From: an uncultured Thermoleophilia bacterium
GTDB lineage: Bacteria; Actinomycetota; Thermoleophilia; UBA2241
Reading direction: 5' to 3'
Length of the DNA stretch: 64,000 nucleotides
NCBI GenBank assembly: GCA_963715985.1
Contig: CAVQSP010000014.1
Span: 746,019-810,018 of the forward strand
Made by a program: the position numbers and the translations under genes. Below the pieces are notes generated by a model. It made no database searches. It was not told the origin of the DNA and worked only from the letters and a program-made list of their open reading frames with translations. Below, piece by piece: positions 1 to 64,000 of this stretch (positions are counted from its first letter, which is position 1; every line of letters begins with the position of its first letter).

Positions 1-48
1 ATGGGAGAAGGCGAGCTTGGCGGCTCCACCGCAGATTCTGCAATTCAC
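1..48 (-). CDS. 5' end of a gene running off the window, probably a Zn-ribbon class I methyltransferase
   Basis: GTG at 48 with GAGGAG upstream; reads MNCRICGGAAKLAFSH. A CxxC N-terminus is typical of polysaccharide-cluster methyltransferases. Confidence 0.45.
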   Translation of the reverse strand, partial: MNCRICGGAAKLAFSH

Positions 49-295
49 CGCACCACCACTCCTCACAGTTCCGCAGGATCCCACAGTACTCGGCACGCTG
101 TGCCTGCTTCCGAGCATGTCCAGAGGGGCAGGCGCTTTCGTGAGCACCGCTCCTTACGTCAGGACCTCCATTCTTCGGCCATGGTAGCCGATTCGATCGA
201 ACACTTGAGACGGCTGGTCAGTCCCGAACTCGACCCAGCACTTCAGGCGTAACCTGCTCGCTTATGCTCAGACAGGCCTCTTCCGGTGGAGCTCA

Positions 296-1855
296 TCAAC
301 GACTTGGCCTCGGCCACAGACGTTGTTGCGGCAACCGACCGTCGGCCCTATGGATATCGTCGCCCTCAGGTTGGAGCGTTCCTCCCGCGCTCGCTTTCGC
401 AATGGACGCGCAGCACAAGGCCAATGCCACATAAGCCCAGCCAAATCGCTGGCTCAGCAGCGGCGAGCTCATACTGTAGACGAAGAATGCCGCCCCGGCG
501 GCGAAGAGGCTCGCAGCCAGCACCCGGAAACGGACGGTCACGGCTAGGCGGGCTCCGAGAAGTGAGCAGGCAAGCCCTCCCAGCATCACACAGAGCATGC
601 CGGCCGCTGCTGGCAGCCCCCCCTCATACCACGCCTTGAGCAGGAGGTTGTGGGCGGACCTTGCTCCATCCGGGTTTGGACTGAGGAAGTCCAGGCCGTG
701 GCCGACCAGACCGCCATTGCCGAGAGCCGCCCAGGTCGCTTTGTAGCCTTGTACTCGAGTCGTTACCGTCGAGTACTGCCCCCCTTCTGACCGACCGGTG
801 GTAGACAGCAGCCTATCCACGGGAGTGGGGAGGCCGGCGCTGCCTTGCACCTGGGCCACTGCCACGGCCAAGGCCAGAGCGACAAACGCGATCACCACCG
901 GACGCAGGCCGCGAGACGAAATGACGATCCATGTGCCGACAGCGGCCATCGCAGCCGCCATTCCGGAGACCGAGCCCGACAGGACCACTGCCGCGACAAT
1001 CGACGCAAGGGCGCCCACCCAGACCACGTACTCGCGAAGCCGCGTGGTAGTGACGAGGAGAGCGCACGCAGGTGCGATGACGGTGGCCGCGGCGGCCGCG
1101 AGTTCATTGGGATGCGGGGCGAAGCCGGTCATGCGCCCCGGTATGGGAGAACTCACGAACGGCAAGCCCACCCCACGGGCCTGCAGGATTGCGGCCACTC
1201 CGTCGATCGCGAGCGATACCGTCCACATGGCCATCGCGGCCCGGAGATGCCGGGGTCGCGTGAGGACAAGGGTCGCCAGCCAGAACCACACCAGCGTCAA
1301 ATAGGCAAAACGCGCGACGTTGGCAGCCGAGGCGAGAGGAGCCAGGGCCTGAAACGTGGACAACAACCCCGCCACCACGTACAGAACCACCCCGAGAATG
1401 ACGAGGGCGGGGATGCGGAACGTGACCGTGCCTCGGCCCAGCGCGAGGCCCACAAGGGCAGCCCACAGAGCGGTGAAGAACAGCCAGTCCGAGACCGTGA
1501 AACCCCCCCACGGTCTCACCGCCGTCTGGCCGATGGTCAACATGCCTGCGTAGAACAGGAAGCGGGCCACGACGAGTGAATCCGAGCGCTCGCTCACGAT
1601 TGCCGGGGGGAACGGCATGCGTTGTGAGGCCTGCGTGCTGCTCTTTCCGCCGACACCCAGGGATGGTCGCGGGTTCACGTAGCGCCGAGCGAGCAGCAGG
1701 ATCGAAACTGCCGCGCAGGCGGCGACCAAAGCGAGAAGGAGCGGCTCGGGCAGCGCCACAGAGGCCACCGCGACGGCCACAGCAGCGCCCACTCCCAGGA
1801 GCATGGCGACACCCCGCCGATTCCACCGCGATGCACGTCCGCCAGTCAAGTCCAT
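296..1855 (-). CDS. O-antigen ligase/polymerase (Wzy/WaaL-like) membrane protein
   Basis: Many TM segments; GRMTGFAPHPNELA, LSGSVSG and late-loop SAHNLLLKAWYEGG motifs; polysaccharide context. Confidence 0.85.
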   Translation of the reverse strand: MDLTGGRASRWNRRGVAMLLGVGAAVAVAVASVALPEPLLLALVAACAAVSILLLARRYVNPRPSLGVGGKSSTQASQRMPFPPAIVSERSDSLVVARFLFYAGMLTIGQTAVRPWGGFTVSDWLFFTALWAALVGLALGRGTVTFRIPALVILGVVLYVVAGLLSTFQALAPLASAANVARFAYLTLVWFWLATLVLTRPRHLRAAMAMWTVSLAIDGVAAILQARGVGLPFVSSPIPGRMTGFAPHPNELAAAAATVIAPACALLVTTTRLREYVVWVGALASIVAAVVLSGSVSGMAAAMAAVGTWIVISSRGLRPVVIAFVALALAVAVAQVQGSAGLPTPVDRLLSTTGRSEGGQYSTVTTRVQGYKATWAALGNGGLVGHGLDFLSPNPDGARSAHNLLLKAWYEGGLPAAAGMLCVMLGGLACSLLGARLAVTVRFRVLAASLFAAGAAFFVYSMSSPLLSQRFGWAYVALALCCASIAKASAGGTLQPEGDDIHRADGRLPQQRLWPRPSR

Positions 1856-1940
1856 CTCCAGAAGCCAGCCCGACCGGTCGACACGCCGCGGAGGGTCGGC
1901 ACGAGCAGCCTGGCACAGTCAGAGTTGAATCCGCGCTGGA

Positions 1941-1988
1941 ATCCTAGCATCGCGAGAATCGTCGTGGCTGTCCTGCATCTGGTATTCT
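1941..1988. promoter_or_regulatory. Back-to-back extended -10 promoters of the divergent wzy-like and methyltransferase genes
   Basis: Minus strand TGcTAGGAT (1941-1949); plus strand TGgTATTCT (1980-1988). Confidence 0.4.
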
Positions 1989-2029
1989 TCGCCCGCAGTC
2001 CGTCAGTCTTCACCCCTCGAGGATGACCA

Positions 2030-2905
2030 GTGGCCACAAGACGAAGCCTCCAAGAGACCTTCTATCCTGAGACTTCGTTTGGCGGGTTTCCTCGCTCCGA
2101 TGGGACGATGGCGTTCTACCAGCGGGTCAACGCTCTTCTGAAGCCGTCGGACGTTGTGCTCGATGTCGGATGCGGCAGAGGGGAGTACGCAGAGGATTCC
2201 GTCGAGAGCCGCGCGAAGCTTCGAACCCTTCGAGGCAAGTGCGCTGCAGTGATCGGGGTCGACAGTGACGTTGACGCAGCCGCCAACCCCTGCGTCGACG
2301 AGTTCCGCCACATTCTTGGGGACCGCTGGCCGGTTGAGCGCGAAGCGATCGACCTATGCCTCGTCGACAGCGTTCTTGAACACGTTGACGACCCTGATGC
2401 GTTCTTCGGCGAATGCCGCCGCGTCCTGAGGCCAGAGGGCTATCTCTGCGTCAGAACGCCCAATGCGCTCGGCTACGCCACCGTCATGGCGAGACTCATT
2501 CCGAACGCGGCACATGCCGCCGTACTGGCGCGAGTCCAGACCGGCAGGAGGGCAGTGGACATCTTCCCTACCTTCTACCGCTGCAACAGTTCGCGACGGC
2601 TTCGAGATGCGCTGCGGCGCCACGGCTTTGAAGCGTGTGTCTACGGCTACGGGCCGGCACCCGCCTATCTCGACTTCTCGACGGTCGCCTACACCCTCGG
2701 CGTGATCTGGGCCGCCGCGGCGCCCTCCGTCGTACAGGCCGAGCTCCACGGCTTCGCCCGGCGCGGAACATGGCCGGGCGTCGAGCGCCAGAAGAGCCCA
2801 GCGATTGAGTCGCACAGCGGTCTGCGGAGAGTCCTTGAGATACCGAGTTGCCCGCCATCGGACACAGCCCACGCCCCGCGGCTGCCACTGAAACGCCGGC
2901 CATGA
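2030..2905 (+). CDS. Class I SAM-dependent methyltransferase
   Basis: VLDVGCGRG motif I; VLEHVDDP...RVLRPEG. Confidence 0.85.
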   Translation: MATRRSLQETFYPETSFGGFPRSDGTMAFYQRVNALLKPSDVVLDVGCGRGEYAEDSVESRAKLRTLRGKCAAVIGVDSDVDAAANPCVDEFRHILGDRWPVEREAIDLCLVDSVLEHVDDPDAFFGECRRVLRPEGYLCVRTPNALGYATVMARLIPNAAHAAVLARVQTGRRAVDIFPTFYRCNSSRRLRDALRRHGFEACVYGYGPAPAYLDFSTVAYTLGVIWAAAAPSVVQAELHGFARRGTWPGVERQKSPAIESHSGLRRVLEIPSCPPSDTAHAPRLPLKRRP

Positions 2906-3972
2906 GAGCTGCCCGACCGAAACTGGTGTTCGTCGACCATTCATATCACGTGGTGACGGGCTCCAGCCGGTTCTTCAGAAAGATGCTGAGCGAGGTTTTC
3001 GACATTGTCGAACTGCACTGCGACGACTGGCGCGGCGACAGGAGAGTCTCAGCCCAAGACGTCGACGCAACAGGAGCAGACGTCGTGCTCTTCTGGCAGG
3101 CGCTCCCCTCGCCGATCGATCTCTTCAACCTCGCCACCCCAGCGGTCTGGGTACCGATGTACGACTCGGTGGCGCGGCGCCCTCGTGCGTTCTGGAGAGT
3201 GCTGTCACAGTCCAACATCCGCATTATCTCGTTCTGTCACGCGCTCTCCCGCATTGCCACCCAGCACGGCATCCGCTTCGCTGGCTACTCCTACTACCCG
3301 GACCCGTCAGACCTGCCCCGCCTCAGCGGTGAGGGTGATGGCCTCCGAGTGTTCCTTTGGGATCGTGGCGATGTGGGCATCGACCAGATCAGGCAACTGG
3401 TGCGTCCTCAGGATGTGCAGTGGATGGTCCTGAGACTTGCGGCGGACCCAGGCCTACGGTCGAGGTGGCCCAGTAGCGACGACATTCTGAAGTACCGAAT
3501 CCGATCGATTCCCGGGCCTCTTCCGCGCGACGAACATCTCAGGCTCTTGGCAACCTGCAATGTTTTTCTGGCCCCCCGCAGACTGGAGGGAATCGGCCTC
3601 AGCGTTCTCGAGGCCATGGCCATGGGGCTGGCGGTCATCGCTCCGGATCGGCCAACCATGAACGAGTACATCGAACACGGTGTCACGGGTTACTTGTACG
3701 ACCCGCAGCGGCCTCAGACCATCGATTTACGTTGTGCCGCAGAAGTGGGTGAAAGCGCACGCGCCCGCATGTCTGTCGGCAGCAAGGAATGGGTCGGATC
3801 CCAACACCGCGTTTTGGCCGACGTGCTCGCGGCGACACCCGTGGCGGCCGACCCTCCCCTTCGTATCGCCGCCGAGGCGCGAGCTCTGGCCGCAGTCGAA
3901 CTGGCGAAAGCGTCAATACCAGAGAGGCCGAGATCCTTCATTCGAAGGGTGCTTCGCGCACACCGTCGTTGA
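2902..3972 (+). CDS. GT-B (GT4-like) glycosyltransferase
   Basis: EGIGLSVLEAMAMGLAVIAPD...EYIEHGVTGYL (E-x7-E motif); ATGA overlap with the upstream gene. Confidence 0.85.
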   Translation: MRAARPKLVFVDHSYHVVTGSSRFFRKMLSEVFDIVELHCDDWRGDRRVSAQDVDATGADVVLFWQALPSPIDLFNLATPAVWVPMYDSVARRPRAFWRVLSQSNIRIISFCHALSRIATQHGIRFAGYSYYPDPSDLPRLSGEGDGLRVFLWDRGDVGIDQIRQLVRPQDVQWMVLRLAADPGLRSRWPSSDDILKYRIRSIPGPLPRDEHLRLLATCNVFLAPRRLEGIGLSVLEAMAMGLAVIAPDRPTMNEYIEHGVTGYLYDPQRPQTIDLRCAAEVGESARARMSVGSKEWVGSQHRVLADVLAATPVAADPPLRIAAEARALAAVELAKASIPERPRSFIRRVLRAHRR

Positions 3973-4023
3973 GCGTTCGGTTCCGCCCGCCGAAGGCCGC
4001 TGAACCTCAAGCCTCAGCATATC

Positions 4024-5167
4024 TAGTGTTGCATTCCTGAAGTCCACTATGCATGTTCACACCGTCAGCGGCTTGCCCGTGTAGTTCCAGGCGAAGGGCG
4101 TCGCGGTCTCGCTGTAGCACGTGATGGAGTACATGATCTGCTCGACGAGCTCCTGCTTCGAGTTCCAGACGTCGCCCCCCATCACCTCGCGCGTGAAGAT
4201 GTTGAAGAAGATCTCGACCTGGTTCAGCCAGGTGGCGTAGGTCGGCGTGTGCAGGATCGCGAGGCGCCGCCGCTTGGCCGCCCACTCCCTCACGTCCTTG
4301 GCCTTGTGCACCGAGAGGTTGTCGCAGATCACGTAGAGCTGCTTGCCGGGGTACTTGCGGTAGAGCGCCTTGAGGAAGGCGAGGAAGCTCACCTGATCGT
4401 TCCTGTCGCGGCAGCGCGCCGTGACCTCGCCGTCGTGCACGGAGAGCGCCGCCAGCAGGCAGGTCGTGCGATGGCGCTTGTAGGTCGCGGTCAGGCGCCG
4501 CGGCTGGCCCGCCTTCATGGGCAGCTCGGCGTGGGTGCGGTCGAGCGCCTGGATCTGGCTCTTCTCATCCACGGAGAGCACGAGCGCGTTCTCCGGGGGA
4601 CTCAGGTAGAGACCGAGGATGGCCGCCTGCTTGGCCTCGAACTCGGGGTCGGGGCTGCGTCCGCACCAGTACTCGGTCTTGTGGGGGCTGAGCTTGCCCT
4701 CGGCGAGGATGCGGTGCGCCGAGGTCCGCGAGAGGCCGCTCGAGTGCGCGAGGTCGCTCACGCTCCAGGCGGTCTTGCCCTTCTCCGGCGTGCTCGTCGC
4801 CAGGTCGACGACGGCGAGGCGCTGCGCCGCGCTGATGCGCGCCGGGCGGCCCGGGCGCGGCTCGTCGGCGAGGCCCTCGAGGCGCCGCTCGAGGAAGCGC
4901 TTCTTCCACTTGAAGACGCTCAGCTGGCTGAGCCCGCAGCGTTCGCCGACCGCTCTGACCGGCAGCCCCTGCGCGCAGAGCAGGATGACCTGCGCGCGCC
5001 GCGCCAGACGCTGCTCGGTGGTGCCGGCGCGCGTCCACATGCGCAGGGTCTGCTCCTCCTCCGTTGTCAGCTCGATCCTCCGCGCCGTGGCCATGAAGGG
5101 CCTCCTTCGGTGTGCGACCACCAGATGAGGCTATTTGACTACAAGACACTTGCGGAACGTAACTCTA
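4024..5167 (-). mobile_element. IS630-family insertion sequence
   Basis: Ends TAGTGTTGCATTCCTGAAGT (4024) and, reverse-complemented, TAGAGTTACGTTCCGCAAGT (5167) match at 15/20; TA at both ends; encloses the transposase. Confidence 0.85.
4057..5121 (-). CDS. IS630-family DDE transposase
   Basis: N-terminal HTH (LADEPRPGRP); catalytic motifs LSVDEKSQIQAL, VICDNLSVHK, WLNQVEIFF; intact ORF (start may be the ATG near 5094). Confidence 0.95.
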   Translation of the reverse strand: MVAHRRRPFMATARRIELTTEEEQTLRMWTRAGTTEQRLARRAQVILLCAQGLPVRAVGERCGLSQLSVFKWKKRFLERRLEGLADEPRPGRPARISAAQRLAVVDLATSTPEKGKTAWSVSDLAHSSGLSRTSAHRILAEGKLSPHKTEYWCGRSPDPEFEAKQAAILGLYLSPPENALVLSVDEKSQIQALDRTHAELPMKAGQPRRLTATYKRHRTTCLLAALSVHDGEVTARCRDRNDQVSFLAFLKALYRKYPGKQLYVICDNLSVHKAKDVREWAAKRRRLAILHTPTYATWLNQVEIFFNIFTREVMGGDVWNSKQELVEQIMYSITCYSETATPFAWNYTGKPLTV

Positions 5168-6509
5168 ACGTTTGCGGCCATTCGTCGCTTCACGCAAGGC
5201 CGCCCTCCCATTCGAGATGTCACTTCGTGAAAACGCGAACATCCTTGTCGTGTGAGCGCCGAGCCTCCTCGCGAATCCTAGCATTACGAGCAGGGTGGTA
5301 ATGTAGGAGGCGCTCACGGCCACGGCGACGCCGTTCACTCCCCACAGGGGCAGCATCACCGCGAGTGCGATCCCGCCGCCCAGCCAGCCGAGCATCTCCG
5401 CTCTCGTCGCCAGGGAGGGATGCCCCAGGCCACGCAGGCCGTCGCCCAGCGCATAACGCAGCGAAGCTGCAAGCATGCCTACCGCAAGGATCCTGACCAG
5501 CGTCTGAGCCGGAACGAAGTCTCCGCCATAGACGAGAGTCAGCAGCGGCCCCGCAAAGGCGATCAGGACCACAGCAAAGAAGCCGCTAAGAACGCAAGTG
5601 AGACGCGCAAACAACGAATGGCGCCCAGCGCCTCTTCCCGGATGACGCGCCGGCCACGCGCGGGAGCGCGAGCACCCCAAACGTCGTACCCCACACTCTC
5701 ACGACAACCGCAGCTGAGGTCGCCACGAAGTACAGGCCCGCCTCCTGGGCCCCGAGAAGCGCCGTCGTAAGAAGAACGTCGAGCTGAAGGGTATCGACTG
5801 GCGCCAGGGTCCCGAAGTACGCCTTGCGGCCGACCGACCACGACTGCCTGACCGTGTCCCACTGCAGTCTGGGACGCAACGCCCCGCGGCGGGTCTCACG
5901 GCTGGACATGACCAGCAACACGACGAGACCGACGACCCAGCTCGCCGCGTACGTCGCGGCGAACACCCTGACGCTTACGTAGCCCAGCAGGAGCAGCGCC
6001 AGCAGGGTCGCGCCGTAGACAGAGGGGATGAGGAGGCGGGCGGCGTTCAACACCCCGATTCGCCCTTCGCCCTGATTGAGCGCACTGAGGTAGCGTACCG
6101 CCAGGTGCAACGGGGCGTACACAACAGGAAGCCGATTGCGGTGGCCAGAACGCTCGACGGGTAACCGCGGAGGGCCAGCAAGATGATGGAATACCCGCCG
6201 CCCAGATAAGGACGCATTGACCGGCCATCATCGGCACGACGCTTCTCGCCAGGTCGTATCGTGAACGCAGGCCTGAGGCCGAGAGGTATGTCAGGCGGTC
6301 GGGCAGGCCCAATTCCGCAATCGTGCAGAGGAGGCCCGGCCACAAGATGACCGCCGCCAGCTCGCCCCTCCCGGCGACCCCGAGAGCGCGCGCCCGACGA
6401 TACCCCCCACCAGACTGATCAGCATCACGGCCGTCGTGATGACCACGCTCTGGACGACGTGGCGTCGCGCGCTTGGGGCAGCTCGGCTCGTGTCGCGTCG
6501 GCGGCTCAC
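5165..6509 (-). CDS. wzx: Wzx-type oligosaccharide flippase (frameshifted across four ORF pieces)
   Basis: Fragments 6291-6509, 6047-6343, 5586-6122 and 5165-5680 join into a multi-TM protein with GRGELAA, LDVLLTTALLGAQEAGLY and PLWGVNGVAVA motifs. Confidence 0.8.
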
Positions 6510-6676
6510 TCAGTGACCCCCAGAATCCCGCCGACCCGACCGGCCGGCACCGGCCGGAATAGCACACCGCCCTGAGGTCAGAGTGACTCGTCCAGTGTAT
6601 GCAGGATGGCCGCGAACTAGCACACGGCAGCTAGCCAAGACCATCCCACCAAAGGCCGCCCTCCAAGGCGATGCGG

Positions 6677-7633
6677 TCAGGAGGTGACGTACAGACCCGG
6701 CGGGAATCCTAGTTCACGAAGCACTGCCGGCAGTCGCGCGAACGGTCTCCCTGGGAATCTCGACGGTGACCTCGTTGTGCCGGGGAACTCAGTCTGCACC
6801 CGCGAGACTGTGTCGCGCCCGGTCCTTCTCTCCGCGCTCGTCTGCGAATCCTCGTCGCAGCTTTCGCTCGTAGTCCTCACGACTCCTGAAGACATAGTGG
6901 TGCAGCACGAGAACGGATCATCGCGTGGTGTTGCAAAGGATCCGTACACGCGCCGACCGTCAGGCGTCACCCCCAAGCGACCGCGACGATAGTAGAAGCC
7001 GTGGGAATTGCGATAGCGGAATATCTCCGAAGGTTGCGCGATGACCTTGACATGTTCGTCACCCGAGGCATCTGCCATGGACAAACCGTCTCGGTCACCA
7101 GTCCCGTCGGAACGGCCTCGATACCCTGCGCTTCCGAAGTAGCGCCAGTTGATTGCAACAGCGGGTCTGTCTTCGTTGCTCCTCAGAACTCGGATCGTCG
7201 CACCAGCAGCATTCTCAAAGAGGAATTCGTCAGCGTCGAAGAACGCAACCCATTTGCTGCTCGAACCGAACCGCGTCAGGAAGTCGACATAGCAGGACGG
7301 GGACGCCGGGACCATAGGCCACTGGCAAACGTCACAACACCCCGCTCAATGAAAGGATGAATCACCTCCCTGGTGCCGTCGGCGCTGCCGTTGTCGTAGA
7401 CGTAGAAGTGCTCGATCCCGATATTGAGATGATGGGCGATCCATTCTGGAAGAAAGCGAGCCTCGTCTTTGACCCGCACAACGGCAGCCAAGTAGTGGAG
7501 CGACGACGCGTCGTCCGGCCGAGACCCGCGGTTGCCGCAACGTTGAGCGGAGCCCTTCATATGCATCTTGCACCATGAATAATGGTGTGCGAAGCAAGCG
7601 ATACCGCTTGACCAGTGACCGGAGGTCACTCAT
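6677..7633 (-). CDS. GT-A glycosyltransferase, GT92/GT2-like (frameshifted)
   Basis: VRVKDEARFLPEWIAHHLNIGIEHFYVYDNGSAD; WVAFFDADEFL; AINWRYFGS. Confidence 0.8.
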
Positions 7634-7968
7634 CTCCGGCTCTCTATCATTACTTGGCTCATCTCCTGGTGACCGCTGGGTGCTGGTGGCTGCTGGTGAT
7701 CAGCACTTGCAGGCTATCGTGACGAACCGTATCATCCGTCGGACTTCATCACGCAGCCACACGATGCGTGCAGAAGGGCTTCCTGAAGCGCGGAATCCAG
7801 CAGGTCCGCCGAGCACGTGCACGGCCTCACCCAGGTACGAATGCGGCGCACCCGCCTCGGGCTCCCCGCGAACGATGCCGCAGGCTCTGGGGGGCTCGTG
7901 CCCAAGTCGGCGCGCTTCGCGGCCGATACGGTAGAGTAGGGTGGAACGTTCTCCTACGATTGGGGCCC

Positions 7969-8857
7969 GTGTTGGGCGACTGGCGGCTTCAGACTCCTGT
8001 TGCCTTCATCATCTTCAACCGCCCCGCGACCACCCGGCGCGTGTTCGCGACCATTGCCGAGGCCAAGCCACCCAAGCTTCTCGTCGTAGCCGACGGGCCG
8101 CGCGCGGATCGCCCGGGAGAGGCCGACGCGTGCGCCGACACGCGCGCATCGTCGAGCAGGTGGACTGGGAGTGCCAGGTCATGACGCAGTACGCCGCGCA
8201 CAACATGGGCTGCCGGCGGCGGCTCTCCAGCGGCCTGGACTGGGTCTTCGGCACCGTTGAGCGAGGCAATCATCCTGGAGGACGACTGTCTGCCCCATCC
8301 CAGCTTCTTTCGCTACTGTGAGGAACTGCTGAACAAGTACCGTGATGACGACCGTGTCGCGCACATCGGCGGGAGCAACTTGCAGTTCGGCCGGCGCCGC
8401 ACCAAAGACAGTTACTACTTCTCTCGTTATCATCACGTGTGGGGCTGGGCTTCCTGGCGCCGGGCATGGCAGCACTACGACGTAGGCCTGGCTCTCTGGC
8501 CGAGCTTCGAGACAGCGACTGGCTCCAGAGCGTGTCGGTGATCCGAAGCAGGAGAGGTACTGGCGCCGTATCTTCGACAGGGTGGCCGCCGGGAAGATCG
8601 ATGACGTTGGGACTACCAGTGGGAATTCGCCTGCTGGCTGCATGGGGCCCTCTCCGCTATCCCCAACGTCAATCTCGTGTCCAACATCGGGTTTGGGTCG
8701 GACTCCACCCATACGCGCGCCGGGAGCCCCTTGGCCGACATCCCTCGACGGGCCATTGCGTTCCCGCTCAAGCACCCTGCCGCGGTGCAACCGCAACCCC
8801 GCGGCTGATGCCTTCACCGTCCGACATATCTACAAGCCGTCGTGCCGCGCGTGCTGA
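7969..8857 (+). CDS. GT-A nucleotide-diphospho-sugar transferase (frameshifted; ends approximate)
   Basis: [11 protein letters not shown]...VADGPR; [14 protein letters not shown]; [12 protein letters not shown]; NLVSNIGFG. Confidence 0.8.
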
Positions 8858-8951
8858 CAAGGCGCGGCACGACCCGCGGGGGCTGCTGCAGCAGGCCGGC
8901 CATGCGGGCACGGCAGCGCTGTCGCGTGGCGCCCGCCCGGAAGGAGCGCCG

Positions 8952-9898
8952 ATGCGTGACTATGGTCGCACGCGAGCGATGGTCACCGGCGGGGCCGGGT
9001 TCCTCGGCTCGCACCTCTGCAGGCGCCTGCTCGACGACGGATGCGAAGTGCTCTGCGTCGACAACTTCTACACCGGCACTCGCAGAACATCGCGCCGCTA
9101 CTGGCGAACCCGCGGTTCGAGGTGCTGCGCCACGACGTGACCTTCCCGCTCTACGTCGAGGCCGACGAGATCTTCAACCTGGCCTGTCCGGCGTCGCCGC
9201 CGCACTATCAGTACGACCCCGTGCAGACCACCAAGACGAGCGTGCACGGCGCCATCAACATGCTGGGCCTGGCCAAGCGGCTCAGGGCGAAGATCCTCCA
9301 GGCCTCCACGAGCGAGGTCTACGGCGATCCGACCGAGAACCCCCAGACCGAGGCCTACTGGGGCAACGTCAATCCGATCGGGCCGCGCAGCTGCTACGAC
9401 GAGGGCAAGCGCTGCGCGGAGACCCTGTTCTTCGACTACTACCGGCAGCACGCCTGCGGATCAAGGTCGTGCGCATCTTCAACACCTATGGACCTGGAAT
9501 GCACCCCAACGACGGGCGCGTGGTCAGCACCTTCATCGTGCAGGCCCTGCGCAACCAGGACATCACCGTGTTCGGCGACGGCTCCCAGACCCGCTCGTTC
9601 TGCTACGTGGACGACCTCATCGAGGGTCTCGTGCGGATGATGGCCTCCGAAGACGACTTCGTCGGCCCGGTGAACATGGGGTCGCCACGAGTCCTCGATG
9701 CTCGAGCTGGCCGAGACGGTGGTCGCCTGACGGAAGCAGCTCACGGATCGTCCATCAGCCGTTGCCGGCGGACGACCCCAAGCAGCGCCGTCCGGACCTG
9801 ACCCTGGCGCGCGAGCGGCTGGCATGGGAACCGCGCGCGGCCTCCACGAGGGTCTGAAGCAGACGATCGCCTACTTCAGGACTCACCTGCGCTTTGAT
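8952..9898 (+). CDS. UDP-glucuronate decarboxylase (UDP-xylose synthase) (frameshifted)
   Basis: [12 protein letters not shown]; [14 protein letters not shown]; [10 protein letters not shown]; [19 protein letters not shown]; RIFNTYGP. Confidence 0.9.
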
Positions 9899-10649
9899 GG
9901 CGACGACGCGCAGGAGCGGCGCCCATCGAGGACCACTACCCGGAGATCGACTACGGCGGATTACGCGTGTCGACGGGGCGATGGCCTTCTACATTCGCGT
10001 CGGCTGCCTCCTCAGACCTGACGACGTCGTTCTGGACGTCGGCTGCGGCAGAGGAGAGGCAGCAGAAGACCCCGCTCCCAGCCGGCGGCAATTGCGCATC
10101 CTGAAGGGGCGATGCGCCCGCGTCATCAGCATCGACCCAGATGGAGTCGGCGCCGACAACCCCTGCATTGACGAGTTCCGGCCCATCGTGGCTCGGCGCT
10201 GGCCGGTCGACGACGAGAGCGTCGACCTCCGTCTCCACGGACAATGTCGTCGAGCATATCGCTCATCCCGATGCGTTCTTCGCCGAGTGCGCGCGTGTCC
10301 TGAAGCCCGGATGCTTCTGCGCGTCAAGACCGCCAACTCCCTCGGCGACGCGGCTCTCGCGGCCAGGAGTCATCCCCAACGCCTCGCACGCGGTCGTTCC
10401 GCGCGGTCTGCAGCCAGAACGGGACCCGAGAGACGTCTTCCCCACCTACTATCGCTGCAACCGCCCGCGGCGCCTGCGCATAGTCCTGTAGAGTGCGGCT
10501 TCACCGCCTACGTTCACGGCCATGCCGCCGAGCCTGCCTACCTTGGGTTCTCCCTGCCTACCTACGCCCTCGGCGTCGTCTGGGCGCGCGTGGCGCCCTC
10601 CATCCTTCTGAACACTCTCCTCGACTTCGCCGAACGTGCGCGTCGGTAA
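9897..10649 (+). pseudogene. Paralog of the 2030-2905 methyltransferase, disrupted
   Basis: MAFYIRVGCLLRPDDVVLDVGCGRG aligns with MAFYQRVNALLKPSDVVLDVGCGRG. Several frameshifts; real decay cannot be separated from read error. Confidence 0.65.
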
Positions 10650-11393
10650 GCCCGCTGATAGCAGCAGCCGTCCTCTCGGGCCTCGTCTACCGCGTCTCAG
10701 GCACCGTGCCTGCCCTTGCGTCTCACCCCTCCTGCGGCCCGCGTCCACATTCTGTCCAGCCCCCTGCGAGGGAGGCTGTGGATCGTCGGCCCAAGCACGC
10801 ACGGGTGTTCGATGGTCACGTTCGAACGCGAGAAGCTCGAGTTCCTCAACGCCGCGCTCCGCGAGGGCTAAGTGGCGTGCGACATCGGCGCGAACGCGGG
10901 TGTCTACTGTTCGCCGCTACGCGTGTAGGCTCCAGCGGACGGGTGTATCTTTCGAGCCCCTCCCCCGAAATCTCGGCTACCTCGAGCAGCATCTCGCGCT
11001 CAACCAGATAGGCACCTGCACGGTGATGGACGTCGCCGTCAGCTCTGAGGCGGCGACGCCGCTTTCGATGAGAGCGTGCACCCGGCGATGGGCCACCTTG
11101 GCCCCGCCGGCGATGAGGTGATCACCGTTCACACCGTGGTCCTAGATGATCTCGTCGCGGGCGGGGCCATTCGCCGGCCCTCGGTGATCAAGCTCGACAT
11201 CGAAGGCGCTGAATACGATGCTTTTGGTGGGCCGCACGCGTGCTGTCCTCATCGTCCGATCGTCTTCGTGGCCACGCACGGCCCAGCCATACATCTGCGT
11301 CGCAGGAGTTCTCGATGAAGCCGGCGTCGATGTCGGGGCCTCAATGGAGTGCCACTCTCTGACGCAACGGCGATCGTGGCTCTCTCACGCTAG
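10636..11393 (+). pseudogene. FkbM-family methyltransferase, heavily disrupted (ends approximate)
   Basis: Fragments DIGANAG, FEPLPRNLGYL and VIKLDIEGAEYD lie in different frames. Confidence 0.65.
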
Positions 11394-11667
11394 CCAAGGG
11401 GTGCTGCGCCCAGGGCTCGGCGCCGAGTGTGGCCAGCACCCCGTCTGCCCCTGCAACTCTCGTGCAGCCACGCGGTTCCAGAGTAGATGAATGTGGCGTA
11501 TACGTCAGCCCGATCGCGCGACTGGCCGGCTCTTTGGTCAGAAGCGCGGCGCACACGCGCAACGGGCGGCGTCTTCTCACGGTGGCCCACAGCAAATGCA
11601 CGCGGCCCGGCCCGGGTCCCTCAGAGCCTGGCCGGGCCGCGTTCTGGACCACCCTTCTAGCCCAAGG

Positions 11668-14600
11668 TCAAGGTCCAGTTACGTTCACCGTGCCCGGGGC
11701 GAGGCCGTAGAGGCTCCAGGGGTCGCCGCTGGTGGCGCGGTAGTAGACGTAGACGCTGTAGCCGCTGCCCACGGGCAGGCCGCTCGAGGGCCACGCTGTC
11801 GGAGTAGGCGGCGGTGCCGTCGGCGGCCTTGACCTGGCCCACGTACCAGCTGTTGCCGGGGCTCACCACCCAGATGCTGAACTGGGCGGGGGCGGAGACG
11901 TTGGCGTTGGTCGTCCAGTGCACGGTGAGCGCCTGGGCCTGCGTCCTGCTGGTGGTGCCCGCCGGCGGCTGGTCGACGGTGATCGTGCTGAGGGCGCCGG
12001 CCGTCACGTTGACCGTGCCCGGGGCGAGGCCGTAGAGGCTCCAGGCGTCGCCGCTGCTGGCGCGGTAGTAGACGTAGACGCTGTAGCCGCTGCCCACGGG
12101 CAGGCCGCTCGAGGGCCACGCTGTCGGAGTAGGCGGCGGTGCCGTCGGCGGCTCTTGACCTGGCCCACGTACCAGCTGTTGCCGGGGCTCACCACCCAGG
12201 TGCTGAACTGGGCGGGGGCCGAGACGTTGGCGTTGGTCGTCCAGTGCACGGTGAGCGCCTGGGCCTGCGTCCTGCTGGTGGTGCCCGCCGGCGGCTGGTC
12301 GACGGTGATGCGTGCTGAGGGCGGCGGCCGTCACGTTGACCGTGCCCGGGGCGAGGCCGTAGAGGCTCCAGGGGTCGCCGCTGCTGGCGCGGTAGTAGAC
12401 GTAGACGCTGGTAGCCGCTGCCGACGGGCACGCTCGAGGGGCACGCTGTCGGAGTAGGCGGCGGTGCCGTCGGCGGCCTTGACCTGGCCCACGTACCAGC
12501 CGTTGCCGGGGCTCACCACCCAGATGCTGAACTGGGCCGGGGCCGGAGACGTTGGCGTTGGTCGTCCAGTGCACCGGCGAGCGCCTGGCCCTGCGTCCTG
12601 CTGGTGGTGCCCGTCGGCGGCTGGTCGACGGTGATCGTGTTGAGGGCGGCGGCCGTCACGTTGACCGTGCCCGGGGCGAGGCCGTAGAGGCTCCAGGGGT
12701 CGCCGCTCGTGGCGCGGTAGTAGACGTAGACGCTGTAGCCGCTGCCGACGGGCAGCGTCGAGGGCACGCTGTCGGAGTAGGCGGCGGTGCCGTCGGCGGC
12801 CTTGACCTTGCCCACGTACCAGCTGTTGCCGGGGCTCACCACCCAGATGCTGAACTGGGCCGGGGCCGGAGACGTTGGCGTTGGTCGTCCAGTGCACGGC
12901 GAGGGCCTCGCCCTGGGTCCTGCTGGTGGTGCCCGCGGGCGGCTGGTCGACGGTGATGCGTGCTGAGGGCGCCGGCCGTGACGGTGAAGCTCGCCGCGCT
13001 CGTCCCGGTGCCGACGGGGGTGATGACGGCGATCGGGCCCGTGGTGGCGCCGGCAGGGACGGTCGCCGTGATCTGGGTCGCGGAATCCACGCTGAAGCTG
13101 GTCGCCTGCGTACCGTTGAAGGTGACGCTGGTGGCGCCCGTGAAATCGGTGCCCGGTGAGGAAGACCGAGGTGCCCACAGGGCCCGACGTCGGCGTGAAG
13201 CCAGTGACAGTGGGTGCCGGGGCGGCGGCGGGCCTGACGTACGCCTTCAGGCAGACGTTGGTGTTGCTGTAGATGGTCGTCAGGTCCGTCCAGCTCGATC
13301 CGGTCGAGCTCACGTAGCTCTGGCCGGCCGCCGCGGTGGCGTGCTGGAGTAGCCCGAGTACGGGTACTCGATCGGGATCGGGGAAGCTGTAGCCGGGCGT
13401 GGTGAGCTTCACCGCCACGACGAATTGCTGGCCCTGGGTCACCGCGACGGGGGACGGCAGCGGCACGGTGTGGTAGCCCATGTAGGGCAGCGTGCCGCTC
13501 GAGCGCAGCGTCTTCGTCGCCAGACTGGCGCCCGTGTAGACCTCATAGCTCGCGCCGGGGGTCGCCGTGTAGAAACCGACGGCGCCCAGCGAAGCGCTCC
13601 CTTGTGCAGTGAACACGTTGGCGAACCACCCGGTCGAGCTTGACGACAACCCCATGTTGGTCACGTTGCCGAGCGGGTCGTACTGGTAGATGCCGGTGTA
13701 GTTGCCCGTCGATTCCGCGCCGTTGAACACCGCCATGACGCCCGCGCTGCCGAACTTCGTGTCGTAGTAGGAGACGTAGAAGTAGCCGCTGTCCCCCCAC
13801 CCCGTGCCCCAGCTGTTCTTGACGAGGAAGGCGCCGTTGCCCGGAGGGGTCGTGACGAACTTGGTGGCAGCGTAGTTGTCGTCCCAGCCGACGATGAGGA
13901 CTCCGTGGTTGGTGCTGGAGCTGCCGCTGTAGTAGTAGCTCTTCGTCGTGGAGTTGTACGCGGAGTCATACCAGCCCATCGCGACGTAGACGCCGCCGTA
14001 CTGCATGACCGCGTTCTTGACGTTGTCGTTGTCGAGCGCATCGCCGCGGGCCGGGATCCAGTCGACTTCCTGCACGTGCTTGCTCGGGCTCAGGCCGGGC
14101 GGCGTGATGCCGTCGTTGTACCCGTCCTGGCTTTCGGTCACTGGGCCGCCCCAACGGACCAGGTAGGCGGTAGACATGTTGACGTTGCCGCCGTGGTCGT
14201 ACGGGTCGCCACCGCTGTCAAAGCCGCTCTGGAGGACCATGTTGTCCTCGGAGAAGTCCCACGTCTCACCGGGAAGGAGACACGACTCGAGCGAGCCGCA
14301 GGACGCGAACGCCCAGCATGTGCCACGGGGGTTCTGGTTCTTCACCGACGTGACCCTGCCGAACGTGCGCAGGTCGTAGGTCGACGGCAATGGGCCGAAG
14401 GCGCGCACGCTTGATATGTGCATCCCCGTGGCATACGAGAAGTCCTGTGGACCCGGTATGTCGCCCAGGGCGTTGCCGACGTCCGCTCCCGGCTTCTCGC
14501 CCATCGGCGCACCGATGAGTGACGCCAGGAATGCCTGGTTCAGCGGCGCCACCGAGACATCGAGCGCGCCGCCGTCCGGAGGCGCAGTGCTGCCCGCGCC

Positions 14601-14687
14601 TGCCGGCACCGCGATGCCGACTGCCAGCAGCACAGAGCAGAGGCAAAGCACGATGACGAGGACGACATGATGGAGGGTGTGTCGCAT
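11668..14687 (-). CDS. Secreted C1A (papain-like) cysteine protease with lectin-like domain, IPT/TIG domain and four C-terminal repeats
   Basis: Signal peptide; QNPRGTCWAF (Gln, Cys), NHGVLIVGW (His), KNSWG (Asn); IYQYDPLG...NVCLKAY lectin-like domain; PTVTGFTPTSGPVGT IPT; ends ...GTVNVTGP-stop at 11668. Frameshifts in the 3' half. Confidence 0.88.
11681..12980 (-). repeat. Four near-identical intragenic tandem repeats of ~324 nt (~108 aa)
   Basis: Unit boundaries at 11681, 12006, 12333, 12658 and ~12981; each encodes WTTN..FSIWVVSPGN.WYVG..VYYRA..PWSLYGLAPGTVNVT. Confidence 0.95.
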
Positions 14688-14877
14688 CGCGGTGCTCTCC
14701 TTCGCTCTGGCGACGGGCGCTTGGCCAAGTCCCCGCCCACTGGTCGGCAGCGAGTCGCGTCACCCGCGCTGAGCTTCGCGACGCGCGAAGGTCGCGTTGC
14801 GCGAGCCCAGACGACACAGGCGGTCGCTCGGCGTGCCCAGCACCGTCCCGGGGCACGCACCGTTCCCTTCCCTCCTA

Positions 14878-14904
14878 TCATCGACGGGGCAGCGATTGAC
14901 TTGA
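14878..14904 (-). promoter_or_regulatory. Sigma-28 (FliA/WhiG)-type promoter upstream of the protease
   Basis: TCAAG-N14-GTCGATGA versus the consensus TAAAG-N14-GCCGATAA. Confidence 0.55.
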
Positions 14905-15095
14905 GACCGACTGCGGTGCTGAGCGCGTGCAAGTGCTGCTCGCCCTGGCAACGCGCCCCCGATGCCGGCTACCGGCGGTCAGTCCACCTTCAAGGTCCTT
15001 CCGCACGTACCGAACACCGCGAAAGCGCCACTACCCGTCTTGGGCCGACTGCCGACGCAGACCCGGTGGGTCTTACCATCGACGGCGAATGATGA

Positions 15096-15129
15096 AGAGG
15101 GCGCCGGGTCGTGAGACCCGGCGCCCTCT
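15096..15129 (-). terminator. Intrinsic terminator-like hairpin downstream of the multicopper oxidase
   Basis: Perfect 15-bp stem AGAGGGCGCCGGGTC-gtga-GACCCGGCGCCCTCT about 35 nt after the stop; weak U-tract. Confidence 0.75.
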
Positions 15130-15164
15130 CAAGGCAGGTGTCCTCTGTCCTCAGAAGGGTGTTC

Positions 15165-18100
15165 TCAGAACACAGTGACCGTACCTGGAGCTAAGCCGTA
15201 GATGCCCCAGGGGTCAGTGCTGATCGCACGGTAGTAGACGTAGATGCGGTAGCCGACGCCGATGGGGACGTTGAGGTTGACACTCTTGTTCGGGTAGCTG
15301 TTGGTGCCATCCGCGGGGACGATCGTGCCCATGTACCAGCCGTTGGACTGGCTCACGACCCACATGCTGAACTCGCCTGGAGCGGAGACCGGGGCGTTCG
15401 TCGTCCAGGAGACTTGCAGTGCGCTACCTTGCGCCTGACTCACGACGCCGGTCGGGCTCGTCACTGAGATGGTGGTGAAGCCCGCCGTCACGTCGACAGT
15501 GCCGGGCGCCATGCCGTAGACGCCCCACGGGTCGGCGCTGCTCGCCCTGTAGTAGACGAAGATCCGGTAGCCTGTACCCGCTGGGACGTTCAGGTTCACG
15601 GTCTTGTTCGGGTAGCTGTTGGTGCCATCCGCGGGGACGATCGTGCCCATGTACCAGCCGTTGGACTGGCTCACGACCCACATGCTGAACTCGCCTGGAG
15701 CGGAGACCGGGACGTTCGTCGTCCACGAGACCGACAGGCCGGAACCTTGCGCGAGAGTCTGAGTGCCGGTCGGGGCCGTCACGGAGATGGTGTTCAAGAC
15801 CGCCGTCACGTCGACCGTGCCGGACGCGATGCCGTAGATGCTCCACGGATCGGCACTGCTGGTCCGGTAGTAGACGAAGATACGGTAGCCGGTGCCGGCG
15901 GGGACGTCGAGGTTGACGCTCTCGTTCGGGTAGTTGTTGGTGCCATTCGCGGGGACGATCTTGCCCACGTACCAGCCGTTGGCAGGGCTCACGACCCAGA
16001 TGCTGAACTGGCCGGACGCTACAGCGCTGTTCGTGGTCCAGGTGACCGGCAAGGCGCTGTTCTGCGGCTGACTGGTAGTGCCGGTGGGAGCGGTGACGGT
16101 GATGGTGGCGAGGTTCGACTGGAACGTCGCGCTGATCGTATGGTTGCCAGTCGTCACGCTCGTGAACGTGTACGTACCTGTCGACACCGCGGTCGGATTG
16201 CTGACTCCGTCCACCAGCACCGTGGCACGGCTGTAGCCGGCGTTCGGCGTGATCGTGTAGGTCACGTTGCTGCCGATAGGCACGGTCGTCACGCCGGGCG
16301 GTGTGACGCTGCCGCCGGTCCCCGCGGTCGCCGTGATGGTGGCCGTACCCCCCGTGAACGTCGCGCTGATCGAGTGTACCGCCTGCACGTTGGTGAACGT
16401 GTAGGTGCCGGACGTCACCGCGGCCGGCTGGTTGACGGTGTCCACGACCACGGTGGCGATGCGGTAGCCGGCGTTCGGCGTGATCGTGAAGGTCTGACTC
16501 CCGCCCCTGCCCACGGCCACTGCGCCGGACGGCGTGATGGTGCCGTTGGCGCCGGCACGTCGCCGTGATCGTGAACTGAGGGCCGGTGATGGCTGTGTTG
16601 GACGTCGACTGCACGGTCATGCTCGGGAACTGCAGCCCGTAGCCGACCGTGTTCTGGGCGATGACGCGGTAGTACCGCGTCGTGGTGGTCGGATTGAAGG
16701 TAGACGGATCGGTGAACGTCCGCGCCTGGTGGATGTTCGGCGAGCTCAGCGGCACCTGGATGGTGGTGACGTTGGTCCACGTGCTGCCGAGGTTGGCCGA
16801 GCGCTGCACCACCCATGCGGTCTCGGTGATGGAGTTGTCGTTCCAGTTCAGCACGGCCCTGCGGTTGGACCCACCCGCGGCCTGCAGCGCGATCAGTGAG
16901 CCCGCTCGGCGCGACCGGCGGCAGCGCCAGCGTCTGCGGCCGCATCATGTCCATCTCTTCATGGCTCAGGATGTGGCAGTGCCAGACGTAGCCCCAGCCG
17001 AAGTTGACCAGCACGTTGGTGATCGGGTTGGTCGGGTTGCCCTGCGGATCGATGTTATTGAACTGCGTGGTGGCACCGGTCGGCATGGCGGGGTTCATGT
17101 TGCGGATCGAGTTGGGCACCTCCCACGGGATCTGGGGCACGATCGGGCGCAGGGCGACGATCGTGTCCTCCAGCGGGCTGATGCGCACCGTCTCCTTCCA
17201 GCCGAGCTCGCCCGGCTCCGTGGGGATGACGATGTTGTCCCAGGTGACCCGGTTCAGGATCTGGACGTCGTAGAGGTGGAAGTGGATGGGGTGCGTGTCG
17301 ACGCCGTTGTGGGTGATGCGCCAGATCTGCGTGCCGTCGTTGGCGTCGGTCATCGGCGTGATCTTGACGTCGCTCACGGGATTGCCGTTGGTGTCGTAGG
17401 TGACGGCGTTCTTGGGCAGCATGGTCCCGTTGATGAGCTCAGTGGTCGGGTTCACGAACGGGTACAGGGTCACGTTCTGCTGACCCGCGTTCGGCGGCTG
17501 CGCCTCCACGCCCAGGTTGGCCTGCATGCGGCCGAACTCGTCGAAGGTGGACGAGTTCATCTCGTCGTGGATGGCCTTGGGCTGCAGCGGCATCGTGGTC
17601 TTGACGGCCGGCTTGCTGAGCGTGTTGAAGCCGAAGGACATGGTGTCGTTGACGCGCACGAAGCCGTCGCAGACCGTGAACCCGGGGTTCGGGGCGTTGG
17701 GGATGGGGCTGCAGTTGCTGCTCGCGGCGAAGCTGGTGCCGTAGGCCGAGTTGTAGGCGGCCTGGCCGACGATGATGGGGTGCTGGCTGGCCTCGAACAC
17801 GCCGCTGCCGTTGGACTTGTGGAGGAAGGCGTTCCTCAGCTTGGTCAGGTTGAAGGCCGCGGCCGGGGTCCCGGCGATCTTCACCTGCATGACGGTGCGG
17901 GTGTTGGGGCCGTAGCCGGGCAGGATCGTAGGGCGCGCCGACCGGGCTCAGGTCGGGGCCGCCGGTGTAGTAGTCGTAGCTCGGCACGCGGGCCGGGAAC
18001 GCGGCCGGCGCGTCGTTGTAGAGGATGAGGGTCTTGCCCGCGAACTGCGAGAAGTCGACGATCACGTCGGCCCGCTCGGCGGGAGCCCAGCAGCAATGAG

Positions 18101-20794
18101 TGCAGGTCCACGTTGCCGACGTCGAAGCGCGTCGGGTCGGTGATCCAGGTGGTCTCCTGCTGGCCGTCCACGACCGTCGGGGCCGGCAGGAAGCCGCCCT
18201 CGCTGCCGATCTGGATCCAGTCAGGGCCGCTGGTCGAGGCGTTGTGCACCGGCGTCGGGAAGACGACCGGGTCGGTCTGGGCCTGCGCCAGCAGGGTCGG
18301 GTCGAGCGCGACCTCGGTGCCGCCGATAGGCTGACCGGCCGCGTTGAGAGCGGTGCTCGCGGTGGTGGGATCGGCCACGTACCACTGGAAGTTGAAGAAG
18401 CGGTCGTTGGCCGCGTTGAGCACGCGGAAGCGGTAGGTCTTCGGCTGCAGCGTGACCGTCGGGTAGGCGATGCCGTTGACGATGGGCGTGTCGTTGAACT
18501 GCTCCATGCCGGCCGAGATGTTGGGCGTGCCGGGGATGGTGGCCGGTTCGCAGAACGGGTCTACCTGGTACGTCCACGTGGAGGGGACGTCGACCTTGCA
18601 GTTGGCGTCGAAGAAGGGGTTCGCGATAGGCCCGTACTTGGTGCCCGCCGCCGGCGGCCAGAACCACGGGCCGTACATCCAGCGTCCGTAGGCGCTCATG
18701 CCGCCGGCATCACCGGGGTTCTGCGCCGGCATGTACACGTGGTGGTACCAGAAGTCGCCGTAGTCGCCCCACTTGGTCTTGTCCCAGGTCGGGTCCTGAC
18801 CGTAGGAGACGGTGGTGGTGCCTTCGACCTGGTCGTAGAGCTGCGAGTCCTGCGGCACGAAGGTGCGGTCCTGGACGACGAGCGGGATGGTGTCCGCCGC
18901 GCCGGGGATCGTGCCGGTGCTGATGAGCTCCTTCTCCTTGTCGTCGGTGATGAGGTAGCCGGCAGCCTCACCGACGTACACGTTGAGCCTGGTGATGCCC
19001 CACGCGTGGTCGTGGTAGAAGAGCAGCCGGGCGCTCTGCTGGTTGGTGTAGTAGAAGGTCTGGACGCCGTCCGTGGGGGAGTTGTACCCGGGCATGTCGG
19101 GCACGTTCTGGACGTCGACGCCCTGCGGCCAGGCGGTGGTCTCGTTGGCCGGCGTGATCCACTGGTGCGGCGTGCCGTCGCTGATCCACGGCGTGGTGCC
19201 GCCGTGCAGATGCAGGGTGGCGCGGTTCTGCCTGAAGCACCGCGGGTCCTGCGGAGTGTCCGTGCACACGGGGTTGCGCACTTCGTCCATCACGGTGCCG
19301 TTGTTGACCGGCGCCGGCATGGCGACGGGGCCGTCGCCGGTACCCATCAGGGTGCTGTCGGTCGGGAGGAAGAGGTCGCCGGCCACGCCGGTCGGGAGCA
19401 GGTTACGGAAGACGATGCGCACCGGCTTGTCCTTGGTGGCCGCGATGATCGGGCCCAGCCACTGCGGCGGGGTGACGCCGTACGCCTGGACCCCACCGAT
19501 CAGCACGTTGTGGAAGGTGCCGTCCTGCCACTCGTTGACCAGCGGGAAGAGGGCGCCGTGAGCCGGGTGAGCGGCCTGCCACGCCGGTGTCGCGATCTGC
19601 ACGTAGCCGCGCACGAGCGCCCCTCCGGGCATGCTGGAGGAGAAGAGCGAGCGGTACTGCACGACGCCGATCACGTACTCGTCGGCCATGATGGGCTTGT
19701 TGCCGTTGCTGGGGTCTGGGTAGGCCTTCTGCTCCGGCACTGCGAGCGGGATGGCCTTGGAGGCGATGTTGGTGGCCCAGTCGGCGGGGCAGCTGCCGGG
19801 CGTCATGGGGTCGCAGAGCCCGGGCAGGGGATCCACGAACTTCTTGATGCCTCCGCCGCTGAGGTAGCCCGTGCCGCCGGCGGTGACGTTGATGGCCGTG
19901 ACGCCGCCGGTGCCGATGGCCGCCGTGGCGGTGGCGCCGGAGCCGCTACCGACGGAGTCGAAGATGTTCACCGTCGGGGCCGACGTGTAGCCGGCGCCGA
20001 AGGTGTCGAGCACGATGCTCGTGACGCTCAGCGTGCAGGTGGCCGAGGCGCCGGACCCGCCGTTGGCGATGGGGTCCATGAGCGTGCCGTCGCGGATGAC
20101 CATGTGGGGAGCAGTGGCGTAGCCGGAGCCGGGGTTGATGATGTCGAGCGACGCGATGGAGCCCCCGGTGCCGAGGTTGGCCTTCACGACGGCCTGGACC
20201 CCGTTGGGGTCGTCCGGCATGTCGATGTCGACCGTCGGCAGCGTGTAGCCGCTGCCGGCGTTGGCGAGGGTGACCGCGTTGACGCTGCCGTACGCGCTGG
20301 CAGTCGCCGCGGTGGTGGCGCCGCCGCCCGTGAGAGAGACCATGGGGCTCTTGTACCCGGAGCCGTTGGCGCCCACGGTGATGCCGGTGACGGCGCCGCT
20401 GGAGGTGACCACGGCCGTGGCGGCGGCGCCGGTGCCCGGCGCGCCGGTGATGATGACCGAGGTCGTGCCGGCAGTGTAGCCGGCGCCGGGAGTGATGACC
20501 GAGATGCCGGTGACGGCTCCGTTGCCGTCGACCGTCGCCACAGCCGTGGCGCCCGTGCCGCCACCCGTGCTCGTCACTTCTACCGAAGCGTTGGGCAGCG
20601 TCAGCGGGCTCAGGGCCCAGTTGGGCCACGGACCGAAGTAGTGGGGGACCTTGGTGTTGTCCGGTCGGGGAGCTCGGGGCGGCCTTGCCCTGACTCATCT
20701 GGATCATGAACAAGGCTGTGAGCAAGGCCACGACCACAAACACGATGATGCTGGCCTTGCCCAGCGTCATGCGCCTGATCACTCTGGTACTCAT
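15165..20794 (-). CDS. Giant secreted multicopper oxidase (~1870 aa; Geobacter OmpB-like core) with FN3, two divergent InlB-B-like repeats and three C-terminal repeats (frameshifted)
   Basis: ATG 20794 with RBS and signal peptide; all four Cu motifs present: LHLHGG, FYHDHA, THPIHFH, WHCHILSHEEMDM. ORF pieces 17881-20577, 17439-18065, 16415-17890, 15424-16854 and 15165-16520 join. Confidence 0.88.
15171..16110 (-). repeat. Three 318-nt (106-aa) C-terminal repeats homologous to the protease repeats
   Basis: Boundaries at 15171, 15489 and 15807; WTTN..FS(I/M)WVVS..NGWY.G..VYYR...PW..YG.A.GTV.V. Confidence 0.92.
19860..20600 (-). repeat. About six degenerate Gly/Ala/Thr-rich peptide repeats within the MCO
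   Basis: GAVTGISVITPGAGY, GAVTGITVGANGSGY, GSVNAVTLANAGSGY, GSIASLDIINPGSGY, SVTSIVLDTFGAGY, GGVTAINVTAGGTGY. Confidence 0.8.
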
Positions 20795-20976
20795 GGAACC
20801 CCCTTCGTGCGACGTGACTCGTCGCTCCCTGACGCCCACTCTGCCATACGACTCTCGGGGTCCCGAACCCCTTGGCGGGACCTCTGTTTCTCTGTCTGCC
20901 GGGCAAGACGGTGCACCGGCGGCCGGTTTGAGTGCATCATCGCCCGCTTCAACACGGGCGGAATAGCGCACTTGTA

Positions 20977-21010
20977 CCAGTCTTCACCTAGATGAAAGGC
21001 ATAGGTTTAG
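20977..21010. promoter_or_regulatory. Candidate operator, copy 1 (upstream of the MCO)
   Basis: CCAGTCTTCACCTAGATGAAAGGCATAGGTTTAG matches 26431-26464 at 25/34 without gaps. Confidence 0.55.
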
Positions 21011-21089
21011 TGGGCTGCGGGCTGCAAAAGGCCCTGCCACCCCGCGGTCGGCGGGACCGCCCGCCCCTCCGGACGACGGTGCGACCGCG

Positions 21090-21797
21090 TCAGTCAGAGG
21101 TGCTCGGGGCCCGGTGCAACGTGTCCTCACGCACCGTGCCGTCGGCCATCTCCAGGTGGCGCGTGCCGAAGGTGACGAGGTGCCGGGCGTGCGTGACCAT
21201 GAGGACGGTCAGGGCCTGCTCGGCGTGGATGCGGCGGAAGATCTCCATGATCTCCGCCTCGGTCTCCTCGTCCAGGTCGCTGCTGGGCTCGTCGGCCAGC
21301 AGGAGCTCCGGCCGGTTGATGAGGGCGCGGGCGATGACGACGCGCTGCTGCTGCCCGGCCGAGAGCTCGCGCGGCAGCGCCTTCGCGCGGTGCCCGAGGC
21401 CGACCATGTCCAGCAGCTCGCGGGCCCGCGCCCGGGCATCGGCGTGCTCCTCGCGGCTGAACTCCAGCGGCAGCGTGACGTTCTGCTCCAGCGAGAGCCC
21501 GGGGATGAGGCTCGGGAACTGGAAGACGAAGCCCATGGTGCGGTTGCGCAGGCTGCTGCGCTCGGCGTCGCTGATGTGCCAGATGTCGACGCCGTCGACG
21601 GTCACCGTCCCGCTGGTCGGCGTCGCGAGGCCGGCGACGACGTTGAGCAGCGTGGTCTTGCCGCAGCCCGATCGCCCCGTGATGACGAGGAACTCGCTGG
21701 TCTCGATGTCGAGGTCCACGTCGCGTAGCGCGGCGAAGGTCGCGGCCTTGTCGCCGCCGTACGCCTTGCCCACCCCCCGCAGTGACACAGCCGACAT
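21090..21797 (-). CDS. ABC transporter ATP-binding protein (LolD/MacB type)
   Basis: Start MSAVSLRGVGKAY; Walker A GRSGCGKTT; GFVFQF; LSAGQQQRV; LLLADEP; MVTH. Confidence 0.92.
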   Translation of the reverse strand: MSAVSLRGVGKAYGGDKAATFAALRDVDLDIETSEFLVITGRSGCGKTTLLNVVAGLATPTSGTVTVDGVDIWHISDAERSSLRNRTMGFVFQFPSLIPGLSLEQNVTLPLEFSREEHADARARARELLDMVGLGHRAKALPRELSAGQQQRVVIARALINRPELLLADEPSSDLDEETEAEIMEIFRRIHAEQALTVLMVTHARHLVTFGTRHLEMADGTVREDTLHRAPSTSD

Positions 21798-21802
21798 GGC
21801 CC

Positions 21803-23092
21803 TCACTCCCTCATCGAGACGGCCGGCTCCTGGCGCGACGCGCGCAGCGCCGGCACGAACGCCGCCACCGCGGCCACGGCCAGGGCGATCAGCAGGCCGG
21901 CGACGACCAGCCCGAGCAGGCTGACGAGCGACGGCAACAGGATCGGGAAGCCGAGCGCCGAGACGAGCAGGTTGCGGAACAGGTACATGGCGACGGCGGC
22001 CAGGATGGCGCCGGCGAGGCCGCCGGCCAGCGCCAGCAGGGCGGCCTCGGTCATGTACGCGGAGAGCACGAAGCGCTGGGTGGCGCCGAGCGCCCGCAGC
22101 ACGCCGATCTGCCGGCCCCGGTCGTGGACCGACATCCAGAACACGACCGCCATGAGGGCCAGCGAGAGCACGACGGTGAGGGCGACGATCACGACCAGCG
22201 TGCGCAGCACGCCCGAGATCTGGGAGCCGTACGAGCCGAACATCTCGGCGGCCGGCACCGCCTGCGCCTCGGGCACGGCCGCCGTGATGGCCTTGGCGAC
22301 CTCGCTGCGGTCGGCGCCGGGATCGACCTTGACCAGCACCGACGACACGGTGTCCCGGAGCACGGGGAGCGCCATCTTGGCCTTGGTCTGCGAGGCCGCC
22401 GCCATGGCGTCGGCGGTCGGGAACGTCATGAAGAGGGTCTGGTCGAGGTTGGTGCCCGTCGGCTCGAGGTTGCCGACGAGGTCGAAGTCGTAGCCGTACA
22501 GCTTGATCTTGTCCTGACCGGCGGGCACGAAGACGTCCGAGCCGCCGATCGCCTGGCCCTCCTCGAGGTCGTGGCCGAGCTTGTCCCGGAGCCACGGCTC
22601 GATGGTGAAGTCGGTGACCGGGTCGAAGGCGAACATGAACATCAGCGACACCGAACAGCACGAGGAGTTGGCCATCGAGGTGAGGTAGAGCTGCGGAGAG
22701 GCGGTGGCCACGCCGGGCACCGCCGCGACGCTGTCCACCACACCGCGCGGCATGTAGGTGTTGGTCGCGTTGCCGAGCAGCAGCGCTCCCTCGACGCCGG
22801 TCACGGAGCCGCGCGGCACGACCACCACGTCCGCCCCCAGCCGCTCCCGGGCCAGCCGCAGGCTCTCTTCGCCGCCGCGCGAGATGATCACCGTGCACAG
22901 GACCATGCCGGCGACGAGCAGGGCACACCCGCCGACGAGCCAGCTGCGCAGGGGGTTGCTGGTGATGCCCGTGAGGGCGAGCCTGATGAGCCCGGGAGGC
23001 CTCAGATCGACCGCCTCCGCGAGCGGGCGAAGTGCCCGGTGATGACTGCCGCAGCCATGGCTGACGCCCCCTTGCGCACGTGCGGGCTCCAC
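21803..23092 (-). CDS. ABC transporter permease (MacB/FtsX family); true start probably ATG 23058 with an early indel
   Basis: TM1, large external domain (RLGADVVVVP; LYLTSMANSSCCS), then three TMs with IGVLRALGAT. Confidence 0.9.
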   Translation of the reverse strand: MEPARAQGGVSHGCGSHHRALRPLAEAVDLRPPGLIRLALTGITSNPLRSWLVGGCALLVAGMVLCTVIISRGGEESLRLARERLGADVVVVPRGSVTGVEGALLLGNATNTYMPRGVVDSVAAVPGVATASPQLYLTSMANSSCCSVSLMFMFAFDPVTDFTIEPWLRDKLGHDLEEGQAIGGSDVFVPAGQDKIKLYGYDFDLVGNLEPTGTNLDQTLFMTFPTADAMAAASQTKAKMALPVLRDTVSSVLVKVDPGADRSEVAKAITAAVPEAQAVPAAEMFGSYGSQISGVLRTLVVIVALTVVLSLALMAVVFWMSVHDRGRQIGVLRALGATQRFVLSAYMTEAALLALAGGLAGAILAAVAMYLFRNLLVSALGFPILLPSLVSLLGLVVAGLLIALAVAAVAAFVPALRASRQEPAVSMRE

Positions 23093-23118
23093 CGACGCCG
23101 GAGCCCGCTGAGGTCCTG

Positions 23119-23147
23119 ATTGTATGGTACCGTTTTGAGCCCGTCCA
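23119..23147 (-). promoter_or_regulatory. Housekeeping-sigma promoter of the ABC operon
   Basis: TGGACG-N17-TACAAT. Confidence 0.55.
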
Positions 23148-26100
23148 GAATCGGAAACGGGCGGCGCAACGGCAGGGAGGGCGGTCTGGACGTCCGGGCA
23201 CTCAGGGCAGCAACGGCACTGGCCGTGCTTCTCGTCACGGCCTCTCCGGCCGTTGTCCTGAGCGCCTGCGGCACTCAGGAGGAGGCGCCGCGGGCGGGCG
23301 TCGCCCCGCGCGGCGCGGCCAGCACCGACGCCGGCGTCACCAACGGGGCGATCTCCTACACCACCCGCGACCTGCGCGCCATGATGTTCGAACGACCCAC
23401 GCAGCCGGCCAGGCTGAACGCGGCGTCACGGGCCGCCGAGAAGACGATCGGCCGGCCCTCTCCCCCGCCGCCGCAGCTCGACCCTCTCGCCGAGCCCGAC
23501 TACTTCGGCGGCGCCGCCAACTGGGCCACCAGCCCGCTGCTGCGCAAGTTCGTCGACGCGCTGCCCGGCGTGGGCGCGGCGGCGGCCAACGACTTGGGCC
23601 AGTACATCCCGCTGGCGGTGCCCGACACGATCACGTATCCGGGCTCGGACTACTACGAGCTCGCCGTGCGCCAGTTCGCGGAGCAGCTGCACAGCGACCT
23701 GCCGCCGACGCGCCTGCGCGGCTACGTGCAGCTCAACCGGGGCACGGACGCGCGCGGGCGCAACACGGTGGAGCCCGCCGCCATCCACTACCTCGGGCCG
23801 CTGATCCGCGCGCGCCGCGGACGCCCGGTGCGCATCAAGTTCGTCAACCAGCTGCCGGGCGGCAGCGCCGGCAAGCTCTTCCTGCCGGTGGACACCACCG
23901 TCACCGGCGCCGGCGCCGGCCCCAGGGGCGGCGACCAGACGTACCCGCAGAACAGGGCGTCGCTGCACCTGCAGGGCGGGCTCACGCCGTGGATCAGCGG
24001 GGGCTCGCCGTACCAGTGGATCACGCCGCCCGGCGAGCGCTCGCCCTACGCCGACGGTCCCGGCCTCACCAACGTCCCCGACATGTGGTTCGACGCTCAG
24101 GGGCGGCCCGTCGCCGAGGGCACCCCGGGGGCCACCAACGACCCGGGCCCCGGCGCCACGACCCTGTACTTCCCCAACGACCAGAGCGCCCGCTTCCTCT
24201 ACCTGCACGACGACACCTTCGGCCTCACGCGCCTCAGCGTCTACGCCGGCGAGGCGGCCCCGTACATCATCGGCGATCCCGTGGAGGACGGCCTGGTCGC
24301 GGCGGGCACGGTGCCGGCCGCGGAACTGCCGCTCATGATCGAGGACAAGACCTTCGTTCCCGACCGCGACCAGCTCACGAGGCAGGACCCCACGTGGGAC
24401 GTCGCGCACTGGGGAGGCCGCGGCGCCCTGTGGTACCCGCACGTCTACATGCCGAACCAGAACGCCAAGGACAGAGACGACCTCAACGCGATGGGACGCT
24501 GGGACTACCTCCCCTGGTACTGGCCGGGCTACGAAGGCACCGTGAACGGGCCGGTGCCGAACCCCCTCTTCGGGGCCATCGCCTACCAGCCCAAGAACAA
24601 TCCCGGCACCCCGAACCCGTCCGCGGTCCCCAGCGCCTTCTTCGACACGATGCTCGTCAACGGCACGGCCTACCCCTACGTGACGGTCGCACCCAAGGCG
24701 TACCGGCTGCGCATCCTCAATGCCTGCGCCGACCGCCCTCTCAACCTCCAGCTCTACTACGCGCGGTCGAACCAGATCGCCAAGACGGGTCCTGGAGGCG
24801 AGCCCGAGCTGCAGACCGACTCGGGCGATGTGCCGATGGTGCCGGCGGTGGGAGCGATGGGCGGCGGCCAGCCGGCGAACTGGCCGGTGGACGAGCGCGA
24901 CGGCGGCGTGCCGGACCCGTACGCCGCCGGTCCCACGATGATCCAGATCGGCAGCGACGGCGGCCTCCTTCCGCAGGCCGTGCCGCTGCCGAACACGCCC
25001 GTCGGCTACGAGCGGGAGACGGCCCCGGTGCAGGGCGCGATGGGCGGCGGGATGGGCCAAGGCACCGCCGCCGAACGCCTGATCGTGGGCATCTCCGTGA
25101 GGACGCTGTATCTCGCCCCGGGCGAGCGCGCCGACGTGATCGTCGACTTCTCCGCGGTCCCGAGCGGCTCCAAGCTCATCCTCTACAACGACGCCCCCGC
25201 GCCGGCGCCCGTCGGTGACAGCCGCGTCGACTACTACACCGCCGATCCCGACCTGACCTCGATCGGCGGCGCGGCGACCACGCTGGCCGGCTACGGACCC
25301 AACACGCGCACCATCCTGCAGTTCCAGGTCGAGGGCGCCGCCTCCGCCCCCTTCGACCTCGAGCGCCTGCAGAGCGCGCTGCCGGCCGCCTTCGCGGCCT
25401 CCCAGGACCCGATCCTCGTGCCGACGAGCGCCTACGACGCCGTCTACGACACCCAGTCCACGGTCGGCGTCCCCGCCGAGAAGAAGGGCACGCTGAGGTT
25501 CACGCCGCTGGGCCGCGAGTACGCGCTGACGCTGCCCGTGCAGGGCAAGATGGTGAGCGAGCTGTTCGATCCCACGTACGGACGCAAGACGGCCACCCTG
25601 GGCGTGGACGCACCGCTCGCGGCCAGCGGCAAGAGGACCTCGGTGCCCTACTCGGCCATCGACCCCGCCACGGAGTACGTCGGGGTCGACGTCAAGGCCT
25701 CGGCGCCGCGCCTCGGCGACGGCACGCAGGTGTGGCGCATCACCCACGACGGCACCGAGTCGCACAGCATCGCCTTCGGCGGCTTCGACGTCCAGGTGCT
25801 GGCGCGCGCCAGGCGCGACGGCGAGGCGCGCGCTCCCGACCCCGGCGAGCTGGGCTGGAAGGACACCCTGCGCGTCGACCCGCTCGAGTACGTCCTTGTC
25901 GCTCTCCGGCCCGTGCTGCCGGACCTGCCCTTCAAGCTCCCCGCCAGCGAGCGGCCGCTGGACGTGACGCGGCCGCTCGACAGCGAGGACGGCTTCACCC
26001 AGCTCGATCCGCTCACCGCGGACCCCGCCACGGTGACCAACGTGCCCGCGGACCTCAGCTGGGAGACGTACTGGAGCGTGCACCTGCCGGGCGGCGAGGA

Positions 26101-26423
26101 GAGCCACATGCTGCGGCCGCTGGTCGTGCAGGGCAGCCCCGTGGCCCCGCAGGGAGTGACTGCCAGCGCCGGGGACGGCCCGGCGGTGACGCTCACGTGG
26201 AAGGGGCCCATCTTCCCGCCGCCGCTGGTCCGCTACCTGGTGCAGCGCGCCGCCGACGAGGAGTTCCGGCGCGAGCTCGAGTCCTTCGAGGCCGCGGCCG
26301 ACGGCCTCCTCGCTCACCGACGACACGGTGCTGACCGGCCAGACGTACTTCTACCGGGTGCGGGCCGAGTCGGCGGGCGGCTCCTCGCCGTGGTCGGCGC
26401 CGGCCGAGGTCAGGCAGCCCTGA
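23120..26423 (+). CDS. Lipoprotein multicopper-oxidase paralog with degenerate copper sites and a C-terminal FN3 domain
   Basis: Lipobox VLSAC; collinear with the neighbouring MCO (RKFVD.LPG, LRGYVQ, YRLRILNA, IQIGSDGG, LILYNDAPA, QVWRITH). Cu motifs read HLQG, LHDD, HSIAFG, WSVHLPGGEESHM. One indel near 26310; FN3 frame stops at 26423. Start uncertain. Confidence 0.85.
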
Positions 26424-26430
26424 CGCGTGA

Positions 26431-26464
26431 CCTGTCCTTCCCTGGACAAAAGGCATAGATTTGG
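26431..26464. promoter_or_regulatory. Candidate operator, copy 2 (upstream of the two-component operon)
   Basis: CCTGTCCTTCCCTGGACAAAAGGCATAGATTTGG shares the core AAAGGCATAG(A/G)TTT with copy 1. Confidence 0.55.
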
Positions 26465-26532
26465 CCGGTCGCGGCCGGCCGGAGCCCATGCGGCCGAGAC
26501 TGGTCCGCCGGTAAGCCCGTGAAAGGACCGGT

Positions 26533-28386
26533 GTGAACGCTCCAGTCATCGTCATGGCGATCGTAGCGGGGATCTGCCTGCAGGCGGCGCTCATGCACGG
26601 GCTCGCGGGCGCCGCGCGGCGCCCGCGCGACACCGTGCGTATCGCGTTCGCCTTTCAGGCGCTCGCCGTCTCCGCCGGCGCACTCTCGCTCATCGCCATG
26701 TACTCGGCGAGCACCCCCCAGGCACACATGGCCGCCATGAAGTGGGGCCTCTTCCCCGCCGGGGTCGCGTGGACGATAGCCAGCGTGTGGCTGGTCGCGT
26801 TCTACACCGGCGTCCGCCCGATGCGCTGGCTCCTCGCGCTCACCGCGGCGCTCTGCGCTTTCGTCGTCGTGGACCTCGCGCTCCCGACCGGGCTGTTGCA
26901 CGACAGTGCCGGTGCGATCACGAGGACCAGCATGGCGGGAACGCACGTCTCCATCATGGTCATGCCCCACCCGCACCCCTTGAACCCCCTTGCCGACGGG
27001 GTGACCCTCCTGGCGTTCGCGTTCATGTTCTACGCGGCGTGGCGCGTGCACCGTCGCGGCGAACACCGCAGAGCGTGGTTCGTGGCCGCCGTCGTGTTCG
27101 TCCTCCTGGTGGTGAACATCGCGGACGCGCTCCAGGCCTACGGCGCGGCGTGGGACGTGTATCTCACGCAGCTCGCGTTCGCGGCGCTCGTCATCGGCGT
27201 GAGCGTCGCGCTCCGCCGGCAGTCTTCACGCACGGAGGCGGAGCTCTCCGGCTACCGCAGCCATCTCGAGGCCCTCGTGGATGAGCGGATGCGCGACCTC
27301 GAAGACGCGCACGAACGACTGGCGCAGGAGTCGCGGGAGCGGCTTGCCACCGCGGCGGCGCTGCGACGGCGTGTGGCCGAACTGGACGCTCTGCAGCACA
27401 TCTCACGGATGCTCGCCGACCGCAGTGACCTGGACACGGTGCTGCGCGAGATCGCGCCCCGGATCGCGGCCTTTCTGGAAGCCGACCAGGTGCGGGTCGT
27501 CCTGACCGGGGGCGGGGCCGAGGGCGCCGGCCGCGCGGATGGTCACCAGCCCGGGCCGCACCTGGAGCCGGCGGACGGCCTGCTCGTCGTGCCGCTCGTG
27601 GCGCGCGGCCACACGGTCGGCGCGCTCCACATCACGAGGGACGACGAGGCGCCGTTCTCCGACCAGGAGCGCCGTCTGGCCCAGACCGTGGCCGACGACG
27701 TGGCGGCCGCCGTGGAGAACGAACTGCTGCACGCGCAGCAGACGCGAGAGGCCACGGAGGAGGAGCGCCAGCGGCTGGCCCGCGACCTTCACGACGCCGT
27801 CTCGCAGACGGTCTACTCCGCGGTGCTCATCGCCGAGGCCCTGCCCGCCGTGTGGGCGCGGGACCAGGCTGAGGGGATGGAGAATCTCGCACGCCTGCAA
27901 CGCCTCGTGAGGGCCGCGCTGGCCGAGATGCGCGCCCTCCTCTACGAGCTGAGGCCGGCCGCTCTCGAGGCCGCTCCGCTCGGGAGCCTTCTCGACCGCC
28001 TGGGCGACATGTTCGCCGGCCAGCTGCAGGGCACTGTCACCGTACGTTCGAGCGGAGATCTCGACCTGCCGCCCGACGCCAAGCTCGTGCTCTACCGCGT
28101 GACCCAGGAGGCGCTGAGCAATATCCTCAAGCACGCTCACGCCAGCGAAGCGGACGTGGAAGTGATCGCGGAAGACGGCGTGGTGTCGCTGTACATCACG
28201 GACGACGGGACGGGCTTCGACCTCCGCACGGTCAGCCCGTCGGGGATGGGCCTGCGGATGATGCGCGAGCGTCTGGAGGGAGCGGGCGGCTCGTTCGCCA
28301 TCGAGAGCGCGCCAGGCCGGGGGACGACCATCAGGGCCGTCATCCCCGGCAGAATCGACGTCCAGGCGTCGGCGAAGGCGGTGTGA
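26533..28386 (+). CDS. Membrane sensor histidine kinase (multi-TM, GAF, HisKA_3, HATPase)
   Basis: About 7 TMs; ERQRLARDLHDAVSQ; QEALSNILKHAHA; DDGTGF; GMGLRMMRER. Confidence 0.92.
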   Translation: MNAPVIVMAIVAGICLQAALMHGLAGAARRPRDTVRIAFAFQALAVSAGALSLIAMYSASTPQAHMAAMKWGLFPAGVAWTIASVWLVAFYTGVRPMRWLLALTAALCAFVVVDLALPTGLLHDSAGAITRTSMAGTHVSIMVMPHPHPLNPLADGVTLLAFAFMFYAAWRVHRRGEHRRAWFVAAVVFVLLVVNIADALQAYGAAWDVYLTQLAFAALVIGVSVALRRQSSRTEAELSGYRSHLEALVDERMRDLEDAHERLAQESRERLATAAALRRRVAELDALQHISRMLADRSDLDTVLREIAPRIAAFLEADQVRVVLTGGGAEGAGRADGHQPGPHLEPADGLLVVPLVARGHTVGALHITRDDEAPFSDQERRLAQTVADDVAAAVENELLHAQQTREATEEERQRLARDLHDAVSQTVYSAVLIAEALPAVWARDQAEGMENLARLQRLVRAALAEMRALLYELRPAALEAAPLGSLLDRLGDMFAGQLQGTVTVRSSGDLDLPPDAKLVLYRVTQEALSNILKHAHASEADVEVIAEDGVVSLYITDDGTGFDLRTVSPSGMGLRMMRERLEGAGGSFAIESAPGRGTTIRAVIPGRIDVQASAKAV

Positions 28387-28387
28387 C

Positions 28388-29020
28388 ATGAGCGATCCCC
28401 AGCGGATCAGAGTGATGATCGTGGACGACCACGTCATGGTCCGCGAGGGCCTCAAGGTACTGCTGTCCACGGCGCCCGACCTCGAGGTCGTCGGCGAGGC
28501 GGCCACGGGCGAGGAGGCCGTGCGGCTGGTGCCGCTGGTCGAGCCCGACGTGGTGCTCATGGACATCGTCATGCCGGTGATGAACGGCGCCGAGGCGACG
28601 GCCCGCATCAAGAAGGACCATCCCCTGGTCCAGGTGGTCGCCCTGACCAACTACGCCGACGGCGACCTCGTCGAGCAGACCCTCTCGGCGGGGGCGATCA
28701 GCTACCTGCTCAAGGACTCGCGACCGGACGCGCTGGCGCAGGCGATCCGTGACGCGCGCCGCGGCCGCGGCACCATCGACAGCAGCGCCATGCACTCGGT
28801 GATGACCCGCCAGCAGGACGAGCTCGGCAAGGACCTCACCCACCGCGAGCGGGAGGTGCTCGTCCTGCTCGCCGCCGGCATGAGCAACAAGGAGATCGCC
28901 GAGGAGCTGACCCTGAGCGTCGGGACCGTGCGCCTTCACGTGAGCAACATCCTCACCAAGCTCGAGGCACCGAACCGCACGAGTGCGGCCATCCTCGCCG
29001 TCAAGCACGGTCTCGCCTGA
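28388..29020 (+). CDS. NarL/LuxR-family response regulator
   Basis: IVDDH, VVLMDIVMP, YLLKD; LTHREREVL...SNKEIA...HVSNILTKL. Confidence 0.95.
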   Translation: MSDPQRIRVMIVDDHVMVREGLKVLLSTAPDLEVVGEAATGEEAVRLVPLVEPDVVLMDIVMPVMNGAEATARIKKDHPLVQVVALTNYADGDLVEQTLSAGAISYLLKDSRPDALAQAIRDARRGRGTIDSSAMHSVMTRQQDELGKDLTHREREVLVLLAAGMSNKEIAEELTLSVGTVRLHVSNILTKLEAPNRTSAAILAVKHGLA

Positions 29021-29155
29021 CGCTCTGGGGCGGCCGCCCTGCCGTACCAGCCGCGGAGCCTCCCGCGGTTTGCGGTAGACTGCGGCTGAGTCCCTAGGCG
29101 CACGAAACTTGTCGACGGGCGTCTGGCCGGTACCCGGACGGTTGAGGAGCGTCAC

Positions 29156-29804
29156 GTGCCCGCGCTGAGCGATCACCCCCGCGTCACCAGGAGCGCCCCG
29201 TGGGTGGGCGGTACCCTGATGCTGGTCGTCGCCGCCCTGCTCCTCTACGCGTTCACCGGCGCGGCCGCCAGCGAGCCCTCGAAGTCGGCCCAGCCCAACG
29301 CCGACGACATCTCGTATGGGCCGGCGGACGCGCAGCTCTCGGTCATCGAGTACTCCGACTTCGAGTGCCCGTTCTGCGCGCAGTACGCCGACGTGGCTGT
29401 CGACCCTGCGCGAGCGGTACGGGGACAGGGTCCAGTTCGTCTATCGCTTCTTCCCGCTGGCCAACCACAAGTACGCCACCATCGCCGCCAAGGTCGCCTA
29501 CGCGGCGTCCCTGCAGGGCAAGTTCTGGGAGATGCACGACCTCCTGTTCAAGAACCAGACGGAGTGGTCGGAGTCGGACGACCCCCGGCCCTTCTTCGAC
29601 TCCTACGCCCAGGAGATCGGTCTGGACCTCGACAGGTTCCACAAGGACGCCGACGCGCAGTCCACGACGGACTTCATCGCGGCGCAGGCCGCGGAGGGCA
29701 AGGCGGCAGGTGTCAAACACACGCCCTGGTTCGTGGTCGGCGACGAGGTCGTGCTGCCACGGAGCCTCGAGGAGTTCGACAAGCTCATCCGGGAGGCGCT
29801 GTGA
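29156..29804 (+). CDS. Membrane-anchored DsbA-family thiol-disulfide oxidoreductase (one frameshift near 29390)
   Basis: N-terminal TM; EYSDFECPFC; YRFFPL; QGKFWEMHDLLF; GVKHTPWF. Confidence 0.9.
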
Positions 29805-30277
29805 CGAGCGGCGAGACCGCGCGCCCGCGCCGCTGGGTCCCGTGGCTGCTCACGGCCCTGGCCTTCGCCGGGTTCGTGATCTCGCTGTACCTCACGTTCG
29901 TGCACTACCGCGGCTACGTCTCGCCGTGCTACGTGGTGCACGGCTGTGAGACGGTGCAGACCAGCAAGTACTCCGTGGTCCTGGGCGTGCCGCTGGCGCT
30001 CCTCGGCACGATCTTCTTCGGTCTCATGTTCTACCTGGGTATCGCTCTGTTGACGGTCTCGCGATCCGCGGTAGTGACGGTGTTCCGGCTGCTGGCCTTC
30101 GCGGGCGCCATCGCGATCATCCCGCTCTTCCTGCTCCAGGCCATCGTCCTCAAGGCGTTCTGCACGTACTGCGTCGCCACCGAGGCGATCATGCTTGCGC
30201 TGTGGCTCGTGGCCTTCCTGCTGCCCGCCGCGGCTCCCGGGAGGGAGCCCGCGGAGGCAGAAGCACAAGCGGAGTGA
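29801..30277 (+). CDS. Vitamin K epoxide reductase (VKOR) family protein
   Basis: GTGA overlap with dsbA; PCYVVHGCETVQTSKYS...GVP; FCTYC. Confidence 0.9.
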   Translation: MTSGETARPRRWVPWLLTALAFAGFVISLYLTFVHYRGYVSPCYVVHGCETVQTSKYSVVLGVPLALLGTIFFGLMFYLGIALLTVSRSAVVTVFRLLAFAGAIAIIPLFLLQAIVLKAFCTYCVATEAIMLALWLVAFLLPAAAPGREPAEAEAQAE

Positions 30278-30332
30278 CCGGGGGTCAGCTCCGGGCGCCA
30301 GTCAGCTCGTCGGGGGCCGGACGGCTTGAAGC

Positions 30333-30476
30333 TCAGTGCGGAGCCGCGACGACGAAGAACAGTGCGAGCGCGACGAGAAAGGCGACCATCCCGCCGCTCG
30401 CCACAGCCGCCCCGAACGCCTCGCCGCGGGCGCGCTCTACCACCTGCACACGCTCCCGTGGTGGGATCCTCTCCAT
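30333..30476 (-). CDS. Small (47 aa) membrane protein of unknown function
   Basis: AGGAGG RBS; MERIPPRERVQVVERARGEAFG followed by one C-terminal TM. Confidence 0.55.
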   Translation of the reverse strand: MERIPPRERVQVVERARGEAFGAAVASGGMVAFLVALALFFVVAAPH

Positions 30477-30529
30477 GTTGCGCCTCCTGCGCGTCTCAGG
30501 CATCGCCGAGGACTCTTCGACTCCTCCAT

Positions 30530-30556
30530 ACATCGGCGCGACAGGCGCGGACCTTA
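30530..30556 (-). promoter_or_regulatory. Sigma-28 (FliA/WhiG)-type promoter of the small protein
   Basis: TAAGG-N14-GCCGATGT. Confidence 0.6.
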
Positions 30557-30644
30557 CTAGAACAAGTGTTGGGCCGCGCGCTGGGCCGGCGGCGACCACA
30601 CGAGGCGGCGCGGCCCCGACGCGTCGGCGCCGTTGGGCGCGACT

Positions 30645-31784
30645 TCAGGAGGCGCCGCGGATGCGGGCGAGGAGCGCGTCGACCAGCTGCCCCTCGGGCA
30701 GCGCCTCGACGCGCTCGCCGTGGTCGAAGAGCACGCCCTCGCCGGCCCCGGCGGCGATGCCGTAGTCGGCGTGGCGAGCCTCCTCGGGGCCGTTCACGCG
30801 GCAGCCCATGACGGCCACCGTGATGACCTCGCCGGCCAGCGCCGGGTCGGCGCCCAGCCGGCGCTCCACCTCTTCGGCCAGGCCGACGATGTCCACCTCG
30901 GTGCGGCCGCAGGTGGGACAGGAGATCACGTCGGGGCCGCGCCGGCGCAGGTCGAGCGCGGCCAGGATCTTCCAGGCGACGCGGACCTCTTCCACCGGGT
31001 CGCCGGTGAGCGAGACGCGCACGGTGTCGCCGATGCCGTCGGCGAGCAGCGCGCCGATGCCCACGGCGCTCTTGATGGTGCCGCCCCACACCGTGCCCGC
31101 CTCGGTCACGCCGACGTGCAGAGGAGCGTCGGTGCGCTGCGCCAGCAGGCGGTATGCGGCGATGGTGACCGGCACGCTCGAGCTCTTGACGCTGAGCTTG
31201 TACGCGCCGAATCCCCACTCGTCGAACTGCGCCGCCCAGCGTAGCGCGGCCTCGACCAGCGCCTCGGCCGGCTCGTGCGCCGCGCGGCCGCGCAGGTCCT
31301 TGGGCAGCGAGCCGGCGTTGACGCCGATGCGGATGGCCACGGGGACCTCTGTGGGGCCGGCGGCCGCAGGCTGCCCGGCCTCTCCCCCGCCGGCCGGCAC
31401 GCGCGCTTCGGCGGCGGCGCGCACGATCTCGCGCACGTGCTTCTCCGCCATCGTGCCCGGATTGATGCGGATGCCGGCGGCGCCGGCCTCGACGGCCGCG
31501 AGCGCCAGACGCCAGTCGTAGTGGATGTCGGCGATGATCGGCACCTGCGGTGCGCCCGGCGCAAGCGCCGGAGCCTCGCGCACGATGCGCGCGAACGCCG
31601 GCGCCTCCTCCGCCGTCGGCAGGCTCACGCGCACGATCTCGCAGCCGGCGCTCACGAGCGCCCGCACCTGCGTCAGCGTCGCCTCCGCGTCGCCGGTCCT
31701 GGTGCACGTCATGGACTGCACGAGCACCGGCGCTCCGCCGCCCACGGGCACCGCCCCGACCATGATGCGGCGGGCGGCGCTCAC
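30645..31784 (-). CDS. ispG: 4-hydroxy-3-methylbut-2-en-1-yl diphosphate synthase
   Basis: VGGGAPVLVQSM, IADIHYD, RINPG, IRIGVNAGSL, SCPTCGR, VMGCRVNGPEEA; GTG at 31784. Confidence 0.95.
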   Translation of the reverse strand: MSAARRIMVGAVPVGGGAPVLVQSMTCTRTGDAEATLTQVRALVSAGCEIVRVSLPTAEEAPAFARIVREAPALAPGAPQVPIIADIHYDWRLALAAVEAGAAGIRINPGTMAEKHVREIVRAAAEARVPAGGGEAGQPAAAGPTEVPVAIRIGVNAGSLPKDLRGRAAHEPAEALVEAALRWAAQFDEWGFGAYKLSVKSSSVPVTIAAYRLLAQRTDAPLHVGVTEAGTVWGGTIKSAVGIGALLADGIGDTVRVSLTGDPVEEVRVAWKILAALDLRRRGPDVISCPTCGRTEVDIVGLAEEVERRLGADPALAGEVITVAVMGCRVNGPEEARHADYGIAAGAGEGVLFDHGERVEALPEGQLVDALLARIRGAS

Positions 31785-32740
31785 GCGTGCTCCCGGTACC
31801 ACGTCCAGGTCTCGGCCATGCCGTCGGCAAAGCTGTGCTCGGCCTCCCAGCCGAGCACCCACCTGGCCCGGCCGGCGTCGGCGCGCGAGTGGCGGATGTC
31901 GCCGGCGCGCGCCGGCTCGTGGCGGCGTCCCACGGGAGCGCCGGACAGCTCCTCCAGACGCCCCAGGACGTCCAGGACGCTCGTCGCCTGCCCGGACCCC
32001 ACGTTGACCACCGCGACGCCGCTGAGGGGCCTCAGAAGGGCTCTGAGCACGGCCTGCACCACGTCGCCCACGTAGACGAAGTCGCGCGTCTGCTCGCCGT
32101 CGCCGTAGATGGTCACCGGTTCGCCGGCGGCCGCGGCGGCCATGAAGCGGCTGATCACGCCCGAATACTCCGAGCCGGGGTCCTGGCGTGGCCCGAACAC
32201 GTTGAAGAGGCGCAGGCACGCGGCGACGATCTGGCCGGCGTCCGCTGCCGCGGCGCACGTCTGTTCCGACGCCAGCTTGGCCTCCGCGTACGGGCTCATG
32301 GGCCTCGGGACGGAGGTCTCGGAGACGGGGAGCCCGGCCGCGTCACCGTACACCGCGCAGCTGGAGGCCAGCACCACGCGCGGCACGTCGGCGTCCACCG
32401 CCCAGCGCACCACGTTGACGGTGCCGCCGTGCGTGACGCTGCCGGTGCCGACGGGGTCGGCCACCGACTGGGTCACGGAGGCAACGGCCGCGAGGTGGCA
32501 GACCGCCGCGCAGCCGTCGACCGCTTCGCGCACCTTGTCCTCGTCGCGCACGTCGCCGGCGATGAGCTGGAAGCGGCCGCCGTGCGCGGCGGCCAGGGCC
32601 TCGGCGCCGCGGATGTTCTCGGGCTTGCCGGTGCTGAAGTCGTCGAGCACGCGCACGTCGTTGCCCGCGCTGAGCAGAGCCTCCACGAGGTGAGAACCGA
32701 TGAAGCCGGCGCCGCCGGTGACGAGGATCAGGTCGTCCAC
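31781..32740 (-). CDS. NAD-dependent epimerase/dehydratase (GalE-like)
   Basis: VTGGAGFIGSHL; SPYAEAK (YxxxK); FNVFGPRQDP..YSGVI. Confidence 0.9.
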   Translation of the reverse strand: MDDLILVTGGAGFIGSHLVEALLSAGNDVRVLDDFSTGKPENIRGAEALAAAHGGRFQLIAGDVRDEDKVREAVDGCAAVCHLAAVASVTQSVADPVGTGSVTHGGTVNVVRWAVDADVPRVVLASSCAVYGDAAGLPVSETSVPRPMSPYAEAKLASEQTCAAAADAGQIVAACLRLFNVFGPRQDPGSEYSGVISRFMAAAAAGEPVTIYGDGEQTRDFVYVGDVVQAVLRALLRPLSGVAVVNVGSGQATSVLDVLGRLEELSGAPVGRRHEPARAGDIRHSRADAGRARWVLGWEAEHSFADGMAETWTWYREHA

Positions 32741-32746
32741 CCGCTC

Positions 32747-32752
32747 ATCTTA
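32747..32752 (-). promoter_or_regulatory. -10 element of a probable leaderless transcript (epimerase-ispG)
   Basis: TAAGAT lies 6 nt upstream of the GTG start, with no Shine-Dalgarno. Confidence 0.5.
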
Positions 32753-32801
32753 CTGCCCGCAACGCCGCGACCGGCCGGAAGACCGCCCGCGCCTGCCTCG
32801 C

Positions 32802-34073
32802 CTACCCGCCGAACAGCCTCTTCAGGTCGTTGAACGTGAGGAAGATGAACAGCATCACGAGCAGCACGGTGCCGAAGGCGATCATGCGCTCGAGCAGCTT
32901 GGCGTTGAGGCGCTTGCCGCGCAGCTTCTCGACGATGTTGAGGGCGATGTGGCCGCCGTCGAACGGCAGGATGGGCAGCAGGTTGATGAGCCCGAGGTTG
33001 AAGCTCAGGAAGGCGAGCAGGACCGGGTACCAGCTCTGCTGCACCGCCTGACGGCTCACATTGATGATGCCGACCGGGCCCACGGCGCCCTCAGGACCTG
33101 TGGCGCTGATCTTGCCGGAGATGAGCATCCAGAAGCCCGTGAACGTGCCGACCACCACGTCGCGGAAGCCCTGCAGGCCGAGCGTGACGGCGCGGACAGG
33201 CCCGGGATGCTCCCGGACCACCCCGGCGCCCACGCCGAGGTAGCCGTTGCCGGGCGCCTGCGGGTTCTCGATGAGCTTGACGGTGACCGTGCGCTCAGCC
33301 GGCGATGCGGCAGGACCGGCGGTCGCACCGGAGCCGGCGCCGCCCGCGGCCGCCTTGGGCACGTAGGTGAGCTGGATCGTCTTGTCCATATTGGCGCGCA
33401 GGAACGCGGACGCCTCGTCCCACGTCGCCCAGCGCTCGCCGTCGGCGCCCACGAGGGTGTCGCCGGGCACGATGCCGGCGCGGGCGGCGGGGCCGTCCTT
33501 GACCACCTCGGCCAGGGTGAGGCTGGCCTTGGGCACGCCGGAGATGCCGACGAACAGCACGAGGATGACGGCCGCGGCGAGGAAGTTCATGAGCGGACCG
33601 GCAGCGATGGTGACGTTGCGCTTCCAGACCGCCTTCTTGTAGTACACGCGGTCGCCGGTGCCCTCGGGCACTTCTTCCTCCGGCATCATGCCGCTGATCT
33701 TGCAGAAACCGCCCAGAGGGATGATGCCGATGCCGTACTCGGTCTCGCCCCACGTGTGACGCAGCGCCGCGGGAGGAAAGCCCACGTAGAACTTCTCGAC
33801 GCGCATGCCGAACGCCTTGGCGGCGATGAAGTGGCCGAACTCGTGGACCGTGATGAGCAGGGCCAGGCCGAGGATGGCGATGAGCCACACCCACTGCCCG
33901 AACACGAGAGCGACCAGCACGGCGCCGCCCAGCAGCAGCGACCACGGGCTGAGGATGCGCGAGCGGCCCTCGGGGGGTTGCGAGCCGCTGTGCGCAGCCT
34001 TTGCCTTCGCGTCCGCGCGCTCGTTGTCGTCGATCTCGTCGATATCGTCCGGCTGGTCCGTGTGCTCGTCCAT
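32802..34073 (-). CDS. rseP: Site-2 intramembrane zinc metalloprotease with PDZ domain
   Basis: HEFGH; IPLGGFCKI; AGPLMN; NLLPILPFDGG; position after dxr. Confidence 0.93.
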   Translation of the reverse strand: MDEHTDQPDDIDEIDDNERADAKAKAAHSGSQPPEGRSRILSPWSLLLGGAVLVALVFGQWVWLIAILGLALLITVHEFGHFIAAKAFGMRVEKFYVGFPPAALRHTWGETEYGIGIIPLGGFCKISGMMPEEEVPEGTGDRVYYKKAVWKRNVTIAAGPLMNFLAAAVILVLFVGISGVPKASLTLAEVVKDGPAARAGIVPGDTLVGADGERWATWDEASAFLRANMDKTIQLTYVPKAAAGGAGSGATAGPAASPAERTVTVKLIENPQAPGNGYLGVGAGVVREHPGPVRAVTLGLQGFRDVVVGTFTGFWMLISGKISATGPEGAVGPVGIINVSRQAVQQSWYPVLLAFLSFNLGLINLLPILPFDGGHIALNIVEKLRGKRLNAKLLERMIAFGTVLLVMLFIFLTFNDLKRLFGG

Positions 34074-34358
34074 TCGCTCTCTCTGTCCTGGCGGCGGTCC
34101 GGCCGCGCCTCCCGGCGCCGGGCGCGGTGCTCCGCCGCTCACCGTTCTGGGTGTACCCCGCGCATGAGGATACCCGCTCGATATTGCGGCCCGGTTAACT
34201 CCCGGTGACGCCGCGCGAGCCATTGCTGCCTACGAGACGGCGCTCGGGGGCGGCGGGTGCGGCGGCGCCGTGCTCTCGGCGGGCGGTCGTCGGCGCGGCA
34301 GTCGTGGCGGACTGCGGCGCGGCGGTCGGCGGCGGTCTCCGCGGCGTCCGGCGGCGGT

Positions 34359-35728
34359 CTACGCAGGGTTGCCCGCCGCCTCGTGCGCGAAGCGCCGCGC
34401 CTCGGCGTCGCACGCGTACACGTCATCGAGGCTCTCGATGGGTTCGTCGCCTATCCAGGTGAGGCACTTCTCCACGACCTCGGCGATGTCCAGGAAGCCG
34501 ATGGCGCGGTCGAGGAACGCCTGCACCGCGACCTCGTTGGCGGCGTTGAGCACGATGGGCGCGGCCACGGTGTGCGGGCCGGCCACAGTGCGCGGGCCGG
34601 CCGCGGTGAGCGACGCGGACACGGAGGGTGGGCCGCGGCGGCATACGAGCCGGCTGCAGATGCGCCAGCCTGGGCCTCGGCGGCGGCCGCCTTGCGCCCC
34701 GCCTCCTCAGCGAGTGCCAGACAGCGGAACGTCCTGGTGTCGGGCTTGGTGAAGGTGAGCTCGGTGCCGAACACGTCCAGGCGCCGCACGGACGGCAGGG
34801 CGGGGCGCTGCGGGTACGCGAGTGCGTAGCCGATGGGCGTGCGCATGTCGGGCACGCCCATGTGGGCGAGGATGGCGCCGTCGCTGAGCCGCGCCATGCT
34901 GTGCACGATGCTCTGCGGGCTGATGACCACGGTGATGCGCTCGTAGGGCACCCCGAACAGGTAGTGCGCCTCGATGACCTCGAGGCCCTTGTTCATGAGG
35001 GTGGCCGAGTCGATAGTGATCTTGGGGCCCATGGACCACGTGGGGTGCTTGAGGGCCTCCTCCGGCGTGACGGCGGCCAGGTCCGCGGCCACACGGCCGC
35101 GGAAGGGGCCGCCCGAGCCGGTCAGCAGCAGCTCTTCGGCGGCGGAGAGCGGCGCAGCGCCGCCGCCGTCGGCCCCGCCTCCGCTTCCCGAACCGGCGCG
35201 CTCGCCTCCGGCCGCGAGGCACTGGAACAGCGCGCTGTGCTCGCTGTCCACGGGCAGGATCAGCGAGCCGCTGCGGCGGGCGGCGTCCAGCACGAACGGG
35301 CCGCCGGCCACCATGCTCTCCTTGTTGGCCAGCGCCAGGGTGGCGCCGGCCTCGAGCGTGGCCATGGTGGCGCGCAGGCCCGCGGCGCCGACGATGCCGT
35401 TGAGCACGGTGAGCGAGGCGCCGGTGGCGGCGGCGTTCGCGGCCGCGCTTGCCACGAGCTCGCGCAGGCCGGCCTCGCCGGCCAGCACCGCGAGCTCGGG
35501 CCCTCGCGCGGCCGCCTCCGCCGCGGCTTTGGCGTCGCTCAGGCACACGTCCCGGACCTTGAAGCGCGCCGCCTGCTCCAGCACGAGGTCGACGCCCGTC
35601 GCGGCCGCGAGGCCGACGAGCCGCGCGCCCGGGATCGCCTCCAGGATGTCCAGAGCCTGTCGGCCTATGGACCCCGTGGACCCGAGCAGCAGGATGTGCC
35701 TGGCGCCCGTCTCGTGCCGTTCCGTCAT
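34359..35728 (-). CDS. dxr: 1-deoxy-D-xylulose-5-phosphate reductoisomerase (frameshift near the 3' end)
   Basis: LLGSTGSIG; LALANKESMV; PVDSEHSA; HPTWSMGPKITIDSATLMNKGLE; LNAANEVAV. Confidence 0.95.
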
Positions 35729-37185
35729 GTCGTGTCCTCCACAGGTCCGCCCGTCTCCGCGCCAGTCGCCGCCCTCGGTCGCGGCCATGGCCGCGCCGCG
35801 CTCAGTCTGCCACGCCACGGCGAGCAGCAACACCTGGAGGAGCACGACGAGCGCGTACTTGCTGGCCTGCAGTGACGGGGCGATGACCATGGAGGAGCGC
35901 GAGAGCATGATCATCGCCCAAGCCAGCAGGCCGAACTCCACGCTCCAGACGAGCGAGCGCCTCTCCCCCATCGTCGACAATGGCAGCGGCCGAGCACCGC
36001 CAGCGGGAACACGAAGATCACCAGCTTGTAGTCGTGGCTGATGGCCGGCACGACACTCATCACGGGCACGCAGGCCGCGGCGGCCAGCACCGCGCGGCGC
36101 GCGCTCCACCCGTGCCGCACCAGCACGCGCGAGCGTCACGATCCAGATCGCCAGCGGCACGACGAGCAGCGGCCAGTAGACCCAGGACGGCGCCCACGCG
36201 GTCAGCTGGCGAAGGACGACCGAGAGCGACGCCGCCGAGTGGTTGCCCCACCAGTACGGCGTGCATGACAGACTCCACGGCCAGCTGGCCGCTGATGGTG
36301 TCCATCAGGGTGCGCGGCCCGGCGATCAGGAGCAGCAAGCAGCGTTGGTCACCAGCGCCGGGACGATGGCCCGCCATCGGTAGCGCCACAACAGCAGCAC
36401 GAGCAGCACGCCCGGATACAGCTTGAGATTGATGGAGATGGCAAGTGCGATGGCCGGCCACCACGGCGAGCGCGGCAGGCGCAGCATCAGCCACACGGCG
36501 AGGAGCGCAAAGAAGAGCGCGTACAGGTCGATGTTGCCGCGTTCGATCTCGTAGATGAACCCCGCGGACGTGAGCAGCCACACGCCGGCGACGAGTCCCA
36601 GCTGTGCGGCGTCGACTGGACGCTCCTCCAGGGGCGTCGCCGGCCACTACGGCCTTGGCAGCCAGCACAGCGGTCAGCACCACCGAGGCGACGGCGAGCG
36701 CCACGAGAACGATTACCTGGATCACGTGCGCGGTGGCGAAGCTGAAGAGAGTGAAGGGCTTGCCGAGGATCAGCGTGAAGCGGTGGCCACCCGCTTGCGA
36801 TAGTCGTGAAGGCGCGGGCCGGATCGTAGAGGCCGTCACGGAAGTCGAAGCCGGTCGGCTGCGCCAGCGGGATGAGCAGGCCCCACGTGTCGTTGCCGAA
36901 GCGGAACCAGTAGACGAGGACGTTCCACGCCAGCCCCGCCACGGCGATGACGGCGAGCCACACCACGGCGTTCACGGCCGGGCGCCCGGCGCCGAAGGCG
37001 GCCAGGGCCGTCACTGTCCCTACGATCGCGAGAGGCAGCACGAACGCGAGGTGCGGCACCACCACGAAGTAGCCGCCGCCGCGCGCCAGCACGAGCGCGC
37101 TGAGGATCCAGCCCAAGGCGCCGACAACGACGCCCAACCAGGCGCCCCACTCCCCCGCCCCCGTCTCGCGCTCCAGTGCGTTCAC
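35725..37185 (-). CDS. GT-C membrane glycosyltransferase, GT87-like (frameshifted)
   Basis: Multi-TM; GFDFRDGLY; EIERGNIDL; LAISINLKLYPG; SHDYKL. Confidence 0.7.
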
Positions 37186-37240
37186 ACGTCCTCATTCGGG
37201 CCGCGGTCTCACCCCACGTCGCCGTGCAGTCTATCGCGGC

Positions 37241-39132
37241 TCAGCGACGGGGGAGCCGCGCGAGCACTTGGGCAGTGCTCTCGTCAGACGGCTTACGCTG
37301 GAAGGCGTATAGCGGCCGCACGAGGGTAGGAGGGTAGTCGAGGCCGCCGGAGGCGGCCTGGATCTGGGCGTCAGACATGCCTGCCGTGGGCAAGAAGTGC
37401 ACGACCAGAGACGGCACGAGGCGATGTCGCCGGAAGTAGCTGATCGTTGTTTGAGGCAGCTGTCCGGTAGCTGGGTCCGCCACGACCCAGTACGAATTCG
37501 CGGCGATGACCCCGGTCCAGTAGAGGTAGTATCCGCATCCCTCGTACATGATGAGGAATCCGTCGTCGGGGCGAGACTGAGCCTTGAGATCGGCGGCGAA
37601 ACCGTCCATGAGGTGCCGTCTCTCCGGTGTGATTTTGATGCCCCACCACGGCCCGGAGTCGAAGCGGCTGGTCAAACTGGAATAGGGAACATCGCGCTGC
37701 TGGAACTGAAACTGGAATCCGATGGTCATCCCCACGATGGCACACAGCACGATGAGCGCCAGCGACGGCGTCGCCGCCCCCGTTGAGCCAGGCGACAGGG
37801 ACCGTGCCGCTTCAACCTCGGGTGCCACTGCGAGCGAGGCATCGACAAGCCTCCGGGCATCCGGAGTCTCCACCGCTTCGAGAGCCCAGACAAGGAAAAG
37901 CCCACTCGCAACCAAAGCCGGAGCGAGCCCGACTGCAGAGTTCACATAGGCCGCCGCACTCGTGTAGGCCGTCATGGCCCCAGCCAACATGGCGGGTGCC
38001 CAGATCCAGATGAGCAGCCTGGCGCCGGCTTCACGCCGCTCGCATGGGAATGAAGAGGTAGAGGTACGGCGCAAGGAGCGCGTAGATCAGCACGTACCCC
38101 GAGGCCCAGACCAGGGGGCGCTGGGCAGCCAACCAGAGCGCCACCGGCAGGGCTGCAAGCAGGGAACGGCCCACCCGCGGCCAGCGGCGGAACACCAAAT
38201 ACACCAGCAGCGCCGCGACCACAAGGTACGGTCGCCAGGTGACGAACCGCCAGACGCCCTGCGCGACAGCGACAGCTTTCGGTGCACCACCCAGCTGGTG
38301 ATAGGTGCTCGCCCCCGAAAGCGTGGCCTGCCAGCTCCGCACAAGGTTGCGCGGCCCGAAACTGAGCATCACCAGGCCGACCGGGATCAGTACCATGCGC
38401 CGCCCAGGACCCAGGCGCTTAATGCACGCCATGCCGCCACCCCGGTCGGCGGCCCCTCCGGGTCCGGGTGGATGCAAGAACGCCCCTTCTGCCAGCATGG
38501 CCGGAGCCCGCCGACCTTGCGCGAGCACGAAGAAGACCGCGCAGAACGGCACGATGAACATCAGCGAGGGGTACGCAACGATCGCGAGCGCCAAGGCGGC
38601 GCCTGCGCACGCGGCGTAGCGCCGCCCCTTGCCAAGCACGACGACCCACGAACCCATCACCGCGCTCAACGTGAGAAACGCCAGCGCCATCGTGTTGTAG
38701 CTCAGCTGAGGTGTGGCCCAATAGATGTATGTTACGAACACACACGCGAGAAGAAGGGCGAGCTGCCAGCGCACCAAGCGACGCAGCAGAAGGTACACGC
38801 AGATGGCCACGGCCAGGTCCATGAGCAGGTAGAGATGGCGCGTGAACAAGATGAGCCCAGTCGGATCGTTGTGCCGAACGAAGCCGAACAGCCTTCACGA
38901 ACGGGTATGCGAGAAGCCCAGGCACCTGCAGAAGGTTCTGCTCGTGCACGAAAGGCTTGTCACCAAGCACCCAACGCCATGGGACGAGCACGAAGTAGCT
39001 CTCGTCGCGCAAGTCCATGCCGACGAAGAGGCGCAGCCACGTGAGCACAAGCCCAACTGCCACGAAAGAGAGAGCGACAGCATCGAACAACACGTGGAAT
39101 GACGCCGGGAGGCTGCGGTCGCCAGACTGCAC
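37241..39132 (-). CDS. Multi-TM putative GT-C glycosyltransferase (frameshifted)
   Basis: GMDLRDESYF in the first loop (acidic GT-C-like motif); LSYNT; many TMs; soluble C-terminal domain. Confidence 0.6.
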
Positions 39133-39472
39133 GTCTTCGTTGCTGCTGATCGTCGGGTTCCTTCCAGTCGTCGCGACACCGTGCCGTCGCCACCGCGTCT
39201 TCGGGCTACTTCAGCGCACTCGCGGTGTTGCTGTCTCCGGCATTCTACCGAATCCGCGCGGACGGCCGCCGCAGTGAAGGAGAGGCCCGTGCGGGTGCAG
39301 CGTCGCCGGCTCGCCGACGACGTCAAGCAGGGCAGAGACGCCGGCCGGCACGTCACTTCCGCAAGGCGCATTGGGATGAGGCTCGCTTCAGACCGAGCAC
39401 TGTGACCGCGTCTCTGGTGTCTTACTATGGGAATCGTGCCGAGTGGCGACTGCCGCCAATCGACACTGACCA

Positions 39473-39504
39473 GGCCCTCTCCCACATGTCCGTGTGAGAG
39501 GGCC
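39473..39504. terminator. Hairpin in the intergenic region
   Basis: GGCCCTCTC-c-CAC-atgtcc-GTG-t-GAGAGGGCC. Confidence 0.35.
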
Positions 39505-40086
39505 ACCTTGGGCGTTATGTCCTGCTGACCGGCGTCTTCGGTCCTGGCGGATGGTGGTTTCGACCGCCGATTGCCTTCAGGAGCAGGACGACTCCAGGTG
39601 CCGCGCGCAGCATCATCAGCAGGCAGAAGTGGCGCATGCACAGCATCCGCCCCGTAGAGACGCGGCCAACGACGATCGCGAAGACCCTCACGACCGGACA
39701 ATCGTGGACCGCCTACGTCGGGTTCGAATCGCTGTCGGTGACGAACGGCTTGTTCTCCTGCGCCCGGTGCTGCGGCATCACCGAGTAGTAGCCCTCTCCG
39801 AGTATGTCCACGCCCACGACGAGGCACTCCCGGGTGTACGTGACGGCAATGGCGACTCCGTTCGCGACGAACGCCGCTGCCATAGCACCGGACGACCGGC
39901 GAGGTGTCTCGTGCTCTGCACCCCGCTAGCGTTCTCCGCCAACCGAGCGACGATGTCCGTGCTCCTTGCACCAGCCCGTCGCCACCCGCCGGAACGACAA
40001 CCAGCGCGGTGCACCGGAGGACCCTCCACACGCCCGTGCGGGCCGGACGGTTTGTCAAAACGCCGCCAGCGCCCGATAGTCTTCAC

Positions 40087-41147
40087 ATGGTTGACCCACC
40101 TCTCGCCTTCGCGGACCTCGACCACGTGTTCGGGGGCGTGTTCCCGCTCTGGAACGACCTGCGCAAACGCAGGCTCTTCATGACCGGGGCCTCCGGCTTC
40201 GTGGGCGGCTGGATGCTGGAGGCGCTGCTCAGCGCGAGCGACAGACTGTGCCTCGAGTGCGAGGTCACTGTGCTAACCCGCAATCCGGCTGGGTTCGCAG
40301 CGCGACGCCCAGGCGTCGTCGGGCACCCCGCTGTCTCGCTCCACGAGGGCGACGTCCGCTCGTTCGCTCACCCTGCAGGCCGCTTCGACTTCGTAGTCCA
40401 CGCCGCAGCGCAAGCGCCGCGGGACTCGTCGCCGCGTGGACTTCTGGAGCGTTACGAGGCCGACGTAGCCAGCACGCGCAGCGTGCTCGAGCTGGCCACC
40501 GGAGCGGCGCCGCACGCATTCTCTTCACGAGCTCAGGAGCTGTCTATGGTGTTCAGCCCCCAGATGTCGGGCAGTTGAACGAGGACTTCCCCGGCGCACC
40601 AGACCCCTGCGACCCGACGACGGTGTACGGCCAGGCCAAGCGGGCAAGCGAGTTCCTCTGCACAGGCTTCGCGCAAGCATCGGGGGTCGTGGTGACCATC
40701 GCCCGGCTGTTTGCGTTCATCGGGCCACTCCTGCCTCTGGACGCCGGGTACGCTGCGGGCGACTTCCTGGGGGATGCACTGGCGGGCCGCTCCATCACAA
40801 TCAAGGGAGACGGACGCCCATTCCGCTCCTACCTGCACGCCGCTGACATGGCTGCGTGGCTGTGGACCGTCCTGCTCAAAGGTGCCTCGCACCGGCCGTA
40901 CAACGTTGGCTCCGACGTTGCGATCTCGGTCCGCGACTTGGCGGAGTCTGTCTCGCGCGTGGTCGCGCCCGGCCTCCCCGTCGTAGTCGAACAGAGCCCC
41001 GCCCACGATGGCCCGCCGCCCCGGTACGTGCCCTCTGTCGCGCGAGCCCACAAGGAGCTGGGGCTCACGCAGAGAATCGGCTTGGACGAGGCGGTGCGCC
41101 GCACCGCCGGGTGGCATCCCACGAAGCAGGCCCAAGCATGCGAATGA
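40087..41147 (+). CDS. NAD-dependent NDP-sugar epimerase/reductase (frameshifted)
   Basis: FMTGASGFVG; FTSSGAVYG; YGQAK; ARLFAFIGP. Confidence 0.85.
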
Positions 41148-42965
41148 AGGTGAGCGACTACGTCATCGCGTTCCTCGCCGACCGGGGGGTCGACACGGTG
41201 TTCCTGTTGTCGGGGGGCGGCGTCATGCACCTGCTCGACTCCCTCGGGAACGGCGACAGCGTCGGCTATCTGTGCAACCGCCACGAACAGGCCTGCGCCA
41301 TCGCCGCCGAGGGCTACGCCCGGATGACGGGTCGCCCAGGCGTCTGTCTTGTCACTACCGGTCCCGGCGCCGCCAATGCCGCCTCGGGCATTCTCGGCGC
41401 TTGGACAGACTCGCTGCCGGTGCTGGTGATCTCCGGACAGGTGCGACGAGACCTCATTGCGGACTTCGGCACGCTCAGACAGAAGGGGCCCCAGGAAGGC
41501 AACACCCTGGCCATGGTGGCGCCGATGACGAAGTACGCTACGGCCGTCACCGACCCGCTGGCCGTCCGGTGCGAGCTCGAGCGTGCATGGCACGAGCGAC
41601 CTCCGGCAGGCCGGGACCCGTGTGGGTCGAGGTCCCCCTCGATGTGCAGGCGGAACTGATCGAGCCGGATGAACTCGAACCGTTCCGGAAGCCCGCCCGC
41701 ATCGACGACCAAGCGGCGAAGGAGATGACCGCAGGCATCGAACGCGCAGCCCGGGCTTTGCACGAAGCCAGCGGCCTCTCCTGCTGTGCGGCAGCGGCGT
41801 TCGCACAGCCGCTGCTGTGCCGGAGCTGCGACGTCTTCTGGACAGCAATCCGCTGCCAGCCGTCGTTCCTGACTCCGGCAAGGACCTCATCCCCGAGGAC
41901 CACCCCCGCAACCTCGGGGTCTTCGGACCAGCGGCGCAGCGGCGGGCCAACTTCGCGGTGCAGAACTGCGACTGCCTCATCGTGCTTGCCGCCGCCCTCA
42001 GCGCCAAGAAGATCGGCTTCAACTACGCGGACTTCGCGCGTCAGGCAGTCAAGTTCGCCGTCGACATCGATCCCGACCAGCTAAGGCATCAGGTCGTGCG
42101 ACCCGATGATGGTGTATGCGGAGACGTGCGCGGGTTCCTTCGTGGGCTCGCCGACCACCTCGAGAGGTCTCCGCTTGCACCAAAGGAGCCATGGTTGGCC
42201 GCGTGCGCGGAATGGAAAGCCCGCTACCCGCTTGTCGGTGAGGCGCAGTACGCAGACGACGGATTCGTCAACAGCTACGCCTTCATGGACGCCCTCTCGG
42301 ACGCTCTGACGGCGGGCGACGTGCTCGTGACCGGCAACGGGCTGGATAGCGTCAGCTACGTCCAGGCGTTTCGGACGAAGGAGGGCCAGCGCACCCTCCT
42401 GAATGCCAATTGGGGGGCCATGGGCTGGGATCTGCCCCTGGCCATCGGGGCCTGCATCGGCAGCGGAAGAAGGCACACCGTCTGCGTCACAGGTGACGGC
42501 AGCATCCAGCTCAACGCCCAGGAACTGACGACCATTTCGCACAACGGGCTTCCCATCACGGTGTTCGTGTTCAACAACGCCGGCTACGCGACCATCCGCG
42601 CCACGCAGCGGAATCTCTTCAACGGGCGGCTCGTGGCATCAGGAGCATCCACGGGGGTGGACAACCCCGACTTCCGGCTGCTGGCCGGGGCCTCAGGTCT
42701 CAGCTACTCGGCGATCACCTCGAATCGCGGACTGCAAGAGGCGCTTCGGGACGTCATCGCGACCCCGGGCCCGCATCTGTGCGAAGTGCTCGTTTCACCG
42801 CTCCAGGAGATCGAACCCAAGTCGACTGCCTTTCGCCGGGATGACGGAACGCTTGAGTCACGGCCCCTCGAGGACATGGCACCCTTCCTGCCGCGGGACG
42901 AGGTCTGGCACAACATGCATATGTTCGACGAGGAGCCGGCGGACCGGGAAGCGGGCGCGACATGA
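41144..42965 (+). CDS. ThDP-dependent acetolactate-synthase-like enzyme (YerE-like) (frameshifted)
   Basis: CNRHEQACAIAAEGYAR; VTTGPG; GAMGWDLP; GDGS...NN ThDP motif; embedded in a sugar cluster. Confidence 0.85.
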
Positions 42966-44042
42966 ACAGGCCGCAACCCTCCACGTTCTCACTTGGGCCG
43001 AACGGCACCATACGGGACGTCATCGAGTGTATCGACCGCAGCAGGTACGTGGGCCTGGCGCTCATCGTCGACCACGAGGGACGACTGGAGAACACGATCA
43101 GCGACGGGGACGTGCGCCGGGGCATCCTCGCGGGCATCAGCCTAGACGCGGCCGTGACTGAGCTCCTGCCAATCAAGGCGACCACGCCCCACCCTGCGGC
43201 GACCACCGCGCCGGCGACCGAGGAGCCGACCGGCCTGCTGCGCATAATGCAGGAGAATGCCGTACGCTCGGCGCCGCTGCTGGACACTGGCGGCCGTGTC
43301 GTGAGTCGTCGACCCTGCAGGAACTCCTTCCGCAGCCGGAGGCGCCCGTCCACGCGGTCATCATGGCGGGGGGCTTCGGCAAGCGATTGCGCCCGCTCAC
43401 TGAAGACTCCCTAAGCCCATGTTGCACGTCAACGGCCGCCCCTTGCTCGAGGGCATCGTGTCAGACTCCGGGAGTCGGGCATCCGCCAGATCAATGTGAC
43501 GACGCATTTCCGGCCGGAGAAGATCGTCGAGCACTTCGGAGACGGTGAGGCGTTCGGCGTCGACATCACCTACGTCAACGAGGATCGCCCTCTGGGCACC
43601 GGCGGTGCCTTGGGACTGATGCCAGTTCCGGAGGAGACGACGCTCGTCATCAACGGTGACGTGCTCACCCAGGTGGACTTCCGAACGATGCTCATGTACC
43701 ACCGCGCCCACCAAGCCGACATGACGGTGGCAGTGAGCCAGTACGGCATCGCCGTCCCCTACGGGGTCATCGAATGCGAGGGCCCGCAGGTCTGCCGCCT
43801 CACCGAGAAGCCACAGCTCAACTTCCTCGTGAACGCCGGCATCTACCTGCTCGAACCATCCGTTTACGACTTCGTGCCGGGCGGTGAGTGCACTGCAGAT
43901 GACCGACCTCATCGAACGTTTGCTGGAGGCTGGGCGCCGCGTCGTCAGCTTCCCGATCTTCGAGCAGTGGCTCGACATCGGACGGCACGATGACTACTCC
44001 CTTGCGCAGGACATGCAGTCCGCGCCTGACGAGACGACTTGA
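42962..44042 (+). CDS. CBS-domain sugar-phosphate nucleotidyltransferase (PtmE-like) (frameshifted)
   Basis: ISDGDVRRGIL (CBS); IMAGGFGKRLRPLT; PLGTGGAL; INGDVLT; WLDIG. Confidence 0.85.
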
Positions 44043-45090
44043 CGCAGAGCATCCGCATAGGAGATCGACGCATCAGTCCCGACGATCCCCCCTTCGTCAT
44101 CGCGGAGATCGGAATCAACCACGAGGGTGAGCATCGCCAAGGCTGTCCACATGGTCGACGATGCCTGCGATGCAGGCTGCGAATGTGTCAAGTTCCAGTC
44201 GCACGTGGTAGACGACGAGATGATCCCCAACGACGTCGTCCCCGGAAACGCTGCCGAGAGCATCTGGGACATCATGGTGAGGTGCACGCTCTCCGAGGAG
44301 GAGGAACGGAAGCTCAAGGACTACGTCGAGTCAAAGGCATGATCTACCTGTGCACCCCGTTCTCGCGGGCGGCGGCCGATGCGGTTGGCAGCATGGACGT
44401 GGCCGCCTACAAGATGGCTCCGGCGAATGCAACAACTACCCTTGGTCAAGCTAATCGCCGCGTTCGGCAAGCCGGTGATCCTGAGCACCGGGATGAACGA
44501 CATCCCCTCGATCGCGCCTGCCGTGCAGATCCTGCGGGCGCCGGCGTGCCGTTCGCACTCCCGCACTGCACGTCGATGTACCCCACTCCCTATGAGCAAG
44601 TGCGGCTCGGGGCCTTCGCGAGCTGGCCGAGGCTTATCCCGATGCGCTGCTGGGGCTCAGTGACCACTCGCTTGGGAACTACACGTGTCTTGTGCGGTTG
44701 CACTCGGCGCATGCATTCTCGAGAAGCACTTCACCTCAGACAAGAGCTGGCCGGGCTCCGACGTCCCGATTTCCATCGATCCGGCAGAGTCAGGGATCTG
44801 GTCGAGGGATAGCCGGGCCGTCCGGAGGCGCTCGGTGGGACCAAGGAGATCCTGCCCGAGGAACAGCCGACCATCGACTTCGCGTACGCCTGCGTAGTCT
44901 CGGTCTGCGAATCTCCGCTGGTGAGAAGCTCTCCTCCGAGAATCTCTGGGTCAAGCGGCCCGGGACAGGTGAGATAAAGGCCGTCCACTTCGAGGAGCTG
45001 CTGGGCAAGACCGCCCAGCGAGCTATCCCGGCGGGCAGCCAGCTCACCTGGGATGACGTCGGCGGGCAGGCCGGCGAGGGGCTCGCGTGA
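44039..45090 (+). CDS. neuB: Nonulosonic acid synthase with SAF domain (frameshifted)
   Basis: FVIAEIGINHEG; VKFQSH; KPVILSTGM; ILEKHFT; WVKRPGTG. Confidence 0.88.
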
Positions 45091-46260
45091 GCGCGAGGCG
45101 CACCGTAGCCGTCTTCACGGGCAACCGTGCCGAGTACGGCCTTCAGTTCCCAATTCTGCGCGCCATCGCCGCCGACCCGCGCCTCGAGTACTTGCTGGTC
45201 GCCGCCGGGTCGCATCTGGAGGAGGATTTCGGTGGCACGCTCGAGGAGATCGAGGCCGACGGCTTCCAGGTGCACGCGCGCATCCAGATGAGGATGGGCC
45301 ACGACACGCTTGTGGCGACGGCCCGGGCGATCGGCAGCGGCATCCTCAGTCTTGGCCCCGCCCTGGAGCGCCTCAGGCCAGACTGGCTTCTGGTGTACGG
45401 CGACCGCTACGAGAGCCTGGCCGCAATGATCGCGGGGACGCAGATGGGCATCCCCACGGCACACGTCGAAGGCGGCGACTACACCGAAGGTGGGGCACTG
45501 GACGATTCGGTGCGCCACGCGATGACCAAGCTCGCCCACGTTCACTTCCCCACAAACGACGCAGCGGCGGAGCGGATCCTCCGGCTCGGCGAGGAGCCCT
45601 GGCGTGTGCACACCGTCGGCTTGCCCTCACTCGACCTCGTCGTGGCAGGTCAGTACGCAGAGCCGGATGAGGTGGCCATGGAGCTGGGGCTGGATGCCGA
45701 GCGGCCTGTCGTCCTCTTCTGCCAGCACTCCGTCGCCACCGAGGCAGAGAAGGCGGCGGCACAAGTCAGCCCGTCGCTCGAGGCGCTGGAAGCGCTGGCG
45801 CTGCAAGGCGTGCAAGTCATCCTCACGTACCCCAACAGTGACGCCGGCGGACGGCGCATGATCGAGCAGATCGAACAGCGCAGCGAGTGTGACGGCATAC
45901 GCATCGTGAAGAGCCTCGGGCGGCGGCGTTTTCTCGGCGTTCTCGATCTCATTGGACGTCACGGCCGTGGCGCCTTTGTCGGGAACTCCTCCGCGGGCAT
46001 CAAAGAGACGCCTATCTTCGGCTGCCCGGTCGTGAACGTCGGCCCCAGGCAACGCGGGAGACTCCGTGGAGAGAACGTCCTCGACGTGCCCTACGACGCG
46101 GTCGCCATCGTGGCCGCGACGATGCGCTGCATCGAGGATGACGGGTTCCGCGCCCGCTGTCGGATGGGCGCAACCCGTACGGCGCCGGCGACGCCGACCG
46201 AGAATCGCAGAGGTTCTTGCGACCACTGATCTCGGCACGCGCCTTCTACGAAGCGGATGA
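45087..46260 (+). CDS. neuC: Hydrolysing NDP-hexosamine 2-epimerase
   Basis: FTGNRAEYG; YGDRYE; HVEGG; DDSVRHAMTKLAHVHF; VGNSSAGIKE; GPRQRGR. Confidence 0.9.
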
Positions 46261-46273
46261 CGTACTGACCGCC

Positions 46274-47295
46274 ATGAGAGCCAAGAAGCAGGCCAAGATC
46301 TTCGCACGACAGCGCGTCGCCCTCGAAAGCGTGATCCCGTTGGCGACCCCGTTCTCGGTCGAAATCGACGTCTGCAGCGCGTGCAACTTCAGCTGTGCGT
46401 TCTGCTTTCAGGCTGACAAGGCGGAGATACGCAGGTCAGGGGTGCCTCTCGGTCGCATGGACATCAGCCTGTTCCGGAAGATCATCGACGACCTTCGCCG
46501 CTTCCCCGACCCCGTGAAGAAGGTGAGGCTGTTCGAGTTCGGCGAGCCGTTGCTGCACCCTCAGCTGCCGAAGATGGTCAAGATCGTGAGAGAGGCCGGG
46601 ATCACCGATCACGTCGAAATCACGACCAACGGCGCTCTGCTCTCCGAGGCCCTCAACCTGCAGCTCCTAGAGGCCGGCCTTTCCCAAGTCAACATCTCGG
46701 TCAGCGGAGTCACCGAGGAGAAGTACTGGGAGGTCTCCCGACACCGCATTCAATGAGGGACTTCGTGGCCACCATCGGGCACTTGTACGCGCACAGGAAG
46801 GGCTGCCACATCTACATTAAGCTGGCCGACGACGGCAGCCTCTCCGAGAACGACGAGGAGCGGTTCTACGGGCTCTTCGGCGACATATGCGACGATATCT
46901 TCGTCGAGCGACTCTCACCGATCTGGCGAGACACGGAGATCAACGAAGGCATGGAATGCGCGCGAGGGCCCTATGGTCAGGAGCTCTCGTACAAGCGAGT
47001 CTGCCCGCTCATCTTCACCCGGATGGTGGTGAACTTCGACGGCGTCGGCGTCGCCTGCTGCGTGGATTGGAAGCGGCAGTACGTGATCGGCGACCTCACG
47101 CAGGAGTCCGCCACCGACGTGTGGAGCGGGGCCGCCCTGCGCGAACTCCAGCTCCGACATCTACGTGGTGAGCGCGAGGACCTGGCACTCTGCAGAGGCT
47201 GCACCGCACTCATGAGCTGCACGATCGACGATATCGACGACCACGCCAGCGAGCTTCTGCGCAAACTGAGCTGCGCGGACGGAGGCGACACATGA
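46274..47295 (+). CDS. Radical SAM protein with SPASM/twitch domain (one frameshift near 46753)
   Basis: CNFSCAFC; FGEPLLH; ITTNG; CPLIF...DG...ACC...IGD...CRGC. Confidence 0.88.
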
Positions 47296-48290
47296 TCCGC
47301 GACCGAACGAACCGCACCGACCTCACAAAGGCGATCCCCTTGCGGACACCGCTCGTTGTGCACGTGGACACGTGCAACGTATGCAACTTCCGCTGCAAGT
47401 TCTGCACCACCGGAGACCACGAACTCCTCGCCCGGCACGGGCGACCCAAGGGCTTCATGTCGTTCGAGCTCTTCCGCAAGATCATCGATGACCTCTCTGC
47501 GTTCGACGACAAGGTCAAGGAACTGATCTTCCACAAGAACGGGGAGCCGTTGCTCCATGAGCGCATCGTCGACATGCTCCGATACGCGAAGGAGAAGGAT
47601 GTCGCGAAGCGGCTGACCCTGGTCACAAACGGCTCTTTGCTGACTCCCGAGCTCGCCCGGGACATCATGGCGGTGGGGCCGCACTACATGCAGATCTCAC
47701 TCGAGGCGGTTTCCGACGAGGGCTACCAGGAGATCTCCAGAGTCCACGTCGACTACGACAAGCTCGTCGGCAACGTCGCCTACCTCTGGGCTCACAAGCA
47801 TTCCGATACCACGTTGAACGTCAAGATCATGGACTGCGGCCTCTCACGTGAGGAGAAGCAGAAGTTCGACGACGACTTCGAGGGCATCTGCACGTCGCAC
47901 GGCATCGAACACCCAATCAGCTACACGCAGCCCGAGATCAAGGACACCTCCCTCGGAATCATGAAGGGCACGACGCACGACATGTTCGAGTCCACCTACA
48001 AAGAGGTCTGCACGCTGCCCTTCTACACGATGAACATCAACTTCAACGGCAAGGTGTCGGCGTGCAGCTTCGACTGGCGCCACGGGCTCATCATGGGCAG
48101 CGCCAACGACGAGGGCCTGCGCAGCATCTGGAACGGACGCCTCTACTACGACTTCCGCGTGTCGCACCTCGAGAAGAGGCGGGACGAGCTGCCTCTGTGC
48201 GCGGGCTGTGAGGCGGTCTTCAACCTGATCGACAGCATCGATGACGCCGCCGACGACCTTCTGCTGCGACTTCGCGCGGGCTCAGGGTGA
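47292..48290 (+). CDS. Second radical SAM protein with SPASM/twitch domain
   Basis: CNFRCKFC; NGEPLLH; CTLPF...NGKVSAC...CAGC; paralog of the upstream gene. Confidence 0.92.
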   Translation: MIRDRTNRTDLTKAIPLRTPLVVHVDTCNVCNFRCKFCTTGDHELLARHGRPKGFMSFELFRKIIDDLSAFDDKVKELIFHKNGEPLLHERIVDMLRYAKEKDVAKRLTLVTNGSLLTPELARDIMAVGPHYMQISLEAVSDEGYQEISRVHVDYDKLVGNVAYLWAHKHSDTTLNVKIMDCGLSREEKQKFDDDFEGICTSHGIEHPISYTQPEIKDTSLGIMKGTTHDMFESTYKEVCTLPFYTMNINFNGKVSACSFDWRHGLIMGSANDEGLRSIWNGRLYYDFRVSHLEKRRDELPLCAGCEAVFNLIDSIDDAADDLLLRLRAGSG

Positions 48291-49417
48291 CCGACCTCGA
48301 CGACGTGCTCGCGCTCTGCCCCGTGTCCGATTCGGAACAGCTGCGCGTCCTTGGAGACACGGTCGGCCTCCGAACGCTTCGCGACCTCTCCGGCGCGGTG
48401 GTGTTCGGCACAGGCGCCCTCGGCGTCGCCACGGCGGGTTCGCTTCGAGACCTGGGCCTGCAGCCCTCGGCATTCTCCGACAACGATGCCTTGCAGTGGG
48501 GTCGAAAGCTGAACGGCCTGTATGTGATCCCTCCGGCCGATCTTCGCGCCGACATCCCCATCGTCATCGCTTCGAAATACGTGAAGGACATCGAGGCCGG
48601 CCTTACGGCCGCCGGCCACACCGGCCTGGTCCCGCACTACGTGCTGTCTCTCCTGTTTCCAGACGCATTCCGAAATGCGTTTCACGTGCTGTCGGCGGAG
48701 ACGATCGCGGCGGCCAGCGAAGACATCGCCAAGGTGAGCACGAACCTCGCGGATCTGGGCTCTCGCGAGCTCTTCGCGCAACTGCTGAGGTTCAGGATCA
48801 CACTGGCGCCCGCCGACCTGCCGAATCCAACGCCCGATCAGTACTTCCCTCCGGACATCTGGCACCTGAGCGCGGCTGAGACCTATGTGGACGCCGGCGC
48901 CTGCGGCGGCGACACGCTCGCCGAATTCCTGAGGCGTTCAAACGGAGTGTTCGCCAAGTACTACGCGTTCGAGCCGGACTCTCTTAATCTGGAGAAGCTG
49001 CGGCGGTACGCAAGCGAGCTGTCGGACCCGCGCATCGTCGTCCTTCCCTACGGGGTCGGCGACCGCCACGAACTCGTGACCTTCCTTGGTGGCAAGGGAG
49101 GCGAATCACGCATCGTGCTAGACGGCCCCATGGCCGTCGAGCTCGTCACGCTGGACAGTGCGCTGGGCGGCGAGCCTGTGACGGCGGTCAAGATCGACGT
49201 GGAAGGCTACGAGAGAGAGGTCATCCGCGGCGCGCGCACGGTGCTTGCCGAGCGCTCCCCGAAGCTCGCGGTGAGCGTCTACCATCACCTTGAGGACCTC
49301 TGGGAGATCCCGGCCCTCGTGAGGGCGTGCCACGCCGGCTACGCTCACTACATCCGGCATCACACCCATGAGATCTACGACACTGTTCTCTACTGTGTCC
49401 CCCCCGTAGTCTCATGA
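48287..49417 (+). CDS. FkbM-family methyltransferase
   Basis: YVDAGACGGD; AFEPD; VKIDVEGYE; LAVSVYH. Confidence 0.9.
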   Translation: MTDLDDVLALCPVSDSEQLRVLGDTVGLRTLRDLSGAVVFGTGALGVATAGSLRDLGLQPSAFSDNDALQWGRKLNGLYVIPPADLRADIPIVIASKYVKDIEAGLTAAGHTGLVPHYVLSLLFPDAFRNAFHVLSAETIAAASEDIAKVSTNLADLGSRELFAQLLRFRITLAPADLPNPTPDQYFPPDIWHLSAAETYVDAGACGGDTLAEFLRRSNGVFAKYYAFEPDSLNLEKLRRYASELSDPRIVVLPYGVGDRHELVTFLGGKGGESRIVLDGPMAVELVTLDSALGGEPVTAVKIDVEGYEREVIRGARTVLAERSPKLAVSVYHHLEDLWEIPALVRACHAGYAHYIRHHTHEIYDTVLYCVPPVVS

Positions 49418-50610
49418 CCCCCACCGCGATGGCGCGAGCCTGCGAAGTCTGTGGGTCTGCGGACAGGGACGTTCTGTTTCACCAGCGGTTCGGCGGCGAC
49501 CTAGATGGCGCACTTGTCCCAGGCTACGACGTCGCGATATGCAACGCCTGCGGCTTCGGCTACGCCGACGGGCTCCCGAGCCAGGCCGCCTTCGACGTGT
49601 ACTACGAAAGGATGTCGAAGTACGAGTACGGGCAGCGAGGCGGCCGCGAGTCGGCCTTCGAAGAGCAGCGCTTTCCGGCGGCGGCCGCGTTCATCCGCGA
49701 ATACGTCCGGGACACGAGCGCCCGCGTCCTGGACGTGGGGTGCTCCAACGGGGGCCTCCTCAACGCGCTGCGGACAGAGGGCTTCTCCCGGCTAATGGGG
49801 TTGGATCCCTCGCCAACCTGCGCCCGCGTCGCTGAGGAGCTCTACGGACTGCGCGTGCTCACGGGCACTCTGTCGTCCCCGCCTACCGTACTGGGGCGCC
49901 ACGACGTCGTCCTCCTGAGCGCGGTGCTCGAGCACATTCGCGACCTCCGAGTCGCCCTGCGGCAGGTCGGCGGCATCCTCGAGTCGGATGGCACGCTCTA
50001 CGTGGAGGTACCCGATGTGACCAGGTTCGGCGGGCACCCCGATGCGCCGTTCCAGGAGTTCAGTGTCGAGCACATCAACTACTTCTCACCCCGCTCCTTG
50101 TGCAACCTGTTCGAGGCCAACGGCTTCGTTCGGATCGCGGCACGGACCGTCACGACCAGTCAGGGTGAGGACACGGCTGCCGATGTGATCATGGCTGCGT
50201 TCCGAGCCAGCGACGGCGCATGCTTCCCTCCGACGCCAGACGAGGTGACAAGACCAGCCCTAGTTCGCTACATCGCCAGCTGTCGGCAGATTGAAAGGGA
50301 CATCCTTGCGGCGATCATGTCGGTGGTAGAGTCCGGCACCGAGATCATCGTGTGGGGCGTCGGCACCCACACACAGCGGCTTCTGGCGGAGACTCCGCTG
50401 GGTCGCGCTCGCATCGTCGCGTTTGTCGACTCCAACCCCCGCTATCGGGGCAAGACGCTCAACGGACTCCCCGTCCTGGCGCCCACTGGGCTTCGCGGCC
50501 GCGGCGAGCCGATCCTCGTTTCCAGCCGCTCCTACCAACGTGAGATAGAGCGCCAAGTCCGCACGGACCTCCGTCTGCCGAACGAGTTGATCCTGCTCTA
50601 CAGGCTCTGA
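49414..50610 (+). CDS. Class I SAM methyltransferase with Zn-ribbon and C-methyltransferase-like C-terminal domain
   Basis: CEVCG...CNACG; VLDVGCSNG; VLEHI; EHINYFS; VWGVG...FVDSNP. Confidence 0.85.
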   Translation: MTPTAMARACEVCGSADRDVLFHQRFGGDLDGALVPGYDVAICNACGFGYADGLPSQAAFDVYYERMSKYEYGQRGGRESAFEEQRFPAAAAFIREYVRDTSARVLDVGCSNGGLLNALRTEGFSRLMGLDPSPTCARVAEELYGLRVLTGTLSSPPTVLGRHDVVLLSAVLEHIRDLRVALRQVGGILESDGTLYVEVPDVTRFGGHPDAPFQEFSVEHINYFSPRSLCNLFEANGFVRIAARTVTTSQGEDTAADVIMAAFRASDGACFPPTPDEVTRPALVRYIASCRQIERDILAAIMSVVESGTEIIVWGVGTHTQRLLAETPLGRARIVAFVDSNPRYRGKTLNGLPVLAPTGLRGRGEPILVSSRSYQREIERQVRTDLRLPNELILLYRL

Positions 50611-50629
50611 GAAGGACACCGACGCCGGC

Positions 50630-51622
50630 CTAGTGCCCGGCGGACGATCCCAGAGAAGACAGCACAGAATCCGGGCGCTCTGGACGGTCCTCGAGGTTGA
50701 TCCGCTCCCTCTCGACCACGAGCGGCCGCCGATGCACCTGAGTGTGGATCGACCCGATGTACTCGCCCAAGATCCCGATGAAGAACAGCTGCACGGCGCC
50801 GAAGAAGTAGATCCCGATAAGGGCCGGCGCCAATCCCAGCTGGATATCGCTCCAGAAGAGCAGCTTGGCGATGAGATATACGAATGCGACCAAGAGGCTG
50901 AGAACGGAGAGGGCGAACCCCGACATCGTAGCGATGCGCAGAGGCACTTTTGAGTGGTTGGTGATGCCCAGCATCGCAGCATCGTAGAGGCTGTATAGGT
51001 TGTTCTTGGTCCGCCCCTTTGTGCGCGCCGGCTGTACGTAGTCGATCTCCGCGCGTCGATACCCCAAGTCGCACACTAGACCGCGCATGTAAGGGTACTG
51101 CTCGTTCGTGATGCGGAACTGCTCAATCACCTCGCGGTCGTACAGGCCGAAGCCGGTGAAGTTGCTGACGAGCTCCACATCCGACGACAAACGCCCGATC
51201 AGCCAGTAGTAGAACGTCCGCACGCGGAACATGATGCGGGACTCCTCGCTGCCCTGCTTGATCCCTACGACGACCTTGTAGCCGTCACGCCACTTCTCAA
51301 TGAAGCGCGGTATGACGTGAGGAGGGTCCTGAAGATCAGCAACGCAGCTGATGATCGCCTCACCCCCGGCCTGCAGGAACCCGTGGTAGGGCGAGCGGAT
51401 GGGACCGAAGTTGCGCGTGTTGACGATCACCTTCACGCGCCGGTCCGCGGTCGCCATTTCGCGCAAGATCTCGACGGTGCGGTCCTCGGACGCGTTGTCG
51501 ATGAACAGGTGCTCGTAATCGCAGTCTGGGACGGTCGCCATCACACGCTTCACCTGCTCGTAGACCTCGCGCACGTTCTCCTCTTCGTTGAAGCACGGCG
51601 TGAGCACGGTCACCACGGACAC
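50630..51622 (-). CDS. GT2 polyprenol-phosphate glycosyltransferase (GtrB-like)
   Basis: TPCFNEEEN; IDNASED; NTRNFG; ADLQDPP; two C-terminal TMs, GEYIG. Confidence 0.9.
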   Translation of the reverse strand: MSVVTVLTPCFNEEENVREVYEQVKRVMATVPDCDYEHLFIDNASEDRTVEILREMATADRRVKVIVNTRNFGPIRSPYHGFLQAGGEAIISCVADLQDPPHVIPRFIEKWRDGYKVVVGIKQGSEESRIMFRVRTFYYWLIGRLSSDVELVSNFTGFGLYDREVIEQFRITNEQYPYMRGLVCDLGYRRAEIDYVQPARTKGRTKNNLYSLYDAAMLGITNHSKVPLRIATMSGFALSVLSLLVAFVYLIAKLLFWSDIQLGLAPALIGIYFFGAVQLFFIGILGEYIGSIHTQVHRRPLVVERERINLEDRPERPDSVLSSLGSSAGH

Positions 51623-51661
51623 TGCGACGTCCTTTCGCTGCCTATCGGGGTCCGGACCTCG

Positions 51662-52205
51662 TCATTTCTCTGTCGGGGCGTCCGGACCTCCAGCCCGGAC
51701 GTGCGACGACCGGAAGCTGAAGAACTTGTGCGCGAGGTAGCTGACCACGACCATCGCCGCGGTGAACAGCGCCTGGGTCACGTAGATGTTGAACGGCAGC
51801 ACGTGAAGGAGGATGGGAAGACCGATCAGTCCGACGACGAGTGTGCCCACATAGACGAGCGAGAACCGCGGGAGCTCCCGCCAGACGCTGCCCTTGCTGC
51901 GAAAGACGACGACGCGGTAGCCGAGGTACGCGTTCAGCACGGCCGGGAACCACGCCAGCACCAGGATGAGAAGGTAGTAGATGTACTCGTCGAAGCAGGT
52001 ACTGGAACAGGGCCCAGACGAGGTAGCCGAACAGTGTGTTCCAGCCGCCGACGACGAGATACAGGAGCTGCTCTCTACGGCGCCGCGCGAGACGGACTAC
52101 CGGCCCGACGGTCGGCCAGTAGCTGAGGTGCTCGAGGACGACCTCGAGACGACCCTCCGGCTGCGCCTCCTGCTCCGGCTCGTCTGCCGCCGCCACGTCC
52201 ATCAC
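51662..52205 (-). CDS. GtrA-family flippase (frameshifted)
   Basis: YLVVGGWNTLFGY; YRVVVFRSKG; SYLAHKFFSF; four TMs. Confidence 0.85.
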
Positions 52206-52226
52206 CGCGACCTCGCACAGGCCGCG

Positions 52227-53581
52227 TCACTTGCTCGCCGATGTACTCGAGCATCTGCGTCGCGTGAGCCCCGGATACACGCCGACCCAGAAGGCGTCGT
52301 TCATGATGCGGTCGGTGGCCGTGAGATCGCCGGCCACGCGGTAGCCGGCGTGACGGCCGACCGTCGGCCGCGCACTCGGCGCCGCGCGCGCATGGCATCG
52401 AAGCACGGCTGCCGCACCATGTTGCCGGCGAAGAGCATGCGCGTCTGGATCCTGGCCGCCTCGAGGCGCGCGACGACGGCGTCGCGCGTGAGGCCGGCGT
52501 CGCGCGCCTCCTCGGTCAGCGTCAGAAGGAGGCCGAACCAGCTCGGCTCGCTGCCCGGCGTGGCCTCCTGGGCATGGAGCAGGTGCGCGACCGGCGCGAG
52601 CAGGCGCGACAATGTCGCGTGGTGCTCGCGCCGCAGCCGCGTGAACTCGGGCAGGCGGGCGAGCTGGGCGCAGCCGACGGCGGCCTGCATCTCCGTCACC
52701 TTGAGGTTGTAGCCGAACTCGGAGAACACGTACTTGTGGTCGTAGCCGAACGGCAGCGTGCCGAACTGGTGGCTGAAGCGGTGGCCGCAGCGATCGTCCT
52801 GGCCGCTGCGGCAGATGCAGTCGCGGCCCCAGTCGCGCAGCGAGGCGAGGATCTCGGCGAGCTGGGCGTCGTCGGTGTAGACGGCGCCGCCTTCGCCGAG
52901 CGTCATGTGGTGCGGCGGGTAGAAGCTCGAGGTGGCCACGTGGCCGAACGTGCCGGTCAGGCGGCCGCGGTAGAGCGAGCCAAGGGCGTCGCAGTTGTCC
53001 TCGATCAGCCAGAGGCCGTGCCGCTCGCAGAACGCCCGCACAGCGTCGACGTCGAACGGATTCCCGAGCGTGTGCGCGAGGAACACGGCCTTGCTGCGCG
53101 GGCCGAGCGCTTCGTCGAGCATGCTCACGTCGACGTTGCCGGTGTCCGCGCGCACATCCACGAACACCGGCACGGCGCCGTACTGCACGATTGGCGCCAC
53201 GGTGGTGGGGAAACCGGCGGCGACTGTGATGACATCGTCGCCGCGCTGGATGCGCCTCTCCCCCAGCTTCTCAGACGTCAGCGCCATGAACGCGAGCAGG
53301 TTGGCCGACGAGCCGGAGTTCACCAACAGGCAGTGGCGTACGCCAAGGTACGCGGCCAGCTCTTCCTCGAAGCGCTCCGAGTAGCGACCGTAGGTCAGCC
53401 AGAAATCCAGAGCCGCATCTACCAGAAGGTCGAGCTCCTCGGAGCCGAAGACGCGGCCCCCGTAGGGGACCCGCGTCTCACCGGGGACGAAGGTCGCCGG
53501 TTCCCCCCATGTGGCCTGGTGATACTCCGCCACGAGGGCGCGGATCTGTGCGCGTAGCGCATCGCTCCGCGACGTGCTCAT
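52227..53581 (-). CDS. rfbH: CDP-4-keto-6-deoxyglucose 3-dehydrase (E1, DdhC)
   Basis: VNSGSSANL; HTLGNPF; EDNCD; SFYPPHH (His at the usual PLP-Lys position); RDWGRDCIC...C; YDHKY. Confidence 0.92.
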
Positions 53582-54750
53582 CGTACCTGCCCCGTGCCCG
53601 CCCACGAAGCTCCAGCCTCTGCTGCGGCCGCACGGTAGCGGACGATGTCGTCGCGGCAGAGCGCCGAGAGCTGCGCCGGACCTTCGCCGGCCGCGTAGTC
53701 GGTGTACCAGCGCACGGCCGCAGTGACGGCCTGCTGGACGTTCCACGCCGGCCTCCAGCCGAGCTCCCGTTCGGCCTTGCCGGGGTCGAGCACGAGCAGG
53801 CCGGACTCGTGGGGCCGCTCCGCGACCCCCGGCGCCGGCCGCCACTCCCCCGATCCCCATTCACGCACCACGGCCTCCACGACCTCCTGCACCGTCACGA
53901 TCGCATCTGCGGAGGGGCCGAAGTTCCAGGCGCCGACGGCCGCTTCGGCGTCCGCCTCGAGCGTCACCGCCCCGGTCCACAGAGCGGAGGCGAGGCACAG
54001 GTATCCGGAGAGCGACTCGAGCACGTGCTGCCACGGGCGCACCGCGTCCGGGCTGCGCACCTCGATGGGCGCTCCCGCAGTCAGTGACCGCACGCAGTCG
54101 GGCAGGATGCGATCCTCGCCCCAGTCGCCGCCGCCGAGCACGTTGCCGGCGCGCGCCGTGACGACTGCCGGCGCGCCTGGCGCCGCGAAGTAGCTGCGGC
54201 GGTACGCCGCCGTGACGAGCTCGGCGCATGCCTTGCTCGAGCTGTACGGGTCGAAGCCGCCGAGCGGGTCGCCTTCGACGTAGGCGCGACGCGTCTCCAA
54301 GTTCTCGTAGCACTTGTCGCTGGTCACGTTGACGACGACTCGGGGGGCGCGACCTGCGGCGGCGATCCCGCGGACCTCCTCGAGCAGGTTCACCGTGCCC
54401 ATCGCGTTGGTCTCGTAGGTGAGGCGCGGCTCGGCGTAGGAGCGCCGCACCATGGGCTGGGCCGCAAGGTGAAAGACGATCTCCGGGGCGGCCTCATCGA
54501 GCGCAGCGGCGAGGGCATCGCGGTCGCGTACGTCGCCGCGCCTGTCCGTGAGCCGCCCACCACCGTACTCGGCTAGGCTCAGCGCCTCGTACAGACTCGG
54601 GATCGTGGGCGGGTCCAACGCGAACCCGGACACCTGCGCGCCCAGCTCGAGTAGCCAGAGCGTGAGCCAGGAGCCCTTGAAGCCGGTGTGGCCGGTGACG
54701 AAGACCCGCCGGCCAGTGAACGCGCCTTCGAACATCACCACGTCTTCCAC
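53578..54750 (-). CDS. rfbG: CDP-glucose 4,6-dehydratase
   Basis: [12 protein letters not shown]; HLAAQP; TSDKCY; DPYSSSK; [11 protein letters not shown]; RPWQHVLE. Confidence 0.95.
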
Positions 54751-55508
54751 GGCGCCGCGCCGGACTCCCAGAGTTCCTCAAGGTTGCGCTTGTCGCGCAG
54801 CGTGTCCATGGGCTGCCAGAAGCCGCGGTGGCGGTAGGCGGCGAGCTGGCCGTCGGCAGCCAGCCGCTCCAGAGGCTCGTGTTCCCAAAGCACGTCGTCG
54901 CCGTCGATGTAGTCCAGCACGGCGGGCTCCAGAACGAAGAAGCCGCCGTTCATCCAGGCGCCATCGCCCCGGGGCTTCTCCACGAAGGAGCGCACCCCGA
55001 CCTCGTCGGCCTCCATCTCGAGAGCGCCGAAGCGACCCGGCGGCTGCACAGCCGTCACGGTGGCCAGGCGCCCGCTCTTCTCGTGGAAGGCGAGCAGTGC
55101 AGCGAGGTCCACGTCGGCCACGCCGTCGCCGTACGTCATCATGAAGCGCTCGCCGCCGAGGTAAGCGGCGACGCGCTTGAGGCGGCCGCCGGTCTGCGTC
55201 TCGGCCCCCGTGTCCACGAGCGTCACGCGCCACGGCTCAACGGCGCTCTCGTGGACCTCCATACCGCGTCCCTGCAGGTCGAACGTCACGTCGCAGTTGT
55301 GCAGGAAGTAGTTGGCGAAGTACTCCTTGATCATGTAGCCCTTGTAGCCGAGGCAAACAACGAACTCGGTGAAACCCTGCTCCCCGTAGCCCTTCATGAT
55401 GTGCCAGAGGATGGGGTATTCGCCGATCTCGGCCATGGGCTTGGGGCGGATCTGGGTCTCCTCGGCGAGGCGCGTACCCAGCCCGCCGGCGAGGATGACG
55501 ACCTTCAT
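54735..55508 (-). CDS. rfbF: Glucose-1-phosphate cytidylyltransferase
   Basis: [23 protein letters not shown]; IKEYFANY; TYGDGVAD; [12 protein letters not shown]. Confidence 0.95.
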
Positions 55509-55638
55509 GAGGCCTCCGAGGCGATGCCTGACAGTGCGTTTCATCGGCGCATCGGGCACATCACTGTAGCCCATCGCGACGACACCACCCGGATTCGACG
55601 CCCGCGGCGGCGTCCCTAGGAGAAGCTCAGAGGGGGCT

Positions 55639-56420
55639 TCAGAACCCCAGCGCCACGGTAAGCAGGAAGTACGCCGCCACAGACGTCCAGATGAGCGCGT
55701 CAAAGCGGTCGAGCACGCCGCCGTGACCGGGGATGCCGCGGCCGCAGTCCTTGATCTGCACGTCGCGCTTCACAAGGCTCTCGAAGAGGTCGCCGAGCGG
55801 CCCTACCACGGCGATCACCGCGCCCAGCGCCACGGAGTCGGCCGGGCCGAGCGGCGTGTACAGGCCGATGAAAACGACCAGCAGCACCGTGCCGATGGCG
55901 CCGCCGGCGAAGCCCTCCCACGTCTTCTTGGGCGAGAGCCTCGGCGCCATGGGCGTGGAGCCGAAGAAGCGGCCGGTGAAGTACGCCATCGTGTCACCGG
56001 CCCAGGTCCCGAAGATCACTGTGAGCACCGCCGCCGTGCCGACGTCCAGGCGCCGCAGCAGCAGTATGGCGCTGAACCCGAGGCCCAGGTAGATGATGCC
56101 GAGCAGCGTCACGCCCATGCGCACCGTGATGCCGTGCTTGGGTCCGATGAGCAGGCCCAGCAGCGCCACGAGACCGGCCCCCACGGCCATCGCCCCGAAC
56201 ACCCGAACGGCGAGCGGAACCAGGCCATGTACAGCATCAGCGCCACGGAGATGAACCCGGCCAGCGGCAGCGGGCGGTACATCCTCGTCAGCCGGTAGAA
56301 CTCTCCGAGCCCCACCAGGGAGAGGGCGAGCATGAGGAAGAAGAAGACGAGCCCGCCGTGCACCACGACGACCACGGCGAGCACGGCGAGCACGACGCCG
56401 GTGATGATGCGCGTCGTCAC
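55639..56420 (-). CDS. cdsA: Phosphatidate cytidylyltransferase (frameshifted)
   Basis: DTMAYFTG; SPKKTWEG; [13 protein letters not shown]; [11 protein letters not shown]. Confidence 0.93.
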
Positions 56421-57339
56421 GAGGCAGCCATGCCCGGGTCCGCGGCCGCCTCGTGCCCCGCGGCCGAGTCGCGCCCGGCCGCGTCCGGCGCGTCGGGCTT
56501 CCGCCCCCGAACCGCCGTTGCCGGCGCGCGTATTCGGCCAGCGCCGCGTCCAGCGCCGCCTCGTCGAAGTCCGGCCACAAGCAGGTCGCTGAAGTACAGC
56601 TCCGAGTACGCGCACTGCCAGAGCAGGAAGTTGCTGATGCGCAGCTCGCCCGAGGTGCGGATGAGCAGCTCGGGGTCGTGCATCTCCGGCGCGTACAGGT
56701 GGCGGCGGAAGTCGTCCTCCGCGAACGCCGGGCGCGCTTCGCCGCCAGCGCCCGCCGCCGGGCAGCCGCACCGGCGGCCGCCCTCGTCGCCGCCACCCCG
56801 CGGCTGCGGCAGCCGGGGCGGCCTCGGCCGCCAGCCCCGCGGCCGCGTCAAGCAGCTCGCGGCGGCCGCCGTAGTTGAAGGCGATGTAGAGCGTCATCCT
56901 GGTGTTGGCTGCGGTGAGCGCCTCGGCCTCCTCGATACGGCGCACGAGCTTCTCCGGTACGCCGTCACGACGCCCGACGAAGCGCACGCGTGCCCCGCGT
57001 TCGTGCATGTCGGGCACCTGCGAATCTATCATCTCCACGAACAGGTCCATGAGCGCGGCCACCTCGTCGGGGGGCCGGTTCCAGTTCTCGGTGGAGAACG
57101 AGTACACCGTGACCTCGCGGATGCCGAGGTCGAGGGCGTGCTCGAGGACGCGGCGCAGCGTCTTCGCGCCGGCGCGGTGGCCCGGCGGCCACCGGCAGGC
57201 GCCGGCGCTGCGCCCAGCGCCCGTTGCCGTCCATGATGATGGCGATGTAGCGTGCGGTCGCGCCGCCCGCCGCAGGCTCGGCGGCGCCGCGCGCGCCGCG
57301 CAGCCGCCAGCGCGCCAGCCAAGTACGCAGAGAGGCCAT
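56417..57339 (-). CDS. uppS: Undecaprenyl/polyprenyl diphosphate synthase (frameshifted)
   Basis: [12 protein letters not shown]; YSFSTENW; AFNYGGR; [17 protein letters not shown]. Confidence 0.93.
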
Positions 57340-57380
57340 CGCCGTGATCCCCAGGGTCGGTCCCGCCGGGCGGCGGGAGC

Positions 57381-57939
57381 TCAGACCTCGAGGATCTCCG
57401 CTTCCTTGTGCTTCAGGAGCTCGTCGATCTCGTGGACGTGGTCGTCCGTGTACTTCTGCAGCTCCTTCTCGGCGCGCGCCTCGGCGTCCTCACCGACCTC
57501 GCCCTCGTGGACGAGCTCCTTGAGGTCCTTCATGCAGTCGCGGCGGACGTTGCGCACCGCCACCCTGCCGTCTTCGGCGAGGCGGTGAACCAGCTTCACG
57601 AGGTCGCGGCGGCGTTCCTCAGTGAGCGTGGGGATCGGCAGGCGGATCACGGTGCCGTCGCTGCTCGGGTTGAGCCCCAGGTCCGACTCCATGATGGCCT
57701 TCTCGATGCTCCTCATGGCGGTCTTGTCGAACGGCTGCACGGTGAGCAGCCGTGCCTCCGGTGCGGCGATGTTGGCCATCTGCTTGAGCGGCGTGGAGGT
57801 GCCGTAGTAGTCCACGTGGATGCGGTCCAGCAGACCGATGCTGGCACGGCCGCTGCGCACCGTGTTGAACTCGGTGCTGGACGGCCTCCACCGCCTTGTC
57901 CATGCGGTGTTTGGCGTCGGCGAGCAGCTCTTTCTCCAC
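57381..57939 (-). CDS. frr: Ribosome recycling factor (one frameshift)
   Basis: RSGRAS; DYYG; LGLNP; LTEERR; VRNVRR. Confidence 0.95.
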
Positions 57940-57961
57940 GTGGTCCTCCCTTTTCCCGAGG

Positions 57962-58699
<738 letters not shown>

Positions 58700-58704
58700 G
58701 GCCG

Positions 58705-59316
58705 TCAGCCCGCGACCGTGGTCTCGCCGAGCTGGAAGCGCACGAAACGGCGTACTTCCACGTTCTCGCCGATCACGCCGACGAGGTCGGTGCGGACCTG
58801 CTCGATCGTGCGGTCCGGGTCCTTGACGAAGGCCTGCTCCATGAGGCAGGTCTCGGCGAAGAACTTCTCGAGCTTGCCGGTGATGATCTTCTCGATCACG
58901 TTCTCCGGCTTGCCCTTGATCTGGTCGGACTCGGCGTAGATGGCCTTCTCGCGGGCGACGACGTCCTCGGGCACCTCGTCGCGGTTCACCCAGATCGGGG
59001 AGGCGGCGGCCACCTGCATGGCGAGGTCGTGCGTGAACTCGCGGAACGGCTCGCTGCGCGAGACGAAGTCGGTCTCCACGCCCACCTCGACGAGCACGCC
59101 GATCTTGCCGCCGGCGTGGATGTACGCGTCCACGGCGCCGTCCTTGGTGGCGCGCGAGCTCTTCTTCTGGGCGCTGGCCAGACCCTGCTTGCGCAGCTCG
59201 TCCATCGCCTTCTCGAGGTCGCCGGCCGTCGCGGCAAGCGCCTTCTTGCAGTCCATCATCCCGGCCCCGCTCTTCTCGCGGAGCTCCTTTACCAGGGCAG
59301 CGGTGATCTCAGCCAC
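58705..59316 (-). CDS. tsf: Elongation factor Ts (short form)
   Basis: [19 protein letters not shown]; ETDFV; EQAFVKD; RFVRFQLGE. Confidence 0.97.
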
Positions 59317-59358
59317 AGCGCGATCCTTTCGTAGGGTCGGCGTAAGTCTCTGGGTGTA

Positions 59359-60510
59359 CTACTCGGCCGGCTTCTCGTCGGCAGCCGGAGCGTCGGCCTT
59401 GGCCTCTTCGCCCTTGGCCTCTTTCGCCTTGGCCTCTTCGCCCTTGGCCTCGGCCTTGGGCTCCTCCGCCGGCTTCTCGGCGGCCTTGGGCTCGGCCTTC
59501 TTGGCGGCGGGCTTCTTGGCGGCAGGCTTCTCGGCGACGGGCTTCTCGGCGACAGGCTTCTCGGCCTTGGCCTCGGCCTTGGGCTCCGCCTTCTTCTCGG
59601 CCGGCTTGGCGGCGGGCTTCTCGGCGGGCTTCACGTCGGCGATCTCGGCGACCGGCGAGGCGGAGGCTTTCTCCTCGCGGACTTCCTCGGCGGCCTTCTG
59701 CGCCTCGGCCTCCGCGGCTTCGGCGGCGGCCTTCTCGGCGGCGGCGACGGCCTCGGCCACTGCGGCCTCTTCGGCGGCCTTGCGTTCGGCCTCGGCCTTC
59801 ATCTCGGCCTCGGTGAGCAGCTGGCGACCCTCTGCCACGGCGTCGGCCATGACGCGCACGATGAGGTTGCAGCTGCGGATGGCGTCGTCGTTGCCGGGGA
59901 TGATGTAGTCGACTTCGTCCGGGTCACAGTTGGTGTCCACGAGGGCGATGATCGGGATCTTGAGCTTGCGGGCCTCTTTGACGACGATCGCTTCCTTGCG
60001 CGGGTCGACGACGAAGACGGCGGCGGGGACGCGGTCCATGTTGGCCACGCCGCCGAGGTTCTGCTCGAGCTTGCGCAGGTCGCCGCGCAGCTGCATCTCC
60101 TCGCGGGTCGGGAGAAGGTCGAGCGACCCGTCCTCCGAGAGCTGGCGCAGCTCGTGCATGCGCTTGATGCGCTTGCTGAGGGTGGTGAAGTTCGTGAGGA
60201 GGCCGCCGAGCCAGCGGTTGCACACGTAGGGCATGCCCACGCGCTCGGCCTGCTCCTTGATGGTCTCCTGGCACTGCTTCTTGGTGCCCACGAAGAGCAC
60301 GCCGCCGCCGCGCTCGGACGTCTTCTTGAGGAAGGCGTAGGCCTCGTCGATGAGGACCGTGGTCTTCTGCAGGTCGATGATGTAGATGCCGCCGCGCTCG
60401 CCGAAGATGAACTGTTTCATCTTGGGGTTCCAGCGGCGGGTCTGATGGCCGAAGTGGACGCCGCTGGTGAGCAGGTCCTTCATGCTGACGGTGTGTTCGG
60501 TCGCAGCCAA
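59359..60510 (-). CDS. rpsB: 30S ribosomal protein S2 with a long Ala/Glu/Lys-rich tail
   Basis: [15 protein letters not shown]; LFVGTK; RWLGG; DTNCDP; PGNDDAIRS; TTG start after AAGGAGG. Confidence 0.97.
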
Positions 60511-60699
60511 CGCTGCCTCCTTCTGAGACGGTTGTCCGGCGGCGAGCACCGGCGCGGGTGCGCCGGCGGCAGGCGCCGCCGATCTGTGTACCGGCGGACA
60601 GTCAGTGGAATCGGGACGGTGGGCGCCCGCAGGCACCTGCCGCCCGACACCGCCACGGACCGGGGATCCGCCGGGTCGGGGTGGACACAACGGCGCAAG

Positions 60700-60708
60700 A
60701 TGATACCA
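60700..60708 (-). promoter_or_regulatory. Extended -10 promoter of rpsB-tsf, giving a ~180-nt GC-rich leader
   Basis: TGgTATCAT in an otherwise GC-rich intergenic region; rpsB genes commonly have long autoregulatory leaders. Confidence 0.55.
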
Positions 60709-60821
60709 GAATCCGGCCTGCGCCTCCAGTGACCGGCGCTCCGCGGTCGCGGCGCGCCACGCGTTCACGCTCGCGGGCGCCGCGCACGCACGGCTCTGAC
60801 CCGGGCCGAGGTGACGCCGGG

Positions 60822-61613
60822 TCAGCCGATGGCGGCCGGCTCGATCTCGTCGCGCAAGCGGCCCTTGAGGCGCAGGATGGCCTTGGTGTGCAGCTGCGAG
60901 ACGCGGGACTCGGTGACGCCGAGTACTTCGCCGATCTCCCGCAACGTGAGGTTCTCGTAGTAGTACAGCGCGATGACGATCTTCTCGCGCTTGGGCAGCG
61001 CGTCGATCGCCGACGCCAGCCGCGCCTTCATCTCCGAGAGATCGAGCATCCGCGAGGGGTCCTTGCTCTTGGGGTCCTCAAGGGTGTCGATGAGCGATGC
61101 CTGGTCGCCGTCCGAGCCCGAGATGGACCACAACTCGTCGAGTGCCACGATGCTGGTGTTGGCGATCTGCGTGAGCGAGTGTTGGAACTCCGGCACGGAG
61201 ATGTTGAGCTCCTGCGCTATCTCCTCGTCCGTCGGGGCGCGCTGCAGGCGGTTCTCGAGGACGGCGCACACCTTCTCGATCTCACGCGCCTTGCTGCGCA
61301 CCGAACGCGGCACCCAGTCCAGGGAGCGCAGCTCGTCGATGATGGAGCCCTTGATGCGCGAGATGGCGTAGGTCTCGAACTTGATCTCGCGCGACGGATC
61401 GAACCGCTCCAGGGCGCCGATGAGGCCCAGCAGTCCGTAACTGATGAGGTCCGACTCCTCGATGTGCGACGGCAGGCCGTTGCTCATGCGCCCGGCGACG
61501 TACTTGACGAGCGGGGAGTACGCCAGGATGAGGCGGTCACGCGCCGCCTTGTCTCCCTGATACTTGTACTTCTCCCAGAGTTCGCGCACTTTGTCCTCGT
61601 CGAGCCGTGCCAT
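60822..61613 (-). CDS. whiG: FliA/WhiG-family (sigma-28) RNA polymerase sigma factor
   Basis: [11 protein letters not shown]; DLISYG; KFETYA; [14 protein letters not shown]; [27 protein letters not shown]. Confidence 0.92.
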
Positions 61614-61658
61614 GGTCTGTCCGCCGCCGCGAGTCGCCGTCAGGCGCTCAGGCGGCGC

Positions 61659-62606
61659 TCACGCCCGTGGATGATGGAGGTCGTAGACCCGCCGCAGATG
61701 CGCTCCGCTGACATGGGTGTACACCTGTGTCGTGGACACGGATGCGTGTCCAAGAAGCTCCTGAATCGCCCGTAGGTCGGCGCCCCTCTCAAGCATATGC
61801 GTGGCGTAGGCATGGCGCAGCATGTGCGGTGAGGCCGCGCCGATGCCCGCAAGTCGGCTGTATTTTACAACTATGCGGCGGATGTCCGAAGTCAGGAGCG
61901 GCCGGCCGGCGCGCGAGACGAGCAGATTGAGCTCCTCCCGGCGCCGCTCGCCGAGCAATTGCCGGCGGCCGCGCTCAGTGTAGCGGCGCACCGCGGCGGC
62001 CGCTTCCTCGCCCAGCGGCACCACCCGTGTCTTGGCCCCCTTGCCGTGTACGATGAGCTGTGCCTGCCCCGCCTTCACGTCGTCGAGCCGCAGCCCGACG
62101 GCCTCCTGGCTGCGCAGGCCACAGCCGTAGAGGAGCTCGAGGATCATGCGGTCGCGCAGGGCGAGCGGCTCCGTACCGTCCGCGGCCGCGAGCATCGCCT
62201 CGACCTCCCGCAGACTGAGGACGCGCGGCAGACGCCGGCGGCGACGCGGCCCCGGCAGGAGCCTGGTGGGATCGGCGGGCAGTTCTCCGCGCTCGCTGAG
62301 AAAGCGGCACAGCCCGCGCAGGGTCGAGAGCTTGCGCGCGAGTGTGGCGGGCGCGTAGCCGCGGCGCCCCAGGTCGGCCGAGAAGGCGCGCACCGTACGC
62401 CGGTCGAGGACCTGGACGGTCTGGCCGCGCTCCGTGAGCCACTCGAGCAACTGCTGCAGATCGGACGAGTAGGAGCGGCGAGTGGCTGCGCTCGCGCCCC
62501 TCACCTGCAGGTCGCGCAGGTACGCGACGCAGCACCCTCGGGGGTCCGCGACGGCGGTGACGTCTGTATGCGGTCGAGCGACGTGCGACTGCGGCGCAGC
62601 AGGCAA
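61659..62606 (-). CDS. xerC: XerC/D-family tyrosine recombinase
   Basis: LYGCGLR; HGKGAK; SPHMLRHAYATH; LLGH...TTQVY; follows dprA. Confidence 0.9.
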   Translation of the reverse strand: MPAAPQSHVARPHTDVTAVADPRGCCVAYLRDLQVRGASAATRRSYSSDLQQLLEWLTERGQTVQVLDRRTVRAFSADLGRRGYAPATLARKLSTLRGLCRFLSERGELPADPTRLLPGPRRRRRLPRVLSLREVEAMLAAADGTEPLALRDRMILELLYGCGLRSQEAVGLRLDDVKAGQAQLIVHGKGAKTRVVPLGEEAAAAVRRYTERGRRQLLGERRREELNLLVSRAGRPLLTSDIRRIVVKYSRLAGIGAASPHMLRHAYATHMLERGADLRAIQELLGHASVSTTQVYTHVSGAHLRRVYDLHHPRA

Positions 62607-62677
62607 TGGGCACCCCCCTGAGGCGCCCTACCTTTCAACACCGCCGCCGGGCACTCCTGCAGCGCGTACCCGCTCAG

Positions 62678-63971
62678 TCACACTCTGCGCAGCCGGTATG
62701 CGCCCCCACCCGCAGGCGCGACGAGGCCTTCGATCTCCAGCCCGCTGAGGAGGGCCGCCGCGACCTGTACGCGCACGCCGCACTCCTCTGCGACCTGGTC
62801 GGCGGTGAGCGGCGTCCTCTCGAGGGCGCTCAGCACGCCGGTGAACCGGCCGCCGGCCACGAGCTGTGCGGGCTCGGCCGCCGCCGGACGAGCCACCTCG
62901 TCCGTTCGCCGGCTGCACACTCTCGGGCTGCTCGCCGATGAGCGCCGTGACCACGTCGTCGGCCGACTCGCAGAGGGTCGCGCCTTGCCTGAGGAACCCG
63001 TGGGGCGCCTGTGTGAGCTTCTTGCCCGCCTCGCCCGGCACTGCGAGCACCTCGCGACCGAGGTCGAGCGCGAAGTCGGCGGTGATGCGAGCGCCGCTGC
63101 GTCTGGCGCCCTCCACGACGACAACGGCCTGCGAGAGCGCCGCCATGACACGGTTGCGTGCCGGGAACCGCCACGCCCGTGCCGGCACGCCCCAACCGAA
63201 CTCGGAGACGACGAGGCCATGGCGGAGCACCTCACGGTGGAGCGCGGCGTTGCACGACGGGTAGGCCACGTCCGCGCCGCAGCCCATGACCGCGACGGTG
63301 GCGGGCCCTCCCGGCGGGCCGCCAGCGCGAAGGGCGGCGGCCTGCGCGGTGGCGTCGACGCCCATGGCGAGACCGCTGACGACCACGACGCCCTTCAGAG
63401 CCAGGTCCCGCCCGAGCATCGTCGCCATCTCGGCACCGTAGGGCGACGGCGCGCGCGTGCCCACGACCGCCACGGCAGGGGCCTCGCCCAGCACGCCGAG
63501 CCGCCGGTACAGCTCGGCGTCGTCCGCGGTCGCGGCCGCGAACAGGCACAGCGGCGGGTCGGCGAGGTGGCGCAACGACGCTGGGTACGGCGCGTCGCAC
63601 CACGTGACGAGTACGCGGCCCGGCCGAGCGTGCCCTGCCGCACAGGCTTGAGGGGCAGCCTCACGCACGGCGTCGTAGCGGCGCCGCTCGGAGGTGTGGT
63701 CCTGGGCCGCGGGGGCGCCGCTGCCTGCCCTCCCCGCCACCGCAGGCCCGGCCGCTGCCGGCCGTGGGGGCGGCATCTTCAGGAAGGCCCTCAGCTCGGA
63801 GACCGGGCGGCCCAGGACGTCGTCCATTTCGCCGTACTCGCGCACCAGAAGCCCGACCAGTCCACCGCGCCACCATGCCAGGGTGCCGAGCCACACACAG
63901 ACCTCCCGCGACGGAGCCGCAGCGAGACGACCGGCCGAGCGCCGGGGCTGAGTGTCCTGGTCAGCCTCCAC
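62678..63971 (-). CDS. dprA: DNA-processing protein DprA with C-terminal winged helix (one frameshift)
   Basis: AVVGTR; VVSGLAMGVD; FPARNR; VVVEG..SGARITA; LSGLEIEG. Confidence 0.93.
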
Positions 63972-64000
63972 TCGCGTCCGTCGCCCTGTACGAGAGGCTC

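Follow-up and report, generated by a model that had tools for sequence, protein, structure and literature searches.

A giant secreted multicopper oxidase and its putative extracellular maturation kit in an uncultured Thermoleophilia bacterium

We describe here a block of genes, present in a window of 64,000 nucleotides (the whole stretch of DNA analysed) from an uncultured Thermoleophilia bacterium, that is likely to be an undescribed kit for the extracellular folding and copper loading of a giant multicopper oxidase (MCO). The best overall explanation of the block, which we hold with about as much confidence as doubt and which is drawn from sequence, is that a secreted four-copper oxidase is encoded together with its maturation kit, made up of a DsbA/VKOR pair, an ABC pair with a Cys-Cys motif and a lipoprotein pseudo-MCO (Table 1). 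The domain assignments first made for the MacB/FtsX permease, the ABC ATPase, the HisKA_3 kinase, the receiver-GerE regulator, the DsbA-type thioredoxin and the VKOR were all confirmed with Pfam. As originally stated, no description of a system of such composition was found in the literature searched; in this literature, mostly open-access and main texts, we found no paper on the cluster or on the function of DUF4418, a domain that appears as one table row in PMC7701253. No cultured host carrying the block was found. Nor did the searches return a described copper-resistance operon as a match, and this candidate (CopA/CueO, PcoABCD, CusCBA) was rejected because the cluster contains no P-type ATPase, CopC/CopD or RND gene and no CueO-type MCO; the CopCD of this genome lies on contig C13, outside the cluster.

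Table 1. Features of the gene block, with positions in the window
Feature	Position	Strand	Remarks
Giant secreted three-domain MCO, OmpB/MofA-like family	15165..20794	-	1,874 aa discounting five assembly insertions; corrected frame from ATG 20794 to TGA 15165
~26-bp conserved element, copy 1	20979..21004	+	Imperfect inverted repeat and A-rich tail
ABC ATPase, LolD/MacB type	21090..21797	-	Pfam; under every NCBIfam cut-off shown
MacB/FtsX-type permease	21803..23092	-	Start codon uncertain; Cys-Cys codons 22655-22660
Lipoprotein pseudo-MCO	23186..26423	+	Probable CTG start; lipobox Cys 23267; C-terminal FN3; frameshift near 26301
~26-bp conserved element, second copy	26433..26458	+	75 bp upstream of kinase
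Membrane sensor kinase	26533..28386	+	Multi-TM, GAF, HisKA_3, HATPase_c (Pfam)
NarL/LuxR-type response regulator	28388..29020	+	Receiver and GerE (Pfam)
Membrane-anchored DsbA-like thioredoxin, CPFC	29156..29804	+	Pfam; one frameshift near 29396
VKOR	29801..30277	+	Pfam; its four cysteines present

The giant MCO has the complete ligand set of a four-copper oxidase, an activity that is predicted for it. Its four copper motifs (HLHG, YHDH, HPIHFH and HCHILSHEEMDM) are intact, and all 10 His, the T1 Cys and the axial Met of the core can be read in the window sequence. The original prediction, a secreted MCO of ~1870 aa with complete copper sites, holds for the ligands and for the signal peptide, but in the window the reading frame of the gene is broken at five points. 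Unbroken orthologue frames occur in four relatives (1,708-1,981 aa). Behind a Sec-type signal peptide, the protein has Gly/Thr repeats over ~270 aa, then the core, an FN3/Ig-like stalk and three C-terminal repeats of ~105 aa; fn3 is present on most of 120 homologues and is weak in one orthologue (L026). No twin-arginine motif is conserved in the giant MCO, and its eight cysteines make four local pairs that are conserved in the three orthologues shown.

The likeness to OmpB noted at first was borne out by the family and the neighbourhood of the Geobacteraceae homologues. In the tree, the giant MCO falls in one clade (support 100/100) with Geobacteraceae MCOs of OmpB layout, in which FKBP, SCO1 and cytochrome genes are neighbours, and over 1,329 columns it shares 41% identity with a Geobacter MCO that has FKBP, SCO1 and a MofC-like gene upstream of its own; the kinship with OmpB/MofA was judged by these proxy loci (L152 and L158), not by GSU1394 or MofA themselves. 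The OmpB/MofA gene layout, with MofB, MofC and SCO1 as neighbours, is described in PMC5566968, where the functions of these enzymes are given as unverified. OmpB (GSU1394, Geobacter sulfurreducens), MofA (Leptothrix discophora) and the giant MCO are alike in being large secreted three-domain MCOs with an FN3-type tail and complete copper sites. In contrast to OmpB and MofA, the block has a monoderm host, the Cys-Cys ABC pair, the pseudo-MCO lipoprotein, DsbA/VKOR and a NarL-type regulator, and homologues of SCO1, FKBP/MofB and MofC were found neither in the genome (tblastn) nor in the cluster, an absence that bears on the system and not on membership in the protein family. NCBIfam and Pfam hold no OmpB/MofA model, the MCO matches in the protein atlas were generic clusters only, and no solved structure of an OmpB/MofA-type enzyme was among the matches found. 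The EXXE motif, cited for OmpB as binding Fe(III), numbers 0, 1, 1 and 0 in four orthologues, compared with 3 in the Geobacter protein. The best solved-structure matches, by sequence (E 1e-31) and by fold, were CotA laccase, bilirubin oxidase and PhsA, the differences being the ~20% identity, a core twice as long and long insertions; the CueO model of NCBIfam scored 47-58 bits against a cut-off of 525, and the PhsA cut-off was also far from being reached.

In Actinomycetota, DsbA-VKOR pairs carry out oxidative folding, and the pair of the block resembles them in having a membrane-anchored CxxC thioredoxin followed by a VKOR with four cysteines. Unlike those, it is patchy in the family (20/88 genomes) and tracks the giant MCO rather than being universal. 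The DsbA orthologue is present in 15 of the 16 family genomes with a giant MCO, against 5 of the 72 others, and adjoins the MCO in 10 of the 16. In five MCO-bearing genomes the Dsb pair is not linked to the MCO or lies on a different contig, and in four genomes it lies beside cbb3 oxidase genes. The four conserved cysteine pairs of the giant MCO fit a client of DsbA/VKOR, in agreement with the suggestion that this pair helps to mature the enzyme.

The motif of 34 bp reported to link the promoters of the MCO and of the regulator was found again: the sequences at 20987 and 26441 agree in 25 of 34 bases, a score that none of 200 shuffles reached, while with windows of 16 and 20 bases the observed score was reached in 8 and 9 shuffles out of 200. 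Allowing up to one mismatch, the genome has the 14-base core of the motif nowhere else, and the motif is absent from the top families of the repeat finder. The element is not a standard promoter, as a sigma-70 scan gave 1 site where 0.6 would be expected. Copy 1, placed 185 bp upstream of the giant MCO and antisense to it, is a likely candidate for a response-regulator site; the second copy may be functional, or it may be left over from the divergent MCO/kinase region that relatives have.

The second MCO of the block is a predicted lipoprotein, as first proposed: in the window an LSAC lipobox Cys follows the signal peptide, and 34 of the 43 relatives show the lipobox pattern, several of those without it being start-truncated. 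It is not the paralog that it was taken for, since it is 38% identical to the giant MCO and falls in a separate clade; tandem duplication of the giant MCO was rejected because the trees derive the pseudo-MCO from a different MCO clade. The term copper-less proved correct only as regards the T1 site and one half of the trinuclear site, which are lost, but 33 of the 45 family members keep one full T3 set of three histidines. The T1 Cys is found in 0 of the 45, and so are the three His positions of one T3 copper together with one T1 His. The other T3 triple is broken in the remaining 12, and the copy in the window has a Gln at one His of this otherwise retained triple. In all 45, motif 3 keeps its T1 His and a new His has been gained, 44 have an Asp in place of the neighbouring ligand, and both Glu of motif 4 are largely kept. 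Altogether, 4 of the 10 histidines are retained in the window and 5-6 in most relatives. The predicted fold is kept (pTM 0.82, best structure match CotA), and the dN/dS of 0.33-0.35 is similar to that of the active giant MCO (0.35-0.44). An MCO fold without a T1 site is also seen in SufI/FtsP, plant SKU5/SKS and insect MCORP, and SKU5 is, as predicted for the pseudo-MCO, tethered to the membrane outside the cell. The pseudo-MCO differs from SufI, which keeps 2 of 12 ligands, and from SKU5, without T1 and T3 ligands, in its separate origin within the OmpB-like family, in keeping one T3 triple and in gaining a His, and unlike all of these proteins it is encoded beside an active relative and an ABC pair. 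The SufI/FtsP model (NF008135, NCBIfam) gave 46 and 39 bits against a cut-off of 581.

Our results show that the genes co-occur in other genomes of uncultured Thermoleophilia, as anticipated, with a linkage kept through at least four gene orders. The idea of a single system stands as regards this linkage, but two modules are separable: giant MCO, DsbA/VKOR and regulator, in three genera, and pseudo-MCO with the ABC pair, in one genus. The two are fused in the window locus. The permease orthologue is present in 15 of 17 pseudo-MCO carriers, the two without it being cut by contig ends, and in 0 of 36 non-carriers of the genus; the giant MCO shares a locus with the pseudo-MCO/ABC unit in 11 of 14 fetched genomes, contig ends cutting the other three. 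These counts are not independent, because all full-block carriers belong to one genus. Five family genomes (G001, G013, G082, G095 and G100) have the giant MCO without pseudo-MCO or ABC, the Dsb pair and the regulator accompanying it in G001, G082, G095 and G100, and none of the helper genes tested is present at 65 of 79 non-Thermoleophilia family loci; thus neither the pseudo-MCO nor the ABC pair is needed for the enzyme in general. Of these 79 loci, 6 have the SCO1 helper and 3 the DUF4418 module, and none has both.

This separability suits another reading, possible although unlikely, in which the two units share a regulon and a location with no mutual action, and the pseudo-MCO, metal-free or nearly so, is a scaffold or adhesin like SufI/FtsP or SKU5. 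Besides the MCO/Dsb/regulator unit that stands alone in other genera, it is consistent with the freely shuffled gene order, with the origin of the pseudo-MCO in another clade and with the T1-dead family members of Micromonospora, which arose separately and without such neighbours (one origin with them was rejected on their separate position in the tree, FastTree only). For SufI, moreover, PMC2661564 gives no copper binding and a presumed scaffold role. However, the pseudo-MCO/ABC unit was never clearly seen without the giant MCO unit, and the loss of ligands is asymmetric: most members keep one T3 triple, and all have the new His.

The ABC pair consists of a MacB_PCD and FtsX permease with a separate ABC ATPase (type VII), as in MacB, LolCDE/LolF and FtsEX, the MacB_PCD match being of 26.8 bits against a cut-off of 27. 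It differs from these systems in its Cys-Cys motif, located in the extracytoplasmic domain and invariant in 30/30 aligned permeases, in its DUF4418 partner, in scoring under all named cut-offs (LolD 210 vs 308, LolC/E 47 vs 362 and MacB 21 vs 966 bits in NCBIfam) and in the absence of MacA/TolC; no MacA/TolC or LolA partner gene was found in the cluster. The pair had been called an exporter; we saw no sign that it exports the giant MCO, and it belongs to a DUF4418-associated Cys-Cys type. A DUF4418 gene lies upstream of the Cys-Cys permease in 12 of 14 relatives and is missing at the locus in the other 2 and in the window, whose genome has its single DUF4418 on contig C11; for DUF4418, the protein atlas returned DUF4418 clusters only. 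In the sister genus, 5 of 6 loci with relatives of the ABC pair have CopC/CopD or YtkA next to them. Among 36 metagenome loci, mostly short, 15 have such a relative beside an MCO, cupredoxin or PCuAC, and in three archaeal genomes the neighbours are MCOs of the same family, the DUF4418 gene there being the only one or one of two. At nine phylum loci drawn without regard to copper, no copper protein was found beside DUF4418 (0/9), so the DUF4418 module is not copper-specific. A working analogy is NosDFY-NosL, in that a membrane machine powered by ATP is proposed to mature a copper enzyme outside the cell, although NosY is of a different permease class and the window's cluster has no NosD or NosL.

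Could the ABC pair instead be a machine of the LolCDE/LolF kind, extracting or positioning the lipoprotein pseudo-MCO or helping large surface proteins through the envelope, with cysteines that are structural or redox-active and do not bind copper? Its best solved-structure matches are LolF, MacB and LolE, its best NCBIfam matches, all below cut-off, are LolD and LolC/E, and its tightest partner is a lipoprotein. Large secreted proteins that are not copper proteins lie beside 4 of the 9 independently drawn DUF4418 loci, and a MacB pair without Cys-Cys is near the MCO in 7 of 17 other Actinomycetota loci. We consider this improbable: the Lol matches are weak and cover the membrane part only (E about 1e-14), the host lineage is monoderm, with no outer membrane to supply, and close relatives of the permease are found with copper chaperones.

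What could be the role of a disarmed MCO? Judging from its ligands, the pseudo-MCO probably retains a metal site. It might be an MCO turned metallochaperone, holding copper at the remodelled site, loaded by the DUF4418/Cys-Cys type VII ABC and passing the metal to the giant oxidase, a distinctly doubtful proposal at present. Quite improbable is that it is a different enzyme, with a mononuclear site on the three retained histidines and the conserved Asp that receives its electrons from a partner, in which case the ABC pair would load that site and not the giant MCO. The frequency of the His triple (33/45) and of the Asp (44/45), the largely kept Glu pair of motif 4 and the CotA-like fold speak for it, but a triple broken in 12 of 45 members, including the window copy, is too loose for a catalytic site, and no internal electron donor remains.

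Seven frameshifts occur in 15 kb, five of them in the 5.6 kb of the MCO, which exceeds the genome background of 26 in 89 kb. Each MCO break is one extra base (at 16557, 16895, 17930, 18086 and 20661) that short-read contigs of near-identical strains lack; the pseudo-MCO break is spanned by one contig piece with one gap, and the DsbA frameshift is inferred from orthologues only. Although their number and their density in the MCO would fit a decaying locus or an assembly artefact, with frameshifted pseudogenes beside a degenerate duplicate, this is hardly credible given the short-read contigs, the intact orthologues of the giant MCO, the purifying selection on the pseudo-MCO and its at least 44 other full-length family members, and for the family it is already refuted.

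Our favoured reading remains a secreted oxidase with its maturation kit. We infer that the giant MCO, which has no conserved twin-arginine motif, exits unfolded via Sec; its folding and metal loading would then have to occur outside. There, DsbA/VKOR would form its four predicted disulfides and the Cys-Cys ABC pair would deliver copper, while the catalytically disarmed lipoprotein MCO likely works with the ABC transporter, as a membrane-tethered partner that holds metal or serves as a scaffold. The kit would take the place of the SCO1/MofB/MofC helpers that accompany this MCO family in diderms, and the two-component pair would activate the block via the conserved element. Once mature, the enzyme would oxidise an extracellular substrate at the cell surface and reduce O2 with the electrons; because of the OmpB/MofA kinship, our first guess for this substrate, by analogy, is Mn(II) or Fe(II), with phenolic or humic compounds second.

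To our knowledge, it is not settled how copper enters large Sec-secreted oxidases outside monoderm cells. Enzymes of the OmpB/MofA type are tied to iron and manganese cycling, and the block names candidate helpers for them in one place; if these helpers are bystanders, the giant MCO simply adds one sequence to a family that numbers thousands. The pseudo-MCO family, without exactly one of the two T3 ligand sets and with a new histidine, is a natural experiment in pseudoenzyme evolution. If the pseudo-MCO does act as a metallochaperone, this would be a new copper-delivery route, used by monoderm bacteria and archaea in place of SCO1-type chaperones, and DUF4418 would have its first function.

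Our results show that the cluster at 15165-30277 is best read as two modules because of its co-occurrence pattern: an older one of MCO, Dsb pair (DsbA and VKOR) and regulator, joined in one genus by another of a lipoprotein MCO (hereafter pseudo-MCO), a DUF4418 gene, which the window's own cluster lacks, and an ABC pair. The Pfam matches in this span (MCO, ABC ATPase, MacB/FtsX permease, HisKA_3 kinase, receiver-GerE regulator, DsbA-type thioredoxin, VKOR) agree with the original prediction of a giant MCO, a MacB/FtsX ABC pair, a HisKA_3/NarL-type pair and DsbA plus VKOR. The genome is 4.35 Mb in size and 88.8% complete, with the window on contig C14, and close homologues of the window proteins (P0045, P0142, locus L124) carry the Thermoleophilia label. 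Housekeeping genes flank the cluster, with frr, pyrH and tsf-like genes recognised by eye further out; IspG and the epimerase flank it likewise in G068, G076 and L071.

Location of the cluster genes and of other features in the window and its genome (window positions unless a contig is named)
Feature	Position	Strand	Remark
Glycosylation and sugar-nucleotide genes	2000-10600 and 41800-55700		
Secreted papain-family (C1) peptidase	11657-14687	-	lectin-like domain; several frameshifts
Giant MCO	15165..20794	-	
Gly/Thr/Ala-rich repeats	20580-19870	-	~270 aa, between signal peptide and MCO core
ABC ATPase	21090..21797	-	
MacB/FtsX permease	21803..23092	-	
Pseudo-MCO	23186..26423	+	
Kinase	26533..28386	+	
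Regulator	28388..29020	+	
DsbA	29156..29804	+	
VKOR	29801..30277	+	
Housekeeping genes	30645-36160 and 57384-62606	-	IspG-, epimerase-, RseP-, Dxr-like
Other ~105-aa repeats	C14:737-740 kb, C11:670.6 kb, C15:105-108 kb		
Only DUF4418 gene of the genome	within C11:271700-282700		
Multiheme cytochrome c cluster	C11:511849-522093		~7 genes, 7-15 CxxCH each

The co-occurrence search took in every one of the 88 other family genomes, which are kin and in many cases incomplete, and therefore no statistics are claimed. Within the genus, 17 of 53 genomes have a pseudo-MCO orthologue (at least 64%); none of the 35 genomes outside it does. The permease orthologue accompanies it in 15 of these 17 carriers and is absent from the 36 other genomes of the genus; in the two remaining carriers the contig stops in or just ahead of the gene. 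Fourteen of the 15 permease loci were fetched: 13 have the pseudo-MCO divergent from the permease, 12 have a DUF4418 gene between the two, and 11 include the giant MCO, contig ends cutting the other three. Similarly, of the 15 close permeases on metagenome contigs that extend 900 bp or more upstream, 14 have the pseudo-MCO there; 11 further permeases were on contigs too short for this count. The giant MCO occurs in 16 family genomes (one copy broken), and 15 of these have the DsbA orthologue, against 5 of the 72 others. All six functions share one stretch in six genomes (G002, G003, G019, G064, G068, G076) and three loci (L068, L071, L107), with at least four gene orders among such stretches, window included. 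The predicted linkage is thus recovered, but not as a single module, since pseudo-MCO and ABC are lacking in G001, G082, G095 and G100, where the MCO, Dsb pair and kinase are present.

The giant MCO had been described as a protein of about 1870 aa; its length stands, but only after correction, since its frame shifts five times within the window. In contigs of four public runs, aligned at 85% and 94% likeness, a single base is missing at 18086 and at each of 16557, 16895, 17930 and 20661 (three of the five corrections have one or two contigs each, at depth 2-7), and with these insertions discounted the product is 1,874 aa. Four relatives have unbroken orthologue frames of 1,708-1,981 aa. Judged from these contigs and frames, the giant MCO is one gene. 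The assembly is error-prone, on average less than in this gene, because 26 breaks were also found in 89 kb of comparable genes outside the cluster. As predicted, the copper sites are complete, all four motifs being intact in the sequence. Besides the T1 cysteine, eight cysteines make four local pairs (three orthologues shown). The signal peptides of four orthologues share no conserved twin-arginine motif, and export would therefore be by Sec. The Gly/Thr/Ala-rich stretch has no Pfam match and is conserved in the giant clade. The neighbouring C1 peptidase and the giant MCO have the same ~105-aa repeat at their C-termini; this repeat, also without Pfam match, may be a lineage-specific surface-anchoring domain.

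The giant MCO is an additional member of a known family: of 8,000 candidates scored against its catalytic core, at least 5,880 are relatives at E<=1e-50, with about 70% identity for those in Actinomycetes, Chloroflexota and Myxococcales. A sample of 400 Actinomycetota genomes has the core in 25. Its proposed likeness to OmpB is borne out through proxies, the Geobacteraceae loci L152 and L158, rather than through OmpB or MofA sequences themselves. In these loci FKBP, SCO1/SenC and a ~570-aa gene (scoring for a periplasmic-binding domain in L158) lie ahead of the MCO, which is the OmpB/MofA layout given in PMC5566968. Over 1,329 columns an intact orthologue shares 41% identity with the L158 protein, and the two group with an archaeal member on one branch (100/100) in a tree of 25 rows hand-chosen from the 240 proteins and from the loci, a grouping recovered in a 73-row FastTree. 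Among 79 non-Thermoleophilia MCO loci, helper genes were FKBP (8), SCO1 (6), MofC-like (5), DUF4418 with ABC (3), NosL (2) and FtrD-like (1); 65 had no tested helper. In another Actinomycetota group (L208, L211, L214, L215, L217, L220) the MCO adjoins a MacB-type permease without Cys-Cys, the ATPase has a ~190-aa unannotated C-terminal extension, and small lipoproteins and often a PBP_like_2 binding protein lie beside the MCO.

The pseudo-MCO has no Pfam match in the window. By sequence it resembles CotA (E 8e-32), and the predicted fold of its orthologue P0044 (pTM 0.82, mean pLDDT 75) is closest to CotA as well. Its family comprises about 50 sequence clusters at 65-77% identity. None of the 45 pseudo-MCO rows with every site covered has the T1 cysteine, the last T1 histidine or three of the trinuclear histidines, all of which are kept in 59/59 active relatives; the T1 histidine of motif 3 and a new histidine immediately ahead of the axial position are invariant (45/45). 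T1/T2/T3 labels of motif positions follow the structural accounts in PMC9138216 and PMC4303304 and general MCO background; by the table of laccase geometry in the latter, the lost trio corresponds to the ligands of one T3 copper and the mostly kept trio to those of the other. This retained triple is complete in 33/45, so the predicted copper-less state fits the T1 site and the lost trio only; the window protein has Gln at one triple position and 4/10 histidines in all. As far as its residues tell, the pseudo-MCO is a conserved relative unable to hold T1 copper. Pairwise dN/dS (two comparisons per gene, rough) is 0.33-0.35 for the pseudo-MCO; the active core has 0.35-0.44 and the permease 0.20-0.23. 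The supposed paralogy to the giant MCO was not upheld: the family nests among active MCOs of ~1,150 aa, two 100/100 branches away from the giant clade, a placement that atypical composition can mislead. The T1 cysteine is also missing, with a different pattern and on a separate branch, in six Micromonospora proteins. These stand-alone, same-family MCOs of Micromonospora/Plantactinospora (P0081, P0082, P0087, P0091, P0094, P0095; L128, L165, L170, L193) come from cultured, tractable strains and are an apparent second pseudo-MCO origin; in P0112 and P0116, from the same genus, no ligand is lost.

In the permease outer domain a Cys-Cys pair is invariant in 30/30 aligned sequences of 29% to 88% identity. 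More distant ABC relatives lie beside CopC/CopD or YtkA in 5/6 sister-genus loci and beside an MCO of another kind, cupredoxin or PCuAC in 15/36 metagenome loci (most <3.5 kb); in three archaeal genomes (2.1-2.2 Mb, each having one or two DUF4418 genes) they neighbour same-family MCOs. A copper-only role of DUF4418-ABC is disfavoured because no copper protein was found, by Pfam on selected neighbours and tblastn with eight copper-protein queries, near nine over-cut-off DUF4418 hits in the 400 sampled Actinomycetota genomes; four lie beside large secreted proteins, and Fe-S, rhodanese, FtrD-like or PqqD genes adjoin others. The DUF4418 gene on C11 could serve the cluster in trans; its neighbours there are a different ABC pair with two permeases, a thioredoxin-like gene and a further MCO domain. 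In L090, L094, L096 and L118 an operon encodes an MCO of ~530 aa, a protein with a cupredoxin domain, a lipoprotein and sometimes PCuAC, followed by DUF4418 and the Cys-Cys ABC pair; it offers a compact test of this module.

The 34-bp motif predicted to link the MCO and regulator promoters was confirmed, the best match between the two intergenic regions being 25/34, equalled in 0/200 shuffles. Its form in relatives is that of an inverted repeat, imperfect and with an A-rich tail. It lies antisense ahead of the giant MCO in 8/12 loci tested and at 21 places in the fetched loci overall (overlapping loci counted), both counts being partly circular as the pattern derives from the same loci. Where kinase and MCO are divergent they share one copy, and in three genomes it also precedes a lone receiver gene 3' of the regulator. 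The motif is likely a binding site of the cluster's regulator; in the window, the copy beside the kinase may function or be a rearrangement leftover.

Linkage ties the pseudo-MCO tightly to the ABC pair, and the giant MCO to DsbA/VKOR and the regulator. We give an even chance to the block being a maturation kit, in which its neighbours would fold the giant MCO extracellularly and load it with copper. The firmest step would be disulfide formation in the giant MCO by DsbA/VKOR; support is moderate for the ABC pair as copper supplier, and weak to moderate for a metal-holding or scaffold role of the pseudo-MCO with the ABC pair. Contact between the two MCOs would be conjectural, and a metal substrate for the giant MCO is suggested by kinship only. 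Every accessory has a known fold. In line with the original prediction, full-text literature (subscription journals mostly outside scope) yielded neither this gene combination nor a ligand-remodelled lipoprotein MCO family, nor a DUF4418-ABC link to OmpB-like MCOs.

In four relatives (L021:1894-5417; L234, L238, L240) cbb3-type oxidase subunit I and multi-cytochrome subunit genes adjoin the DsbA-VKOR pair; at similar identity the window's genome yielded no such genes. Its multiheme cluster on C11 has a membrane cytochrome b-like gene alongside and menaquinone-pathway-like genes around, and further multiheme frames lie on C9, C10, C14 and C21. While they do not tie in the MCO, the multiheme clusters and the cbb3 genes beside the Dsb pair fit low-oxygen life with surface redox chemistry.
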